A stretch of 64,000 nt of DNA, from positions 6,015-70,014 of the forward strand of contig JANNAN010000013.1 of assembly GCA_031384385.1 (NCBI GenBank). The letters run 5' to 3'. Shown here one piece after another: positions 1-64,000 of the stretch. Source of the DNA: Candidatus Tayloriibacteriota bacterium (GTDB taxonomy: Bacteria; Patescibacteriota; Minisyncoccia; Phycocordibacterales; PALSA-1337). Numbering within the stretch: position 1 is the stretch's first letter; every line of letters starts with the position of its first letter. The translations under genes were made by a program, and so were the position numbers. The notes beneath the pieces are model-generated. The model saw nothing but the letters and a program-made list of their open reading frames with translations. It ran no database searches and was not told the DNA's origin.

Positions 1-1211
1 TTGGAAAGTATAGTTTCTTTTAAAAAATTTACAAGGTTATAAATTATGTTAAAAGATTTTATTTGAATTGTTGAACGATCTACCAATGCTTGAGTTTTGG
101 CATCTGGTTTACTATTGAAACTTACAATAATAATACTTGGATCTCCTTGAACTACTTTTATATCATTCTCATTTATATCACCAATACTTTCAGAAACTAT
201 TTTGATTTTTACTTTATCATTTTTAATCTTTGCTAATTCATGTTTTATTCCTTCGAGACTTCCTATAACATCTGCTTTTATAATAATCGGAATAATAACT
301 GTTGTATCATTTTCGTCGCGTCTTATGGACTGAGTCTTTTTTGTATTTGATTTTAATTTAAATTCATTTGCAAGATTTTCTGCCTCCTTTTTTCCATCAC
401 AAGTAATGAATATTGCGCCAACTGTTGGGATTTTATTAAATCCAATAACTCTGACTGGACTTGAAAAACTTGCAGACTTAATTGCTTTACCTTGATAATC
501 TTCAAAAATACGAACAGGAGATATTGCATCTTCAGCAACTATATATTGACCAGATTGTAATGTTCCATTTTTAATGAGTAGAGTAGCTGAAATTCCTTTT
601 TTATTATCCAGTTTTGCTTCAATAATAGCTCCTTCAGCAAGAGCATTTAAATCTGCTTTTAAATCTTGTAAATCTGTTACAAGTAAAATCATATCTAATA
701 ATTCATCAATACCAGTACCTTTTATGGCTGAAATTGGAACTACAGGAATATCACCACCGAATCCTTCAACATAAACTTCATTTTCTGCGAGACTGGCTTT
801 TGTAACTTCTACATTTGCACCAGGTTTATCAATTTTATTTATTGCAACAATATATGGAATTTTTTCTGCAAGAATACATTTTAGAGCTTCAAGTGTTTGA
901 GGCTTAACTCCGTCTTCAGCTGATACAACAAGAACAGCAACATCAGCAACTTGTGCACCTCTTTCGCGAATACTACAAAAAGCTTCATGTCCTGGAGTGT
1001 CTAGAAAAGTTATTTTTCCATCTTTGCCGGCACTAGTTGTATGGGCAACTTCATATGCACCAAGGTGTTGAGTAATACCTCCAGCTTCACCAGCAACAAT
1101 ATTCGCTTTTCGAATATAATCTAGGAGGGTAGATTTACCATGATCAATATGACCCATGATAACAACCACAGGAGAACGCTTTATTAAGTTAGGGGTAATT
1201 TTTGCTGGCAT
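1..1211 (-). CDS. infB: translation initiation factor IF-2, short N-terminus; C-terminal part continues past window start
   Basis: Minus-strand ORF starts ATG at 1211-1209, preceded by GGAGG, and stays open to position 1 (missed by ORF track because no stop in window). Translation shows GTPase motifs [29 protein letters not shown] followed by IF-2 domain II/C-like sequence. Confidence 0.8.
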
Positions 1212-1274
1212 GTTAGTAAAATTAACAGATTCCTAATATATCAGGAAAAATGAGTAATGGCAATGGAGAATGGA

Positions 1275-1751
1275 TTATCTAGCAACCTTTTTTGCTTCTA
1301 CAACAGACTCCTTTTCTTCGTCAGAAAGTTCATATTCTGAAACTCCATTTTTAATTGGTTTTGAAAATATACTTGTATGTTCACGAGAATATAGACTTGA
1401 AATGACAACTCCATCATTTTCTTCATTTAAGAATGTTGTAGCGAAGCTTTGATTGCCACCAGAACCTGTGCCTTTGAAAGGATTAAAACGAATTGTGCTA
1501 ACAGCTTGAACACTTTTCTTTATTCTCTTTTCTACTGTTGTTAAATATTTTTCCAAATCAATTCTAAAAGTTTCAAGCTCTTTTATTGAATCATTCATTG
1601 AGGAAATAGAATCATCTAAGTTTTTTGAGGAAGAACCGATAAGAAATTTTTTCAATTTTAAATGTAAATGTATAACAATACTGATAAGCACTAAAATAGC
1701 GATAATTAAGATAATAAATCCAATAGTTGTTGAATCCATTGTAAAGTTCAT
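1275..1751 (-). CDS. hypothetical membrane-anchored protein (N-terminal TM helix, coiled-coil middle)
   Basis: 158-aa ORF with hydrophobic N-terminus IGFIILIIAILVLISIVI then charged/coiled segment. No recognisable catalytic motif. Confidence 0.45.
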   Translation of the reverse strand: MNFTMDSTTIGFIILIIAILVLISIVIHLHLKLKKFLIGSSSKNLDDSISSMNDSIKELETFRIDLEKYLTTVEKRIKKSVQAVSTIRFNPFKGTGSGGNQSFATTFLNEENDGVVISSLYSREHTSIFSKPIKNGVSEYELSDEEKESVVEAKKVAR

Positions 1752-1779
1752 AATAGAAGTATAGAATACTTTTTAAGAT

Positions 1780-2868
1780 ATGAAAAGAATTTATCTTGAT
1801 TATGCCTCACTTACACCATTAGATAAAGGGGTAATGAAGGAAATAAGGAAATACTCAACTGAGGAATATACCAATCCTTCAGCTCTTTATGTTTCAGCAA
1901 TTAATGCAAAAAATGCGATTGAAGATGCAAAAATTAGAATTGCAAAGGTAATTCATGCTCATTCAGATGAAATAGTATTTACTTCTGGTGGAACAGAATC
2001 AAATCATTTAATTTTAAAAGAATTTCAGGACAATCAGATTATTATTAGCAATATTGAACATTCTTCAATAATTAAAAATACAAAAGCAATTCATATTCCA
2101 GTTGATAAAGACGGAATTGTAGATTTGGAAATTCTCAAAAAATATATTACTCCAGAAATTAAATTAGTTTCTATAATGCTAGTAAACAATGAAATTGGAT
2201 CTATTCAGCCGATTCAAGAAATTGCAAAAATTGTTAGAGATTTTAAAAAGAATTCAGGCGGACAGTTCCCACTTTTACATACTGATGCATGCCAAGCTAT
2301 GATTCATTTGCCAATTTATATTGAAAAATTAGGTGTAGATCTACTAACCCTTGATGGTCATAAAATATATGGACCAAGAGGAATTGGAATGCTTTATATA
2401 AAAAGAGGAACTTTGAATATTCATAGAGCTGGTACAGAAAATGTCGCTGGAATTATGGGATTCGTATATGCGATGGAAATTGCAGAAAAAATGAGAGAAA
2501 AGGAAACATTAAGAATTACAGAATTAAAAAATTATTTTATAAATGAATTAATTAAAATAAATTCAGAAATTAATCTACGATATGAGTATTCTCTTAAAAT
2601 TAATGGAAATTTACAAACTTCAAGTCCACATATATTAAATATTTCTATTTCAAATATTGATAATGAATTTTTTCTACTTCAATTAGATGCAAAGGGAATT
2701 GAAATTTCTACAAAAAGTGCATGCCTGACAGATGAAAATGAATCTTATGTTTTAAGGGCCATAGGTGCAAATTCAAAAAATTCATTAAGATTTTCATTTG
2801 GAAAATATACAAAAAAATCAGATTTAAAATTTACAATTAAAATCATTAAAAAACTTTTACAGAAATAG
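1780..2868 (+). CDS. cysteine desulfurase / class V aminotransferase (IscS/NifS-like)
   Basis: 362 aa. DYASLTP start, SGGTESNHL, PLP-lysine context TLDGHKIYGPRGIGMLYI, C-terminal SAC motif typical of the NifS/IscS family. Confidence 0.75.
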   Translation: MKRIYLDYASLTPLDKGVMKEIRKYSTEEYTNPSALYVSAINAKNAIEDAKIRIAKVIHAHSDEIVFTSGGTESNHLILKEFQDNQIIISNIEHSSIIKNTKAIHIPVDKDGIVDLEILKKYITPEIKLVSIMLVNNEIGSIQPIQEIAKIVRDFKKNSGGQFPLLHTDACQAMIHLPIYIEKLGVDLLTLDGHKIYGPRGIGMLYIKRGTLNIHRAGTENVAGIMGFVYAMEIAEKMREKETLRITELKNYFINELIKINSEINLRYEYSLKINGNLQTSSPHILNISISNIDNEFFLLQLDAKGIEISTKSACLTDENESYVLRAIGANSKNSLRFSFGKYTKKSDLKFTIKIIKKLLQK

Positions 2869-2910
2869 TCGAAAATGCTATAATAGTTAAATAATAAGCA
2901 ATATAGCCAT

Positions 2911-5583
2911 ATGCCACCATTAACAAACTTTACAACTAAAGCCAAAGAAGCCATTCGTAGAGCACACGAATTGGCTATTGAGCGTGGAATGAATCATGTA
3001 AATCCAGTACATCTTATGTGCGCATTGATTTTACAAGAAGAAGGTATGGTTACTTCTATTTTAGAAAAACTCGAAGTAGATACTATGTTTCTGACGGATC
3101 TGATCCTTGAACAGATAGAAGCACCAGAAGCAGGAAAAACACTCTCACCTTCATATCAGATTTACATTACTCCAGAATTAGCTGCTGTTTTTGAAAATGC
3201 TGGCAAATTTTCTGCTGGTTTAAAAGACGAATTTATATCCACAGAGCATCTATTTGTAGCACTTTTTGATGTTCTTGGACCAGCAAAAGATATTTTGACC
3301 AGATTCAAAATTCAAAAAGTAAATGTTACGGAAATAATTAAAGAATTAAAGTCCTCAGATTTTGTTGGTGAACAAAAGCCAAAGCAATACAGAACTCTTT
3401 CAAAATATGCTAGAAGTCTTACAAAATTAGCAAAAGAAAATAAATTAGATCCAGTCATCGGAAGAGACAATGAGATTTTAAGAATTATTCAAATTCTTTC
3501 TCGAAGAACAAAAAATAATCCTATTTTAATAGGAGAAGCTGGTGTTGGAAAAACAGCAATTATTGAAGGTCTTGCTATCAGAATGGCACAGGGAGATATT
3601 CCAGAATCATTAAAAGACAAAGAATTGATCTCTCTTGACCTAGGTTCTCTTATCGCTGGTACGAAATATCGCGGAGAATTTGAAGAAAGATTAAAAAATA
3701 TTCTAAAAGAGGTTGAAAGAGCTGAAGGTAAGATTATTCTATTTATTGATGAAATTCATACAATTGTTGGCGCAGGAGCTTCTGAAGGTTCGATGGATGC
3801 ATCAAATATGTTAAAGCCAGCTCTTTCTAGGGGGGAACTTCGTGCTATAGGAGCTACAACACTTCGTGAATATCAAAAACATATTGAAAAAGATCCTGCT
3901 TTAACTCGTCGTTTCCAACCAGTATTTGTTAATGAACCATCTACAGAAGATGCTATTGCTATTCTTCGTGGTCTTAAAGAAAAATATGAACTTTTTCATG
4001 GTGTAAGAATTACTGATGAAGCTGTTGTTGCAGCTGTAAATCTTTCAACTCGATATATTTCTGATAGATTTTTACCCGATAAAGTTGTAGATCTTGTAGA
4101 CGAAGCTGCTTCTGCTTTGAAAATTTCTCTTGAAAATATGCCACCACTTCTTGAAGAAACTCGAAGAAAAATTATGCGTTTGGAAATTGAAAGAGAAGCT
4201 TTGAAAAAAGAATCAAATAAAGATGCAAAAACAAGAATGCATAAAATTGAAAAAGATATTGCAGATTTGAAAGAAAGTACTTCCGAACTTGAATTAAAAT
4301 GGACAAATGAAAAAAATACCATTACAGATATAAAAAAGATTAAAAAAGACCTTGAAACTCTTCGTATTGAGGCTGAAGCAGCAGAAGCTCGTGCCGATTT
4401 GTCAAAAGCTGCAGAAATTCGTTATGGAAAAATTCCAGATTTGGAAAAAGATTTAGAAATAAAAAGTAAGCGTTTGAAAAAATTACAGTCATCTCGTCGA
4501 ATTTTGAAAGAGGAGATTACAGAAGCAGATATTGCTGATGTTGTTGCTAGATGGACTGGAATTCCAGTTGCAAAAATGATGGAAGAAGAAGCTCAAAAAC
4601 TTGCTAAAATGGAAGAAAATTTGAAGAAACGTCTTGTTGGTCAAGACGAAGCTGTAAAAAAGATTTCAGATACAATAAAACGCTCTCGTGCTGGAATTGC
4701 AGATCCCAATCGTCCAATAGGTTCATTTATTTTTCTTGGTCCAACTGGAGTTGGAAAAACAGAGCTCACAAAATCTCTTGCAGAATTTTTATTCAATGAT
4801 GAAAAAGCATTGATTCGTATTGATATGTCTGAATTTATGGAAAAACATTCAGTTTCAAAACTGATCGGTGCTCCTCCTGGGTATATTGGCCATGATGAGG
4901 GTGGAAGTTTTACAGAACTTATTCGTCGTCGTCCATATTCTGTAATTCTTTTTGATGAAATTGAAAAAGCTCATCCAGAAATATTTAATATATTACTTCA
5001 AGTTCTCGATAATGGCCGTCTAACTGATTCAAAGGGTAGAACTGTAAATTTTAAAAATACAGTTATTGTAATGACTTCTAATATTGGTGCTCAATTCATT
5101 GAAAAAATGGAGAAGATTGGATTCGTAAATAATAGCAATAATCCTGAAAAAGATAATTATGATGAAGCAAAGACAAAAGTCATGGCTTCATTGAAAGACT
5201 ATTTCCGTCCAGAATTTTTGAATCGTGTTGATGATATTATTCTATTTGATATTTTAAGTAGAGAATCGATTGAAAAAATTGTAAAAATTCAAATTGACAT
5301 TATAATTGAAAGATTAAAATCGAAAGATATAAATCTAACTATTTCTCCTGAAGTTTTTAGTTATCTTGCAAAAGAAGGTTATAATCCACAATACGGAGCT
5401 AGACCATTGAAGAGATTGATTCAAAATAAAATATTGACTCCAGTTGCTGGGTTTATGATTTCTCAAGGTGTTATTAAGGGTGGAAGTATTCATGTTGGAC
5501 TAAAGAACGATGAATTTACTTTTGAAATTAAAAAGAAAAAGAAGGGAAATGGGCAGATGATGCTGCAGGAGAAGGTGGTTTAG
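2911..5583 (+). CDS. clpB: ClpB disaggregase chaperone (AAA+, two NBDs plus coiled-coil M domain)
   Basis: 890 aa. Clp N domain, Walker [11 protein letters not shown] and second [10 protein letters not shown], long coiled-coil between NBD1 and NBD2, C-terminal GARPLKR motif. Confidence 0.9.
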
Positions 5584-5629
5584 CCTTTTCCTGTTGCCGA
5601 AACCATAAAATCTGGTAAACTCTTGATAT

Positions 5630-5714
5630 GCGTCGGTCGGATAGCGGCTATTCCAGGAGACTGTAAATCTCCGGCCTTCGGGCATCACTGGTTCGAGTCC
5701 AGTCCGACGCACCA
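5630..5714 (+). tRNA. tRNA-Tyr (GTA), type II with long variable arm, CCA encoded
   Basis: Acceptor GCGTCGG/CCGACGC, anticodon stem AGGAGA/TCTCC with loop CTGTAAA, long variable arm GGCCTTCGGGC, T-arm GGTTCGAGTCC, ends ACCA. Confidence 0.8.
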
Positions 5715-5723
5715 GAAAAAGAA

Positions 5724-5755
5724 AAATCACTCTATGTTTAAGAGTGATTTTTCTT
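5724..5755 (+). terminator. rho-independent terminator after tRNA-Tyr
   Basis: Hairpin AATCACTCT..AGAGTGATT followed by TTTTCTTTT. Confidence 0.6.
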
Positions 5756-5759
5756 TTGA

Positions 5760-6887
5760 TTAAATTAAAACTCTTTTTAATTGTCCCGGAATCTTTACCA
5801 CTATTTCATATGAAATAGTTCCACAATCTCTAGCTATATTTTCTATTGAATTTTTATCTTCTTTAATATTACTCATCACAATAACTTCGTCTTCTAATTT
5901 AATTGAATTAATTCCAGTCACATCAACGATTGTAATATTCATACTAATTCTTCCAATGATTGGGCAGAAAATATTTTTTATTTTTACAAAACCATTATTA
6001 GAAAGTCTTCTGTCCAAACCTTCGTAATATCCGACAGGAATAAGTGCCACAGTCATATTTTCTTCTGCCTTAAATGTAAAACCATATCCGAGTCTATCTC
6101 CAGCTTTTATTTTTTTGATTCCAGTAATAATAGTCTTCATTTCAAGAACTGGTTTTAAATTTAATCCTTGAATATTTATCAATCCATAAAGCCCGATTCC
6201 AAGTCGTGTAAGATTTGCTTCAGCTTCTTTATAAATATATCCAGCACTAGCGCTAATATGCCAATATTTTAGAGTAAGAAATTGTTCTTTAAAATATTTT
6301 ACAGAATTATTCCATTCTTTTATTTGATTATTTGTAAATGTAGTATCAGAATTATCTGCATCAGCAAAATGAGAACAAATTCCTTCTATAATTATATTTG
6401 AATTGTTCCTAATTAAATCTATAGCTTCATTTTTTTCTTCATGAAGAATTCCTTGTCTATGCATTCCCGTATCTATTTTTAAATGAATTCTTGTTTTTGA
6501 TTTGATTAATTTCAAAGAATCAATTGAACTAATTACATAAATAATATCTTTTAATTTTGAATTATTTATATTTTCTGATCTAACATAACCAACTATCAGT
6601 AGGGGAGTTTTAATTCCTTCATTTCTTAATGACTGTGCTTCAAAATATGAATCAATTATAAAAAAAGGAGTATTTTCTTTTTCTAATGCTTGTGAAATTA
6701 GATTAATTCCATGTCCGTACGCATTACTTTTTAGAACTGGAGCTACTTGATGGCTGGATGCTAATCTACTAAATTCATTTAAATTATTTAATAAATTTGA
6801 CTGTGATAGAGAAAGAGTGATAAGGGGGTTAATTGAATTGTGGCTTGAATTATATAGCTTTATTAGCTTTTTAAGCAGTTTTTTCAT
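5760..6887 (-). CDS. alr: alanine racemase
   Basis: 375 aa. PLP-binding motif VLKSNAYGHG near N-terminus and overall Alr architecture (TIM barrel N-domain, beta C-domain). Confidence 0.85.
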   Translation of the reverse strand: MKKLLKKLIKLYNSSHNSINPLITLSLSQSNLLNNLNEFSRLASSHQVAPVLKSNAYGHGINLISQALEKENTPFFIIDSYFEAQSLRNEGIKTPLLIVGYVRSENINNSKLKDIIYVISSIDSLKLIKSKTRIHLKIDTGMHRQGILHEEKNEAIDLIRNNSNIIIEGICSHFADADNSDTTFTNNQIKEWNNSVKYFKEQFLTLKYWHISASAGYIYKEAEANLTRLGIGLYGLINIQGLNLKPVLEMKTIITGIKKIKAGDRLGYGFTFKAEENMTVALIPVGYYEGLDRRLSNNGFVKIKNIFCPIIGRISMNITIVDVTGINSIKLEDEVIVMSNIKEDKNSIENIARDCGTISYEIVVKIPGQLKRVLI

Positions 6888-7075
6888 AAATGTATTGTAC
6901 CTTTATTTGAATGGCAAGCCACCTTGACTTTGTTTATTATTTATGCTAATATTATCACTAGTCAAATAACGGGACAAAAGTCCCAATTTTGTTCTTCGAC
7001 AAATCAATACTAAAACTCATGGATGTGAGTTTTTATTTTTGTTTGATACAGAATAACAGTTACGGAGGAAAAATT

Positions 7076-7318
7076 ATGAAAATGAAAAAATGGTTGGTAA
7101 TTCTCATTGCTGTTAATCTTATGCTTTTGGGATACATTTTTGTGCCCAAGAATAAGGATTATGATCAGAAGCTTATGGATTCCGCCGCGATGGTGAATCC
7201 GATTACGTCTAGTTGTGTGCCGACAGTCAAAATAACTGCAGCACAGACGACTGAAAAGTCTTTGAACAAGCTAGGGCTCAGTTTGAGTAATAGCTTCAGT
7301 GTTGGTATCAAGAAATAA
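7076..7318 (+). CDS. small signal-peptide/membrane protein
   Basis: GGAGG RBS 7 nt upstream of ATG 7076. MKMKKWLVILIAVNLMLLGYIF hydrophobic N-terminus. The track ORF 6989-7318 probably starts too early. Confidence 0.35.
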   Translation: MKMKKWLVILIAVNLMLLGYIFVPKNKDYDQKLMDSAAMVNPITSSCVPTVKITAAQTTEKSLNKLGLSLSNSFSVGIKK

Positions 7319-7367
7319 AATCAGAAACGAAAAACAATTCAAACAAACAAAAACTACAGAAAAGAAT

Positions 7368-8459
7368 ATGAAAAAGATTATTGGCTTTGTGCTCGCTTCA
7401 ATCTTTACCTTCTGCACTTGTGTGCAGGTTCAAGGTCAAGAAGTCATCATTAATCCGTTGAATGTCGCTCGGGCTTTCGCCTTGAAGACACCAACACATT
7501 TCCACTGCTCTTTGCAGGGATTGGCATTTGTCAGCAATAGTTGGCAAAACATCAATATGGAATTCGTGATGAGAAAGTCTGACTTCGGCATTACGAATCT
7601 GACAATCAACGGCGTTGCCATTGATTTGCCAGAGCCGATCTACGGACTTCCGATTGGTGCTGGTGGATTCATTAAGGATGTTTGGCTTAATGTAACAGCA
7701 AAAACTAGTCATGGTGAATATGCTGGGAATGGCTACCTTCAAAAACCCATTGTTCTAAAAAGTGATCATTTGGATGTTGAAATTCGTCCTGCTGACATTA
7801 AGCAGGAAATTCCAATTGATGTTGGTATTTATGGAAATGACATTCGCATGGATATTGAGGGAGTTACATTTGGTTACGGTTATGGTGTCAGTGATGGAAA
7901 GTTTTATGTGTATCTTCCACCAGTTGGCGGCAGGTATCACTATATCCTTCGTCGCTGGAGTGATGGTTCAATCATCGGTGATGGTTGGGTTGAACCTTTC
8001 AAAGACACTGTAACTGCAAACAATACATATCTTGGAATTCACTACATTGGTAATGTTCTGGGAATTGAATTCCCGAATCAAATCGGTATGGAAGATTGGA
8101 TTGGCGTGAATAATGTTGATCTAAATTGCGAAATTCCTATGACCACAGGGTCTAATGTTCTCGGCAAAGTCATCTTCACAGATGTTGGTGCTGGGAATTT
8201 GGAAATCATGATTTGGGGCGATTTTCGGATTCATGTCCAAGGTGCAATAGGTCAGAATGGGGAAATGCCAAATATTCCTCTCGTTGATAACAGCATTGCG
8301 TATCCTTGGGGTGTGTATACGAAAGTCCACACAACCTCAGGGAATATTGGTAGGGTGGTAATCAGTATCATTCCTAAGCCAAGCAATAGTATTCAAAATC
8401 CGTGGGTTAACCTTCATCGTTTCTACGGCCCACTAAGCATGGATAACGGCAAGGGTTGA
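7368..8459 (+). CDS. hypothetical secreted protein (signal peptide, Gly/Val-rich beta-type repeats)
   Basis: Signal peptide MKKIIGFVLASIFTFCTCVQVQGQ. Gene is visibly GC-richer (~42%) than flanking DNA. No catalytic motif recognised. Confidence 0.5.
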   Translation: MKKIIGFVLASIFTFCTCVQVQGQEVIINPLNVARAFALKTPTHFHCSLQGLAFVSNSWQNINMEFVMRKSDFGITNLTINGVAIDLPEPIYGLPIGAGGFIKDVWLNVTAKTSHGEYAGNGYLQKPIVLKSDHLDVEIRPADIKQEIPIDVGIYGNDIRMDIEGVTFGYGYGVSDGKFYVYLPPVGGRYHYILRRWSDGSIIGDGWVEPFKDTVTANNTYLGIHYIGNVLGIEFPNQIGMEDWIGVNNVDLNCEIPMTTGSNVLGKVIFTDVGAGNLEIMIWGDFRIHVQGAIGQNGEMPNIPLVDNSIAYPWGVYTKVHTTSGNIGRVVISIIPKPSNSIQNPWVNLHRFYGPLSMDNGKG

Positions 8460-8482
8460 GTGTATTGATTGGAAAAACAGTA

Positions 8483-8516
8483 AACTGCAGAGCTTTCGAG
8501 CCCTGCAGTTTTCCTT
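8483..8516 (+). terminator. rho-independent terminator
   Basis: Hairpin built on palindromic CTGCAG arms (ACTGCAGAGC..GCCCTGCAGT) then TTTTCCTTT. Confidence 0.5.
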
Positions 8517-8607
8517 TGCCTTTTTTAATAAAGTAGTATATAGTATTTTAACTATGTCACAGATTCAACTTATACAATTAAAAAATAAAGAAACAGGGGA
8601 GGTTTAT

Positions 8608-8709
8608 ATGAGTCGTAAAAATAAGAAAAAAGTAGAGCGTAAAATTGAATTAAAGAAATTCAGTAAGAAGCTTAGAAAGCATGTTGTCTTTAAAGAAGCA
8701 AAGAAATAA
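8608..8709 (+). CDS. 33-aa lysine-rich small basic protein (function unknown)
   Basis: GGGGAGG RBS 6 nt upstream. MSRKNKKKVERKIELKKFSKKLRKHVVFKEAKK. Immediately followed by terminator hairpin. Below the 60-aa track threshold. Confidence 0.3.
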   Translation: MSRKNKKKVERKIELKKFSKKLRKHVVFKEAKK

Positions 8710-8715
8710 GAAAAT

Positions 8716-8738
8716 AGTCGCCGACAGGCGATTTTTTC
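8716..8738 (+). terminator. rho-independent terminator
   Basis: TCGCC-GACA-GGCGA hairpin followed by TTTTTT. Confidence 0.5.
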
Positions 8739-8776
8739 TTTATTATGATATAGTATTTTGGTTAGTTTCAATGATT

Positions 8777-8847
8777 GGGCGATTGGTGAAGCGGTATCAC
8801 AAACCTCTCCAAAAGGTTTATCGAGGGTTCGACTCCTTCATCGCCCG
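8777..8847 (+). tRNA. tRNA-Trp (CCA), compact 71 nt, CCA not encoded
   Basis: Acceptor GGGCGAT/ATCGCCC, D-stem GTGA/TCAC, anticodon stem AACCT/AGGTT with loop CTCCAAA, T-arm GAGGG-TTCGACT-CCTTC, discriminator G. Confidence 0.65.
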
Positions 8848-8861
8848 CAGAAAGTTTTGAA

Positions 8862-9701
8862 TTATTTATATCTCCTAAACCACAATATCTGTCTCTTTGC
8901 ATAATGCCAAATTTCTGTTTCTAATTGTTTTATCATCTCCTCTTTTGAAATTAATTCACGCAAGTATCTAGAAATATATCGATATTCAAGTCCAAAAGAT
9001 TCCATTCTTTTCCAAGATAAGCCGTTCTTGTGAAGATTATTTACTTCTTCAATCATTCCGTTCAGAAGTCTATTGAGAAGGCGAGTATGAATTCTTCTTC
9101 TCAACTCATCATTTGGTAAATTTAAATTGATCCACTCTATTTGATATGGAGATTTATTTATTTTAATTTTAGGAATTTTACCTAATGTTTTTGAAATTTC
9201 AATTGACCTTATTAATCTAATCTTATTATTTTTTTCAGAATTATTTAAATTTAGAGCAAATTTTTTGTCTAATTTTTTTAGTCTTTCAAAGAGTTCTTCG
9301 GTAGTATTTTTATTTAATTTTTTACGTAAATTCTTATCTTGTGGAACAGATGGATATTCAATATTATTTACAACTGCATCAATATAAAATCCAGTACCAC
9401 CACAAATGATTGGTAATTTGCCACGATTAGAAATATCAGATATTACTTTTTGAGCCAATTTTTTATATTTGCCAACATTAAATTGTTTTTTTGGATCCAA
9501 AATGTCTAAAAGATAATGCGGTACACCTTGCATTTCTTTTTTTGTAATTTTACCAGTTCCAATATCCATTCCTTTATAAACTTGTCTAGAATCAGCAGAA
9601 ATTATTTCGCCATTATGTTTGATAGCATATTGAACAGCAAAGTCACTTTTGCCGACCGCAGTTGGGCCAACAATACAAATCACTTTAATTTTATTTTTCA
9701 T
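8862..9701 (-). CDS. miaA: tRNA dimethylallyltransferase
   Basis: 279 aa. P-loop IVGPTAVGKS, ADSRQVYKGMDIGTGK and HYLLD motifs typical of MiaA. Confidence 0.85.
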   Translation of the reverse strand: MKNKIKVICIVGPTAVGKSDFAVQYAIKHNGEIISADSRQVYKGMDIGTGKITKKEMQGVPHYLLDILDPKKQFNVGKYKKLAQKVISDISNRGKLPIICGGTGFYIDAVVNNIEYPSVPQDKNLRKKLNKNTTEELFERLKKLDKKFALNLNNSEKNNKIRLIRSIEISKTLGKIPKIKINKSPYQIEWINLNLPNDELRRRIHTRLLNRLLNGMIEEVNNLHKNGLSWKRMESFGLEYRYISRYLRELISKEEMIKQLETEIWHYAKRQILWFRRYK

Positions 9702-9705
9702 ACTG

Positions 9706-9787
9706 TGCCGAAGGAGAGACTTGAACTCTCATGGGTTTCCCCGCACGATTTTGAGTCGTGTGCGTATACCAATTCCGCCACTTCGGC
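9706..9787 (-). tRNA. tRNA-Leu (CAA), type II
   Basis: Reverse complement gives acceptor GCCGAAG/CTTCGGC, anticodon stem CACGA/TCGTG with loop CTCAAAA, long variable arm CGGGGAAACCCATG, T-arm GAGAG-TTCAAGT-CTCTC. No encoded CCA. Confidence 0.75.
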
Positions 9788-9844
9788 AATACTGTTAGTC
9801 TACTAAATCTGGCGATAAAATCAATTATGATATAAAATATACCC

Positions 9845-10843
9845 ATGTCATCACAATTTTTTGGAGATTCAATTTTTTGGATAGAAGTAGAAAAGATTAA
9901 ACCAAATCCATATCAGCCGCGTAGAGATTTTGACGAAGCAAGATTAAAAGATCTTTCAGAATCTATTCGTATGTATGGTGTTTTACAACCACTTGTGGTT
10001 ACCCGCAAAGAATTTTCAAAGGAAGATGGAGGTCTTGCTGTTGAGTATGAATTGATTGCAGGAGAACGCCGTTTAAGAGCTTCCAAGCTTGCTGGTCTTC
10101 TACAAGTTCCTGTTCTTATTCGTAATGGTGAAGAAAATGACAAGATGAAGCTTGAATTGGCAATTATTGAAAACCTTCAAAGAGAAGATATAAATTCTGT
10201 AGATCGTGCAAGAGCATTCAATCGTCTTGCTGAAGAATTTGGAATGAAGCATATTCAAATTGCTGAAAAAGTTGGAAAGAGTAGAGAATATGTATCAAAT
10301 ACAATGCGCATTCTTCTTTTGCCAGAAGAAATTCTGAATGGTCTTTCAGAAGGAAAGCTTTCAGAAGGTCATACTCGTCCACTCTTAATGCTTGCTGATA
10401 GGCCAGAAGAGCAGTCTGTTCTTTTTAAAGAAATTGTAATGAAAAAACTAACTGTCCGCGAAGCAGAATCTTATGCTAGAAAAATTGCACAAGATAAGGT
10501 TAGAAAGAAATCTCTTATTGATCCAGAACTTATTGAAATGGAGAATAAATTAAAAGAAAGTCTTGGAACTCGAGTTTCAATTGAAAAAAGAGAAAATGGT
10601 GGAAGAATTACAATTGATTATTTTACTCCAGAAGATATAAGAAATTTCTTAGAAAAGATTTCATTAAATGCTATTTTACCTGTTGTAGATAAATCTTTAG
10701 ATATAATTTCAGATGCTACTCCATTACAAGTTGATGATTCTCCAGAAATGAAAGATAAGCCAGTAGATGATAGAGCTCCAGCAGAGATTGTTGCTGAAGA
10801 AAATACTGAAGATTTGTATTCAGTGAAGAATTTCGGGGTTTAA
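9845..10843 (+). CDS. ParB/Spo0J-like chromosome partitioning protein
   Basis: 332 aa. ParB N-terminal box KPNPYQPRRDFD..LQPLVV..GERRLRASKLAG and HTH region. Confidence 0.8.
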   Translation: MSSQFFGDSIFWIEVEKIKPNPYQPRRDFDEARLKDLSESIRMYGVLQPLVVTRKEFSKEDGGLAVEYELIAGERRLRASKLAGLLQVPVLIRNGEENDKMKLELAIIENLQREDINSVDRARAFNRLAEEFGMKHIQIAEKVGKSREYVSNTMRILLLPEEILNGLSEGKLSEGHTRPLLMLADRPEEQSVLFKEIVMKKLTVREAESYARKIAQDKVRKKSLIDPELIEMENKLKESLGTRVSIEKRENGGRITIDYFTPEDIRNFLEKISLNAILPVVDKSLDIISDATPLQVDDSPEMKDKPVDDRAPAEIVAEENTEDLYSVKNFGV

Positions 10844-10844
10844 T

Positions 10845-13115
10845 TTATTTAGCTTCTGTAGCCTTCTTTTTAAAGCCACCTCTTCTTCCAATCACTTTTG
10901 GTTTATTTAGAATTTCAATTGCTCTTTCTAGAGTAATTTCATATGGATTGTCACCATCTTTAACTTTCAGTGAACGGAAATCCGCATCATGCACTATATA
11001 TGGACCGAAACGCCCAATATTAGCTGTAATATTTTTTCCTGTAGCAGGGAATGCACCTAGAACCTTTGGTAGACTTAAATATTTCAATGCATTTTCCATA
11101 CTAATATTTGCAAGATCCATTCCTTTTGGAATTGAAGCCATACGAGGCTTGAAGACTACAGGTTTAGAAATAACTGGATCACCCTTTTTTCTACGGGGTT
11201 TTTTCTCGCCTTCAATTTTTTTAACTTTTGGTTCATATGCACCAAGTTGAACATAAGGGCCATATTTGCCAACTAATACAAATATTGGTAATCCAGAAAC
11301 AGGGTCAATACCAATTGGCTCATCTTTTTTTATTTCTGTACCATCCATCATTAGAGCACCATCACAGTCTGGATATGTTGAACATGAAAGAAATTTACCA
11401 TTTCTTCCAAGTTTAATAATCATATCCACCTTACATTTTGGACATTTATGATGAGATTCTGCATCTCCAAGATTTGTGATCTTTGCTTCTTTTTCTAAAA
11501 CTTTGATTTCTTTTGCGAATGGAATATAGAAATCTTTTAAAACTTTTAAATATTGCTTATCACCATTTGCAATATCGTCAAGTGAGTCTTCCATTTCAGC
11601 TGTAAATGAATCATTAATATATTTCATGAAATTGGCTTCAAGAAAAGATGAGACGACATCTCCAGTATCGGTAGGTTTTAGAGCTTTATTTTCTTTTTCA
11701 ACATAACCACGCTCTTCAATTGTACGAATAATAGATGCGTAAGTAGAAGGACGCCCAATTCCTCTTTTTTCTAATTCTTTAATTAAACCAGCTTCACTGT
11801 ATCTTCCCGGTGGTTGCGTGGCTTTTTCTTCACTTCTAATATCTTTTAGATTTAAAGAATCACCCTTTGAAATTTTTGGAAGTTCTACATCCTCACCTCT
11901 AGCATCTGGATCTGCAATTAACCAACCAGGAAATACTAGACGGGAGCCATTGGCTTGAAATTCAGGAATACTTTCTCTAGATTTTATATTGGCTGTTATT
12001 TTTGTTCTTAGAAGTTCAGCATCAGTCATTTGAGATGCTACAGTTCTTTGCCAAATTAATTTATACAAAGTTTTTTGTTCATCATTTAATCCTGCATTTT
12101 CTACATTTATATATGAAGGTCGAATAGCCTCATGAGCTTCTTGAGCATTTTTACTTTTCTTTGCATAAGTTCTGAATTGTAAATATGGCTTACCATATTT
12201 TTTTTCTACTACAGAGGCGATTTGACCAAGAGCAACTTGGCTTAGATTTGTACTATCTGTTCTCATATATGTAATATGTCCAGCCTCATAAAGTCTTTGC
12301 GCAATTTGCATTGTTCTTGATGGCGCATAACCAAGTCTAGAACTAGCTGCTTGTTGTAGTGTAGAAGTTATAAAAGGAGCTTTTGGTGAACGCTTTGCTG
12401 TACTTTCATTTACATCTGTAATTTCCCAAGGATTTTCTCTTCCTAATTTAAGAATATTTTCTACAATTTTAAAATCAATTGGTTCTTCAGAACAAGTTAA
12501 TGCAAAAGGTATTGCTGGTTTTGAGATAGTCTCTGTATCAGCTGTAATTACCCAGAATGCATGAGATTTGAAAGCACGAATTTCTCTTTCTCTTTCCATT
12601 ATTATTCTTAGTGCTGGTGATTGAACACGACCAGCAGAAAGACCATATCGAACTTTTTTCCAAATTAGACCAGAAAGATCATAACCAACTAGACGATCTA
12701 GAACTCTTCGAGCTTCTTGGGCCATACGAAGATTCTCATCAATTTTACGAGGATGATTCATTGCTTCTATAACTGCATCTTTTGTAATTTCATGAAAGAC
12801 TACGCGATTTGGATTTTTTAAATTTGCAGCTTCAGCGATATGCCAAGCAATAGCTTCTCCTTCACGATCGGGGTCAGTTGCCAGTATTACCTCATCAGCT
12901 TCTTTTGCTAATTGTCTTATTTCTGCAACAACTTTTTCTTTTCCCGGAGAGATTTCATAATGAGGAATAAAACCACCTTCAATATCAATAGCCTTCTTAT
13001 TACTCTTTGGTAGATCACGAATATGTCCAATAGAAGCTTTAACAGTATATTTCCCATCTAAATATTTGGAAATTGTTTGTGCTTTTGCTGGTGATTCAAC
13101 AATAAGTAATTTCAT
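10845..13115 (-). CDS. topA: DNA topoisomerase I
   Basis: 756 aa. TOPRIM start MKLLIVESPAKA, active-site Tyr region, C-terminal CxxC zinc ribbons (CPKCKV, CSTYPDC). Confidence 0.9.
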   Translation of the reverse strand: MKLLIVESPAKAQTISKYLDGKYTVKASIGHIRDLPKSNKKAIDIEGGFIPHYEISPGKEKVVAEIRQLAKEADEVILATDPDREGEAIAWHIAEAANLKNPNRVVFHEITKDAVIEAMNHPRKIDENLRMAQEARRVLDRLVGYDLSGLIWKKVRYGLSAGRVQSPALRIIMEREREIRAFKSHAFWVITADTETISKPAIPFALTCSEEPIDFKIVENILKLGRENPWEITDVNESTAKRSPKAPFITSTLQQAASSRLGYAPSRTMQIAQRLYEAGHITYMRTDSTNLSQVALGQIASVVEKKYGKPYLQFRTYAKKSKNAQEAHEAIRPSYINVENAGLNDEQKTLYKLIWQRTVASQMTDAELLRTKITANIKSRESIPEFQANGSRLVFPGWLIADPDARGEDVELPKISKGDSLNLKDIRSEEKATQPPGRYSEAGLIKELEKRGIGRPSTYASIIRTIEERGYVEKENKALKPTDTGDVVSSFLEANFMKYINDSFTAEMEDSLDDIANGDKQYLKVLKDFYIPFAKEIKVLEKEAKITNLGDAESHHKCPKCKVDMIIKLGRNGKFLSCSTYPDCDGALMMDGTEIKKDEPIGIDPVSGLPIFVLVGKYGPYVQLGAYEPKVKKIEGEKKPRRKKGDPVISKPVVFKPRMASIPKGMDLANISMENALKYLSLPKVLGAFPATGKNITANIGRFGPYIVHDADFRSLKVKDGDNPYEITLERAIEILNKPKVIGRRGGFKKKATEAK

Positions 13116-13238
13116 ATTTCACATAGTATTACATGATAATAGGGAAGGTGGCAAATCTGTAAAGATTTTTATATAAGAGAAACCCGCCAAGAAAGCTATC
13201 TTTCAATGACGGGGTCTTTGTTTTTTGAGATTATTTTT

Positions 13239-13571
13239 TTATCCTTTTTTCCACTCTTCACCATCATCTTCATCATCTCTAATTCGTCTCCTGAGATTTA
13301 ACATTTTTTGTTGAAGTTCAAATATTTGAAGAGAAAAGATTTCACTAATCAAATCAAGATATCCATCTTCTTCTGGCAAGCTTGAGTGTATCATATTTGT
13401 ACAAATTTTTTCAAATTGTTTTTCGCTTAATTTTATTCCCAACATTATCTGTGCAATCTCGATACCCTTTGATTGTGTTAGAAATGGTTCAGATTCAGAA
13501 CCATCGTTAAAAATTATGTAACCAACAATACCATTTTCGTCCATTTGGAAATATCCTTTTCTTATTGGCAT
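13239..13571 (-). CDS. hypothetical protein
   Basis: 110-aa ORF, acidic C-terminus, no recognisable domain. Confidence 0.4.
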   Translation of the reverse strand: MPIRKGYFQMDENGIVGYIIFNDGSESEPFLTQSKGIEIAQIMLGIKLSEKQFEKICTNMIHSSLPEEDGYLDLISEIFSLQIFELQQKMLNLRRRIRDDEDDGEEWKKG

Positions 13572-13725
13572 AATTATCCTTTGGTTGTGGGTTTACTGTT
13601 TGTGCTATTTAAATTAACTATACTACTTATATGAAATATAAGAAATCATAGCCATAAAGCCATATCTGTGGTAATGTAAATTCTACGGACAATTCTTATT
13701 AAAATAATAAATAATTCATAAATAT

Positions 13726-14235
13726 ATGGGAAATTTCGAAAGAGGGGGAAGAAATGGTGCTAGTAGAGGAGGTTTTGGTGGTGGAGATAGAGGCGGATTT
13801 AGGGGTGGAAGAGATGATGGTAGAGAATCAAGAGGTCCTGTAACTATGCATAGTGCTATTTGTGCTAGTTGTAAAAAATCTTGTGAAGTCCCATTCAGAC
13901 CGTCAGGGGATAAGCCAGTTTACTGTAGAGATTGCTTTGCTGGAAGAAATGCTATGGGTGGTGATAGATCAGATAGAAAAGATCCAAGATCTTTTTCAAA
14001 AGATACTTCTCAATCAAATTCAAATTCTGTCGGAAATAATGAAATTAAAAAACAGATAGAAGCGATAAATATTAAATTAGATAAAATTCTTTCTTTAGTA
14101 CATGCTAGTACTTTGAAGGGAACTCTAAAGGAAATTACGAATGAGTCAAAAGAGAATCCAAAAGAAAAAGCACCAGTAAGTATTGTAGAAAAAGCAGTTG
14201 CAAAGAAAGTTTCAAAAAAAGCAGGAAAGAAGTAA
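13726..14235 (+). CDS. RGG/Gly-Arg-rich protein with C4 zinc ribbon (possible RNA-binding protein)
   Basis: N-terminal GGRNGASRGGFGGGDRGGFRGGRDDGR then CASC-x15-CRDC, Lys-rich tail. Confidence 0.5.
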   Translation: MGNFERGGRNGASRGGFGGGDRGGFRGGRDDGRESRGPVTMHSAICASCKKSCEVPFRPSGDKPVYCRDCFAGRNAMGGDRSDRKDPRSFSKDTSQSNSNSVGNNEIKKQIEAINIKLDKILSLVHASTLKGTLKEITNESKENPKEKAPVSIVEKAVAKKVSKKAGKK

Positions 14236-14253
14236 AAAATAATTTAATTAAAA

Positions 14254-14290
14254 GAAAAAACCGAAGTCTGCTTGCACTTCGGTTTTTTTT
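14254..14290. terminator. bidirectional rho-independent terminator between convergent genes
   Basis: ACCGAAGT-CTGCTTGC-ACTTCGGT hairpin flanked by A-tract upstream and TTTTTTTT downstream. Confidence 0.6.
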
Positions 14291-14297
14291 GACGGAG

Positions 14298-15365
14298 TCA
14301 GAGATTTAACTCTCTTTTCATTTTTGCAATTGTTGCTGACATTAATGGTTGAGAAGCAAGTCCTTTGATTTGATTCCAAACTTTAATTTGATGCTCAACA
14401 GGAATGCGTGCAATCATGGCGCCGATATCTATTGTCATCCTTTCAGCACCAGTCTCTCTTGCAACACTTCGAGTGATATTGAGTAGTGGTTTAAGTTTAG
14501 GATGAAGATTTTTAATAGTGGCTACATTGTAAAATAAAGCCACACTTCCTTCCTTCATTCTTCTTGTGAATATGTTAGCTTTTATTTTCTCATCTTCAAG
14601 ATATTTACACAAACTTTTACAGACGTTCGTAACACGTATGTCACCATTGCAATATTCCTTTACGAATTTTGCAAATAGTGGATTGTTGTTGAATGTTCGA
14701 ACTAGTGGCTCCATATAGGTTGATCCATATTTTCTTTCCATTCTTTCCTCACTTAACAATTCAATACTTCCCACATTTTCTATGTAAATCCTGCTTGCAT
14801 TTTTAAAGAGATCAATCTTAGTTGAAATCTCTTTCGATACTTGCTTGGTGATAATTTCCCAAAATCCTATTTCTTCACCAATAATTGAGTAGGCCCTTGT
14901 GCCATCAGTTTGTTCCAATTCAATCATGATCCTTCCTTTTTCAATCAAAATTTTGCAATCACGATTGATAAGGTGTAGCTCAATTGGATTATTCATCATT
15001 ACTTTTTTTGAGATATATTCCAAAATCATGAATGTCTCTGAACCTTTGTCAGGGGCAATTCCTGTAATGTAATTTATCTTGTCAGAATTGACCGGATGAA
15101 TGGAAGTAAAAAATGCATCTTTCAATGCAGTAATACCGTTACTGAAAAGAGTTCCACTTGGACCATTTGAAACTTGAACAGAAATGATTTGTTCGATGGT
15201 TATTACCTTTTTTGATAAATCAGGTATCAGACTTTCTTTATTTGTTTTCATAATATCAAAGAGTCGTGAATTGCTACGAGCAATTCTGTTTTCTATATCT
15301 AAACTACAATATATTACTATACTCGTCAAATATTTTATTTTTGAATAAAAAAGAGAAGCAGACAC
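14298..15365 (-). CDS. hypothetical protein (start more likely at internal Met near 15251)
   Basis: 355-aa ORF. First 38 codons are AT-rich and hydrophobic with no RBS. MKTNKESL at codon 39 looks like a better start. No domain recognised. Confidence 0.45.
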   Translation of the reverse strand: MSASLFYSKIKYLTSIVIYCSLDIENRIARSNSRLFDIMKTNKESLIPDLSKKVITIEQIISVQVSNGPSGTLFSNGITALKDAFFTSIHPVNSDKINYITGIAPDKGSETFMILEYISKKVMMNNPIELHLINRDCKILIEKGRIMIELEQTDGTRAYSIIGEEIGFWEIITKQVSKEISTKIDLFKNASRIYIENVGSIELLSEERMERKYGSTYMEPLVRTFNNNPLFAKFVKEYCNGDIRVTNVCKSLCKYLEDEKIKANIFTRRMKEGSVALFYNVATIKNLHPKLKPLLNITRSVARETGAERMTIDIGAMIARIPVEHQIKVWNQIKGLASQPLMSATIAKMKRELNL

Positions 15366-15393
15366 CGAAAAGGTAATCTGCTTCCTGAATTCT

Positions 15394-15888
15394 TCATTTC
15401 CTATAATTTATGCGGTATATCACCGCTATCCTTACTGCAGTAAAAGTTATTTTGCCAGTAGGATCAGAGTTCCTGATTATTTTGTATGCTGGATCCAGCC
15501 ATACATGATTGAGTTCGATTAAGATATCGTCAGTTGTAAGTTTGGAAAATAAACAATTCCATGCCCACTGACGCTTGATTCTACAATCTTGATCTCGTTG
15601 CCGTTCCGCATGAATCCAATTCTGCAAACGAGTCTTTTCCTCTAAAGACTGGGGTTTGTCATCATTGAATAGATCATAATAAAACTGTAATTTTTTGCAT
15701 ACATCAGGTACGGCCAAACTATCGAAAAGCCTATGATATGCTTCATGTTTGTAACGAGGGACAAGTGAAATATTTTCGCTATTACGATTTCCTCCACGAC
15801 TTTTGGGTCTGCGATGGTGTTCGGTAATATCATTTGGTTTGCATTTATGATTTCGCCGATGTTTTTTATGTGGCTTTCTCGTAAATCC
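15394..15888 (-). pseudogene. HNH-endonuclease-like ORF lacking a canonical start (possible remnant)
   Basis: Open frame of ~165 codons with no ATG. Contains EHHRRPKSRGGNRNSENI..HEAYH resembling the HNH His-Asn-His core (E-HH-x-P-x-S-x-GG-x-N). Track shows only a TTG-initiated 107-aa tail. Confidence 0.3.
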
Positions 15889-15953
15889 TCCTGGGTTGAT
15901 TGTTTACTTTTACAAAGTTTTGCTACTATTAATAACTATATCACTTTTATTTT

Positions 15954-16823
15954 TTAAATCAATTTGAATTTTCCAAATTTTTCTTCAATTAATCCTTGAA
16001 TTTCTAAAGACGAAAGTATTTCATTAATTTCTTTTGCTGATAAATCGGTTTTTAAAACCAATTGTTCATTTGTGTAAAATTCTATTTGTAAATATTCTAC
16101 AATCTTTCTTTCATTCTCTGATAAATTTAAAAGCAAACTCGGTTGAATGTTCCGAATTTCTTCTTTTGTCTTTAATCCTAACATTTCTAAAATATCATTT
16201 GAACAAGTTATTGGAGTTGCACCAAGACGAATAAGCATATGTGGTCCTTCAGAAAGTGATGAGAAAATTTGACCGGGAACAGCTCCAACATCTCTATTAT
16301 AATCCGTAGCAAATTTTGAAGTTATTAATGTGCCAGATTTTAGCTCTGCTTCAATTACAATTGTGGCTTTTGAAATACCTGCCATTAAACGATTTCTTTG
16401 TGGAAATGTCCAGGGAGTACCTTTTTGATCCATTTCAAATTCTGAAATAAGTGCACCGCCAGCATATAGAATTTCGTCAGCCAATTTTTTATTTGCTGAT
16501 GGATAAAGTACATTATCATTCAATCCAGAACCTGGAAATGCAATAGTCTGCAAACCAGCATCTAAAGCTGCTCTATGAGCAATTGCATCAATTCCTAATG
16601 CTAAACCAGATACTATACATATATTGTATCCCTTTAAGCCTAAAATAAGCTTTCTGCACACTTCTTCGCCATAATTTGAGTATTTACGAGCTCCAACAAT
16701 GCAGAGGTTCACTGTGTCAGTTTTAGGTAAATTACCTTTTATATGAAGTTTCTTTGGTGGATCTGTAATTTGTTGAAGTAAAAATGGTATTTCATCTTTT
16801 TCTAATGTATAGATATTATTCAT
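15954..16823 (-). CDS. dprA: DNA processing protein DprA/Smf
   Basis: 289 aa. Rossmann-like core LCIVGARKYSNYGEE..VSGLALGIDAIAHRAAL..GSGL typical of the DprA/SMF/DNA_processg_A family. Confidence 0.8.
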   Translation of the reverse strand: MNNIYTLEKDEIPFLLQQITDPPKKLHIKGNLPKTDTVNLCIVGARKYSNYGEEVCRKLILGLKGYNICIVSGLALGIDAIAHRAALDAGLQTIAFPGSGLNDNVLYPSANKKLADEILYAGGALISEFEMDQKGTPWTFPQRNRLMAGISKATIVIEAELKSGTLITSKFATDYNRDVGAVPGQIFSSLSEGPHMLIRLGATPITCSNDILEMLGLKTKEEIRNIQPSLLLNLSENERKIVEYLQIEFYTNEQLVLKTDLSAKEINEILSSLEIQGLIEEKFGKFKLI

Positions 16824-16904
16824 AAAATCTTAAGATTAATTAATAAAGTATCAATTATATCAAATACTAATGAATTTTTTAATAAATATGTTAATATATA
16901 TAAT

Positions 16905-18164
16905 ATGTTAGATATTAAATTTATAAGAGAGAATAAAGATTTAGTACAAGCTGGAGCAAAGAAAAAAAATGTTGAAATAAACATTGAAGAGCTTCTTGTT
17001 ATTGATGATAAAAGAAAAGAACTACTTACATCTATAGAAAAGAAACGATCAGAGCAAAATGCTATTAGCGAAAAAATAACTAAAGCAACTCCAGAGATTC
17101 GTCAACAAATGATTAATGATATGAAAGTTGTTAAAGAGTCTCTTCAAAAAGAAGAAGAATTTTTAAAAGAAACAATGAAATCTTGGCAAGATATGATGCT
17201 CAGAGTTCCAAATATTCCTGATATGTCTGTTCCAGAAGGAAATACAGATAAAGACAATAAAGAGATAAAAACTTGGGGAGAAAAACCGATATTTGATTTT
17301 GAACCAAAAGATCATGTTGAAATAATGACAAAGTTGAATATGGTTGATTTTGAAAGAGGAGCCAAAGTTCATGGTTTTAGAGGTTATTATCTTATGGGAG
17401 ATGGAGCGAGATTGTCTTTTGCTATCTGGCAATATGCTATGGAGTTCTTTAGTAATAAAAATTTTATTCCAGTAATTCCACCAACTATTGTAAGAAAAGC
17501 TTTCCTATATGGTACAGCTCATCTTCCTGGAGATGTGGAAGATTTTTATATGACACAAGATGGTGACGCACTTGCCGGTACTGCAGAAGTTCCATTAATG
17601 GGTATGCATAGCGAAGAAGTTTTAGAATTAAAAGATCTACCAAAACGTTATTTAGGATTCTCACCTTGTTATAGGCGTGAAGCTGGTGCACATAGTAAAG
17701 ATGTAAAGGGTCTTATTCGTGTCCATGAATTTTATAAATTTGAACAGTTAATTCTTTGCGAAGCTAGCCATGAATTTTCAGTAGCTTTTCATGAAGAAAT
17801 AAACAATAATACTGAACAATTTATTGAATCATTAGGTATTCCATATCATACAGTTTTAAATTGTGGCGCAGATCTTGGACTTGGACAAGTTAAAAAATAC
17901 GATATTGAACTTTGGGTTCCAAAAGAAAATACATATAGAGAAATTTCATCAGCATCATATTTTCATGATTTCCAAACTCGACGCTTGAATACTCGCTATA
18001 AAGATTCTGAAGGCAAACTTCGTTATGCTCATTCATTAAATTGTACAGCCATTCCAACTCCTAGAATTCTCGTGTCTTTGGTTGAAAACTATCAACAGGC
18101 TGATGGCTCAATAAAGATTCCAGAAGTTTTGCATAAATATATGGGTAAAAATGTTATCAAATAA
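16905..18164 (+). CDS. serS: seryl-tRNA synthetase
   Basis: 419 aa. N-terminal coiled-coil arm plus class II aaRS motifs (FRRE-like YRREAG, motif 3 region). Confidence 0.9.
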   Translation: MLDIKFIRENKDLVQAGAKKKNVEINIEELLVIDDKRKELLTSIEKKRSEQNAISEKITKATPEIRQQMINDMKVVKESLQKEEEFLKETMKSWQDMMLRVPNIPDMSVPEGNTDKDNKEIKTWGEKPIFDFEPKDHVEIMTKLNMVDFERGAKVHGFRGYYLMGDGARLSFAIWQYAMEFFSNKNFIPVIPPTIVRKAFLYGTAHLPGDVEDFYMTQDGDALAGTAEVPLMGMHSEEVLELKDLPKRYLGFSPCYRREAGAHSKDVKGLIRVHEFYKFEQLILCEASHEFSVAFHEEINNNTEQFIESLGIPYHTVLNCGADLGLGQVKKYDIELWVPKENTYREISSASYFHDFQTRRLNTRYKDSEGKLRYAHSLNCTAIPTPRILVSLVENYQQADGSIKIPEVLHKYMGKNVIK

Positions 18165-18984
18165 ACGCTCACGTCTTTTACATTCACCAAAACAATTACA
18201 GAAAAAACGTAAGAAGAATATTATGCTTGTTAGCTTTATTTTTTTAGGTGTTATCTCTGTACTATTTGCGATTATATTAATTTTACGTTTTAATTTTCTT
18301 CAGATTTCATCAATTAAAGTAATTGGCGCGAATACATTAAATGCTTATGAAATTGAACAAAAAACTCTGTCACTTTTAGATGGTAATTATTTATATTTTA
18401 TTCCAAAATCTAATTTATTTTTTTATCCTAAAAACTTTATTAAAAATATTTTAATTGATTCATATAAAAAAATAGAAAGTTTAGAAATCAATTACGAAAG
18501 TCTGTCAGAAATTGGTATTACTATAAAAGAAAGAAATCCAAACATTTTAGTTTGTGAAGGATTCCATGAAGAAAATGGTCAAAATGAAAATTGTTTTTTT
18601 GCTGATAAAAATGGATATGTATATGAAAAAGCACCACCATTCTCAAGTGGCGTGTATATCAGATATTACATTGATTCAGATATTAACGATAAAATAATTG
18701 GTACAACCTTTATTGATAAAAAACTTTTCAATGATTTGCAAAATTTTATTGATATTACAAAAAGATCCAAGATAAATTTAATAGGTATTTTGATAGGAGC
18801 TGAAGGGAATTATGAAATGTATTCAAAAAATTCAAATAATTCAGAGACTGTTATATATTTTAATGATCGCATTCCTTTTGATAAAACTGCTGGAAATTTA
18901 TTAACTTTTCTTAATAATTCAAAAGGAAATTTTGATTCTATAAATCTTCGATTTGGAAATAATATTTTCTATGTCAACAAATAA
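18151..18984 (+). CDS. FtsQ/DivIB-like cell-division protein (POTRA-type)
   Basis: Basic cytoplasmic N-terminus, single TM (MLVSFIFLGVISVLFAIILIL), then ISSIKVIGANTLNAYEIEQ-type POTRA-like segment. Weak family assignment. Confidence 0.4.
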   Translation: MLSNKRSRLLHSPKQLQKKRKKNIMLVSFIFLGVISVLFAIILILRFNFLQISSIKVIGANTLNAYEIEQKTLSLLDGNYLYFIPKSNLFFYPKNFIKNILIDSYKKIESLEINYESLSEIGITIKERNPNILVCEGFHEENGQNENCFFADKNGYVYEKAPPFSSGVYIRYYIDSDINDKIIGTTFIDKKLFNDLQNFIDITKRSKINLIGILIGAEGNYEMYSKNSNNSETVIYFNDRIPFDKTAGNLLTFLNNSKGNFDSINLRFGNNIFYVNK

Positions 18985-19936
18985 TTTTAAAGCATTATTG
19001 TATTCAATGTTTACTGCCACTATATTTGGTGGAATATTGGCTTTTTCATTTATTTCTTTATATTCATATTTTTCAAATTCTGAGCCCGTTACAGCACAGA
19101 TTTCATTACCACAACTATCTGAAGAAGATTCTACATTTTCTTCGAGATTATCAAATTCAACAGTTTCTTCAATAGAGAAAGACTTAGAAATTATTGAAGG
19201 TATAAAAAAATCATTACCAAGAGTTGGTTCCAAAAAAGTTTCTGCTGCTGGATATATTGTTGTAAATGTAGGAGATAATTTTACTGTACTTGAAGAAAAT
19301 ACTGAAATACTTATGCCAATAGCTTCTATTACAAAACTTATAACAGCAGTTGTCGCAAGAAAATTATTTGATAAAGATAAGTATATTAATATTACCTCAG
19401 AAATTTTGAAAACTTATGGAAATGAAGGAAGATTGAGATTAAATGAAAAATTTAAATTAGATGAATTAATGTTCCCACTTCTTATGGTTTCAAGTAATGA
19501 TTCTGCTGAAGCTATAGCCCAATCTTATCCACAAGGTCGACAAAAGTTTATTAAAGAAATGAATAATTGGGTAAATAGTATTGGTGCGTATAGAACATAT
19601 TTCAAAGACCCATCAGGACTTTCATCATCAAATATTTCGACTGCAAAAGATTTAATTATTATAACTAAATGGATTTTGGAAAATGATCCAGAAATTTTTG
19701 ATATTACATTAAATAAAACAAAAACTATTAGAACACATACATGGACTAATCCAACTCACTTTTTAAATTTATCAACCTATGCTGGTGGGAAAAATGGATA
19801 TACAGTAGAAGCTAACAGAACAAGTATTTCACTGTTTAAATTGGGTCTTCAAAAGAAACTCTTTGCTGTAGTTTTACTTGGAAGTTCTATTCGTGACAAT
19901 GACACATTATATTTGCTAGAAGAGGCTCTGAGGTAG
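18953..19936 (+). CDS. D-alanyl-D-alanine carboxypeptidase (peptidase S11 / PBP5-like)
   Basis: SxxK motif ASITKL, SxN motif SSND, KTG-like GGKNGYT, N-terminal signal/TM. Confidence 0.65.
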   Translation: MEIIFSMSTNNFKALLYSMFTATIFGGILAFSFISLYSYFSNSEPVTAQISLPQLSEEDSTFSSRLSNSTVSSIEKDLEIIEGIKKSLPRVGSKKVSAAGYIVVNVGDNFTVLEENTEILMPIASITKLITAVVARKLFDKDKYINITSEILKTYGNEGRLRLNEKFKLDELMFPLLMVSSNDSAEAIAQSYPQGRQKFIKEMNNWVNSIGAYRTYFKDPSGLSSSNISTAKDLIIITKWILENDPEIFDITLNKTKTIRTHTWTNPTHFLNLSTYAGGKNGYTVEANRTSISLFKLGLQKKLFAVVLLGSSIRDNDTLYLLEEALR

Positions 19937-19948
19937 TAGTATTAAATA

Positions 19949-20947
19949 ATGTTTAAAATAGGAAGTAAAAAAACCAATAAAAACTTTTGGAAAAGCTTGA
20001 AAAGGCCTTTATTTGTCATAGCTCCAATGGCAAATGTTACTGATGTGGCTTTTCGTTCAATGTTCGCAAAGTACGGTAAGCCAGATGTAATGTGGACTGA
20101 ATTCGTATCAGCAGATGGTCTTTGTTCTGCTGGTAAAAAAATGCTTTTGCATGATTTAGAATTTTCAAAAAATGAAGGACCAATAGTTGCTCAACTTTTT
20201 TCTGCTCATCCACAAAAAATGCGAGAAGCCTGTGCTTTGGTCGCTAGACTTGGTTTTGACGGAATTGATTTAAATATGGGATGTCCAGATAAATCTGTAG
20301 AAAAACAAGGTTCAGGTGCTGCTCATATTAAATATCCAGAATTAGCAAAAGAAATTATCGAAGCAGCAAGAGCTGGAGTAAAAGATGCTAGTAAGGATAT
20401 TCCAATTTCTGTAAAAACAAGAATTGGCTATAATAAAATTGATTTATCGTGGATTGAATTTCTTTTAAAATTGAATTTACCAAATTTAACAGTTCACTTG
20501 CGAACAAGAAAAGAAATGTCAGATGTTCCCGCACATTGGGATTTAATGTCGGAAATTATTAAATTGAGAGATAGAATTTCTCCAGAAACTTTAATTATAG
20601 GGAATGGTGATGTTAATAGTTTGGAAGACGCTAAAATGAAAGTAAAAGAAAGTGGATGCGATGGTGCAATGATTGGGCGTGGAATTTTTGGTAATCCTTG
20701 GTTTTTCAGTGGTAAACTTGTCTCAGAAATTCCTGTAGAGGAAAGATTAAAAGTGATGCTGGAACATGCAAAAGCTTTTGATAAATATCTTGGTAAAGTA
20801 AAGAACTTCGCAATTATGAAAAAACATTTTAAAGCTTATGTTTCTGGCTGGGATGGGGCAAAGGAATTGAGAATTAAACTTATGGAAAGTAGTGGATTTG
20901 GGGAGATGGAGAAGATTGTGAAAGATTATCTTAAAATGTTAAAATAA
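19949..20947 (+). CDS. tRNA-dihydrouridine synthase (Dus family)
   Basis: 332 aa. VIAPMANVTD..DLNMGCP..GNGD flavin TIM-barrel motifs of Dus enzymes. Confidence 0.8.
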   Translation: MFKIGSKKTNKNFWKSLKRPLFVIAPMANVTDVAFRSMFAKYGKPDVMWTEFVSADGLCSAGKKMLLHDLEFSKNEGPIVAQLFSAHPQKMREACALVARLGFDGIDLNMGCPDKSVEKQGSGAAHIKYPELAKEIIEAARAGVKDASKDIPISVKTRIGYNKIDLSWIEFLLKLNLPNLTVHLRTRKEMSDVPAHWDLMSEIIKLRDRISPETLIIGNGDVNSLEDAKMKVKESGCDGAMIGRGIFGNPWFFSGKLVSEIPVEERLKVMLEHAKAFDKYLGKVKNFAIMKKHFKAYVSGWDGAKELRIKLMESSGFGEMEKIVKDYLKMLK

Positions 20948-20951
20948 AAGC

Positions 20952-22019
20952 ATGCCCATAAAAACTATTGATAAATCCTCAAAGTCCTCAAAAGATACTT
21001 CATCTGTACTTTATCGTAAATACCGTCCTTTTGATTGGTCTGATGTTATTGGCCAAGAGCATGTTGTAAGTGTTTTAGAAAGTTCAATTAAATCTGATCG
21101 CATCGCTCACGCATATCTTTTTTCTGGAAGTCGTGGAACTGGTAAAACTTCTATAGCTCGTATTTTTTCTAGAGCATTAGGAATTAGCGATAATGATATT
21201 TATGAAATTGATGCCGCTTCGAATCGTGGTATTGATGATATTCGTGAAATTCGTGATGGTGTAAGTGTTCTTCCTTTTGAATCAAAATACAAAGTTTATA
21301 TAATAGATGAAGTCCATATGCTTACAAAAGAAGCTTTTAATGCGCTCCTTAAAACTCTAGAAGAACCACCAGCGCATGCTTTATTTATTTTGGCTACTAC
21401 AGAAACAGAAAAGATTCCCGAAACTGTTATTTCTCGTTGCCAAGTTTTTACTTTCAAAAAACCTACGAGAGAAATTTTGAAAACTTTAATTTCTAAGGTT
21501 GGTAAAAAAGAGGGCTTTGTTCTAGAAACTGGGATTGCAGATTTAATTTCATTATTGGGAGATGGATCATTCCGAGATAGTCTTGGGATTTTGCAAAAAG
21601 TTATAAGTTCTATATCAGGCGAGAAAATTTCCATAAAAGAAGTAGAAAATATTACAGGCGCTCCAAAGGGAAGTCTGGTAAATGATTTTATAATTGCAAT
21701 TGCTAAAAATGATAAAGAAAAAGCTTTGCAAACTATTTCATTAGCAAAGGAAGGGAATATTTCAATGAAAATTTTTATTGCATTAATTCTTGAGAAAGTT
21801 CGTATTATTTTATTATTAAAAAATGCACCAGCTTTACTGAAAACTTTACAAGAACAAGTTTCTGAAGATGATTGGAAAGTGCTTGAGACTTTGGCGAACG
21901 ATAAAGAATCAAAGTTAGGCTCATTGACACTTCTGATGCTTCTTAAAGCTTATGATACTACTGGAAAAGCATATATTGAAAGTTTGCCATTGGAATTGGG
22001 GGTGGTGGAGATGGGGTAA
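20952..22019 (+). CDS. dnaX: DNA polymerase III subunit gamma/tau (short form)
   Basis: 355 aa. KYRPFDWSDVIGQEH, Walker A GSRGTGKTS, DEVHML, sensor ISRCQVFTFK. Confidence 0.8.
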   Translation: MPIKTIDKSSKSSKDTSSVLYRKYRPFDWSDVIGQEHVVSVLESSIKSDRIAHAYLFSGSRGTGKTSIARIFSRALGISDNDIYEIDAASNRGIDDIREIRDGVSVLPFESKYKVYIIDEVHMLTKEAFNALLKTLEEPPAHALFILATTETEKIPETVISRCQVFTFKKPTREILKTLISKVGKKEGFVLETGIADLISLLGDGSFRDSLGILQKVISSISGEKISIKEVENITGAPKGSLVNDFIIAIAKNDKEKALQTISLAKEGNISMKIFIALILEKVRIILLLKNAPALLKTLQEQVSEDDWKVLETLANDKESKLGSLTLLMLLKAYDTTGKAYIESLPLELGVVEMG

Positions 22020-22127
22020 TTTAAAACCCCTATTTTTTGTAAATCTTTATCATTTCTTTATTCCGTCTACAGCGTTTCTTTATTTTGTCTTTAGAATTTC
22101 TTTATTTCGGTCTGTTAGGCTTGATGA

Positions 22128-22607
22128 ATGAAAAATACAAAAATAATTGGTATTTCAGTTTTATTAGAGAGAGTAAATAAAAATAGGTCAGGAATTTTTA
22201 ATAAAGAATCAGAAGTAATAGCGATTCTACCTGAGGAAATTGCTTTAATCATGGGTGATACTAAAATAAATATTTCTGAATTTATAATTGCAAAAATTAA
22301 GGGGTTCATTAAGAAAAATATTGGTCATAATGAAATAACAGATTCATTATTCTGTATGATTCCTAATAATTTATGTAATCCGAAAAAGATACTTCAAGAT
22401 ACGAGATCAAATAAGAAGTATTTATTTATAAGTGTTAATCCATTACATGAAATTGTGGTTGAAATTTCAAGAAACAATTTGGATAAAAGTGAGATTAATA
22501 CTATTCACCTTATTAATTATAATGAACTAAGACGACTGGAAATTTATTTTCCAGTCGTCTTTAGCTCTGGCGGAACCCCCGGTTTTCCGCATACGTGCAT
22601 CCTATAA
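22128..22607 (+). CDS. hypothetical protein (3' end overlaps strongly structured sequence)
   Basis: 159-aa ORF. C-terminal 25 codons coincide with a perfect 12-bp hairpin and alternative pairings (see findings). Confidence 0.35.
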   Translation: MKNTKIIGISVLLERVNKNRSGIFNKESEVIAILPEEIALIMGDTKINISEFIIAKIKGFIKKNIGHNEITDSLFCMIPNNLCNPKKILQDTRSNKKYLFISVNPLHEIVVEISRNNLDKSEINTIHLINYNELRRLEIYFPVVFSSGGTPGFPHTCIL

Positions 22608-22736
22608 GGATCGCTGGTGGGGGACTTTCCAGTCTTCAGATATTATCACTTTACATAACTATGCTATCAAAATAAAATAACTTGTCAATCTTAATCCCTT
22701 GAGTTTTCATTGATTTTAATGTATTTTATATAGCAT

Positions 22737-22810
22737 TGCGGGATCGTATAATGGTAGTACAGCGGCCTTTGAAGCCGTGAATCTTGGTTCGATTCCAAGT
22801 CCCGCAGCCA
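22737..22810 (+). tRNA. tRNA-Gln (TTG), CCA encoded
   Basis: Acceptor TGCGGGA/TCCCGCA (U1-A72), anticodon stem GCGGC/GCCGT with loop CTTTGAA, T-arm CTTGG-TTCGATT-CCAAG, ends GCCA. Confidence 0.8.
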
Positions 22811-22849
22811 ACTAGCATCAATTCTTACTTCTGCTATAATTAACCTACT

Positions 22850-23425
22850 ATGAAAGATCCAACATTATTGTTTATATTAATTTGTTTTATTATTCAGATT
22901 ATCATTTGGATTATTACTGGTTTTTCAACAAAAAGCACAAAGGTCAATAGTGGTGGTTGGTCACTAAGAATAATTGCTATTATTATAGTCGGTGCATTGA
23001 TTTTATTTAGACAACAAGTGATGGCAACTCTACCATTTTTGGGTATTGAAATTTGGCCTCGCTCATTCTCACTTGGAATTATCGCAGATATTATTGTTCT
23101 AATTGGAACAATAATCATGATTTGGGCGCGTGTAAGTATTGGTAAGAATTGGAGTGCAAATATTGTTCTAAAAGAAAATCATGAACTAATTATAAATGGT
23201 CCTTATAAATATATCCGTCACCCTATTTATTCTGGTCTACTTCTAATGATCCTTGGAATTTCTATATATTCTGGATTACTTTCAGAGATTCTACTCTTTG
23301 TTCTTTTCTTTCTTGGCGCAAATTATAAGGCAAATAAAGAAGAGAGACTTTTGATTGAGCATTTTCCTGGTAAATATATTGATTATAAAAATAAAGTTAA
23401 GGCTTTCATTCCTTTTGTTTTCTAA
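22850..23425 (+). CDS. isoprenylcysteine carboxyl methyltransferase (ICMT)/phospholipid methyltransferase family membrane protein
   Basis: Multi-TM protein with RHPIYSGLLL motif characteristic of ICMT/PEMT family. Confidence 0.7.
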   Translation: MKDPTLLFILICFIIQIIIWIITGFSTKSTKVNSGGWSLRIIAIIIVGALILFRQQVMATLPFLGIEIWPRSFSLGIIADIIVLIGTIIMIWARVSIGKNWSANIVLKENHELIINGPYKYIRHPIYSGLLLMILGISIYSGLLSEILLFVLFFLGANYKANKEERLLIEHFPGKYIDYKNKVKAFIPFVF

Positions 23426-23430
23426 AATTA

Positions 23431-23925
23431 ATGATAAATAGAGTAATTTCTTTAATAACTTTTCCTGGAGTAATGGTCCACGAATGGGCGCATAAGAAAT
23501 TTTGTAATTGGAATAATGTAAGAGTTCATAAGGTTAAATATTTTACTTTTGGAAATCCAGCAGGTTATGTTGAGCATGAATCCCCAGTAAATTTTAAGCA
23601 GACTTTCTGGATTTCTATTGGTCCATTGATTATAAATTCATTGGCAGTGGTCGCTCTTAGTTTCTTTGCTTTTAGAATTACTACTGATCCTAGGTGGTAT
23701 TGGATTTTTCTTTGGCTAGCTTTTTCAATTGGAATGCATTCATTTCCAAGTAATCATGATATGAAAAATATTTCGAGTGAAATACTACATGGTGGTCATC
23801 TTTTGTACTATTTAGCTTTTCCACTAGTTTGGCTTATTTGGATTGCTAATTTCTTAAGATTTTTCTGGTTTGATGCAATTTACTCTTTAATCCTTATTGC
23901 TTTGAGTTTTAATTTATTTAAATAA
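23431..23925 (+). CDS. membrane protein with HExxH motif (putative zinc metalloprotease-like)
   Basis: VMVHEWAHKKF (HExxH) followed by four hydrophobic helices. Confidence 0.45.
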   Translation: MINRVISLITFPGVMVHEWAHKKFCNWNNVRVHKVKYFTFGNPAGYVEHESPVNFKQTFWISIGPLIINSLAVVALSFFAFRITTDPRWYWIFLWLAFSIGMHSFPSNHDMKNISSEILHGGHLLYYLAFPLVWLIWIANFLRFFWFDAIYSLILIALSFNLFK

Positions 23926-23970
23926 AAACTAGATTTTTTATGTTAAAATATAATCAATTGAAATAATAAT

Positions 23971-24144
23971 TATGTCATCTAAATTTTTAATTTATATCGG
24001 AATGACAATTGGAGGTTATATTGGTGGTTATTTACCAACACTTTGGGGTGCTGATTATTTTTCATTTTCGTCTATAATATTTGGTATGTTTGGTGGAATA
24101 GCTGGTATTTGGCTTGGTTATAAAATTAGTCGTTTTGTCGTATA
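23971..24144 (+). CDS. 57-aa small membrane protein
   Basis: MSSKFLIYIGMTIGGYIGGYLPTLWGADYFSFSSIIFGMFGGIAGIWLGYKISRFVV with two Gly-rich TM segments. Below the track threshold. Confidence 0.3.
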
Positions 24145-24172
24145 ATATAATTATGTCTAAAAATAATTAAAT

Positions 24173-24544
24173 ATGAAAAATTTAAAAACTTATTCACCAA
24201 ATATTCTTAGAGTTGGCATTGCTGCGGTAATAATGTGGTTCGGTTTTCAACAGTTGATGCATCCAACATCATGGACTGGTTTTCTTCCTGATTTTGCAGA
24301 ATCAATTCCAATGTCAAAAATTTATCTTATTTATTTGAATGGTTTATTTGAAGTACTTGCTAGTCTATTGATGATTCTTGGTTTATTTACAAGAACTGCT
24401 TCATTATTGATGGCAATTCATTTGACCGCAATTATATATACACTTGGTTATGGCCCTATAGCTCTTAGAAATTTAGGCTTAGTTATTGCGCTGTTCGTAG
24501 TATTTCTTAACGGTAAAGATAGTTGGTCTATTTCAAATAAGTAA
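24173..24544 (+). CDS. DoxX-family membrane protein
   Basis: 123 aa, four TM helices, LRVGIAAVIMWFGFQQL DoxX-like N-terminus. Confidence 0.6.
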   Translation: MKNLKTYSPNILRVGIAAVIMWFGFQQLMHPTSWTGFLPDFAESIPMSKIYLIYLNGLFEVLASLLMILGLFTRTASLLMAIHLTAIIYTLGYGPIALRNLGLVIALFVVFLNGKDSWSISNK

Positions 24545-25730
24545 TATCTCGAGGATAGAAAAGATTGATAGTCCACTCAAGAACTATTTCTAATCTTTTT
24601 TTCAATGAATTAAATTTGAATAAGTATATTGTTCTCCAAATCAACCACATAATCGGACCTCTCAATGTAATTTTTCCAAATTGTCCAGCAGCTGACCATT
24701 GTCCAAGTGAAATAGTAAAACCTTTTATTCTTACTATAAACTTCTCTAATTCTTTTTTATTGGATAAAAAATAGATATTATTTGCTACGGTTTTTGCTTG
24801 TTGAACAGCTATTTGAGCAAGCATTGGATAAATTCCTGCAGAATCTCCAAGGCCAAATATTTCAGGATTTTTTATTGATTGTAAATATTCATTTGTTTCC
24901 AATCTTCCTTTTTGACCAATTTCAATCCCTATTATTTCTGAAAGAGAAGGTTTAACCCCAGCAACCCAAATAATAGTATTAGCTTTTATTGATGTATTAT
25001 CATCGAAAATAATTAAATTTGGTTCAACCCTTATTACCATTCTGTTCGTCATTAATTCAATTCCTTTCTTTTTTAATTGAGAAAGTGCAATCGAGCGCAT
25101 TTTAATAGGAAATTGTGGGATTATTTCTGGCGTATTAGTAATAATTGAAATTTTTACATCTTTATTTCTAAAAATTGAATCTTTATAATATAAATTTAAA
25201 ATATGATCAGTGTATTCTGTTAGTTCTGTAACTAGCTCTACACCAGTTGCTCCAGCACCAATTATTGCAAAAGAAAGTAGATCTTTATTTTTCTCAGTAT
25301 GAGCTTTTTTAAAAGTGGAAATAATATGATTTTTTAAAATCATCGCATCATTTATACTTTTTAGGCTAAAACTATTCTCTTGTGCACCATCAATTCCAAA
25401 ATAATTTGTTTCAGCGCCAGATGAAATAACTAGATAATCATAATTGAAAGATCTATTTCCAGTTCTTACTATTTTATTTACTCTATCAATTTCATTTACA
25501 GTATCTTCAATAAAGATAACTGAACTTTCACGAAATATTTCATATATAGACTCCGTAACACTTTGAGGAGTTAGTGAACCTGTTGCAACTTCATGTAAAA
25601 GTGGAGTAAAAATAAAATAATTACTTTTGTTAATTAAAGTTATTTCAGCTTTTTTGCCAAACAATTTACTCAGCTTTTTTGCTGTATAAATTCCTCCAAA
25701 TCCTCCACCAACAATTAAAATTTTATTCAT
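24528..25730 (-). CDS. type II NADH dehydrogenase (NDH-2) / FAD-dependent pyridine nucleotide-disulfide oxidoreductase
   Basis: 400 aa. N-terminal GGGFGG dinucleotide fold, second GAGATG fold, C-terminal amphipathic tail. Confidence 0.8.
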   Translation of the reverse strand: MNKILIVGGGFGGIYTAKKLSKLFGKKAEITLINKSNYFIFTPLLHEVATGSLTPQSVTESIYEIFRESSVIFIEDTVNEIDRVNKIVRTGNRSFNYDYLVISSGAETNYFGIDGAQENSFSLKSINDAMILKNHIISTFKKAHTEKNKDLLSFAIIGAGATGVELVTELTEYTDHILNLYYKDSIFRNKDVKISIITNTPEIIPQFPIKMRSIALSQLKKKGIELMTNRMVIRVEPNLIIFDDNTSIKANTIIWVAGVKPSLSEIIGIEIGQKGRLETNEYLQSIKNPEIFGLGDSAGIYPMLAQIAVQQAKTVANNIYFLSNKKELEKFIVRIKGFTISLGQWSAAGQFGKITLRGPIMWLIWRTIYLFKFNSLKKRLEIVLEWTINLFYPRDITYLK

Positions 25731-25792
25731 ATCATTTGTATATCTGCATTATTTTTAATATAATGATTATATTAATATATAATATAGCACAT

Positions 25793-26173
25793 ATGGAATA
25801 CTTATTTTTACTGGGCAGGATATTATTTGGAGGATATTTTTTAATGAATGGGTATAATCATTTGAAAAATATTTCAGGAATGGCGGGATATGCTCAATCT
25901 AAGGGAGTACCTTATGCGAAAGCATCAATTGTAATTACCGGTATTCTTCTTGTTCTGGGTGGTACAGGTATTGTTCTTGGTCTGTACCCAAGAATTGCTG
26001 TTGTATTACTTTTAATTTTCTTAATTCCAGTTACATTTAAAATGCATCAATATTGGAAAATCCAAGATCCTATGCAAAAAATGGGGGAAGAAATTCATTT
26101 TATGAAGAATATTGCATTGATTGGTGCAACTATTACATTTCTATTCGTAACTGCTTGGCCACTATCTTTATAA
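25793..26173 (+). CDS. DoxX-like membrane protein
   Basis: MEYLFLLGRILFGGYFLMNGYNHL start is in frame with track ORF 25679-26173, whose AT-rich 5' part looks non-coding. Confidence 0.5.
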   Translation: MEYLFLLGRILFGGYFLMNGYNHLKNISGMAGYAQSKGVPYAKASIVITGILLVLGGTGIVLGLYPRIAVVLLLIFLIPVTFKMHQYWKIQDPMQKMGEEIHFMKNIALIGATITFLFVTAWPLSL

Positions 26174-26246
26174 TTAAGCAATAGACTATATCAGTACAAG
26201 CTATGATTGTAGATAATCTAAATTTTACTTATGATATAATAAAACT

Positions 26247-27239
26247 ATGAAAAAAATAAGAGTTGCCATTAATGGCTTTGGCCGAATCGGTCGTGCATTT
26301 TATAAAGTAGCAAAAGAAAATCCAAATATTGAAATTGTTGCTGTTAATGATTTAACTTCTCTTGAAAATGTAGAATATCTTTTAAAATATGATTCTGTTT
26401 ATGGGAAAAGTGACTATACTTTGAAAGGTGTTGAATATTTATCTGAAAAAGATCCAACATTATTACCATGGGGTAAATTTAATATTGATGTAGTTATAGA
26501 ATCTACTGGGTTATTTACATCAAGCGATAAGGCTCAAGCCCATATTCTTGCTGGTGCAAAGAGAGTTGTTGTTTCTGCGCCAATAAAAGATGATGCAATG
26601 TCAGTTGTAAAAGGTGAGACTATTCTAATGGGAATGAATGAAGAAAAGCTTTCTACTTGTCAGATTTCTTCTAATGCTTCTTGTACAACAAATGCCGGAA
26701 GCCCATTGCTTGCAATTCTGGATGAAGTTATCGGTGTTGAAAAAGCAGTTCTAAATACTGTACATGCATATACCGCTAGTCAGGCAATTGTTGATGGACC
26801 AAGTAAAAAAGATATGCGAGAAGGACGAGCAGCAGCAGAAAATATTGTTCCCTCAACTACTGGAGCAGCTATTGCAGTAACAAAGGTTATGACAGGTCTT
26901 ACTGGACTTTTTGATGGCATTTCTATAAGAGTTCCTGTTATCGCTGGTTCTATAGTGGATGTAACATTTATTTCAAAGAAAAATACAACAGTTGAAGAAG
27001 TAAATGAAGCTTTGAAAAAAGCAGCTTCAGAAGATCGTTGGAAGGGAATATTTACAGTTACAGAAGAAGATTTAGTTTCTTCAGATATAAAAGGGAATCC
27101 ACATGCATCAATCGCAGATCTTGCATTTACAAAAGTAGTTGGTGGAAATTTGGTAAAAGTTTTAGCTTGGTATGACAATGAGATGGGGTACACACATACC
27201 CTCGTGAATCATGTCATTGCGGCAGGAAGATTAGTCTAA
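26247..27239 (+). CDS. gap: glyceraldehyde-3-phosphate dehydrogenase (type I). Last ~25 codons are GC-richer and coincide with the integration site of the downstream element
   Basis: INGFGRIGR NAD fold, catalytic SNASCTTN, C-terminal WYDNEMGY. Confidence 0.9.
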   Translation: MKKIRVAINGFGRIGRAFYKVAKENPNIEIVAVNDLTSLENVEYLLKYDSVYGKSDYTLKGVEYLSEKDPTLLPWGKFNIDVVIESTGLFTSSDKAQAHILAGAKRVVVSAPIKDDAMSVVKGETILMGMNEEKLSTCQISSNASCTTNAGSPLLAILDEVIGVEKAVLNTVHAYTASQAIVDGPSKKDMREGRAAAENIVPSTTGAAIAVTKVMTGLTGLFDGISIRVPVIAGSIVDVTFISKKNTTVEEVNEALKKAASEDRWKGIFTVTEEDLVSSDIKGNPHASIADLAFTKVVGGNLVKVLAWYDNEMGYTHTLVNHVIAAGRLV

Positions 27240-27268
27240 AACCCAGACTTCTAAAATTCAATAAATTT

Positions 27269-27296
27269 AAAGACCTAGTAAATCTAGGTCTTTTTT
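27269..27296 (+). terminator. rho-independent terminator after gap
   Basis: AGACCTAG-TAAAT-CTAGGTCT hairpin plus TTTTTT. Confidence 0.6.
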
Positions 27297-27381
27297 GTAC
27301 CTAGGCTCGTCTACCAAAGGTCGAAATTTATTAACTAAAAAGTCATTGTCCTGAAAAGGATCAGCCGATGTACAACGGCAG

Positions 27382-27696
27382 ATGCTACCAATGAAAAATA
27401 AACCTAAAAGCACTAGAGCAGTTACCTATCGGAGATACGGCATCCCCGCCCTCATCCTCGAGGGAAAATGGCTCACAGAAAAATATCGATTGAACATAGG
27501 TGATGTCGTCGATATCGATTATCAACCTAAAAAAATTCGACTGCGAAAGAACCCTACTCTTAGTAAAGAGCGACAAACCATGCTCAAAGAGAAGGCAGAA
27601 ATCCGCAAACGAAGAATCCAAGGATACGCACATGACACCATCACAAACCAAGATGAAAACGCTAGCCAGAGAAGCATTAAAGTTAGTGAAGGATAA
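27382..27696 (+). CDS. SymE-family / AbrB-fold swapped-hairpin protein (toxin-like or regulator)
   Basis: VTYRRYGIPALILEGKWLTEKYRLNIGDVVDIDYQPKKIRL matches the SymE pattern (T-Y-RY-IP-L-G-WL-G-G-V-V-L). Confidence 0.45.
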   Translation: MLPMKNKPKSTRAVTYRRYGIPALILEGKWLTEKYRLNIGDVVDIDYQPKKIRLRKNPTLSKERQTMLKEKAEIRKRRIQGYAHDTITNQDENASQRSIKVSEG

Positions 27697-27928
27697 AGCG
27701 CCGACAATTGTCGACGAACAGATCTTGCCTCACATGCTCGATGAAGTAGCGGAATTCAGCGGCGACATCATGGGAAAGCTCACCAATCTTGATGCGGAAA
27801 ATGACAAAGCCATAACAATGGCACACGGCATTATCCGGGACGGATTGTTTAGCGAAATCATGAGTCAGATCAATGAAACGATGCTGGTAGAAGCCGACAA
27901 GAGAATTACTAAATTATTCAAAAAATAA
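27632..27928 (+). CDS. hypothetical protein (start uncertain; overlaps previous gene in another frame)
   Basis: In-frame Met codons at 27632 and 27653 within track ORF 27500-27928. Helical, no motif. Confidence 0.3.
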   Translation: MTPSQTKMKTLAREALKLVKDKAPTIVDEQILPHMLDEVAEFSGDIMGKLTNLDAENDKAITMAHGIIRDGLFSEIMSQINETMLVEADKRITKLFKK

Positions 27929-28006
27929 AATCTCCACGCAGGGAGAGATCGGATCCGTCAGATAGATTCATTCTCTCAAAAAGCCTCCGGGAAGTCAATA
28001 ACCATA

Positions 28007-29152
28007 ATGAACACACAAAATATAACAACAAATAAGCCAAAGGTGCATGATAACTTCTTCGCGCTAATTGGAAACACCAAACCCTACTTCAAGGCAGCCT
28101 TCGAAGGCTTCGCCGGAACGGGAAAAACCTATACGGCAGCTAAGGTTGCCATAGGTCTACACAAGAGAGTCGGATCAAAGAAACCGGTCATCATCTTTGA
28201 CACCGAGAAGGCGGCTAAGTTTCTTAAGTCCATGTTCGCAGCAGAAGGGATAGAGGTACTGGTCCGTGAATCAAAATCCCTCGCTGACCTCAAGGAGACG
28301 ATGACTCGCATGAGAGAGGGTGCGAGCGATGTTCTCATCATCGACTCAATCAGCCATGTCTGGGAGGACTTCCTCAAATCATACGCAGAGAAGGTACGAC
28401 GCACCAGATTGGAATTTCAAGACTGGGGCGTGATCAAGCCTACATGGAAGACAGAATTCTCCGATGTCTTCGTACGTGATCCATATCACATCATCATGAC
28501 TGGTCGTGCTGGCTATGAGTACGAGAACGAGATCAACAAAGAGACTGGGAAAAGAGAAATTTATAAGTCGGGAATAAAGATGAAGGTTGAGGGAGAGACG
28601 GCATATGAGCCTGACCTGCTTGTCCTCATGGAACGCATGCAGGAAATGGAAGGAGGTTCTATCAAGAAGGTGACACGACAAGGAATTGTTATCAAAGATC
28701 GATCGACCGTAATCGACGGTAAGGTCTTCGAAAATCCTGACTTCAAGGATTTTGCACCTGCAGTTGAAGTGATGCTAGAAGCTCCTGAAAAACTTGAGAC
28801 TACGGCTGAACGTGATGCAGGAACGCTCTTCCGAACCGAGGAAGAAAAGTATGAGTGGAAACAGATGAAGAAGCGATGGCTCGAGGAGATTGAGAATTAT
28901 CTCGTCTCTGTTTGGCCAGGACAATCTGCCGATCAAAAGAAACTCAAGATCGATGCCATCCAGTTTGCCTTCAACACAATGAGTTGGACGGTAGTCGAAT
29001 CATTGCGACCCGAAGCACTGGAAGCGGGATTCGCAAAGGTTCAGGAGTTTGTACGAAAGCACACCGCACTTCAGAGCGCAGAGATGAGTGGTGAACCAAT
29101 AAAGGTCGAAAAGCCAGTCAAGAAGACAGAAGCCAAGGCAAAAACAAAATAA
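28007..29152 (+). CDS. phage-type RecA-like ATPase (AAA_24 / Sak4-like) with C-terminal extension
   Basis: Walker A GFAGTGKT, Walker B LIIDSIS, ~230-aa core typical of phage Sak4-like recombination ATPases, Lys-rich tail. Confidence 0.55.
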   Translation: MNTQNITTNKPKVHDNFFALIGNTKPYFKAAFEGFAGTGKTYTAAKVAIGLHKRVGSKKPVIIFDTEKAAKFLKSMFAAEGIEVLVRESKSLADLKETMTRMREGASDVLIIDSISHVWEDFLKSYAEKVRRTRLEFQDWGVIKPTWKTEFSDVFVRDPYHIIMTGRAGYEYENEINKETGKREIYKSGIKMKVEGETAYEPDLLVLMERMQEMEGGSIKKVTRQGIVIKDRSTVIDGKVFENPDFKDFAPAVEVMLEAPEKLETTAERDAGTLFRTEEEKYEWKQMKKRWLEEIENYLVSVWPGQSADQKKLKIDAIQFAFNTMSWTVVESLRPEALEAGFAKVQEFVRKHTALQSAEMSGEPIKVEKPVKKTEAKAKTK

Positions 29153-29265
29153 AGAAAGCACTCGGAGCTTGGCCACTGACTCAATCCTCATCGCAGTGGC
29201 GTGAGGATTGAGATCAGGAGCTAAGCATCAAGGATCGCCTACGGGCGCTTTCTTTCTTCATCAAA

Positions 29266-29832
29266 ATGGAAGAACACAAAAAATACAATTTAATACCGAA
29301 TAGTACGCAGTTACCAAATATTCTTCTAGACAAGATCATTCCTCTTATCCCTGAAGCTGAAGCACGATGCTTGATTTACATATGTCGTCGCACCTTCGGT
29401 TTCCAAAAAGAATCGGATCGGATTAGTTTTTCGCAATTCATGGAAGGGATCAAAGATAGGAGAGGAATAGTTCTTGATTATGGAACCGGACTATCCCGCC
29501 AGTCAGTTTCTCAAGGACTCAAGAATCTGGTCCGTGCAGGGGTAGTCATTTCAAGCAAAAATAGCAAGGGAAATTTCTACAAAATTAACCTTGAAATGGC
29601 TGTGGATAAAGTAGTCTACCTAGTAGACCAGTCTAGAAAATTGACCAAAAGTGGTCTAAAGAATAGACCGAAATCGGTCTACCTAGTAGACACACAAAAC
29701 CAAGGAAACAAAGAGAAACCAAGTATTAGGGGTTCTACTGATCCTCCTGTGGATAACCGCCCTGAGTTTTTGAGGCTCATGGCAGATCTCACACAGAAGT
29801 TCTCTTTAAAAACTACTAACCAAAAATCATGA
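29266..29832 (+). CDS. replication initiator / replisome-organizer-like winged-helix protein with internal iterons
   Basis: N-terminal wHTH-like segment (CLIYICRRTF..SRQSVSQGLKNLVRAGVV). Coding sequence contains a cluster of palindromic repeats (see repeat feature). Confidence 0.45.
   Translation: MEEHKKYNLIPNSTQLPNILLDKIIPLIPEAEARCLIYICRRTFGFQKESDRISFSQFMEGIKDRRGIVLDYGTGLSRQSVSQGLKNLVRAGVVISSKNSKGNFYKINLEMAVDKVVYLVDQSRKLTKSGLKNRPKSVYLVDTQNQGNKEKPSIRGSTDPPVDNRPEFLRLMADLTQKFSLKTTNQKS
29614..29691. repeat. iteron-like cluster: GTCTACCTAGTAGAC x2 plus related GTCTAG and GGTCTAAAGAATAGACC; candidate origin of replication
   Basis: Exact 15-mer palindrome at 29614-29628 and 29677-29691. Related palindromes at 29631-29636 and 29653-29669, all inside the rep-like gene, encoding repeated VYLVD peptide. 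Confidence 0.5.
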
Positions 29833-30242
29833 AGCAATTCTCATTTACCATAGAAGGCAACCAAGATGATCGACTTGGAAATGCTATACCAAAGATCAGA
29901 AAGACATACCGACAGCAATGGACACCTGAAGCCCAAAGATATACGGCATGGAAAGGATTCATACAAGAAGCATTTCTCAGGTCTCTTGTAGATATTGATT
30001 TCAAAGTTCACATAAGATTTCAGAGATTGGTGAAGAAACCAATAAAACTTGCTGAGGGTGAGAAAGCTATTATGGACATCCGTATTTTCTGGAAAGACGA
30101 AACACATGGTGACCCAGAGAATATATTCGGCTCGATTGCAGATGCACTCTTCTACAACGATAAGTACCTTGACGGCTCATTCAAAAGTGAACTCGCCAAG
30201 GATGGAAAAGGTCGAGTGGAAATAATTATCAATATAAATTAA
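29829..30242 (+). CDS. rusA: RusA-family Holliday-junction resolvase
   Basis: 137 aa. GDPENIFGSIADALFYNDKYLDGSF matches the RusA D-x-DN-x-K-x3-DAL catalytic region. Confidence 0.55.
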   Translation: MKQFSFTIEGNQDDRLGNAIPKIRKTYRQQWTPEAQRYTAWKGFIQEAFLRSLVDIDFKVHIRFQRLVKKPIKLAEGEKAIMDIRIFWKDETHGDPENIFGSIADALFYNDKYLDGSFKSELAKDGKGRVEIIININ

Positions 30243-30248
30243 AAAACA

Positions 30249-30626
30249 ATGACAGCAGAACAAACAGGAGTAATCAAAGATAAATTTATTCTAGAACTTA
30301 ATGAGCAGATTTGGCGTAAGGAAATGAATATCGCCTTTGACCTCAGTAAAATTCCAGATATTGAAAAACTCCGCGATGTTAGGTTCAAGGAACTTGATGG
30401 TCTTAATGCCGATCTAAAGCTCATAGATTCAACTGACACAACAAAACAGAGTCGAATAAAGAGAAAGGATCTAGAAAAGAAAATAGCCCTAGCTGAGGAT
30501 TTCACCTTGAAGTGTGATGAGACGATCGTTGTAATTAGAGACAATACCAATAAGGAAAAAGAAAAGGTTGACCAATTACAAGCCAGAATTAAATTCGCAG
30601 AAACCTATGGAATCGACAAAAATTAA
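30249..30626 (+). CDS. hypothetical coiled-coil protein
   Basis: 125 aa, charged/helical, no motif. Confidence 0.4.
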   Translation: MTAEQTGVIKDKFILELNEQIWRKEMNIAFDLSKIPDIEKLRDVRFKELDGLNADLKLIDSTDTTKQSRIKRKDLEKKIALAEDFTLKCDETIVVIRDNTNKEKEKVDQLQARIKFAETYGIDKN

Positions 30627-31300
30627 AATTAATGAGTTAAGACGAGCTGAGTATAACCCACGCATTATGCCAGAAAATGAAATGTCTGCGCTTAAGACAA
30701 GTATCAAGACCTTCGGCTTTGTCGAATCAGTAGTGGTAAATACCCACACCTGTGACCAATGTGGTGACAGAAAATGGGTACTGGTAGGGGGTCATCAGCG
30801 AACTACCGCCGTAGAGGGGCTTGTAGCACAAGGTGAAGCCATAAAAGGCATTGAAACCAAGGATGGAGTCACCCTCATTCCAGCCAACCTAGTTGATTTA
30901 CACCTTCCTGAAGAAAAGCTTTTGAATCTCGCCCTCAATAAAATCAAAGGAAAATGGGATGAGAAAAAACTCTTCGAAATTATTGTCGAGCTTAAGGAAT
31001 CACCATCCATTCCCGCTTCGGGATTTCGAGACGATGAGATCAGCCGAATACTCGATCAGACTCTTGAGGACGAGGAAGAGGATGAAGGTGAGGGCGACGG
31101 TGCCGACAAAGAACCTCGCTCAAAGCTTGGCGAAATCTATGAGCTCGGGTCCCACAGGCTCATATGTGGTGATTCAACAGATCCCGATACGTACAAAAAA
31201 CTTCTTGGAGAGGAAAGGGCTGATATGGTTTTCACTGACCCTCCATACAATGTGAACTATAAAAGTCGAGGAAATAAACTCAAAGAGGAAGGTAATGAGT
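30568..31300 (+). pseudogene. ParB-like nuclease domain fused to N4/N6 DNA methyltransferase, truncated after motif IV by IS insertion
   Basis: ParB-nuclease-like N-terminus (INELRRAEYNPRIM..GGHQR) and methyltransferase motif IV MVFTDPPYNV. Reading frame runs straight into the IS left inverted repeat at 31301. Catalytic motif I and TRD missing. Confidence 0.6.
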
Positions 31301-31369
31301 TGGCCCTCCCCCCAAATTTAATACACCAATCTTGTATAATTAATAGAAATAATTAAATATATAAGGAAT

Positions 31370-31627
31370 ATGAAAACACATAAAATATCACCAGAGTTAA
31401 AGGAACAAATAATTAACAGGGTAAAGAATGAAGGTATATCAGTAGCACAAGCAGTAAAAGATCATGGTGTATCTGATAACACAATATATGGTTGGATATC
31501 AAAGAAAGTAGAAGGACAACCTACATTAGCTGAAGTATTGAAATTAAGAAAAGAAAATGATGAATTGAAAAGACTTGTCGGTGATATCACATTGAAACTT
31601 TCTCTACCCCAAAAAAAGAAGTGGTAA
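31370..31627 (+). CDS. IS3-family transposase OrfA (HTH)
   Basis: 85 aa, helix-turn-helix GISVAQAVKDHGVSDNTIYGW, ends at the frameshift window. Confidence 0.7.
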   Translation: MKTHKISPELKEQIINRVKNEGISVAQAVKDHGVSDNTIYGWISKKVEGQPTLAEVLKLRKENDELKRLVGDITLKLSLPQKKKW

Positions 31628-32412
31628 CTGAATCTAAAACTCTCAGGGCCAGAGAGTTAGGTATATCTAGAAGTAGTCTGTATTACAAACAAAAGAAACC
31701 AGAGGAAGACTGGAAATTAAAATGTAAAATTGAAGAAATACTCCGAGAACATCCAAGTTATGGTTCTCCACGTATTGCCATAGCTTTAAAACGTAATCAT
31801 AAACCAATTGAAAGAGTGATGAAGCTCTTTGGTATTAAGGCATATCGTAGAAGAGGTAAGAAGTGGAAAAAAACTAAGAACATCAAGGTAGTATACCCAA
31901 ATCTTCTTTTAACAAATCATCCAATGTATGAGAATCATATCTGGGTATCTGACTTTACTTACATCCCATTTCAAGGAAAATTTGTATATGTTGCTACTGT
32001 TGAAGATTTGTTTACAAGAAAAATAGTTGGAGTGGCGGTATATACCACGCATGCTACACAATTGGTATTGTCAGCATTCATGTCTGCAATACATAACAAT
32101 CCTAGACCTCTAATATTCCATTCAGACAATGGAAGTGAGTATGATTCAGATATATTCATACATGCATTAAATACCGTTGGAGTTTCAATATCTAGATCAG
32201 CTCCAGGTTGTCCGTGGGAAAATGGATATCAAGAATCATTCTATGATAAATTTAAAATTGATTTAGGTGATCCTAGTAGATTCAAGACTCTTGGAGAATT
32301 AGTATATGAAATCTATCATCGTATTTATGTTTACAACAATACTAGAATACATACAGCACTTAAAATGTCTCCAGTTCAATTTGCATTAAAAATTCGTCAG
32401 GGATACAATTAA
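31621..32412 (+). CDS. IS3-family transposase OrfB (DDE integrase core), expressed as OrfAB by -1 frameshift
   Basis: In -1 frame relative to orfA. rve-type DDE motifs. Confidence 0.7.
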   Translation: MVTESKTLRARELGISRSSLYYKQKKPEEDWKLKCKIEEILREHPSYGSPRIAIALKRNHKPIERVMKLFGIKAYRRRGKKWKKTKNIKVVYPNLLLTNHPMYENHIWVSDFTYIPFQGKFVYVATVEDLFTRKIVGVAVYTTHATQLVLSAFMSAIHNNPRPLIFHSDNGSEYDSDIFIHALNTVGVSISRSAPGCPWENGYQESFYDKFKIDLGDPSRFKTLGELVYEIYHRIYVYNNTRIHTALKMSPVQFALKIRQGYN

Positions 32413-32509
32413 CTCAATACAAGATTAGTGTCTAAAGAAATGGGGGAGGTACATTCTCTCAAAAGAACTCGCCACACATCTCACGGGTAGACATATTCCC
32501 ATAGAAATA

Positions 32510-33343
32510 TTGCCATTCGATTTCAAAGAGATTTTGAAAGCTAAGCAGTATGAATATTCAGCAGACAAAATGTTGTTACCCGAGGAAAAAGCTAAACTTC
32601 AGGGATACATAACTCAATACATGACAAATGGCGGCTTTCCAGAAGTTGTCACAAAAGATGTTGAACCTCGTGGCTATCTTGATGTACTCTTTGATGCAGT
32701 GCTTTTCAAAGATGTCATAAAGCGTCACAAGGTCCGCTTCTCAAAACAGATAGACAATCTTGGATCGTATTTGATAAATAATGTTTCAAGTCAGTACACT
32801 GCTAGAAAACTTGCTAGCGTTCTCACATTCAAGAGTGACGTTACTGTGGCAAAATACCTTGATTATTTGATTGAGGCATACCTAGTTTTCTCCTTGGATC
32901 GTCATTCGACCAAAGCTACTATGAGATTACAGCTGCCAAAGAAAACCTATGTGGTAGATAACGGCCTCGTTACTGCCAAGGCGGTTCAGCATTCTCCTAA
33001 TAGTGGTAAGCTAATGGAGAATCTCGTATTTATGGAACTTGTAAAAAGAGGACATCAGCCAAACCGTGAATTGTTCTACTACAGGACTCGTAACGATCGA
33101 GAGATAGATTTTGTACTTAAAAAAGGGCATGAGGTGGTCGAACTGCTACAGGTTTCCTATGATTCTACTAGCCAGGATGTTGAGGAGAGAGAAGTAAAGG
33201 CACTAGTTGAGGCAGCTGAGGAATTGAAAGTCACGAAGCTCACTGTACTCACTTGGAATGAAAAGAGGGAAATGAAGAAGGACGGAATGACGATACAGTT
33301 TATTCCACTTTGGGAATGGCTAACAAATAATTCTAACGAGTAA
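32510..33343 (+). pseudogene. C-terminal fragment of an AAA-ATPase with DUF4143-like domain (5' part removed at IS boundary)
   Basis: Frame is open back to the IS right end (..SKELATHLTGRHIPIEILPFDF..) with no ATG. Downstream sequence (ELFYYRTRNDREIDFVL, GHEVVELLQVSY) resembles the DUF4143 C-terminal module of AAA ATPases. The AAA domain itself is absent. Confidence 0.45.
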
Positions 33344-33347
33344 AATT

Positions 33348-33878
33348 ATGGTAGGGATTATTTTTGAAGCACATGGCACGACATTTGATAACGAAGCACA
33401 CCTTGCCTCTGGTCACTTTGATGTCGAACTTTCTCCTCTCGGTATTAAACAGTCTCAAGAAATGGGAGAAAGGTACAAAGATGAGCACTTTGAGATAATT
33501 TTCTGCTCGGATTTGCAAAGATCATATAAAAGTGCGGAGATTGCATTCGGCAATAGGTTTCCGATTGTGAAAGATGCACGATTGCGAGAATGCGACTATG
33601 GTGATTATACTCAACAACCTAGCGAAATAGTTGATCGACAAAAACCACAGAGAATTCATGAACCCTTTCCTAAAGGAGAAAGCTATGAGCAAACTACAGA
33701 AAGGATGAAGGCATTTCTCGAGGATCTTAGGAAGAAATGTGAAAACAGGAGAGTTATGATTATAGGTCATAGAGCCACTCAGTACGCACTCGAAAATCTT
33801 ATAAAGGGTGTTCCACTCGAAGAAATTATTCCTGCACCATGGAAATGGCAGCCGGGATGGAAGTATGAGTTGGAGTAA
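33348..33878 (+). CDS. histidine-phosphatase superfamily (phosphoglycerate-mutase-like) protein, noncanonical AHG instead of RHG
   Basis: IIFEAHGTTFDN..ELSPLG..IIFCSDLQRS..IIGHRATQYAL matches branch-1 histidine phosphatase layout. The Arg of the RHG motif is Ala. Confidence 0.55.
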   Translation: MVGIIFEAHGTTFDNEAHLASGHFDVELSPLGIKQSQEMGERYKDEHFEIIFCSDLQRSYKSAEIAFGNRFPIVKDARLRECDYGDYTQQPSEIVDRQKPQRIHEPFPKGESYEQTTERMKAFLEDLRKKCENRRVMIIGHRATQYALENLIKGVPLEEIIPAPWKWQPGWKYELE

Positions 33879-33888
33879 GTATTAAAAT

Positions 33889-34278
33889 ATGGAAAAGAAA
33901 TTCAAACATTTAGAATTTATCCAGTCAGTCATTAATAGAATGACAAACAATTCTTTTTTACTGAAAGGTTGGTGTTTGAGTATAATTGGAGCAATTTTTG
34001 CACTTAGAGGTGGAAATTCCTCAACCAGCATACTTCCACTCTTTGTAATTATGTTTTGGCTTCTAGATAGTTATTATCTTTCTCAGGAGAGACTATTTAT
34101 TGCTTTATATAACGACGTCGTTCCTAGATCAGAGGATAAAATCGATTTCTTAATGCATACAAAAAAGTTTTGTAGAGGAAGAAACACATGGTGGAGATCA
34201 TTTTTTTCTCATACCCCTGTGATTTTCTACGGATTTATTTTGATCGTAATCATATTTATTAATTCTAATTCTATATAG
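33889..34278 (+). CDS. small 3-TM membrane protein (candidate membrane effector partner of the downstream TIR protein)
   Basis: 129 aa. Amphipathic N-terminal helix then three hydrophobic helices. 10 bp after the phosphatase gene and 4 bp before the TIR-like gene. Confidence 0.5.
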   Translation: MEKKFKHLEFIQSVINRMTNNSFLLKGWCLSIIGAIFALRGGNSSTSILPLFVIMFWLLDSYYLSQERLFIALYNDVVPRSEDKIDFLMHTKKFCRGRNTWWRSFFSHTPVIFYGFILIVIIFINSNSI

Positions 34279-34282
34279 ATTT

Positions 34283-34768
34283 ATGGCAAGAAAAGTATTT
34301 TTTAGTTTTCATCATCAGGGCGACATATTGAGGGTAGGGCAGATTCGTAATAGCTGGCTTCTTAGAGATGAGCGCGAGGATCTGGGCTTCGTAGATGCGG
34401 CAGCATGGGAATCAATTAAAAGAAATGGTGATGAGGCTATAAAGCGATGGATCGATACTCAATTAAGTGGAACATCTGTTACGGTTGTGTTGATTGGACA
34501 AGAAACTGCTAGTAGACCGTGGGTCATTCATGAGATCATTGAGAGTCATAATAAAGGAAATGGGCTTTTGGGTATAAGAATACATAATGTTAAAGATTTG
34601 CACGGTCGCTACTCACTCCAAGGATCTAACCCGTTCGATCAAGTAAGTATCACTTCTACAGGTAAATCCTTGTCTCAAATTTACCCTGTCTATGACTGGG
34701 TAACAAACAATGGACGTGAAAATATGCCTATTTGGATAGAAGAAGCTGCACGAAAAGCGAGCAGATAA
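34283..34768 (+). CDS. TIR-like domain protein of the DUF1863 / Thoeris ThsB-like family
   Basis: MARKVFFSFHHQGDILRVGQIRNSWL..FVDAAAWESIKRNGDEAIKRWIDTQLSGTSVTVVLIGQETASRPWVIHEIIESHNKGNGLLGIRIHN..SNPFD follows the conserved ThsB/DUF1863 signature (KxVFFSFH, W..D..L..VL.G.T..WV..EI..G...GI.I). Confidence 0.65.
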   Translation: MARKVFFSFHHQGDILRVGQIRNSWLLRDEREDLGFVDAAAWESIKRNGDEAIKRWIDTQLSGTSVTVVLIGQETASRPWVIHEIIESHNKGNGLLGIRIHNVKDLHGRYSLQGSNPFDQVSITSTGKSLSQIYPVYDWVTNNGRENMPIWIEEAARKASR

Positions 34769-35317
34769 TTATTGTTGATTTAATGATTCAGCTATAGGTA
34801 CAAACCTCCACTTCTGGTTTTGATAGGATTTTATCCCATCCTTATTTACAAAATCGAGCATTGTTTCGAGCTCGTGAACACTAAAGGGATATTTAAAACC
34901 TTGCTTATCGAAGCAAGTATATTTGTCATTCCAACCCTTCTCAATAATAAATGAATGTGCCATCTCACCAGTTTCCGCATCAAGAATTTGACCGACATAG
35001 AATTTCCCAGGCTCACAGTTCATGGCTGCAAGCGAGTATAAGGATTTGATATCCCCAACAAGAGTAAATGGTGCACCTGAAGTGTCCCGTACCTTTTCGC
35101 CAAAAGTAAAATCAAGTCCAGCATCCTTTTGTGCTTGTGAATCCGAAATCATTTCTTCCCATGAGATGCGTCTGATCACATATAGAACAAATTTATGACA
35201 ATTAACATTTTTTATCTTATCATTCGAAACAGGAGGGATAGTATTCCAGTTGCCCGCATCATCTTTTGTTAGAAATTTATCTTTCATATTGATTATAATA
35301 TTACCACATTGACACAC
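34769..35317 (-). CDS. hypothetical protein, possibly papain-like Cys/His peptidase (start likely at internal MKDKF)
   Basis: Convergent with TIR gene (stop codons abut). Candidate Cys (AMNCEPG) and His (AHSFII) in papain-like order. Weak. Confidence 0.3.
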   Translation of the reverse strand: MCQCGNIIINMKDKFLTKDDAGNWNTIPPVSNDKIKNVNCHKFVLYVIRRISWEEMISDSQAQKDAGLDFTFGEKVRDTSGAPFTLVGDIKSLYSLAAMNCEPGKFYVGQILDAETGEMAHSFIIEKGWNDKYTCFDKQGFKYPFSVHELETMLDFVNKDGIKSYQNQKWRFVPIAESLNQQ

Positions 35318-35386
35318 TTGAGTAGAAATTAATCAAACAAAAAAGCGTTGGTCAGACGCTTTGAAATTTTATGACCTGAGGAACTG

Positions 35387-35986
35387 CTATTTAGATTCCT
35401 CGTGAAGCTCGTCCATCTTTTTGTGGATTTCCTGAGCTTCCTTCAGGGTGATGACAAACGGATCGTCACTTTTCTCCGGCAATTCCAACTCGGAGATACC
35501 CGCACCGAGAAAACAATACTCATTTTCTTTCTGATCATAAGTCTCCCCAGGATCTAGTATCGTTCTCCCATGCCTCTTGATCGGTGTGCGCGTAGTCTGT
35601 CCACGCAGACTCCCCATCTTTTCCACCACCTCAAGTCGCAACTTCTCGATCTTACCTCGCACTTGTGCGACCCTCATCTTTTCGACCGTTTCCGCTGTGG
35701 GTATGTCGGTTTCCTTTTCGGGAAACAAACGGGGATCTACCGACCGAAGGATGGAGAGCAGATCGGTGAGGGATCGGTAGGTGACATACTCGTCAGTACC
35801 GAACTCTCCCGACTTCTTATTGGCTGTGGGATCGACTTTCACAGTGACTGCGTAGTCATCGTGAGAAGGGTCAAACCTTGACTCCTGAACCGTGACCCAG
35901 CGAGGATTTGTGATTTTCCTTACTGCATCATGGAAGTTGCCGATTGCACCGCTTGGGACACCTGCGATTTTCAATGTGATAACCAT
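35387..35986 (-). CDS. hypothetical protein
   Basis: 199 aa, GC-rich island composition, no motif. Confidence 0.4.
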   Translation of the reverse strand: MVITLKIAGVPSGAIGNFHDAVRKITNPRWVTVQESRFDPSHDDYAVTVKVDPTANKKSGEFGTDEYVTYRSLTDLLSILRSVDPRLFPEKETDIPTAETVEKMRVAQVRGKIEKLRLEVVEKMGSLRGQTTRTPIKRHGRTILDPGETYDQKENEYCFLGAGISELELPEKSDDPFVITLKEAQEIHKKMDELHEESK

Positions 35987-36045
35987 ACAAACCTACCTTT
36001 CTTTTTTGCATACGCACCGCGTATCGCAAATACTTACACCGTAAG

Positions 36046-36118
36046 TTCCGATTTCGTCCTCGTTCTCTACCACAAGGCAGAGGGACTCATCAGCGAGAAT
36101 AACATTCTCGGATCGAAA
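36046..36118 (-). ncRNA. hammerhead ribozyme (type III topology) HHR-1
   Basis: Minus-strand RNA: UUUCG-AUC|CGAGAAU..AUUCUCG-CUGAUGA-GUCCC..(extended stem II)..GAGGAC-GAAA-UCGGAA. CUGAUGA and GAAA cores, AUC cleavage triplet, three closing stems. Confidence 0.75.
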
Positions 36119-36124
36119 AGGTTT

Positions 36125-36574
36125 TTAGAGAACCTTTGAAACTCTTGATACCGCTACTATGCCAACGAATACGCACCAAATGGCAAGAAAGACGAAACAG
36201 AGTAGCACGACCGTTTTGCTTCTTCCATCGCCATATGCACAGTACAAGTCTGATCTTAGACCAGCTTCTTCATACATATAGAAGAATGAGCAGAAGATTA
36301 TCCACAGAAATGCAAATGATGCTGTCGTTGATACCATACCGTTGGTGATAAGCACGATCGTTCCAATGGGTATGAACCAAGAGGACCAGCTAATGACACC
36401 ATCGTACGGCAGAAGGTGATAGAGCATCCAAGCAGTTGCGCCTCGCCTTGGGTCCCACAGTACATTGCTGTACTTGCGGGAGTACTGATACAAACACCAC
36501 CATGTAACTGACAGTGTCCAAAGCAGAATAATAATCGTAATTTTCACAAAGAACTCCTTTCTCAAAGAATCCAC
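36125..36574 (-). CDS. hypothetical 4-TM membrane protein
   Basis: 149 aa with four hydrophobic helices. Confidence 0.45.
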   Translation of the reverse strand: MDSLRKEFFVKITIIILLWTLSVTWWCLYQYSRKYSNVLWDPRRGATAWMLYHLLPYDGVISWSSWFIPIGTIVLITNGMVSTTASFAFLWIIFCSFFYMYEEAGLRSDLYCAYGDGRSKTVVLLCFVFLAIWCVFVGIVAVSRVSKVL

Positions 36575-36637
36575 GACTTCATGTCATGAACTCTATAAAG
36601 TGGACATTTGAGGAAAATGTCCGAACCCCCGATTTGC

Positions 36638-37495
36638 CTAACTGTTGACAGCCTCGAGGAGCTTGTTCCAGTCTTTCGCGCCGGAAGGCGTGGAGCAATG
36701 ATTGGTGCATACCACCTTGACGTCACCCTTGGCAAAGCCGCGGAGACCATCGAAGGCGAATACGAACGGATCATCGTGATGGTTGCCGGCAGTGATAATG
36801 CCGATCTTCTTCACACCTTTTTGAATGGCGTGGAGCGCGATGATGGGTCCGTAAGGCATGACACCCTGACAGTTAACCATTGCCTGACCTCTCGGTCCCA
36901 TGCAAGCATAACCACCCTTGGGAATCATGCAGTCGGTGAGGACTACTTCCGGCTGTCGTTCAAGTGCGTCGAGCGCCTGATCGAATCCAGAAACGATTGT
37001 GAGATCGTATACTCCAAGAAGCTCCTTCGCCGAGGCGATATTTGCCGGATCATCTTCCACTACGAGAATGCGAGTCTTACCCGCAGTTCCGATGGCTTGA
37101 ACGATCACGTCATCCCTCCAATCATTGAAGGGTATCACGCCGGTCTTGTGAACGGCAACTTCACGGACACCTTCCATGAGTTGAGCGAAGATTTTCGCCT
37201 TGCTCGACTTTTGCAGTCTTCGAGCAATTGAAGCCGAGGCTTCATGAGGATCGATGGTCTTGTACCAGTCGTTTCCCTCTGGATGCGTCCAAGCGTCGAG
37301 GAGAATGACGTCGGCGTCAACAGCTTCCTTGATGAAAGCCTCAGCGTGATCTCCATGGAGATATCCGCCGAAGCCGACATAGGTGAGCTTCTGACCAGTC
37401 TTCTCTTCGAGATCCCGATGAACGACACCGCCTGGTCCATACAAAGGATCATTGGTGCCGTGATTTGCCATGCAATGAAGCAGAATCTTTTTCAT
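36638..37495 (-). CDS. hypothetical protein with central CheY-like receiver (REC) domain
   Basis: ILVVEDDPANIASAKELLGVYDLTIVSGFDQALDALERQPEVVLTDCMIP fits the REC consensus including acidic pocket and D-phosphorylation position. Flanking N- and C-regions unrecognised. Confidence 0.5.
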   Translation of the reverse strand: MKKILLHCMANHGTNDPLYGPGGVVHRDLEEKTGQKLTYVGFGGYLHGDHAEAFIKEAVDADVILLDAWTHPEGNDWYKTIDPHEASASIARRLQKSSKAKIFAQLMEGVREVAVHKTGVIPFNDWRDDVIVQAIGTAGKTRILVVEDDPANIASAKELLGVYDLTIVSGFDQALDALERQPEVVLTDCMIPKGGYACMGPRGQAMVNCQGVMPYGPIIALHAIQKGVKKIGIITAGNHHDDPFVFAFDGLRGFAKGDVKVVCTNHCSTPSGAKDWNKLLEAVNS

Positions 37496-37524
37496 TCGTT
37501 TCTCTTTCGTTGTTGATTGTTATG

Positions 37525-37603
37525 TAAAGAACTGAACTCTCAGGGTTCGCGACATCAGTCGTAAACCCAGTTGAGTCCCTGTAACCATTGCTAGTCACAG
37601 GGG
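37525..37603 (-). ncRNA. family-1 structured element E1 (two-hairpin motif, unknown class)
   Basis: Minus-strand: hairpin2-ACUCAACUG-GGUUUACGAC-UGAU-GUCGCGAACCC-UGAGAGUUCAGUUCUUUAC. Shares linear motifs and covarying 11-bp hairpin with six other copies. Confidence 0.55.
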
Positions 37604-37623
37604 TTGAGTGAGATTTCAGGTAC

Positions 37624-37983
37624 TCACTTCATAAACTCGAAATGGATCTCAGTGATCCAGTCGAAATCGAATTTAACCTCGCGTACAGTCAAACCCATTT
37701 TTGCCGCCTCCTGTTGGAGGATTTCTTCGGCATGTTTAAGTTTCTCAGCCTTGCCATTTCCTCGCAAGTACGCCGGAAAGACGATCTTTCCAGAGGTATT
37801 GAGGAAGCGTTCACACTCAGGTTTCTCGGCGAAAATGAGAAACTGATGATTCCAACCGAAGTACGCATACAGGTTGGTTGTGAGTGACGGCTGTGCTGGT
37901 CTCGGACGTTTGTCGAGCATCCTGTGGCACCTTTCGGTAACTTGCAACAGGTCATGATCTTGAAGTGCGCTTGCGTCTACCAT
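37624..37983 (-). CDS. hypothetical protein (start at MVDASALQD)
   Basis: ATG 37983 with AGGAG 6 nt upstream. The track ORF start at 38049 lies inside element E2. Confidence 0.4.
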   Translation of the reverse strand: MVDASALQDHDLLQVTERCHRMLDKRPRPAQPSLTTNLYAYFGWNHQFLIFAEKPECERFLNTSGKIVFPAYLRGNGKAEKLKHAEEILQQEAAKMGLTVREVKFDFDWITEIHFEFMK

Positions 37984-38013
37984 AGTTTTTATCTCCTGGT
38001 TTGATTGTTGATG

Positions 38014-38092
38014 TAAAGAACTACTGAACTCTATAGATTCACAACACATTCGTTATGAATCTAATAAAGTCGGGGAGGTTTTTGAAGTCTCC
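38014..38092 (-). ncRNA. family-1 structured element E2
   Basis: Minus-strand 11-bp perfect hairpin AGAUUCAUAAC-GAAUGU-GUUGUGAAUCU flanked by ACUUUAUUA and AGAGUUCAGUAGUUCUUUAC. Second hairpin GGAG..CUCC. Confidence 0.55.
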
Positions 38093-38148
38093 TCGATTTT
38101 GAAAGTTTTAGACTTGCGTCACCGTTACTTCACGGAGTGGGTTGACCA

Positions 38149-38361
38149 CTATTTTGTTTCGGTCTTCTCCACAATCACCATTGCGACATGATAGGTATGC
38201 ATTGCGCATGGCATCTGGAGTGGCTCCCGCATCTCACCCCAAGGGGCGATTGCGTAGGACGACGAAACAACCTTCCAGCCCGGCCCAAGTTTCTCAAGTT
38301 CTTCATTGAGTTCGGGCTCAGGTGTTGCATTCATCGTTTTAACGATAATGGTTTTCAACAT
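38149..38361 (-). CDS. hypothetical 70-aa protein
   Basis: Start MLKTIIVK chosen downstream of element E3. The track ORF begins inside E3. Confidence 0.3.
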   Translation of the reverse strand: MLKTIIVKTMNATPEPELNEELEKLGPGWKVVSSSYAIAPWGEMREPLQMPCAMHTYHVAMVIVEKTETK

Positions 38362-38424
38362 AAGAATAGTCTTTCTGTACTGGTGTATTGTTTCGGCACA
38401 CCTACTTGAAGCCGTTTTATATTC

Positions 38425-38504
38425 CAAAGAACTGAACTCTGAGAGCTCACAACGGATTTGTTGCGAACTCAGTAAAGTGCTCATTTTAGGTGAATGAGCA
38501 AAAC
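38425..38504 (-). ncRNA. family-1 structured element E3
   Basis: GGUUUUGCUCAUUCACCUAAAAUGAGC-ACUUUACUG-AGUUCGCAAC-AAAUCC-GUUGUGAGCUC-UCAGAGUUCAGUUCUUUG. Compensatory changes relative to E7 (G-C to A-U). Confidence 0.55.
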
Positions 38505-38517
38505 CGAATCGAGCAAA

Positions 38518-38925
38518 CTACTGAACCTTTCTCCAGCACAGAGCCGGATGTTCGCTCGGGCCACCACCGTGGTCGAGGTGATAGAAACATAGACCATCAT
38601 TCTGGTTGGCCAAGCCGAGGCTCTTCATTCGCCTGGCGTGCCTGCCGAGGTAGTATCCGATCCTATCGTTCATGTTTTCACGACAGTCATACAAAGTGAT
38701 CCATCCTTTGTACTTTCGGAACTCCTTGTGTTTGAAGATGCTCACATCCCGGATCTGCGCGGGGATGTGACCGGCAGCGTCGGATGCTTCCTTGGCATCA
38801 CGATGCGTTGACCGATCTAGGCCAGCCTTCGCTTTGAACTCTACGAGATAGTATTCCATACCATCGTGAGTGAAAAGCGTAGGTTGCGGAATTGCGGTGA
38901 ACTTCAGACTTTGCGTCGCATTCAT
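38518..38925 (-). CDS. hypothetical protein
   Basis: 135-aa ORF, no motif. Confidence 0.4.
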   Translation of the reverse strand: MNATQSLKFTAIPQPTLFTHDGMEYYLVEFKAKAGLDRSTHRDAKEASDAAGHIPAQIRDVSIFKHKEFRKYKGWITLYDCRENMNDRIGYYLGRHARRMKSLGLANQNDGLCFYHLDHGGGPSEHPALCWRKVQ

Positions 38926-38980
38926 TATTTCGTTTCTTTCTTGGTTGAGTTTGTTTGTGATTACTAAATTTGAAAGAGCT

Positions 38981-39029
38981 TTCTGTTTCGTCCTTCTGGA
39001 CTCATCAGTCGGAATACATTCCGAGACAG
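38981..39029 (-). ncRNA. hammerhead ribozyme HHR-2
   Basis: Minus-strand: CUG-UC|UCGGAA-UGUA-UUCCGA-CUGAUGA-GUCC-AGAA-GGAC-GAAAC-AGA. Minimal ~49-nt hammerhead with GUC triplet. Confidence 0.8.
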
Positions 39030-39099
39030 TCGGTCAGTAAAAATTTACCGACCATTCACACAATTTTTAGGTAGTGTGCGTACCTCTATGTGGTAGAAC

Positions 39100-39390
39100 T
39101 TATTTTCCTTTTGATTCGACCAGGGAAACGTAATTTTGAATCCCTTGTTTAACCAATTCTTCAATAAGTACCACCAACGGGCATGGATGATACTTTTCAG
39201 TATCCAATGCCATTGTTGCTTCCACAAACGCAACTGCGTCTGTGAATTTGTAACCTTCATCAGTTGGGACAATGAAGATCGTTTCTCTAACTTCCTCTCC
39301 AGCGATACTGGAGCCGTCATCAAACTCTCCTCGAGTTGGGCGGAAGCACAAGCTCACCCGACCTTCCTCGTTCACACGCAATCCCATCAT
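39100..39390 (-). CDS. hypothetical 96-aa protein flanked by two hammerhead ribozymes
   Basis: Start MMGLRV at 39390 just downstream of HHR-3. The track start 39456 lies inside the ribozyme. Confidence 0.4.
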   Translation of the reverse strand: MMGLRVNEEGRVSLCFRPTRGEFDDGSSIAGEEVRETIFIVPTDEGYKFTDAVAFVEATMALDTEKYHPCPLVVLIEELVKQGIQNYVSLVESKGK

Positions 39391-39416
39391 ATATATAAAG
39401 AGCAGTCGTTGTTGTG

Positions 39417-39497
39417 TTCTGTTTCGTCCTTCACCTTGGCTTCGTCTGAAGCACAAGGGGACTCATCAGTACAGATTATATCTGTAGACAGAAGGGG
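39417..39497 (-). ncRNA. hammerhead ribozyme HHR-3 (extended stem II)
   Basis: Minus-strand: CCCCUUCUG-UC|UACAGAU-AUA-AUCUGUA-CUGAUGA-GUCC-(long imperfect stem II CCUUGUGCUUC..GAAGCCAAGG)-GGAC-GAAAC-AGAA. Confidence 0.75.
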
Positions 39498-39576
39498 CTA
39501 GATTTAAATCTTGCCCCATTTTATGACAATTCTTGAGCAGGTAGTCATCATACCTTCTAGCACTGCATGCCAGCCT

Positions 39577-39641
39577 CACCATTTCAAACGGTGACATTCA
39601 CACTCTTCTGTAACAAAGGTTAGAGTGATCCTTTGGTAGTC
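39577..39641 (-). ncRNA. family-3 conserved element (copy a), downstream of stop codon
   Basis: ~65-bp block CACCAUUUCAAACGGUGACAUUCACACUCUU..AAGGUUAGAGUGAUCCUU..GUAGUC, ~85% identical to 41206-41275. Contains CACACUCU/AGAGUGAU inverted repeat. Confidence 0.45.
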
Positions 39642-39651
39642 TTTCCTACAG

Positions 39652-40017
39652 TCAGATGCCGCAGAGCGAACGTATCTTGCAAATTTCCCTCAATGTCTGT
39701 TGACGTCCCGGAAGTCCATTCTCAACCCATCCTCCAAATTGCTTCAGAGTGGTGAGAATTTCTTCCCGAGTGCCAGGTTCCCCGATACAAATGGGGATGA
39801 ACTGACGTTTGTCTTCAGACTTAGCGAGGAACTTGCAAGCGATCGGTATTGAGGATTTCACCTGAACCACGGGGATGGTGTTGTCATTGGTAGTGACATC
39901 CAATCCGTGATCATTGAAACCTCCGATTACCTGTACGCCAAATACTTTGGCGTACGCTTTCTCTAGCTCGGCACCGACGAATTCCTTCGTCACTCCCATG
40001 GTTTTCATAGAGTTCAT
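39652..40017 (-). CDS. hypothetical protein
   Basis: 121-aa ORF, no motif. Confidence 0.4.
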   Translation of the reverse strand: MNSMKTMGVTKEFVGAELEKAYAKVFGVQVIGGFNDHGLDVTTNDNTIPVVQVKSSIPIACKFLAKSEDKRQFIPICIGEPGTREEILTTLKQFGGWVENGLPGRQQTLREICKIRSLCGI

Positions 40018-40064
40018 AATATTATGAGATGTGGTACCGAGTTAGGCACCGTTGTTGTTTACTG

Positions 40065-40328
40065 TTATCCGTAGGTGACCGATGACTGTCGCAGAGATCG
40101 AATGAGAACAGGGAAGATGAGTAACGGATGCTTAAGCATGAATTTTGCTTTTTCTTTGCCTTGAAGGTGTCGAGCTGCGATGAGAAGAACAACTTCTCGG
40201 CTCATCGCTTCTTGACCCTCCACCTTGCATTCCGTAAATATCTTCTGAGCCTTTTCGTCTCCTTGGTGTCGCCTGACGCGATCCAGAATATCAGTAAGTA
40301 ACATTTGGTATTTCGTGTTGTTTTTCAC
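40065..40328 (-). CDS. hypothetical protein
   Basis: 87-aa ORF, helical, no motif. Confidence 0.35.
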   Translation of the reverse strand: MKNNTKYQMLLTDILDRVRRHQGDEKAQKIFTECKVEGQEAMSREVVLLIAARHLQGKEKAKFMLKHPLLIFPVLIRSLRQSSVTYG

Positions 40329-40494
40329 AAAGAGCTTTCCTCAATGAATCCACCAGGTCCAGCACACGCTGGCTGACGGACTCAATAAAGGACTTTTTTC
40401 AATACTTCTACGATGTTACTATTATAGCATAGTATATACTACTTGTCCAGTGTATTGTTAAATATAATGAACAGGGAAGTATGGCTTATTTTAA

Positions 40495-40546
40495 GGCTGC
40501 TTTCGTCGTTTTCGACTCATCAGTCTGGACAATATCCAGAGAGCAG
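40495..40546 (-). ncRNA. hammerhead ribozyme HHR-4
   Basis: Minus-strand: CUGC-UC|UCUGGA-UAUUG-UCCAGA-CUGAUGA-GUCG-AAAA-CGAC-GAAA-GCAG. Stem II GUCG/CGAC is a compensatory variant of GUCC/GGAC. Triplet CUC. Confidence 0.75.
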
Positions 40547-40596
40547 AGGTTGATTCCGTACAATCAACCTGATTAATGTGAATGCGGTTCGGCGCA

Positions 40597-40914
40597 TTAT
40601 TGACCCTTCAGAAAGGCCATCGCTTCGATCAATCCCATCCCGTGTGCCATTTTGCCATCGGGAAATGAATTGAAGATCTTGAAGCGATCAGATTCAGGAA
40701 TGGTGGCGGCTTTCTGTTTCCACCACAGAACCTGTGCAACGCGCTTGGATGTATTGTCCAAATACACCTGCACTTTTTCTGGTTCATCGGTCATGATGCC
40801 GTCGGCTTCCTGAACCGTCTTCACAAACTCCAAACCCCCGATAGTTGTGAAGATCTGAACGATTGCCTTATGGACAGGACTGTCCGGCGTCGCAAGATCC
40901 AGAAATATTTTCAT
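40597..40914 (-). CDS. hypothetical protein
   Basis: 105-aa ORF, overlaps upstream small gene by ATGA. Confidence 0.4.
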   Translation of the reverse strand: MKIFLDLATPDSPVHKAIVQIFTTIGGLEFVKTVQEADGIMTDEPEKVQVYLDNTSKRVAQVLWWKQKAATIPESDRFKIFNSFPDGKMAHGMGLIEAMAFLKGQ

Positions 40915-41051
40915 ACCTCTTTCCTCCAGTTTTGTTTTTGTTTGTTGCGGTTGTATCCACGGACACCTTTCGGAGTTCCGTAGGGTTTACCGATGAAAAG
41001 AGTTTGCTTGCGCACACTCTTCATCGCCTTCAACTGAATTGTATTGTTCAT
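40911..41051 (-). CDS. 46-aa basic protein (upstream partner in a two-gene cassette)
   Basis: MNNTIQLKAMKSVRKQTLFIGKPYGTPKGVRGYNRNKQKQNWRKEV. Track ORF extends further 5' into ribozyme-flanking sequence. Confidence 0.3.
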   Translation of the reverse strand: MNNTIQLKAMKSVRKQTLFIGKPYGTPKGVRGYNRNKQKQNWRKEV

Positions 41052-41118
41052 AGTAATCTGCCACTGATGATCGCGTGAGTGGCAAGTTGCTATGAACAAT
41101 ATTTTATTTAAAGAACTT

Positions 41119-41172
41119 TTCTGTTTCGTCCTTTCGGACTCATCAGTCGAGACTCGCATCTCGAGACAGAAC
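41119..41172 (-). ncRNA. hammerhead ribozyme HHR-5 (near-consensus)
   Basis: Minus-strand: UUCUG-UC|UCGAGAU-GCGA-GUCUCGA-CUGAUGA-GUCC-GAAA-GGAC-GAAAC-AGAA. GNRA loops on stems I and II, GUC triplet. Confidence 0.85.
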
Positions 41173-41205
41173 GAATCCTTTGATCCGTAGCGCTGCACGC
41201 CAACT

Positions 41206-41275
41206 CACCATATAGATACGGTGACATTCACACTCTTTTGAATAGAAGGTTAGAGTGATCCTTCTTTTTGTAGTC
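41206..41275 (-). ncRNA. family-3 conserved element (copy b)
   Basis: See 39577-39641. Lies between stop of 41289-41705 and HHR-5. Confidence 0.45.
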
Positions 41276-41288
41276 AGACAAGCTGACA

Positions 41289-41705
41289 TCATAACCAAGA
41301 CAGTTGTTCCCTTATATCCGGATTTCGCTGATCGAATACCGGATTTAAAGAGATTTCCTGTTTGGCTAGACTAGTGAAACCATCTACGCCGTCAACAACC
41401 TTTCCTTTGGAATCATGTCTGATACTCAGCTCAGTTCCTCCGGTAAAATTATTGGCTGCGAATTGTTTCAAGAAGGCTTGCACCTCCTCTCGCAATTTGG
41501 TCTCAGCAAAAGGTTCCTTATCTACACTCACAATCTCGTACGTATCTTCGGCGTATGAATTTTTTTCATCGCCACTCTGATCGTACCAGCTGTATGAGTG
41601 CTTCAGGTAAACCCTTCGGCCAGCAAGTTCAATGACAAATAGAGATTCACCTCCACCGCCATTACTTGCCCCCTCGTCATGACTACGAATAACGAACGCT
41701 TTCAT
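41289..41705 (-). CDS. hypothetical protein
   Basis: 138-aa ORF, Gly-rich N-terminal segment, no motif. Confidence 0.4.
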   Translation of the reverse strand: MKAFVIRSHDEGASNGGGGESLFVIELAGRRVYLKHSYSWYDQSGDEKNSYAEDTYEIVSVDKEPFAETKLREEVQAFLKQFAANNFTGGTELSIRHDSKGKVVDGVDGFTSLAKQEISLNPVFDQRNPDIREQLSWL

Positions 41706-41792
41706 ATCTCACCTCCTTTCGTTTTGTTGAGTGTTTATTCAATGAGGTGGAGGATTAGGGATAGAACCCAATCCTCCCAACGACACCCGAAC

Positions 41793-42065
41793 CTAATCAG
41801 GGTCGATCAATATGTGGGCGATCGCGAATGGCCCACCCCAGTCTTCACCGGGATTCACCATTCCATGATCGTGCGTGCACATCAAGGTGGTGGATTTCGG
41901 TGTCGGATAAAACTTTGCAGGATTATCCGTGAGAATCCAGTCTGCTCCTTCTGGAGACGAGACGAACTCCCAACCGTCGGAACGCAGCATTGTCTTGCTG
42001 CCTGTGATCTTTTCGATCAACTCCTCTTTTCCGACCGCGACTTCGATATACATTTTTCGGGGCAT
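41793..42065 (-). CDS. hypothetical protein
   Basis: 90-aa ORF immediately downstream of element E4. Confidence 0.4.
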   Translation of the reverse strand: MPRKMYIEVAVGKEELIEKITGSKTMLRSDGWEFVSSPEGADWILTDNPAKFYPTPKSTTLMCTHDHGMVNPGEDWGGPFAIAHILIDPD

Positions 42066-42088
42066 AAATTCTACTTGTTGATTGTTTG

Positions 42089-42169
42089 AAAAGAACTGAA
42101 ATTCTATGAATCTGCGACTTCAGTCGTAGACTCAATAAAGTGCAGATTTTGATGGAATCTGCTAAAACC
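42089..42169 (-). ncRNA. family-1 structured element E4
   Basis: GGUUUUA-GCAGAUUCCAUCAAAAUCUGC-ACUUUAUUG-AGUCUACGAC-UGAA-GUCGCAGAUU-CAUAGAAUUUCAGUUCUUUU. Confidence 0.55.
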
Positions 42170-42852
42170 TGACCTCTAGCAATAGTGATCCACACGGATC
42201 GTATTGAAAGAGTAATCCCACCGACTCCCCGAGTACCTCTGATATCTCCACTTTCGTGAAAGTGTCAGTAGGCGACTGCGCTCTCGCTTGGAGAGCCGAC
42301 GACCTGTGTCGTCTGCGAACTTCAGTGTTCGCGATCTCCTTCTGTGGGAGATATCGAGTACACCATCGGTGGTGCTCGATTTTACAGGCTTAAAGCCAGG
42401 AAACTGCACCGTTGCACTACCGTATGATGTACTCATATTTTTATTTCGGTTGGTTGTTTTTGAAATATTCGCAGTTCGGAATCACCATGAATGTTCCTTG
42501 ACCAGGTACACACTCACAACTATCCGATGATGTATAAGAGATGGGGTTGTTATCCCGCATGAGGTTATGCCTCTAATCTCCCGTACACCTTGTTCTTTCC
42601 AGGGATGCATGCCCACGTAACGAACGTGGATTGGTCGAGCATTCCCTTTCGACAACAACCTTTCGGTTGAGGTGAAAGAACTAGAGCCCTACAAAATTCT
42701 GCCAATCTACTGAAAACCCTTGCAAGTTTTCTAAGTAATCGGAGCTAGAACAGTGTAGACCCCACACAATGGCTTCTGCGTAGCCTGTGCATATAACTGT
42801 CCTTAATAATTAATTCAGACCAATTATATGCACAAGCATTTCAAAATTTATT

Positions 42853-42931
42853 TAAAGAACTAAACTCTTTGGGCCAGCAACATTGTTGTAAGCCCAATAA
42901 AGTGCAGATTTTGATGGAATCTGCGAAAACC
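42853..42931 (-). ncRNA. family-1 structured element E5
   Basis: Same hairpin-2 sequence as E4 (GCAGAUUCCAUCAAAAUCUGC). Hairpin 1 GGGCUUACAAC-AAUG-UUGCUGGCCC. Not followed by an ORF for >400 nt. Confidence 0.5.
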
Positions 42932-43005
42932 ATTTGCTTTTCGGGGTTGATTATTGTCCGATAGCAGTGCGACTCTTTTTTGTTAGGAAAAGAGCTAGAG
43001 AAACC

Positions 43006-43395
43006 TTAGTAATCAAGAGGGTGGCATCTGTGCCCGACGCTCTCGCCCCATTTGTTTCTTTCAATCGGAGATTCGAGACCTCCAGACCGATAGAGACATT
43101 TGGTACGCGAGACCGCCAAGGCTTTGATGACATCGTCTCCGATCGTCCCTCGACGCACGAACTGCTTGCGCAAGCGGCGATATTCACGCGGGTTCTTGAT
43201 CAAGCCTAAGCTCTCACAAGTATCCCCGTAGTGACTACCCCGATTGTCGACAGCAATTGTGTGCCTGAAGAACAACCGTCGACCCTCGACCTTGAACGAG
43301 ATGACCCTGTAAGGGATCAGGCTCGCCCAATGGTGGTCCCTCGTGAACCTCTCCGTATGGATTTTGATTTCCATGGTTTGATTCGTTTTCATAGT
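43006..43395 (-). CDS. hypothetical protein
   Basis: Start taken at MKTNQTMEIK inside track ORF 43006-43416. Basic, no motif. Confidence 0.35.
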   Translation of the reverse strand, partial: TMKTNQTMEIKIHTERFTRDHHWASLIPYRVISFKVEGRRLFFRHTIAVDNRGSHYGDTCESLGLIKNPREYRRLRKQFVRRGTIGDDVIKALAVSRTKCLYRSGGLESPIERNKWGESVGHRCHPLDY

Positions 43396-43631
43396 TTCTC
43401 TATTTTTAATGTGCAAATTGGGCTGGCACCAGGGCTAGACTTCTTCAAGTGGCTAACTTGATAAAGCTTTCGCCGTGATGCCAGGAGAGTTTTTTGCGGG
43501 CTCTCAAACCGCCACATAGTACGACCGGCCAAGGTCTTCCTTGCTATATCTCCGTCTTTCAGGAGCTTCCAAGTGACCCTTAGAGCCCTTGGCTGATTTT
43601 CAGCAAATCTCATGCTCGCTACTTCTCGCAC
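43389..43631 (-). CDS. hypothetical protein
   Basis: 80-aa ORF, weak. Confidence 0.25.
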   Translation of the reverse strand: MREVASMRFAENQPRALRVTWKLLKDGDIARKTLAGRTMWRFESPQKTLLASRRKLYQVSHLKKSSPGASPICTLKIEKL

Positions 43632-43804
43632 TTTCGTGCAGTAGCTTCACACAAGTTCTCTGGTCGCGTGCCAGAGGGGATAGTACCGCCAACCCGGATG
43701 GGTCCGTATAGCATCTCCCTTCGGCCAAACACCATGTGAGTGTTCTGCCCTATGGGTATTCGAATTTCGAGTACCCATTTCGACAGAACACAATTTCAAG
43801 AAAC

Positions 43805-43859
43805 TTCTGTTTTCGTCTTTCAAGACTCATCAGTCGGAATACATATTCCGAGAACAGAG
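43805..43859 (-). ncRNA. hammerhead ribozyme HHR-6 (1-nt insertion at cleavage triplet)
   Basis: Minus-strand: CUCUG-UUC|UCGGAAU-AUGU-AUUCCGA-CUGAUGA-GUCU-UGAA-AGAC-GAAAAC-AGAAG. Stem II GUCU/AGAC compensatory variant. Extra U and extra A suggest a slightly degenerate copy. Confidence 0.65.
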
Positions 43860-43931
43860 AGACGATTTGCATCATCCCAGTAGTTTCCGCTCACCAAGCG
43901 CCCTGGAGCTACCCCAGAGAATTACGGGAGT

Positions 43932-44294
43932 TTAATGACTTCCATGGTCAGTCGAAGCGAGAACACTACGGTGTACCCACTGCACGGCTCCAAAGCCGGT
44001 GTCGTAGGATCTCTCGTAGTACACTGTTGCGTTTACATGCACAGGCTGGCCGTTGGTGAAGCCAGTCTCACCGGGAAAAAATCCCTTTTTGCCTTTGATT
44101 TTTCCTTCGAGAAAACGGACTTCGATTCCGTTCGCGCTCACCTTGGAAACAATTCCGGTGGCACTCGCTTCCTCACTCCATTTTTGTGGAGTAGCCAACT
44201 TTTTTGGTAAAGTGGCATAGAAACCGAAACCGATCAGGGCAAAGCCCAGAACAACCAAGAGAACCGCTAATGTCTTCTTCATAGAACTCTCCAT
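43932..44294 (-). CDS. hypothetical secreted/membrane-anchored protein
   Basis: Signal peptide/TM MKKTLAVLLVVLGFALIGFGFYA. Confidence 0.45.
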   Translation of the reverse strand: MESSMKKTLAVLLVVLGFALIGFGFYATLPKKLATPQKWSEEASATGIVSKVSANGIEVRFLEGKIKGKKGFFPGETGFTNGQPVHVNATVYYERSYDTGFGAVQWVHRSVLASTDHGSH

Positions 44295-44301
44295 TTTAAT
44301 T

Positions 44302-44380
44302 TAAAGAACTGAAATCTATGAATCTACGACTTCAGTCGCAGACTCAATAAATTGATCATTTGAGGATTAATGATCAAACC
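44302..44380 (-). ncRNA. family-1 structured element E6
   Basis: Fills the whole intergenic space. Hairpin 2 UUGAUCAUU..AAUGAUCAA (different sequence, same fold). Hairpin 1 AGUCUGCGAC-UGAA-GUCGUAGAUU. Confidence 0.55.
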
Positions 44381-44381
44381 G

Positions 44382-44636
44382 TTACCCCATTTTGCACCGC
44401 AGGATTTTGCGGCAACCTCTTGCGAGAAGGTCACTCAGCCATGCTGCCCAGAGCGAACGTCGCCAGAAGCGCCGAAGCAGAAGGTATATAACCAGCGCCT
44501 CGATCACCAACGCTACCACAAGACACACGAGTGTCAGACAGTAGACGAAGGTTTCCGGAAATATTTGCCCCAGAGTAGCCTGCGTAAGTTTGTAGAGCAT
44601 TTCCATGCTCTGTCGCATTATTTCATTGAGTTGCAT
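44382..44636 (-). CDS. hypothetical small membrane protein
   Basis: 84 aa with one long hydrophobic helix. Confidence 0.4.
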   Translation of the reverse strand: MQLNEIMRQSMEMLYKLTQATLGQIFPETFVYCLTLVCLVVALVIEALVIYLLLRRFWRRSLWAAWLSDLLARGCRKILRCKMG

Positions 44637-44700
44637 AGTGAGCGAAGCTCAATTCTTGAGCGTCATTCACTACACAACTCTAATGTAAAGAACCGCAGAA

Positions 44701-44775
44701 GTATCTGCACTATGCCGCGCCTCCGTTTTTTTAATATAATTATATAGTTTATGAGGCGCGAGATAGTGCAGACAC
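44701..44775. repeat. large imperfect palindrome (23-bp arms, AT-rich 29-bp centre)
   Basis: GTATCTGCACTATGCCGCGCCTC ... GAGGCGCGAGATAGTGCAGACAC. Confidence 0.5.
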
Positions 44776-44783
44776 ATTTTTAT

Positions 44784-44862
44784 TAAAGAACTGAACTCAA
44801 TGGATTCACAACATCAGTTGCGAACCCAATAAAGTGCTGATTTTGAGAAAATCAGCGAAAAC
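44784..44862 (-). ncRNA. family-1 structured element E7 (most upstream copy)
   Basis: GGUUUUCGCUGAUUUUCUCAAAAUCAGC-ACUUUAUUG-GGUUCGCAAC-UGAU-GUUGUGAAUCC-AUUGAGUUCAGUUCUUUAAU. Confidence 0.55.
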
Positions 44863-45540
44863 TGCGCGCGATGCCTCATCCTAAGATCACCGTTAGGTGA
44901 TAGCCAGTTATTCAGCAAAGCTGTTACTGGTGATGAAAGCTGGTGGAGGCTCAATGGCCACAACCATCACATTTTTATTTAAGGCTGTGTACACCCACTC
45001 CAATTTGTCCTTGGAGTATTCATGATTATTTTTTCGTACCCTCATGACTGGACGGAGTGGACTAGCAGGTAGCTGTTGCTACGACTTGATGTGTCAAATT
45101 CCCGAAGGAACCAAGACTTCCATCATCTGCTATCCACCCATATTTTTTAGGTACTATGGGGTCGCGACACTCCCTGTACCATATTTAAATCCAAATTATT
45201 TTGATTCAAATACGGTACAAGGAGAAAAACTTATTTCAAGTGAACTGTTTACATGTCAATCGTTCTGGGGTGTAGTATAGCAGATACAATAATTTTGTCA
45301 AGTATAATTAACACTTTATACCTAAATACAGCAAATATAGCCCTATAAATATGGATATTTAAGCTATATAAGAGTTATCAAGAAGTGACATATTATAAAT
45401 AATTTTGACAAAGTCAAAATGTAATTTGAAATAAAATATTTCTGTTAAACAATAAAAACATGATAAAAAGGCATAAAATGAATGTTTTCTTGTATCTATG
45501 GCTTAAAATATGGGGTTTATTATGAAAATGACAATAAAAC

Positions 45541-45568
45541 TTGACAAATACAATACATTTGCTATTAT
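45541..45568 (+). promoter_or_regulatory. near-consensus sigma70-type promoter (TTGACA-16 nt-TATTAT) reading rightwards
   Basis: TTGACA at 45541-45546, TATTAT at 45563-45568. Confidence 0.45.
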
Positions 45569-45669
45569 AGTCATGGAAGTGAGTGGTGAGCAGTACATGC
45601 TCTTAAAAGAGTGCCATTCACAATCCCATTAACAAGGAGGACACAATGAGCGACTAGAATGTCGGTAAG

Positions 45670-45710
45670 TACCGTCTTCTAGTGGACCTCATTGGCACTA
45701 GAAGACGGTA
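45670..45710 (+). other. perfect 15-bp inverted repeat hairpin (no U-tract) downstream of promoter and mini-ORF
   Basis: TACCGTCTTCTAGTG-11 nt-CACTAGAAGACGGTA, preceded by AAGGAGG-ATGAGCGACTAG (M-S-D-stop). Confidence 0.45.
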
Positions 45711-45937
45711 TTGAAACCGTTCAAGTCGGATCCTCCGAGTAGTATGGGAAATTGAAAAGAAAGGAAGGTAGGTATGTGTGATTAGCTCAAAAACCGCAGT
45801 GTGTGTTGTCGTGACCGAAAATTCGGAAAAGATCAACATGAAGAAAACTCCATCGGCGAATATTGATCACATTAGCGCTCTGTCAAACAGCGCCTGAAGG
45901 TCTCGATCAAAAGCTAGTTCCCAGGCTCCAATCGTCT

Positions 45938-46696
45938 TTACGGTTGGAGCCTCTTCTTTTTCTCATCAAAGCCAACATTGAAGATACTTCTGAATGTTTC
46001 TGCGAATTCCTTACTTCTTATAAAAATACCAGAAAGTTTTTTGCCAAGAATTGCAATTTTAACACGGTCTTCACAGATTGATATATCACATAATATTGGA
46101 TACTTATCTGCATCTACCTTCACCCTCTCACCGTCTTCACTTGTAGGGACTTCTCCATTTTTGTAAGTATACATTACTTTAGATTTGATGTTTTTACCTA
46201 GGCGCATACCTCGATATCTATCTCGCTCTTGTTTCGAAAATATTTCATCAACTAGATCCTTTGAGTATATTAAATAGCTGATGGCGTTTTCATTTTGTCC
46301 AAGAAAAAACTCTTCATGTAGACTTACCAATCCATCTCGACCTTCAAAATATTTTACGATAGGTTTTTCACCACCCTCTCTCTGAACACTCTTTATTTGA
46401 GGAATGACATCCTTTAATTTCTTTGACTGTTCATCAAGCATTATTTTTCGCTGCTCAACATATGTCTCTAATCTTTCTGGCGGCTCAGCTTGGTAATGAG
46501 TTTTCTTGCCAACTGTGGTTTCGGTCACCAGACCTTTTTTTGCAAGAGATTCCAACACGACATAGGTAGTCGATCGATTTAATTTGGTCTTTTTTGAGAG
46601 ATCAAGCACAGAGCTGTTCTCCATAGAAAGCAATGATATATAAACAATTGCCTCCTTCTCGCTCAGCCCGATGTCTTGTAGGTATTTTTCCAACAT
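45938..46696 (-). CDS. TrmB-family transcriptional regulator
   Basis: N-terminal HTH LGLSEKEAIVYISLL..SVLDLSKKTKLNRSTTYVVLESLAKKGLV typical of TrmB. AT-rich host-like composition. Confidence 0.6.
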   Translation of the reverse strand: MLEKYLQDIGLSEKEAIVYISLLSMENSSVLDLSKKTKLNRSTTYVVLESLAKKGLVTETTVGKKTHYQAEPPERLETYVEQRKIMLDEQSKKLKDVIPQIKSVQREGGEKPIVKYFEGRDGLVSLHEEFFLGQNENAISYLIYSKDLVDEIFSKQERDRYRGMRLGKNIKSKVMYTYKNGEVPTSEDGERVKVDADKYPILCDISICEDRVKIAILGKKLSGIFIRSKEFAETFRSIFNVGFDEKKKRLQP

Positions 46697-46720
46697 GCGA
46701 TTATATTAACATTGAAATCC

Positions 46721-47023
46721 TTAAAACGGAAGGGTCCCTGATAACTGGGGTGGTTCAACGAGATATTTCTCAATCAAATAAATCTCCTGCAAAAGACTGA
46801 CATAGTGCTTCTCATCCAGCTCATCATTTTTGAATTCTACCTTCTGATTTCTTTCGTTCACTTCAAGATAGATTCGACGTTTCTTATCACCAAAATCATA
46901 TAGTGTGAGTATGGTAAAAGATCCATCAAGTTTTTCGTTATACCAGATGATGGCATACTCGCCACGCCAGATGTGAGCATTTTTTCTTGCATCTTTAAAC
47001 GGATCAATGTTATACAAAGGCAT
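46721..47023 (-). CDS. hypothetical protein
   Basis: 100-aa ORF co-directional with the TrmB-like gene. Confidence 0.4.
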   Translation of the reverse strand: MPLYNIDPFKDARKNAHIWRGEYAIIWYNEKLDGSFTILTLYDFGDKKRRIYLEVNERNQKVEFKNDELDEKHYVSLLQEIYLIEKYLVEPPQLSGTLPF

Positions 47024-47119
47024 GTGGTATAATTACCATACTAATTCAAAAGTAAGTAATGTCCTTCAGCCAACTGGCAGATACTTTATGGGAGTAGAAG
47101 TAAATGATAATATATATCT

Positions 47120-47437
47120 ATGACTGACGAAGAAAAAAATGGAATATGGGCAGAACTAGAAAAAAAATCTCCTGATTTGATCAAGGCTTTTCTATCGCTT
47201 AAGAACGAAGATGAGCTAAAGGCATTTTTTAGAGATCTTATGAGTGAAAGAGATTTACGAGAGTTTGCGATGAGGTGGGAGGTGGCGAAGAAACTAGACG
47301 CCGGTACTCCATTTTCGCAGATTCAGGAAGAATCTGGTGAATCACCAGTAACAATCACAAAGATCAACCGATGGTTGAAGGAAGGTTGTGGTGGATATAA
47401 AATGATGATTGATCGACTCAATGGTGATCAAAAATAA
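47120..47437 (+). CDS. YerC/YecD-family TrpR-like protein
   Basis: FAMRWEVAKKLDAGTPFSQIQEESGESPVTITKINRWLKEGCGGYKMMIDRL matches the YerC/YecD helix-turn-helix family signature (RW.VA..L..G..Y..I...G.S..TI.R....L..G.GGY). Confidence 0.6.
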   Translation: MTDEEKNGIWAELEKKSPDLIKAFLSLKNEDELKAFFRDLMSERDLREFAMRWEVAKKLDAGTPFSQIQEESGESPVTITKINRWLKEGCGGYKMMIDRLNGDQK

Positions 47438-47519
47438 TTCGCACTTCCGCAAATTAAAGTATAGACTAAGGATTGATTCAGTCAGTTCTTTTTAACAACT
47501 CAACCAAAGGGAGGCTCCC

Positions 47520-48518
47520 ATGCAAACAGTCGATCAGACTCATGGGACCTACGTGGTTACCTATGATGTCGCTAGTCGCATTCAATCATTCCGCTCGAAA
47601 GGTTTTCATGTCCCGAATCAAAATGATTCAATGTTCGATAGATTCCACCTGCGTCTTCTTGAAACGATGCAAGATGCTCTACCAGGTGTGATGATTGACT
47701 CTATTGATATGAGCAAGCTTCGGCTTGAAATCTGGGAACAGGTGGAGGGTCGAATGGTAGATCTCAATCGTCAGGCTGTTCTCAGTACATGCCCAGAAAT
47801 CGCTGATTCGAATCCTAAAAGCGAGGGTTTGTTACTTAACGTCAACCGACTGTTCGACAAGAACGGACAGTTGATTGGGTACGGTCCTCGTCCTGGATTT
47901 GAATTGTTGACAAATCAACTTGATAAATTGGCAAGAAAAATTGCCGGCCGATCCGTCATTCTCATCGAGGACGGCGCATTTACTGGTGGCACTCTCAGCT
48001 TTGTTTTGAAGGAGCTCGAGAGTCGAGGTATTAAGGTCACTGCCATAATTATTGGTTTCTGCTGTAATGGCTCGCGAACTGTTCTCCGGAAGGCGTTCAG
48101 TGAAGAGCTTGTTATGGTACATCCGGTCACTGATTTGGTGGACTGGATTCCTGACCATGATCTCATTCCGTTCATTCCGAATTGTGGACGTGTCCTCGGT
48201 GAACATTCGATGCAAGGCTATATGCCGATCCGAACGGTCAGTGGTTTCAGTTGTGCTTATCCCTACATTCTTCCTTTCGGCAGGATCGAGGAGTGGGCGA
48301 GTCTACCGGACGAAGGCGCTCGAGCTGTATCGAGACTTTGTCTTGATACTAGTATCGAAATCTTCAGCCATGTAGGGTGTAAAATCACGATAGGAAAGCT
48401 TCTGGAACTGAATCCGAGGGTCTCATTGCCTATCAGGATCGGTTCTCATGAGGTGTTGCCTGCCTTGGATATGGAGATTGTTAGCTTTTTGAAGCAGATG
48501 CGAGAAAAGCTAGAATAG
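47520..48518 (+). CDS. phosphoribosyltransferase-domain protein (type I PRTase fold with N- and C-terminal extensions)
   Basis: AAGGGAGG RBS. PRPP-binding loop VILIEDGAFTGGTL. Function of extensions unknown. Confidence 0.5.
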   Translation: MQTVDQTHGTYVVTYDVASRIQSFRSKGFHVPNQNDSMFDRFHLRLLETMQDALPGVMIDSIDMSKLRLEIWEQVEGRMVDLNRQAVLSTCPEIADSNPKSEGLLLNVNRLFDKNGQLIGYGPRPGFELLTNQLDKLARKIAGRSVILIEDGAFTGGTLSFVLKELESRGIKVTAIIIGFCCNGSRTVLRKAFSEELVMVHPVTDLVDWIPDHDLIPFIPNCGRVLGEHSMQGYMPIRTVSGFSCAYPYILPFGRIEEWASLPDEGARAVSRLCLDTSIEIFSHVGCKITIGKLLELNPRVSLPIRIGSHEVLPALDMEIVSFLKQMREKLE

Positions 48519-48540
48519 ACCTCCTATTTTCCATGAAAAA

Positions 48541-48577
48541 TCAGTCGCATTGCTCAAAAGGTAGTGCGATTTTTTTC
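48541..48577 (+). terminator. rho-independent terminator
   Basis: TCGCA..TGCGA hairpin followed by TTTTTTT. Confidence 0.5.
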
Positions 48578-48890
48578 TAAATTGTCATTAAACCCTTATT
48601 CTTGTTGACATAATAGATATTTTACTCTGCATATTACTATCCAATGAAATATCCTTCTTGACAATGGTTAAGCACTACACTAGGATGTAGTGACAACCGA
48701 ATATGAATCCATTGCCCCGAAAGGGATCAGGCCATAGTGGCCGGATGCTACCGATGGACTTTTGATTAACATTGCCTTGCTATTTCCAAAAAGATAGGGG
48801 AAAATGTAAATGATGTGGTCGCAAGACTACGTCTCCCTAGCTAGGGAATGACAAGACGCTCATTGAGCTGACAGCCACCAAAAGTCCACT

Positions 48891-49898
48891 TTGAGTAGCA
48901 TCGAGTGGGCTTTTTGGTTGGCTATTATGTTATTCAAAGATGCAATAAACGAATTCAGTGGCTGGAGACAGATCAAGGTTTCCGGTCACACAGTTATAAG
49001 ATACGATAAAGTATTGAAGATTTTTTGTCTGTACCTACGCAACCCACACATTGAAGCCATAACGCTCAATGATGTGATGAATTATTTGAATATGATGAAG
49101 GAGCTCGGATGGAAACGAAACGGCATAATAATTGTAACTTTGGCGCTAAAGAAATTCTTTGAGTTTTATAACTTGCAGAAGTTCAACGTAATCAATGAAT
49201 CTCTCATACCCACCCCTCGCAAAGAATACAACATACCACGCATCGCAACAGAGCAAGGATATAAAAAACTTATTAACTCGATACCGAAGGACAATAAACC
49301 ACATCACATTAGGAACCGCGCATTGATGGCTTTACTCTGGGATACTGGTGCTCGAAATGGGGAGATCATATCACTCAATGTAAGTGACCTTGATTTAAAC
49401 AAAAGGACTGCGTTGATCAGAACTGAAAAGTCCCGCGGACGTAGACCGATCCGTGAAATATTCTGGACACCGAGTACGAATGCGCTCTTGAAAAGATGGG
49501 TGAAGAAAAGAAAGTATTTGTTACAACTCTTCACCTTTGAAGATCTCGATTCATTATTTGTATCAATTTCTAAATGCGGTCAAAATGCTGTCAGGGGACG
49601 TAGAATGTCCGTTGTTGGTGTTGCTGAAATGTTGCGCACTAATTCTAACCGTGCAGGTATACCAACCTTGAATGCACACTCGATGAGACATTTCATGGGG
49701 CGAGATATTGTGAATAGGGGTGGATCAAATTCTGATGTCTCAAACATTCTTGGCCACTCTAGTCTAGAAAGTTCGATGATTTACACTATGATGACAGGTC
49801 CCGATCTTCACAGGAGATACGATATGTTTCGGGATGTGCCGAGGAACCAGAGAGCAAAGAAATATAAAATTCCCAGAACAAGAGCTATTCATTGCTAA
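48891..49898 (+). CDS. tyrosine site-specific recombinase / integrase
   Basis: 335 aa. Catalytic R..HxxR..Y region (HSMRHFMGR, ILGHSS, IYT). At the island end adjacent to displaced gap-terminus copies. Confidence 0.75.
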   Translation: MSSIEWAFWLAIMLFKDAINEFSGWRQIKVSGHTVIRYDKVLKIFCLYLRNPHIEAITLNDVMNYLNMMKELGWKRNGIIIVTLALKKFFEFYNLQKFNVINESLIPTPRKEYNIPRIATEQGYKKLINSIPKDNKPHHIRNRALMALLWDTGARNGEIISLNVSDLDLNKRTALIRTEKSRGRRPIREIFWTPSTNALLKRWVKKRKYLLQLFTFEDLDSLFVSISKCGQNAVRGRRMSVVGVAEMLRTNSNRAGIPTLNAHSMRHFMGRDIVNRGGSNSDVSNILGHSSLESSMIYTMMTGPDLHRRYDMFRDVPRNQRAKKYKIPRTRAIHC

Positions 49899-49921
49899 CA
49901 TACGTCTGTTATAATAACCCT

Positions 49922-50065
49922 GTGAAAAATAAAGCAGCACAGCAACTTGGTCGTAAGGGCGGATCAACAACGATTCGCAAGTATGGCAAAAGACACTTCA
50001 GCCGAATGGGGAAGCTGAGTGGTAAGAAAAGGCGAAGTAAGGCCATAAAAGAGGCCGTATTTTGA
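49922..50065 (+). CDS. 47-aa basic KGG-repeat-like small protein
   Basis: GTG start. GRKGGSTTIRKYGKRHFSRMGKLSGKKRRSK. Followed by AACGCTTG..CAAGCGTT hairpin. Confidence 0.3.
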   Translation: MKNKAAQQLGRKGGSTTIRKYGKRHFSRMGKLSGKKRRSKAIKEAVF

Positions 50066-50262
50066 CGCTTGCTATTAAACAAGCGTTTGTTTATGATGAT
50101 GTTAACGAACTTTGACAGCTGAATTTCAAATCCTCGCTCGCCTTTCAAGATCACAATTTCATTGCTATTTTGGAAGACGAGCGTACTAGGAATTTAAATC
50201 AAATTGAATCCCGTGTTAAAATAAAGTTATGAAAAAGTCGAAAAACACGGAAAATCTGCCAG

Positions 50263-50336
50263 CATGGTACCGATGTGAAATGGGGTATACGTATACTCTG
50301 GTACGGCACGTAATTGAAGCTGGAAAATTGATTTAA
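50263..50336 (+). repeat. diverged copy B of the gap 3' terminus (encodes AWYRCEMGYTYTLVRHVIEAGKLI-stop), displaced att-associated remnant
   Basis: ~60% nt identity but conserved translation relative to gap 27165-27239. Confidence 0.6.
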
Positions 50337-50342
50337 CCTAAA

Positions 50343-50534
50343 ATGAAGATACTAAAAATAATTTTAAGTGTAATAATCTTGTATCTAGTACTTTCATTTT
50401 TCCTGCCAATTTTTCCTCACTGGACTAAACACAGCTATACTGGCGGTGGGGTTGCTGGCGGTGTCTTTACCAACATCTGGTATACGGTGAGCTGGGATAC
50501 CTTGACGGTATCAATAGTAACCGAACAAAAATGA
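50343..50534 (+). CDS. 63-aa small membrane protein between the two displaced gap-terminus copies
   Basis: AT-rich, hydrophobic N-terminus. May be relic cargo of an older insertion. Confidence 0.3.
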   Translation: MKILKIILSVIILYLVLSFFLPIFPHWTKHSYTGGGVAGGVFTNIWYTVSWDTLTVSIVTEQK

Positions 50535-50608
50535 CTTGGTACGACAATGAAGTAAGGTATACATATACACTGGTGGATCATGTGGTAAAGATGGGGAGAC
50601 TTGTTTAA
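50534..50608 (+). repeat. copy C of the gap 3' terminus (TWYDNEVRYTYTLVDHVVKMGRLV-stop), host-like AT-rich codons. Probable original gene end displaced by integration
   Basis: 15/16 identity to gap over CTTGGTAYGACAATGA (candidate core), then diverges. Codon usage matches backbone. Confidence 0.6.
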
Positions 50609-50768
50609 TTAAATTAAATTTAACTCATAATCTAAGCCATAAAATTTCTACTCGATAGACACATTCTATTTTCTATTGTTGAACCACCAAAATCCTCAAA
50701 ATCTTTATCATTTCTTTATCTCACTTATGTACAATTTATGATATTATTAATTTTAAACATAAATAAAA

Positions 50769-51050
50769 ATGTTGCATACACAATTAGATACAGGTTTTGT
50801 TACTAGATTAGAGTTCAATGAATTTAAAAATATGAACGAGTTAAATTTTACTAAAATTGATGAGAATTTCTTTAAAATAGATAAGAAATTTGATTATCTA
50901 ACAGAAACCATGATCAATGGTTTTGATAGAATTTACGATAGAATTGATGTAAAATTTTGGGAAGTTGATAAAAGATTTGATAAATTAGAAAGAGATATGA
51001 ATCTTATTAAAAAGCATTTCGGAATAAAAGATGCTACAATAAATGCATAA
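50769..51050 (+). CDS. hypothetical protein
   Basis: 93 aa, Asp/Lys/Phe-rich. Confidence 0.4.
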   Translation: MLHTQLDTGFVTRLEFNEFKNMNELNFTKIDENFFKIDKKFDYLTETMINGFDRIYDRIDVKFWEVDKRFDKLERDMNLIKKHFGIKDATINA

Positions 51051-51504
51051 AATTATGAAAATATTACTTGCAGCAGATCATGCTGGATTTGAGTTAAAAA
51101 ATAAGATTTTTGCTTTTTTAAAGCAAGAAGGTTTTGATGTCGAAGATTTGGGTGCGGCTACTTTTATGCCTGATGATAATTATCCTGAAATTATGATTCC
51201 TGTAGCAATGAGAGTTTTACATGATCCAGAAAATACAAAAGCAATTATTTTTGGTAAATCTGGACAGGGTGAGGCAATGGTTGTTAATCGTTTTCCTGGA
51301 ATTCGTGCTGCTGTTTATTATGGTAAAAATCCTCAAATGATTAAACTTTCAAAAGAGCACAATGATGCTAATATTCTTTCAATCGGAGCTCAATTTGTAG
51401 ACGAAGAAGAAGCAAAAGAGATCGTAAAGCTTTGGATAGCTACACCATTCAGTGGTGATGAAAGACATTTAAAAAGAATTGAGCAAATGGATAATATTCA
51501 ATAA
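51043..51504 (+). CDS. rpiB: ribose-5-phosphate isomerase B (RpiB/LacAB family)
   Basis: MKILLAADHAGFELK..IFGKSGQGEAMV motifs. Confidence 0.8.
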   Translation: MHKIMKILLAADHAGFELKNKIFAFLKQEGFDVEDLGAATFMPDDNYPEIMIPVAMRVLHDPENTKAIIFGKSGQGEAMVVNRFPGIRAAVYYGKNPQMIKLSKEHNDANILSIGAQFVDEEEAKEIVKLWIATPFSGDERHLKRIEQMDNIQ

Positions 51505-51522
51505 TTTAATTATATTAATAAT

Positions 51523-52200
51523 ATGGAAATAATTCCTGCAATACTACCAAAGAATTTTAAAGAAATTGAAGAAAAAATTGAGCTTTTAATTAATAATTCT
51601 GAAATGGTTCAAATTGATATTTGTGATGGTAAATTTGTACCAACTACAACTTGGCCGTATTGGAAAGCTGATGAAAATTTTGAATCAATTTTACGCGAAG
51701 AAAGGGGAATGCCAGCTTGGGAAAATATAAATTACGAATTTGATTTAATGATTAATAATCCTACTGTTGATGATGCCAGAAAATGGCTATCAGCTGGAGC
51801 GGAGAGAATTGTTTTACACTTGGCTAGTTCAAAGGATTTAAATCCAATAATAGAGATTTTAAAAGGTCTTGTAGAAATTGGTATTGCTATAAATAATAAT
51901 GCTAATATTGAAGATTTGAAAAAATATTCTGATAAAATTCAATTTATTCAAATAATGGGAATTAGAAAGGCTGGTTTTCAGAGACAAAAATTTGAAGCAA
52001 ATACAGTAGATAAGATAAAAGAAGTAAAAATAATGTTTCCAAATTTAAAAATACAAGTTGACGGTGGTGTTTCCTTAGAAAATGCACCATTATTAAAGCA
52101 TGCTGGAGTGGATACTTTGATAATAGGTTCTGCTATATTTGGTCGTGATAATTCTATTGAGGAAGTTGTGGATAATATTGAACAATTTAAAAAGATTTAA
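51523..52200 (+). CDS. rpe: ribulose-phosphate 3-epimerase
   Basis: ILPKNF..DICDGKFVP..DGGV TIM-barrel epimerase motifs. Confidence 0.8.
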   Translation: MEIIPAILPKNFKEIEEKIELLINNSEMVQIDICDGKFVPTTTWPYWKADENFESILREERGMPAWENINYEFDLMINNPTVDDARKWLSAGAERIVLHLASSKDLNPIIEILKGLVEIGIAINNNANIEDLKKYSDKIQFIQIMGIRKAGFQRQKFEANTVDKIKEVKIMFPNLKIQVDGGVSLENAPLLKHAGVDTLIIGSAIFGRDNSIEEVVDNIEQFKKI

Positions 52201-52227
52201 TATATAGCATTATGCTATAATATTTGT

Positions 52228-53088
52228 ATGCTCCTTAAACCTCTAACAGACGAAAAAGCGCAATTGCTTTTTGAAAAAGCGCATGCCATTCGACAGTCTA
52301 TTGTTGAAATGCTAATAGAAGCAAAATCCGGTCATACAGCAGGTCCTCTAGATATGGCTGATATATTTTCATATTTATATTTTCATGCTTTAAAATATGA
52401 TCCGAAGAAACCAAATTGGGAATATAGAGATCGTTTGGTACTTTCTAATGGCCATATTTGTCCTGTGCTTTATGCAACAATGGCACATGCTGGATATTTT
52501 CCACTTTCAACTTTAAAAACTTTAAGAAAATTTAATTCAAAACTCCAAGGTCATCCACATAGAGAATTTTTACCAGCTTTGGAAAATTCCTCTGGCCCAC
52601 TTGGTGCTGGTCTTTCACAAATAGTTGGAATGGCAATTGCTGAAAGAATTGATTTTGGAAAAACTTCAGGAAAGCAATTTATTTGCTTAATGGGAGATGG
52701 GGAATTAAATGAAGGACAAAATTGGGAGGCGATAATGTTGGCTGGAAAAGAAAAATTACAAAATGTTATTGTTTTTGTTGATAGAAATAATATTCAAATA
52801 GATGGATTTACAGAAGATGTGATGCCGTTAAATCCTCTGACTGATAAATGGAGAGCATTTAATTGGCATGTTCAAGAAATCGATGGACATAATTTTAGAG
52901 CAATTGATCAGGCTTATACTCAGGCATTGTCAGTATTTGATAAACCATCAGTAATTATTGCAAATACTATTTCATCAAAGGGAATTCCAGCTTTTGAAAG
53001 AAAATATGAATGGCATGGTAAGCCACCGACAACAGAAGAGGAAATTAGGACAGCAAGAAAAGCGTTGGGGATTATTAGTCATAATTAA
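52228..53088 (+). CDS. transketolase, N-terminal (TPP-binding) subunit
   Basis: GHTAGPLDMADI, GDGELNEGQNWEA. Split-type transketolase. Confidence 0.8.
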   Translation: MLLKPLTDEKAQLLFEKAHAIRQSIVEMLIEAKSGHTAGPLDMADIFSYLYFHALKYDPKKPNWEYRDRLVLSNGHICPVLYATMAHAGYFPLSTLKTLRKFNSKLQGHPHREFLPALENSSGPLGAGLSQIVGMAIAERIDFGKTSGKQFICLMGDGELNEGQNWEAIMLAGKEKLQNVIVFVDRNNIQIDGFTEDVMPLNPLTDKWRAFNWHVQEIDGHNFRAIDQAYTQALSVFDKPSVIIANTISSKGIPAFERKYEWHGKPPTTEEEIRTARKALGIISHN

Positions 53089-53093
53089 ATTAT

Positions 53094-53372
53094 ATGAATA
53101 AAAAGATTAAAAGTATTATTTATTTGATAATTGCATGTGTTCCAGCTCTTTTGTTTGGTCTAACTGGAACTATTTTTAAATATATTGGCTCAGCATTTTT
53201 AGCAAAATATTGGACTATTCTTTTCTTTTTAATTCCACTCTTTGCATTGATTTCTTTTATTTATTCATTACTATCAATAAAAGAGGACAAGAAAATGATT
53301 ATTGTATCCATAATAGATATTATTCTGATTGGAATATTTATTTTTGGTTTATATTTAGGATTACGTATTTAG
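53094..53372 (+). CDS. small membrane protein (paralog 1 of 3)
   Basis: 92 aa, three hydrophobic helices. Confidence 0.4.
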   Translation: MNKKIKSIIYLIIACVPALLFGLTGTIFKYIGSAFLAKYWTILFFLIPLFALISFIYSLLSIKEDKKMIIVSIIDIILIGIFIFGLYLGLRI

Positions 53373-53378
53373 TATTAT

Positions 53379-53615
53379 ATGAAAAACAAAAAGAATTATA
53401 TATTATTTGGTGGATTGATAAGTGCAGTGTTAGTTTTTCTTTATCAATATGTAATTGTCACATTTCGTATAGAACTTCCTGTGGATGGTATATTAATTCA
53501 ATTGGCTTCATTTGTATCCAATCCTTGGTTCTTTCCTGTTAATATATTAGTAATATTTGCAGTAGGTGGACTTATAGGTTATATATTTGGAATGATTAAG
53601 AATAGAAATAAATAA
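53379..53615 (+). CDS. small membrane protein (paralog 2 of 3)
   Basis: 78 aa. Shares N-terminal K-Y-L-GGL and C-terminal IKNRNK with 53621-53908. Confidence 0.4.
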   Translation: MKNKKNYILFGGLISAVLVFLYQYVIVTFRIELPVDGILIQLASFVSNPWFFPVNILVIFAVGGLIGYIFGMIKNRNK

Positions 53616-53620
53616 ATTAT

Positions 53621-53908
53621 ATGCAAAATAATAAAAAATATTGGTTGAGGGGAGGAACAGTTGGATTAATTATATCAATTATAATTTTAATTTTGATTCT
53701 TCTAAGCCCAGTATACTGTGTTGGTCTCAGTGTTGATGGAACAGGATGTACTTCACCTCAAGGTATTGAAGCTATAATCTATAATATAAATTTAATGGCG
53801 AATTATTTAGGACAGTTGCTGTTCTATTTTGTAATTCTACCAATCTTAATCTGCATATTTTTCGGCTGGCTTTACGGCAAAATTAAGAATAGAAATAAGT
53901 CTATTTAA
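53621..53908 (+). CDS. small membrane protein (paralog 3 of 3)
   Basis: 95 aa. C-terminal GKIKNRNKSI. Confidence 0.4.
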   Translation: MQNNKKYWLRGGTVGLIISIIILILILLSPVYCVGLSVDGTGCTSPQGIEAIIYNINLMANYLGQLLFYFVILPILICIFFGWLYGKIKNRNKSI

Positions 53909-54013
53909 ATTTTAGAAAACCTTAAAGTATATCACAACATCGTTCAAGAAACGCTGGAATTTTTGTGATTTTTTACCTATACATATTTAATTCAACTGAT
54001 AGAGTATCTGTGT

Positions 54014-54331
54014 ATGGAAATAATTTATTATAATGAAAAAGTTATTAAGTTTATAAAAGATTTGGATCTTGAAACTATGGCACGCATTGATAAGACAAGG
54101 GAAGTTTTAGAAAAACTTGGCCATCTTATTGATATGCCAGATTCGAAAAGTCTAGGTATGGGTTTATTTGAGTTGCGTATATTGGGGAAAAAACAAGTCA
54201 GAATATTATATGTATTCAAGAATAATAAAGCATATATTTTACATGGTTTTGTAAAGAAAACTTGGAAAATACCATATCGTGAAATTAAATATGCAAGAAA
54301 AATTCAAAAAGAGATTAATAAACTTGTATAA
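54014..54331 (+). CDS. HigB/RelE-superfamily (Gp49-like) toxin
   Basis: LGMGLFELRILGKKQVRILYVFKNNKAYILHGFVKK matches the Gp49/HigB-like family. Confidence 0.55.
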   Translation: MEIIYYNEKVIKFIKDLDLETMARIDKTREVLEKLGHLIDMPDSKSLGMGLFELRILGKKQVRILYVFKNNKAYILHGFVKKTWKIPYREIKYARKIQKEINKLV

Positions 54332-54360
54332 TATAACATATATGTGATATTATTAATATC

Positions 54361-54627
54361 ATGAAAACAGGAAAACAATTACATGAAGAGTTAATAAAGA
54401 ATTCAAAATATAAGAAAGCTTATGATGATTTGGAAATAGAATTCAGAATATATGAAGCATTAATCAGGACTCGCATCGAAAAGAAACTTACTCAAAAACA
54501 ATTAGCAGAAAAATTAGGCATCGCCCAATCAGCTCTTGCGCGTTTTGAATCAGGAAGAACAAATCCCACCCTTTCATTTCTTCAAAAAGTAACTAGAGGT
54601 CTTGGTTTAAAGTTAACAATTATATAG
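54361..54627 (+). CDS. XRE-family HTH antitoxin (HigA-like)
   Basis: LTQKQLAEKLGIAQSALARFESGRTNPTLSFLQKV helix-turn-helix. Confidence 0.55.
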   Translation: MKTGKQLHEELIKNSKYKKAYDDLEIEFRIYEALIRTRIEKKLTQKQLAEKLGIAQSALARFESGRTNPTLSFLQKVTRGLGLKLTII

Positions 54628-54661
54628 TTTTAATTATTTTAATATAGGTTATAATTAATCC

Positions 54662-55663
54662 ATGTTAAATCCCCATCAAAAATTAAATCCAGAAATATTT
54701 GAAAAAAATAATAAGCAAATTCCTATTCGTAGGGGATTTGGCGAGGGTTTAGTTCTTGCTGCGGATATGAATAAAAATATTGTTGGACTTTGTTCTGATC
54801 TTACAGAATCTACAACAATGAATTTATTCAAAGAAAAATATCCAGATAGATTTATTGAAATAGGAATTGCTGAACAAAATATGGCATCAGTAGCTTCTGG
54901 AATGGCAGCAATGGGAAAGATTCCATTTATAACTTCGTATGCAATGTTTAGTCCTGGAAGAAATTGGGAACAGATCCGAACTACTATTTGTTATAACGAT
55001 AGATCAGTAAAAATTGCAGGTTCTCATGCTGGAGTTTCTGTTGGGCCAGATGGGGGAACTCATCAAGCAATTGAGGATATTGCTATTACTCGTGTAATTC
55101 CAAATATGGTTGTGATTTCTCCTTGCGACGCTATTGAGGCTAGAAAAGCAACAATGGCTTGTTCACAAACAAAAGAGCCAACTTATATTCGTTTAGCAAG
55201 AAATGCCACACCTCTGATTACAACAGATGAAAGTCCTTTTGAAATTGGTAAAGCACAATTACTTTTTGAACCAGAAAAAAACAAAAAAGCTGAAGTAGGA
55301 ATAATCGCAACCGGTGCATTAGTACATAAGGCATTAAAAGTTGCACAAGCTTTGGAAAAAGAAGGGAAATTTGTAAAAGTTTTAAATTTATCAACAATTA
55401 AGCCATTGGATGAAAATACTATTTGGACTTTAGCCCATGAAGCTGGTGCGATAGTTACTGTAGAAGAACATCAAATTGCTGGTGGTATGGGTTCTGCTAT
55501 TGCTGAATGTATTGCAAAACATTATCCAGTGCCGATAGAATTTATTGGTATAAAAGATAAATTTGGGCAATCAGGAACTCCAGAAGAATTAATTGAATAT
55601 TATGGAATGGGCGAAAAGGATATTAAAGAAGCAGTAATAAAGGTTATGTTAAGAAAAAAATAA
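54662..55663 (+). CDS. transketolase, C-terminal (pyrimidine-binding) subunit
   Basis: Pyr and C-terminal domains. 1.5 kb downstream of the N-subunit gene. Confidence 0.8.
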   Translation: MLNPHQKLNPEIFEKNNKQIPIRRGFGEGLVLAADMNKNIVGLCSDLTESTTMNLFKEKYPDRFIEIGIAEQNMASVASGMAAMGKIPFITSYAMFSPGRNWEQIRTTICYNDRSVKIAGSHAGVSVGPDGGTHQAIEDIAITRVIPNMVVISPCDAIEARKATMACSQTKEPTYIRLARNATPLITTDESPFEIGKAQLLFEPEKNKKAEVGIIATGALVHKALKVAQALEKEGKFVKVLNLSTIKPLDENTIWTLAHEAGAIVTVEEHQIAGGMGSAIAECIAKHYPVPIEFIGIKDKFGQSGTPEELIEYYGMGEKDIKEAVIKVMLRKK

Positions 55664-55686
55664 TATTACTATATTACTATACTACT

Positions 55687-55965
55687 ATGTCATATTATGA
55701 TTTCTTAGATAAAAAATCCTTTCTGAAAACACAAAAAAAGCCATTGATTTTACTATCCTCAATTTTATTATTTGTAATTATTGTTTCTTGTATAATTAAA
55801 TTTGGTATTAATAATGTTGAAGAAAAACAAACAAAGCCGATACAAAATTATAAAGTTCTTACTAAAGAGGATGAGTTACAGCTTTTAAATAGAATAGCAA
55901 CGGGAACACCTGTGAATAAATTAACAAAAGAACAAGAAGAGCAACTTTCATCAAGAATTAAATAA
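55687..55965 (+). CDS. hypothetical membrane-anchored protein
   Basis: 92 aa, single TM then charged tail. Confidence 0.35.
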   Translation: MSYYDFLDKKSFLKTQKKPLILLSSILLFVIIVSCIIKFGINNVEEKQTKPIQNYKVLTKEDELQLLNRIATGTPVNKLTKEQEEQLSSRIK

Positions 55966-55971
55966 AAATTT

Positions 55972-56358
55972 ATGAAAAATCAAATCACACAAAATATAAA
56001 AGCAATAATACTAGGACTAGTCATAGCTGTCGGTGCTGGATATGTATCAGCTTGGACACCCCCTACATTACCACCTACAGGGGGAAACGTGGCTGCACCT
56101 ATTAATGTTTCAAATACATTACAACATAAATATGGAAGTCTAATTTTGAATGAAAGTACGGCTGGTATTTCACCATTTGCAACTGGGTTGGTTGTTTTAA
56201 ATGGCAATATGGGAATTGGGACATCTTCACCTTCAAAAAAGCTAGAGGTTGTGGGAGGATCTATAAAAGCAACTGGTGGATTGATACTAGAAACTAGAGC
56301 TACTGATCCAGCAGCTGCAAGTGTAGAGACAGGAAGAATGTGGTTAATCACAAACTAG
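55972..56358 (+). CDS. hypothetical secreted protein with GIGTSSPSKKLEV motif
   Basis: Signal anchor. NMGIGTSSPSKKLEVVGG resembles a motif seen in some tail-fibre and surface proteins. Recalled similarity only. Confidence 0.35.
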   Translation: MKNQITQNIKAIILGLVIAVGAGYVSAWTPPTLPPTGGNVAAPINVSNTLQHKYGSLILNESTAGISPFATGLVVLNGNMGIGTSSPSKKLEVVGGSIKATGGLILETRATDPAAASVETGRMWLITN

Positions 56359-56362
56359 ATAA

Positions 56363-57073
56363 ATGAAAAAATTAATTTTTACAATTAATTTTGTTCTCGT
56401 ATTAATATTTGTATTTCCTTATATTACTTTTGCCACTGTAAGTGCTCCTGCTGCGGGATATAGTGGCTCGCAAATGTTTACTACATATGGTGCTGTAAAA
56501 GAACCGGGAGAACCAAATTTCTGCGGTAATCCCGGAGGAGCATCATATTGGTATAGTTATCAACCTCCAGTAAATGGATATTTGCAAGCAAGTACTACTG
56601 GTAGTACTTATGACACTATCCTTGCTGCATATTATGATACTGGTAACGGAACAAGTTTTGATACATTAGTTCAAGTAGCGGCAGATAATAATAGTGGACC
56701 ATCAAATACATCAATGATAACTTTTCCTGTAGTTGCAAATCGTATATATTATATTGTTGGGGATGGTATTAATGGTGCAACTGGAAATTTGCGAGTAAGT
56801 TATTTGTTAAAGGGAACTATTGGAGAATTTACTCCACCACTTGGTAATGATTGTGTAGCTTCAAATATTGATTTGGGTCTCCATGTAAAACAAGCAGATG
56901 GCTCTATCGTTTCTATTGCTGGGTCTGAAGATCTAACCGCCTCAAAATTACACATTAAAACAGCAACTGGAATTAAAAGTGTTTTGACTGTACCAATCAC
57001 TGATATTAACGCATCTAAAGCCCACATTAAACTTGCCGATAATACTATCGTTGCTTTGAAAATATTTAGGTAA
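56363..57073 (+). CDS. hypothetical secreted protein
   Basis: Signal peptide, Gly/Thr/Asn-rich beta-type sequence. Confidence 0.4.
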   Translation: MKKLIFTINFVLVLIFVFPYITFATVSAPAAGYSGSQMFTTYGAVKEPGEPNFCGNPGGASYWYSYQPPVNGYLQASTTGSTYDTILAAYYDTGNGTSFDTLVQVAADNNSGPSNTSMITFPVVANRIYYIVGDGINGATGNLRVSYLLKGTIGEFTPPLGNDCVASNIDLGLHVKQADGSIVSIAGSEDLTASKLHIKTATGIKSVLTVPITDINASKAHIKLADNTIVALKIFR

Positions 57074-57126
57074 ATTGTTGCAGTATTACAGAAGGCTATC
57101 TTCAGGAAGATTAAATAAAATATTAA

Positions 57127-58008
57127 TTATTTTCTCTTTAATATCAGTGTCAAAATTATAATAACTAGTACCCCGATAAATATTTGGTAACTTAATGAAG
57201 ATATTGGCTTTTCAGATTTATTTGTAGATTTATCAATTATTTCTGAATTATTGTCATATCTAATGTTATTTTGTGCATTATCTACTACTTCATTATTTTT
57301 ACTATCATTTATTACCTTTTGATTTTGGGCAATAAAAGATAAATTACTTTTATTATTTGTTGGTTCAGCATTTATAGACTCAATTGGAATAGCTGCTTCG
57401 TCGTAGAAATTAATATTAGATAAAGAATATATACTCTGTGATGTATAGCCACCTTCAAAACAATCGCCTATTGTAGATACTTTTAAAATTATGTAGTTGC
57501 TTTCAGGATTCGCATACCCCTCAATTGTATGATTTTGTTCTGGTCTGCATCCTGAATACTCTAATGTTGTTTTCTTCACATTATTTTGGAAAATGTCAAC
57601 GCTAAAATCCGTTTTACCCCAAAGACCTTTTGATTCATCATATTTTTCTTCTCTAATAACTTTTGCAACTGCACTAATTTTATTTTTATTTAAATCAATC
57701 TTATTTAATATAATGGGATACTTTGAAAGTGTAATTTCAAGTTCAGTCATGGCGTCTACACTATTTAATTTTTCTAGATCATTACAAGAGAGTATTAAAT
57801 TACTTTTTCCGTTTATTACATTATAAGAATAAACTTCTGGTGGACATCCTCTACCACCCATATTTGATACTTGATACGCTATATCTTGACCATTATTTGT
57901 TTGAATATTACTTATATAAGTTGGTCCTCCTACTGTGGCATTTGTTATCGAAACATTTATAAAATAAGTCAAAATTAATAATAAACCAAAATAAGTAATT
58001 TTTTTCAT
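57127..58008 (-). CDS. hypothetical surface protein (signal peptide, C-terminal TM anchor)
   Basis: MKKITYFGLLLILTYFINVSITNA and C-terminal IFIGVLVIIILTLILKRK. Confidence 0.4.
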   Translation of the reverse strand: MKKITYFGLLLILTYFINVSITNATVGGPTYISNIQTNNGQDIAYQVSNMGGRGCPPEVYSYNVINGKSNLILSCNDLEKLNSVDAMTELEITLSKYPIILNKIDLNKNKISAVAKVIREEKYDESKGLWGKTDFSVDIFQNNVKKTTLEYSGCRPEQNHTIEGYANPESNYIILKVSTIGDCFEGGYTSQSIYSLSNINFYDEAAIPIESINAEPTNNKSNLSFIAQNQKVINDSKNNEVVDNAQNNIRYDNNSEIIDKSTNKSEKPISSLSYQIFIGVLVIIILTLILKRK

Positions 58009-58065
58009 AAATAAATTATATCATATATTTTTCAGGTTTTTATGATATATTAACAAATACTAATT

Positions 58066-60081
58066 ATGTCACTATTTCAGCTTTCACAAACCATGTCACC
58101 AGCAGGTGATCAGCCAAAGGCTATTGAATTACTCAATAAAGGGCTTAAAAAGGGTATGAAAAAACAGACCTTGTTCGGCGTTACTGGTTCCGGAAAGACT
58201 TTTACTATGGCAAATGTCATTGCAAATAATGGAAAACCAACTCTTGTAATAGCACATAATAAAACTCTAGCTGCTCAACTTGCTCAGGAATATCGTGAAT
58301 TTTTTCCAAATAATGCTGTTCATTACTTTGTTTCCTATTACGATTACTATCAGCCAGAAGCATATATGCCCATAACTGATACTTATATTGAAAAAGAAGC
58401 AATGATAAATGAAGAGATTGATAGACTTCGTCATGCATCAACTCAGGCTTTGCTTACCAGAAAAGATGTAATCATTGTTGCATCAGTTTCTTGTATTTAT
58501 GGTCTAGGAAGTCCAGAAGAATATGAAAAAGTAAATTTAAAAATGGCAAAAAGCATGGAACTCTCTCGTGCTGATTTAATTCGTAAGTTAATTGATATTC
58601 ATTTTGAAAGAACAAATGCAGACCTTAACGCTGGACAATTCCGTGCTATTGGAAATATGATTGAAATAATGCCAGTAAGCGATAGAACTATTTATAGAAT
58701 TGAATATGATGGAAGTATTATTTCAAATATTATTGAATTAGATCCAGTAACAATGGTAATTAAAAAAGAACATGATACCACTTTTCTTTTTCCAGCAAAA
58801 CATTTTATAAGTACAGATGAACAATCAAAAAAGGCTTTTGAATCAATCAAAAAAGAATTAGAAATTCGCTTAAAAGAGCTAGAGAAATCTGGAAAAATAC
58901 TTGAAGCAGAAAGATTGAAGCGTCGTGTAAAATATGATTTAGCACTTATTTGTGAGGTCGGATATTGTAATGGAATTGAAAATTACTCTAGACATTTTTC
59001 TGGTAAAAAAGCTGGAGAAGCACCAGATTCACTTCTTGCATATTTTCCTCATAAAGCTAATGGAAGTCCTGATTTTTTAACGGTAATTGATGAAAGTCAT
59101 GTTACAGTGCCTCAGCTCGGTGGAATGTATGCTGGCGATGCTTCGAGAAAAGAAACCCTTGTAGATTTTGGTTTTAGATTGCCATCAGCAAAGGACAATA
59201 GGCCAATGAAATTTGGGGAATTTGAAAAGGCTGTAGGGCAAGTTATTTATACAACTGCAACTCCCGGTAAATTTGAAAAAGAACATAGTGAACAGATAGT
59301 TGAGCAAATTATTCGTCCAACAGGATTGATTGATCCAGTGATTGAAGTAAAACCAGTAGCTCAAAAAGGTAAATATGTCGGTCAAATCTTCGATTTTATT
59401 TCAGAAGCAGAAAAAGTAATTAAAAAAGGAGATCGTGTGATTGCTACAACCCTTACAAAAAAGATGGCAGAGGATCTTAGCGAATTTTTAAAAGAAAAGG
59501 GAATTAAAGCTGAATATTTGCATAGTGATATAAAAACCATTGATCGTATTACAATTCTAACTGAGTTCAGAAGAGGTAAATTTGATGTGCTTGTTGGAGT
59601 TAATCTTCTTCGAGAGGGTCTAGATCTTCCAGAAGTATCATTGATCGGAATTTTAGATGCAGATAAGGCTGGTTTTCTTAGATCAGAAACTTCCTTAATT
59701 CAAATAATTGGTCGTGCAGCTAGAAATGTTAATGGACGAGTAATTCTTTATGCTGATGTAATGAATAATGCTTTGAATTATGCAATAAATGAAACAAATC
59801 GTCGTAGAAAAATTCAAACAGATTACAATATAAAAAATGGAATTACCCCAAAAACTATTATCAAAAAAATTCAAGATATTACAGATCAATTAAAAACTGA
59901 ACATGATAAAGCTGTTGGTGAATTGATGCGTCTTGATGAAGAAATATTTTTAAAAGATCCTAAAAAATTAATGAAAATGAAGGAGCAAGAAATGAATGAA
60001 GCGGTAAAGAAACTAGATTTTGAAACTGCAGCATTAATAAGAGATGAAATTGCCAAACTCAAAGAAAAGATGGTAAAATAA
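58066..60081 (+). CDS. uvrB: excinuclease ABC subunit B
   Basis: GVTGSGKT, helicase motifs, C-terminal UVR domain. Confidence 0.9.
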   Translation: MSLFQLSQTMSPAGDQPKAIELLNKGLKKGMKKQTLFGVTGSGKTFTMANVIANNGKPTLVIAHNKTLAAQLAQEYREFFPNNAVHYFVSYYDYYQPEAYMPITDTYIEKEAMINEEIDRLRHASTQALLTRKDVIIVASVSCIYGLGSPEEYEKVNLKMAKSMELSRADLIRKLIDIHFERTNADLNAGQFRAIGNMIEIMPVSDRTIYRIEYDGSIISNIIELDPVTMVIKKEHDTTFLFPAKHFISTDEQSKKAFESIKKELEIRLKELEKSGKILEAERLKRRVKYDLALICEVGYCNGIENYSRHFSGKKAGEAPDSLLAYFPHKANGSPDFLTVIDESHVTVPQLGGMYAGDASRKETLVDFGFRLPSAKDNRPMKFGEFEKAVGQVIYTTATPGKFEKEHSEQIVEQIIRPTGLIDPVIEVKPVAQKGKYVGQIFDFISEAEKVIKKGDRVIATTLTKKMAEDLSEFLKEKGIKAEYLHSDIKTIDRITILTEFRRGKFDVLVGVNLLREGLDLPEVSLIGILDADKAGFLRSETSLIQIIGRAARNVNGRVILYADVMNNALNYAINETNRRRKIQTDYNIKNGITPKTIIKKIQDITDQLKTEHDKAVGELMRLDEEIFLKDPKKLMKMKEQEMNEAVKKLDFETAALIRDEIAKLKEKMVK

Positions 60082-60088
60082 GTCTAAT

Positions 60089-60874
60089 ATGAAAGAAAAA
60101 ATTCTCATTGCTCTTAATGATCAAATATTAGTTAATTTATTAATTCAAACACTTAAAAAATTTGGATATGAAATTGAAATAGTAAAAAACGGTGGTGATG
60201 TAATTGAAAGTCTAAAAACAAATAAACCAGATTTAATTTTATTAGATACAATTCTTCCCGGTAGAGATGGCTATGATATTTTAAAAGAAAAAAATTCAGA
60301 TAATAATATATCAAAAATTCCCATTATCATAATCTCAAATTCTGGAGTACCAATAAGAATGTCACAAATTCCATCTACTCCATCAATTAAAGATTATATT
60401 ATTAGATTTCATATAGAGCCTTCAGAGATAATTGAAAAAATTGAAAAAGCTTTTGGAAGAGGTTTTATTTCTGATTCACCAGTATCGAGATTTACCGGTA
60501 ATGGTAAAAAGATATTATGGGTTGAAGATGATAAATTACTAAGTACCATTCTTTCAAAAAAAATACAGCAGTCAAATTTTATTTTACTGAAAGCTATTAG
60601 TGGTGAGGAAGTATTCAAATTTTTAGAAACAGAGATTCCGGATGTTATTATTCTAGATATTCTTTTACCAGAAATGAATGGTTTTGATATTTTGCAAAAA
60701 ATAAAAATGATTGGAAAATTTAAAAATATTCCAGTTATTATGCTTTCAAATTTGAGTAAACAAAGTGATATTGATAAAGCGAAACTACTTGGTGCGAACA
60801 AGTTCATTGTAAAAGCTGCGGTTTCATTAGATGAAATAATGAAAGAAATTGACATTTTGATTAATGCTAAATAA
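60089..60874 (+). CDS. response-regulator-like protein with two tandem receiver (REC) domains and no output domain
   Basis: DLILLDTILPGRDGYDIL and DVIILDILLPEMNGFDIL REC signatures. Confidence 0.55.
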   Translation: MKEKILIALNDQILVNLLIQTLKKFGYEIEIVKNGGDVIESLKTNKPDLILLDTILPGRDGYDILKEKNSDNNISKIPIIIISNSGVPIRMSQIPSTPSIKDYIIRFHIEPSEIIEKIEKAFGRGFISDSPVSRFTGNGKKILWVEDDKLLSTILSKKIQQSNFILLKAISGEEVFKFLETEIPDVIILDILLPEMNGFDILQKIKMIGKFKNIPVIMLSNLSKQSDIDKAKLLGANKFIVKAAVSLDEIMKEIDILINAK

Positions 60875-60929
60875 CTAAATAAGCCGTATCTATTTACCAA
60901 ATGTGTATATACTGATATAGTTATTTGTC

Positions 60930-63545
60930 ATGATAAAGAAGAAGCAAATAACAGAATACGAAGATGAAAAAATCATTGTAAAGGGGGCTAGGACTCACAA
61001 TTTAAAGAATATTACTGTTGAAATGCCTCGTAATAAGATGATAGCAATAACAGGACTTTCTGGTTCTGGTAAGTCTTCACTTGCTTTTGATACTATTTTT
61101 GCTGAAGGGCAAAGACGCTATGTTGAATCACTTTCTTCATATGCGCGTCAATTTTTAAAACAAATGCAAAAACCAGATGTTGATGAAATTATCGGACTTT
61201 CACCAGCTATTTCTATTGATCAAAAATCTCGATCAAATAATCCAAGATCTACTGTTGCAACAATTACAGAAATTTATGATTATCTCCGCATTTTATATGC
61301 TCGTGTGGGAAAGCCACATTGTTTGATTTGTAATAGAGAAATTCATAGAATTACAAAAGAAGAAATTCTAGAAACAATAATTAAACAAGTTACGAATCAC
61401 AATAAACAGATTGGATATAAAAATAAAAAAATAATGGGCGTTGAAATTGGTGAGGGTAAGGTAAAAATCTTCGCCCCCATTGTTGTTGGTAGAAAAGGTG
61501 AATATTATCAATTGCTGTATGATCTATTGGGTAAGGGATATGATAAGGTAAAAGTTGATGGGAAATTGATGCGACTCCGTGAACAGATTATTCTTGATAA
61601 AAATAAGAAACACAATATAGATGTACTTGTTGATGAAATTTTCTTAAGTGAATTTAAAAAATCGCCTACGGGTGATAATGCTCGGGAACGTCTTTCTGAG
61701 GCTTTAGAAAAAGCAATTGAAGAAGCTCAAGGATTAATTAAAATAGAATTTATAAATGGCGATATCACTGAAGAAAAATTGATGTCAGTAAAATTTATGT
61801 GTCCATATGATGGATTTTCATATCCAGAGATTGAACCTCGTCTTTTTTCATTTAATTCACCTTATGGAGCTTGTGCTTTATGTAATGGTCTTGGTACAAA
61901 AGAATTTTTTAGTAATGAAAATTGTCCAGATTGTAATGGTGCTAGATTAAGAAAAGAGGCCCTATTCGTTAAAATAAACAATAAAAATATAGTTGAAACA
62001 ACATCTATGTCGATAGAGCAAGTTAAAGCTTTTTTTGAAAAAATAGAATTAACAGAAACGGAAAAAGAAATTGCAAAAATAATTTTGAAAGAAATTGAAT
62101 CACGCCTTCAGTTTATGGTGAATGTTGGTATTGAATATCTTACATTAGATCGTAGAGCTCATACACTTTCTGGTGGAGAAGCACAGCGTATTCGACTAGC
62201 CTCTCAGCTTGGTTCTGGGCTTGTGGGAGCACTTTATGTTCTTGATGAACCTACAATTGGTCTTCATCAGCGTGATAATGATCGTTTGATAAAAACACTT
62301 ACAAGTCTTAGAGATTTGGGTAATACAATTATTGTTGTTGAACATGATGAAGATACAATGTTTTCATCTGATTATATTATTGATATTGGTCCAGGAGCTG
62401 GGGTTCATGGTGGAAATGTTGTAGTATCTGGTTATCTCGACGAACTTCTTACTGCAAAGAAAAATGATTCAAATTCTCTAACCCTTGCATATCTTCGTGG
62501 TGAAAAAAGAATAGAGATTCCAGAAAAAAGGCGTGAGCCAAAAGGTAAGATCTCTGTTAAAGGAGGAAATATTTTTAATATTAAAGATATGAATGCCGAT
62601 ATTTCTTTAGGATGTTTGAATGCCATTACTGGAGTTTCTGGTTCAGGAAAATCATCTTTCATGTATGAAATTTTGCATAAAAATTTACAAGCAAGATTGG
62701 AATTTAGACACAGAACTGCAAATATCTATAATTGTACTAGTTTCACCGGAAGTGAATATCTTGGAAGAACTATTCTGATCGATCAATCAGCTATTGGACG
62801 TACACCAAGATCAAATCCTGTAACATATACTGGATCATGGACTCATATTCGTGATTTATTCGCAGCTTCTTCTGAAGCTCGCGCTCATGGTTGGGGAGCT
62901 GGAAGATTCTCATTTAATGTAAAAGGTGGACGCTGTGAAGCTTGTCAAGGAAATGGTGAAATTGCTGTTGAAATGCATTTTCTTCCAACTGTTTATGTTC
63001 CTTGTGAAGTATGCAATGGAAAAAGATTTATGAAAGAAACTCTAGATATAAAATATAGAGGTAAAAATGTTTATGATATTTTACAAATGACAGTTGAAGA
63101 GGGATTAAAATTTTTTGAAGATATACCAGCTGTTTGTGATAGATTGTCTACTTTACAAGAGGTTGGACTTGGATATTTACAATTAGGTCAATCAGCCACA
63201 ACACTTTCTGGTGGAGAAGCACAGCGTGTAAAAATTTCGTCTGAACTTTATAGAGCTCATTTACAAAAGACTATTTATTTACTTGATGAACCAACTGTGG
63301 GACTTCACTACGAAGATGTTAAAAAACTTATTGAAATTTTACAAAGATTAGTTGATAAGGGAAATACTGTAGTTGTGATTGAACATAATTTAGATCTAAT
63401 TAAATCTGCTGATTATATTATTGATATTGGTCCAGATGGAGGAAGTCGTGGTGGGAAAATAATTGCAAGGGGAACTCCAGAAGATATTGCAAGAAATGAA
63501 AAATCATACACAGGGCAGTATTTAAAGAAAGTCTTAAAAAGATAG
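60930..63545 (+). CDS. uvrA: excinuclease ABC subunit A
   Basis: Two ABC ATPase modules ([21 protein letters not shown]), zinc fingers ([19 protein letters not shown]). Confidence 0.9.
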
Positions 63546-63584
63546 AAATAATTAAATTTAATTAAATGGTATAATATTCTTATT

Positions 63585-63923
63585 ATGATTATAGAAATGC
63601 CTCAAGAAAATTTTTCTCCAGAATATAAATCTGAGAGAGAAAAATTAGAAGAATTAAAAGATATTTTATATAAAAAAGCTGAAAATATTGGCTTCATTAT
63701 TGCTCATGAAAAGATTGTTCAATTTATTAAAAAAATAGAAAATGAATATAAAGAAAATGAAAATGTTGAAGAAAAAAATATAAAACACGAGCTAGGTCGT
63801 CCAAAGTTGAATCATATGAAGTTATATCATTTGATTATTGGCTCAACTATTAATGATAAAATAGAAAGGGAATTTGATACTCCAACTGGTGAAATAGAGA
63901 AATTTATTAGAGAAGAATTATAA
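63585..63923 (+). CDS. hypothetical protein
   Basis: 112 aa, Glu/Lys-rich. Confidence 0.4.
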   Translation: MIIEMPQENFSPEYKSEREKLEELKDILYKKAENIGFIIAHEKIVQFIKKIENEYKENENVEEKNIKHELGRPKLNHMKLYHLIIGSTINDKIEREFDTPTGEIEKFIREEL

Positions 63924-63934
63924 TAAAAAAATCA

Positions 63935-63958
63935 CCCGCGCTCTGCAAGAAGCGCGGG
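63935..63958. terminator. GC hairpin terminator (U-tract on minus strand, A-tract upstream on plus)
   Basis: CCCGCGC-TCTGCAAGAA-GCGCGGG preceded by AAAAAAA. Confidence 0.45.
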
Positions 63959-64000
63959 GATGTAATTGGAGAGATTATCTATCCTCTCTTATAAACTTAA

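Follow-up and report, generated by a model that had tools for sequence, protein, structure and literature searches.

Two copies of a repeat that we call family-1, the elements E4 and E5, bracket a segment of about 680 nt in the window (the whole 64,000-nt stretch of DNA analysed here), and raise the question of what such a segment carries and whether it behaves as a unit. The original prediction was that this is a GC-rich, structured and apparently non-coding region of about 650 nt, inserted together with its flanking elements and bearing a non-coding RNA rather than a protein. Our analysis shows that the stretch is one mobile cassette, part of a gene array punctuated by ribozymes in an ultra-small bacterium that has not been cultivated. 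Comparison with homologous loci indicates that, beyond a non-coding RNA in the form of a structured leader, the cassette carries the gene for a conserved basic protein of 86 aa.

The cassette, its borders and its host array

The array is a hypervariable run of small genes, all on the same strand, inside an integrated phage-like element of a low-GC host that is probably a Patescibacterium of the Paceibacteria type. GC content is about 30% in the host, 43-50% in the island and 33-58% per 100 nt in the segment, which is GC-rich, as predicted, only in comparison with the host and resembles the rest of its island. Neither the island nor the segment was matched in a BLAST search of 50,697 phage records, and a consensus scan of 41700-43500 found no sigma-70-like promoter. 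The features of the cassette, with repeat scores from a covariance model (R1) built from 16 copies of family-1, are as follows.

42089..42170, minus strand: E4, family-1 junction element between the cassette and a 90-aa gene (41793-42065); R1 80.3 bits
42133..42894, minus strand: insertion/deletion unit of 762 nt (equivalently, any 762-nt frame with its ends within the 30-nt identical stretch)
42133..42169, minus strand: 3' module of the cassette, the 5' half of E4: GGUUUUA, hairpin A (42142-42162), linker ACUUUAUUG (42133-42141)
42176..42436, minus strand: gene for a conserved 86-aa basic protein (MSTSYGxATVQFPGF ... RRLSKRERSRLLTLSRKW ... PFNT), from homologues and dN/dS
42437..42852, minus strand: leader RNA, 416 nt, non-coding, from homology, covariation and stops in all frames
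42437..42469, minus strand: A/C-rich unpaired linker from closing helix to start codon; no conserved pairing predicted
42470..42780, minus strand: closed multi-helix domain; CGCAG (42776-42780) pairs with CUGCG (42470-42474)
42585..42685, minus strand: central domain, helices 4-7; GUUCUUUC pairs with GAAAGAAC; includes the nested stem 42601-42647
42784..42836, minus strand: helix 1, a 21-bp hairpin directly after the junction element; compensatory changes in 13 of 21 pairs
42853..42894, minus strand: 5' module of the cassette, hairpin B and CAAAGAGUUUAGUUCUUUA; the slot of a type III hammerhead in most homologous cassettes
42853..42932, minus strand: E5, family-1 junction element; R1 78.6 bits

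The claim that E4 and E5 are copies of one repeat family was confirmed by these scores and by 30 nt (GCAGATTCCATCAAAATCTGCACTTTATTG, minus strand) that are identical in E4 (42133-42162) and E5 (42895-42924). One locus, L001 (from SRR20217212), is identical to the window over 35000-46000. Five related islands (L002-L006) match the window from 44697 to 42895 at 97-99% identity, and then from 42170 to 41793 at 90%; since the alignment stops at 42895 and restarts at 42170, exactly one repeat period of 762 nt is absent from them. The unit is a clean indel with its junction inside the 30 nt common to both elements, and the single element of L002 is a chimera that combines the left flank and hairpin A of E5 with hairpin B of E4. 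Behaviour as a unit was therefore correctly anticipated, given the 762-nt block missing from five islands, but the flanking elements are not its limits, for the cassette border passes through the middle of each of them.

Read along the minus strand, the cassette consists of a 5' junction module (hairpin B of E5 followed by AGUUCUUUA), the leader of about 416 nt, the 86-aa gene and the 3' module. Hairpin A (GCAGAUU..AAUCUGC) also follows the homologous gene in L051, L053, L060, L061, L067, L068, L069 and L063, and in loci that keep it there, hairpin B and the next gene differ; at each junction, hairpin A thus moves with the cassette upstream, whereas hairpin B belongs to the cassette downstream.

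The gene for an 86-aa basic protein

The open reading frame at 42176-42436 had been dismissed as Arg/Ser-rich low complexity, leaving no convincing ORF in the segment. This was mistaken. Eight full-length homologues of 84-100 aa align over 91-100% of the query at 47-74% identity (E 1e-32 to 7e-12), and a profile search of 1.84 billion representatives returned 28 matches, with 25 clusters at E<1e-10. The alignment defines a protein family with a conserved length of 80-100 aa and invariant motifs, and dN/dS is 0.09-0.30 in every pair with a computable dS. A further homologue, in L014, was recovered by tblastn (E = 1.7e-9) and differs by runs of synonymous third-position changes. On this comparative evidence, the frame is a real gene under purifying selection.

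Composition alone gives a different impression. In codon usage the frame scores -0.09 bits per codon, whereas 20 genes of the array range from +0.07 to +0.33, and the GC1 of the frame is lower than its GC2. Taken as signs of a non-coding frame, codon usage and GC phase are misleading and are contradicted by the homologues and by dN/dS; the atypical codon usage follows from a composition rich in Arg and Ser, and the comparative evidence carries more weight. The exact product is absent from the records of both assemblies of this genome, so the frame was apparently never called in either. These same features (atypical codon usage, GC phase and the absence of a called product in either assembly) are what could be said for a spurious ORF, with the whole 680 nt forming a non-coding RNA cassette, or for a decayed pseudogene as a variant of that reading. 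We regard both as extremely improbable, given the conserved length and motifs, the synonymous runs (for example, relative to L014) and dN/dS of 0.1-0.3; the pseudogene variant fails in addition because the leader is kept by compensatory changes while all of its frames are closed in every homologue.

An AlphaFold model of the protein is of modest confidence (pLDDT 67) and the predicted structure gave no significant fold match; the protein has no recognisable RNA-binding domain and no metabolic annotation.

The leader RNA

The remainder of the segment, 416 nt at 42437-42852, is the part of the non-coding assignment that held, 42176-42436 being coding. There are 2-11 stops in each sense frame, in all 10 aligned homologues, and each of the 11 other distinct loci has a homologous leader upstream of its gene. 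Leader identity to L051 is 72%, where the synonymous sites of the gene are only about 48% identical. The RNAalifold consensus of the leader, which rests on 10-11 distinct sequences, has 85 pairs in 12 helices. The proportion of cells that are paired is 92.4%, compared to 35-47% with slid partners; both sides have changed in 47 of the 85 pairs (11-19 when slid) and the covariation score is 0.448 (0.08-0.12 when slid), the observed values being reached by none of 500 shuffles. With 92.4% paired and 47 of 85 pairs showing compensatory change, comparison with homologues upholds a conserved structure with at least 12 helices around a multi-way junction. Fold stability by itself is not distinctive: relative to shuffles, z is -6.1 for 42437-42852 on the minus strand and -3.0 on the plus strand, but the whole island folds strongly, and 200-nt windows across it, those in coding parts among them, give z of about -2 to -7.

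No Rfam 15 family matched the leader, either at the gathering score across the whole window or at E up to 10 on 34000-47000 and 42060-42960, and apart from hammerheads these scans yielded only chance snoRNA and miRNA matches. The Rfam scan produced no family for leader or family-1, consistent with an undescribed RNA, and on the evidence of homology and covariation the leader is a new, previously undescribed RNA family of about 420 nt. A search of IMG/VR with a leader pattern gave 44 matches, all of which we judged to be chance because none encodes the 86-aa protein.

The helix that closes the multi-helix domain (CGCAG/CUGCG) is near-invariant, with one of 10 homologues deviating at one pair. 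Within it are helix 3, a hairpin arm of variable length (about 42685-42761) and helices 4-12; the arm is one closed hairpin in all 10 homologues although the sequences differ. A nested stem had been noted here on the plus strand; it is present at 42601-42647, as helices 6 and 7, with the structure on the minus strand. Near-invariant unpaired nucleotides comprise GUCGAAAG, GACCAA, GGAUAG and CUGGUCA, and an internal box, GUCGAAAGG, resembles the ribosome-binding box ACGAAAGGA of most homologues. A Shine-Dalgarno-like GAAAGG occurs in the linker of six of 10 homologues, with AAAAGG in L069; the copy in the window lacks the box and has GAAAUAAAAAU.

Two other interpretations of leader sequence were rejected. 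An internal AGTTCTTTC at 42674-42682 might be taken for a degenerate cassette border, but it forms pairs with GAAAGAAC that show compensatory changes in L053. One UGA breaks an otherwise open frame of 170 codons, which could suggest UGA as a sense codon; however, the standard bacterial code yields intact host genes, such as those for ClpB (890 aa) and topoisomerase I (756 aa), and, as a second point against recoding, the upstream part of the frame is closed in homologues.

A model of the central domain (R2) scores 108 bits in the window and has one match per locus, only 5' of a homologue of the 86-aa gene, including loci outside its training (L059 at 74 bits, L014 at 49 bits, and L063, truncated). 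The domain adjoins the gene in all 12 gene-bearing loci and occurs nowhere else in 224 kb of related arrays. The forecast of a non-coding RNA in place of a protein was thus half right: there is a conserved structured RNA with covariation, and the protein gene always lies directly 3' of it. The leader might still be a separate, trans-acting non-coding RNA gene, cut free at its 5' end by the ribozyme or family-1 and at its 3' end by a further cut, with a role that does not depend on the small protein, itself merely co-transcribed. Its structured part is self-contained, closed by CGCAG/CUGCG about 35-50 unpaired nt before the start codon, and 12 or more helices go beyond the complexity of a typical cis-regulatory leader. 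We nevertheless consider this unlikely, since RNA and gene occur together in 12/12 loci, adjacent and in fixed order, with none elsewhere in the 224 kb, and there is no conserved processing element or terminator between them.

How the leader might act in cis is constrained by its 3' end. RNAalifold predicts no conserved pairing 3' of the closing strand CUGCG, so that the ribosome-binding site and start codon fall in no conserved helix; because the unpaired A/C-rich linker, and not the conserved fold, contains the start codon, the leader is not a simple switch that sequesters the ribosome-binding site. This bears on a riboswitch-like sensor of a ligand or signal that would govern, in cis, the translation or stability of the gene behind it, the encoded protein playing no part. 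A position in the 5' UTR, near-invariant unpaired nucleotides and a multi-way junction would all suit such a sensor, but the ribosome-binding region and AUG are outside all conserved helices, no alternative terminator and anti-terminator was seen, the leader is very large for a riboswitch and the downstream gene has no metabolic annotation; we think this a rather remote prospect.

Junction elements and processing of the array

On the minus strand, 5' to 3', E5 comprises GGUUUUC, hairpin A (42904-42924), linker ACUUUAUUG (42895-42903), hairpin B with its closing strand (42865-42894) and tail UUUAGUUCUUUA (42853-42864). Hairpin B of family-1 is 96% paired across 54 distinct copies, with both-side changes in 12 of 15 pairs, and ACUUUAUUG, CAUAGAG and UUCAGUUCUUUA are near-invariant blocks. 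R1 places 59 of 60 family-1 matches on the sense strand, and many G.U pairs become C.A mismatches if read on the plus strand. A consensus scan flagged hairpin A and ACUUUAUUG as terminator-like, with a weak stem of 7 bp and 3 G-C; in the predicted fold, the U tract after hairpin A forms pairs with AUAGAG as part of the outer helix of hairpin B.

Family-1 has no Rfam 15 counterpart at the gathering score or at E up to 10, where only chance snoRNA and miRNA matches appeared. That E4 and E5 are type III hammerheads is ruled out: neither matches Hammerhead_3 even at E up to 10, and the core boxes (CUGAUGA ... GAAA) are missing from all 54 distinct aligned copies, leaving in common, by position, only an outer helix and a 3' AGUUCUUU. 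Pattern searches beyond the array returned six matches in IMG/VR, none with hairpin B and all regarded as chance, and 30 single matches in GTDB genomes; among nine of these loci scanned with R1, the element is present in L014, L018 and L024 only, and most of the others are chance-like. L014 was the first homologue of the cassette to be recovered.

The junction 5' of the leader is occupied by a type III hammerhead in eight of 11 homologous cassettes (L051, L056, L059, L060, L061, L067, L068 and L069), and by family-1 instead in the window, L014 and L053. In L051, L056, L060 and L068, Rfam gives a Hammerhead_3 match that immediately precedes the leader and falls below the gathering score (E about 3e-5), and L059 has a marginal Hammerhead_HH9 match (E 0.0099) whose 3' end overlaps the start of the leader; five to six further hammerheads are found by Rfam elsewhere in the array of the window. 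Since both fill the same position in homologous cassettes, family-1 is a candidate RNA-processing element, probably equivalent to the hammerhead. Positional exchange with hammerheads, strand specificity and covariation all point toward an RNA role.

The repeats, and perhaps the stems, could instead act as DNA, family-1 being an attC-like single-strand recombination site at which a nearby tyrosine recombinase would work as part of an integron-like system, and RNA processing would play no role. The cassettes are small, promoterless and in one orientation, indel junctions fall inside the repeat, the repeat halves are shuffled independently, an Xer-like recombinase is encoded at 48891-49898 and G.T wobble is also tolerated in folded single-stranded DNA. 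The best matches of this recombinase are to generic Xer models, none of which reaches its cut-off, and with 41.6 bits for TIGR02249, where the cut-off is 265, it is no integron integrase; it stands at the end of the phage-like element, four genes from the array, and in some arrays (L053) no recombinase is encoded within 6 kb. Family-1 consists of two independent hairpins whose ends (GGUUUU ... AGUUCUUUA) are not complementary, not one end-to-end imperfect palindrome with RYYYAAC/GTTRRRY cores. Hammerheads, which are active only as RNA, fill the same junction slot, and a DNA function leaves the leader unexplained. We consider it highly unlikely.

Taking the RNA evidence together, we favour, with a little more than even confidence, a complete cassette of a junction-cut array in which the leader is most likely a platform for the basic protein encoded downstream. 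The whole array would be read as one long minus-strand RNA, starting upstream on the side of the TrmB gene, and would be cut at every junction, where hammerheads would cleave themselves or family-1 would undergo an equivalent event. The RNA of this cassette would then be freed with a stable hairpin and the structured leader at its start, and hairpin A at its end. The product of the gene that follows would bind to this platform, leading to autoregulation or to a ribonucleoprotein, although binding of the leader by the Arg-rich protein, as a cis leader or in a ribonucleoprotein, is speculation. It is doubtful that family-1 is a new class of self-cleaving ribozyme replacing hammerheads at the cassette junctions of Patescibacterial arrays and that the leader of ~420 nt is the ribozyme-excised RNA subunit of a new ribonucleoprotein with the 86-aa Arg-rich protein; in that event, the family-1 cut would fall at the cassette border.

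Several known systems share parts of this arrangement. Bacterial and prophage gene clusters with type III hammerheads and other small self-cleaving ribozymes were reportedly described by Perreault et al. in 2011 and Weinberg et al. in 2015. Like these, the array has small genes on one strand, a phage-like region and intergenic type III hammerheads, whose presumed role in those clusters is the cutting of polycistronic RNA. Unlike them, it belongs to a Patescibacteria-type host, a group that no paper we found links to hammerheads; nothing on hammerhead arrays in Patescibacteria was found in the literature and the motif sequences are likewise unreported. Many junctions here are family-1, swapping with hammerheads, cassettes vary between related islands and this cassette has a large extra RNA domain.

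Phage T7 early mRNA carries RNase III processing hairpins between its genes. Family-1 similarly places a bulged hairpin of about 17-18 bp between cistrons, and a putative cut within it would, as in T7, leave protective hairpins on both products; however, its long near-invariant blocks (ACUUUAUUG, CAUAGAG, UUCAGUUCUUUA) go beyond the needs of an RNase III site. GOLLD, ROOL, HEARO and raiA are large structured RNAs of bacteria and phages, of unknown function and all in Rfam. The leader is comparable in size, multi-helix complexity and association with mobile or phage-like DNA, but has no Rfam match, is strictly tied to one small gene and is bounded by ribozymes or family-1. As in the autoregulatory leaders of ribosomal-protein and phage RNA-binding-protein genes, a structured 5' leader directly precedes a small basic protein, although here the leader is far larger (about 420 nt), its start region is outside the conserved fold and the protein lacks a recognisable RNA-binding domain; its binding to the leader is putative.

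The gene association of ribozymes has been summarised previously (PMC5737381), together with the DUF1874 RNA motif, a multistem structure in consecutive intergenic regions that has been considered as a potential attC site of an unusual kind (Weinberg et al. 2017, PMC5737381). Family-1 also recurs in consecutive intergenic regions, with the same ambiguity between RNA and single-stranded DNA, but neither it nor the leader has a counterpart in Rfam, even with E up to 10, and the alternation with hammerheads leads us to favour an RNA function. Integron arrays provide the remaining parallel: short promoterless cassettes in the same orientation, separated by structured repeats and polymorphic for presence, with each repeat a hybrid of two cassettes because crossover occurs inside it. 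In contrast to integrons, the array has no IntI integrase and no attC architecture, some junctions are ribozymes, and the structure and strand bias of family-1 fit an RNA role.

Large, intricate bacterial RNAs with clear covariation are rare and have repeatedly been a source of new biochemistry. This one is coupled to one small basic protein, and it comes from candidate-phyla-radiation bacteria, a group in which RNA biology has hardly been explored. The same cassette stands behind a hammerhead in some genomes and behind family-1 in others, a natural experiment, and this alternation provides a sound basis for regarding family-1 as a candidate, either for a new class of ribozyme or for a defined RNase site. 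The arrays resemble an integron-style system of cassettes with RNA-processing elements in place of attC sites, which raises the question of how cassettes move.

Genomic setting of the array

The window comes from a cellular genome of ~30% GC and encodes ClpB, topoisomerase I, GAPDH and UvrB, all intact and in the standard bacterial code. It contains an island at ~35000-45000 of 43-50% GC, and the original description of the cassette as GC-rich holds relative to the host and not otherwise. Every small ORF in the island lies on the minus strand, and the separators are type III hammerheads and copies of family-1, a repeat of ~80 nt. The six hammerheads of the window form a minus-strand array in the gaps between small ORFs.

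Hammerheads of the array and genes at its edge
41118-41172, minus strand: type III hammerhead, above the Rfam gathering score
39416-39494, 38980-39032, 43805-43859 and 40495-40548, minus strand: type III hammerheads, E 1e-4 to 6e-6, just below the gathering score
36052-36112, minus strand: sixth, weak type III hammerhead (Rfam)
45938-46696: TrmB-family regulator gene, adjoining the array
Adjoining the array: Trp-repressor-like gene and phosphoribosyltransferase-like gene
48891-49898: Xer-like tyrosine recombinase, near the array

The same layout is found in related contigs within an apparent integrated phage (amidase, LysM, large tail-like proteins) and, in other related contigs, in a plain chromosomal context; named relatives are Candidatus Pacebacteria/Paceibacterota, Parcubacteria and Saccharibacteria MAGs, which points to a Patescibacterial host. 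In every related array (loci L001, L002, L003, L043, L045, L049, L051 and L053; window 44863-45937) a TrmB-family regulator gene stands at the head, and the next 1.2-2.9 kb contain no called gene. Beside the array is a ThsB-like TIR-domain gene (Thoeris-type defence) at 34283-34768 on the plus strand, identified by a Pfam match on the identical L001 gene, with a DUF4143 gene and an rve-type integrase nearby. Locus L061 has a near-threshold AdoCbl riboswitch match at 38-191 on its minus strand (45.7 bits; gathering score 50).

Two copies of a 77-nt repeat (41188-41263 and 39558-39633, 83% identical) lie directly 5' of two hammerheads on the minus strand, and could represent either another conserved RNA element or the 3' end of one type of cassette. 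Long stretches without coding signal occur at 43417-43804, 44381-44783, 40900-41100, 36125-36546 and 45151-45937, several of which have very stable minus-strand folds (lowest z -7.4); the one at 43417-43804 has a hammerhead on one side and a 128-aa gene on the other, an arrangement shared with the leader described below.

The 86-aa protein gene

The stretch between two family-1 copies, E4 and E5, had first been read as holding no convincing ORF, and as perhaps a cassette with a non-coding RNA in place of a protein. A unit with a structured RNA is indeed present, but the absence of a protein gene is contradicted by the ORF at 42176-42436 on the minus strand (ORF86), which is real, having full-length homologues, invariant motifs and a dN/dS of 0.09-0.30 in every computable pair. 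Composition pointed to non-coding sequence, and it is comparison between homologous sequences that overturns this reading. In a codon model whose training set was 20 genes called in the array, the in-frame scores of these genes run from +0.07 to +0.33 bits per codon. ORF86 scores -0.09, and its GC1 is lower than its GC2. Its exact protein is on record for neither assembly of the genome, and hence the ORF has apparently not been called.

A repeat scan of GTDB genomes found L014, a Ca. Paceibacterota MAG, which carries a homologous unit (tblastn E = 1.7e-9); the ORF starts as MSTDYGHATVQFPGF in L014 and MSTSYGSATVQFPGF in the window, the differences including a run of synonymous third positions. 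A search of 5.8 billion proteins returned eight full-length relatives of 84-100 aa (47-74% identity, E 1e-32 to 7e-12), and a profile search of 1.84 billion representatives gave 28 matches, 25 of them below 1e-10. The family is rare (~27 clusters at 50% identity); its alignment has MST.YG, FPG and most residues of a RRLSKRERSRLLTLSRKW block invariant. No match was found in Pfam, PHROG or NCBIfam, and the AlphaFold model (pLDDT 67), which contains a number of beta strands and, at residues 50-65, a basic helix, had no significant structural neighbour.

In L014 the homologous gene is followed, in place of hairpin A (one half of family-1), by a reverse-strand, 337-aa transposase-like ORF (4242-5255, minus strand of the locus), beside which the C-terminus of the homologue diverges; this looks like an insertion that cut off the 3' end of the cassette. 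In five loci (L051, L059, L060, L061 and L067) a gene family of ~133 aa, followed by a conserved element of ~70 nt and a hammerhead, lies directly upstream of the cassette, ~500-1100 nt from the ORF86 homologue; it is absent there in the window.

The leader RNA

Eleven other distinct loci carry the gene (L014, L051, L053, L056, L059, L060, L061, L063 (partial), L067, L068 and L069). In all 11 it is preceded by ~380-510 nt, typically ~420-450 nt, that align with window 42437-42852, and no gene is called in this gap in the eight loci with available gene calls. Each sense frame contains 2-11 stops in all ten aligned sequences. The leader is 72% identical to that of L051, as against ~48% at synonymous sites of the adjacent gene, showing that selection acts on the leader itself.

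The window leader folds with z = -6.1 on the minus strand and z = -3.0 on the plus strand. Minus-strand z is, however, -2 to -7 nearly throughout the island, coding regions too, and stability alone therefore says little. Across 35000-45300, coding sequence included, the minus strand beats dinucleotide shuffles almost throughout (typical z -2 to -5), and by more than the plus strand does. RNAalifold predicts 85 pairs in 12 helices, and in the alignment 92.4% of cells form standard pairs; sliding the partners by 1-3 columns lowers this to 35-47%. Both members change in 47 pairs, compared to 11-19 in the slid controls, and the covariation score is 0.448 compared to 0.08-0.12. None of 500 column shuffles reached the observed values. 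We conclude that the leader is a conserved, structured RNA and a new RNA family.

Features of the leader in the window
42784-42836: 21-bp hairpin
CGCAG 42776-42780 with CUGCG 42470-42474: closing helix of a large junction
Within the junction: small hairpin, variable-length arm, central domain, long helix 8 and 3' domain (helices 9-12)
42585-42685: central domain, helices 4-7

The closing helix is near-invariant, one of ten sequences departing at one pair, and the variable-length arm is one closed hairpin in every homologue. A nested stem noted originally is real, at 42601-42647. A covariance model of the central domain gives a single match in each locus, always immediately 5' of the gene, and three of these loci played no part in building the model; it has no match elsewhere in 224 kb, nor in the five long stretches without coding signal. 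The AUG lies ~35-50 nt beyond the closing helix within an unpaired, A/C-rich linker, whose box is GAAAGG in six of ten homologues, AAAAGG in L069 and only GAAAUAAAAAU in the window. Inside the leader, a GUCGAAAGG box is similar to the ribosome-binding box found in most homologues.

Junction elements and cassette exchange

E4 (42089-42170) and E5 (42853-42932), as originally supposed, are genuine repeat copies (80.3 and 78.6 bits under a model from 16 copies) with 30 identical bases in common. On the minus strand family-1 consists of GGUUUU, hairpin A, ACUUUAUUG, hairpin B, CAUAGAG and UUCAGUUCUUUA. Across 54 distinct copies, pairing reaches 96% in hairpin B and the outer helix (CUUUAU with AUAGAG), and 12 of 15 pairs vary at both positions; read on the opposite strand, many of the G.U pairs would become mismatches, and 59 of 60 model matches are on the array sense strand. 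At 40328-40420 (minus strand, 34.5 bits) lies a further, divergent copy whose hairpin B contains a long insertion, and an apparent remnant at 41706-41792 keeps only a hairpin-A-like stem and linker.

Over 35000-46000 the window is matched at 100% identity by L001, from another assembly. The islands L002-L006, five relatives found in other samples, have 97-99% identity to 44697-42895 and then 90% to 42170-41793, without one 762-nt repeat period. Their single junction element takes its left flank and hairpin A from E5 and its hairpin B from E4, indicating a crossover somewhere in the 30 nt common to E4 and E5. Homologous cassettes share one hairpin downstream of the gene (GCAGAUU..AAUCUGC) but differ in hairpin B and in the gene that comes next, and the E5 hairpin B (42865-42894) recurs before unrelated cassettes (L061:4292-4374, L043:5457-5536), so that the halves are exchanged independently. 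Family-1 is therefore a composite, in which one cassette finishes with hairpin A and the linker, and the next starts with hairpin B and the AGUUCUUUA tail; the conserved ACUUUAUUG and AGUUCUUUA blocks are the likely crossover points.

The window, L014 and L053 have family-1 immediately 5' of the leader, where eight loci (L051, L056, L059, L060, L061, L067, L068 and L069) have a type III hammerhead. Rfam detects the hammerhead in four loci, at E about 3e-5 and below the gathering score, with a marginal HH9 match in L059 (E 0.0099) overlapping the leader start; those of L061, L067 and L069 were assigned by eye from the CUGAUGAG...CGAAA core. Both element types end AG(U/A/C)UC(U/A)UU. In family-1 the outer helix stands where hammerheads have stem III, but Rfam scans and aligned copies of family-1 show no hammerhead catalytic core. 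We infer that family-1 does the same job, cutting the array transcript, which it could do alone or as a site for a protein RNase.

Hammerhead-punctuated gene clusters are known from bacteria and prophages, and the array probably works like these. We found no paper tying hammerheads to Patescibacteria. It is like integrons in cassette dynamics but differs from them in both integrase and attC architecture. The gene association of ribozymes is summarised in PMC5737381, which also describes the nearest published parallel for the structured intergenic motif of the array, the DUF1874 motif, a structured motif in consecutive intergenic regions; the array motif is without an Rfam match.

To the observed anatomy, conservation, block indel and hammerhead/family-1 exchange may be added a model in which transcription of the array would give a single long minus-strand RNA (a search of 41700-43500 for promoter-like sites gave none), to be cleaved at each junction. 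The RNA released from this cassette would begin with hairpin B and the structured leader and end with hairpin A, which a scan rates as terminator-like. More speculatively, the Arg-rich protein might bind the leader, in autoregulation or as an RNP. Family-1 is a new junction motif and a ribozyme candidate that can be tested.
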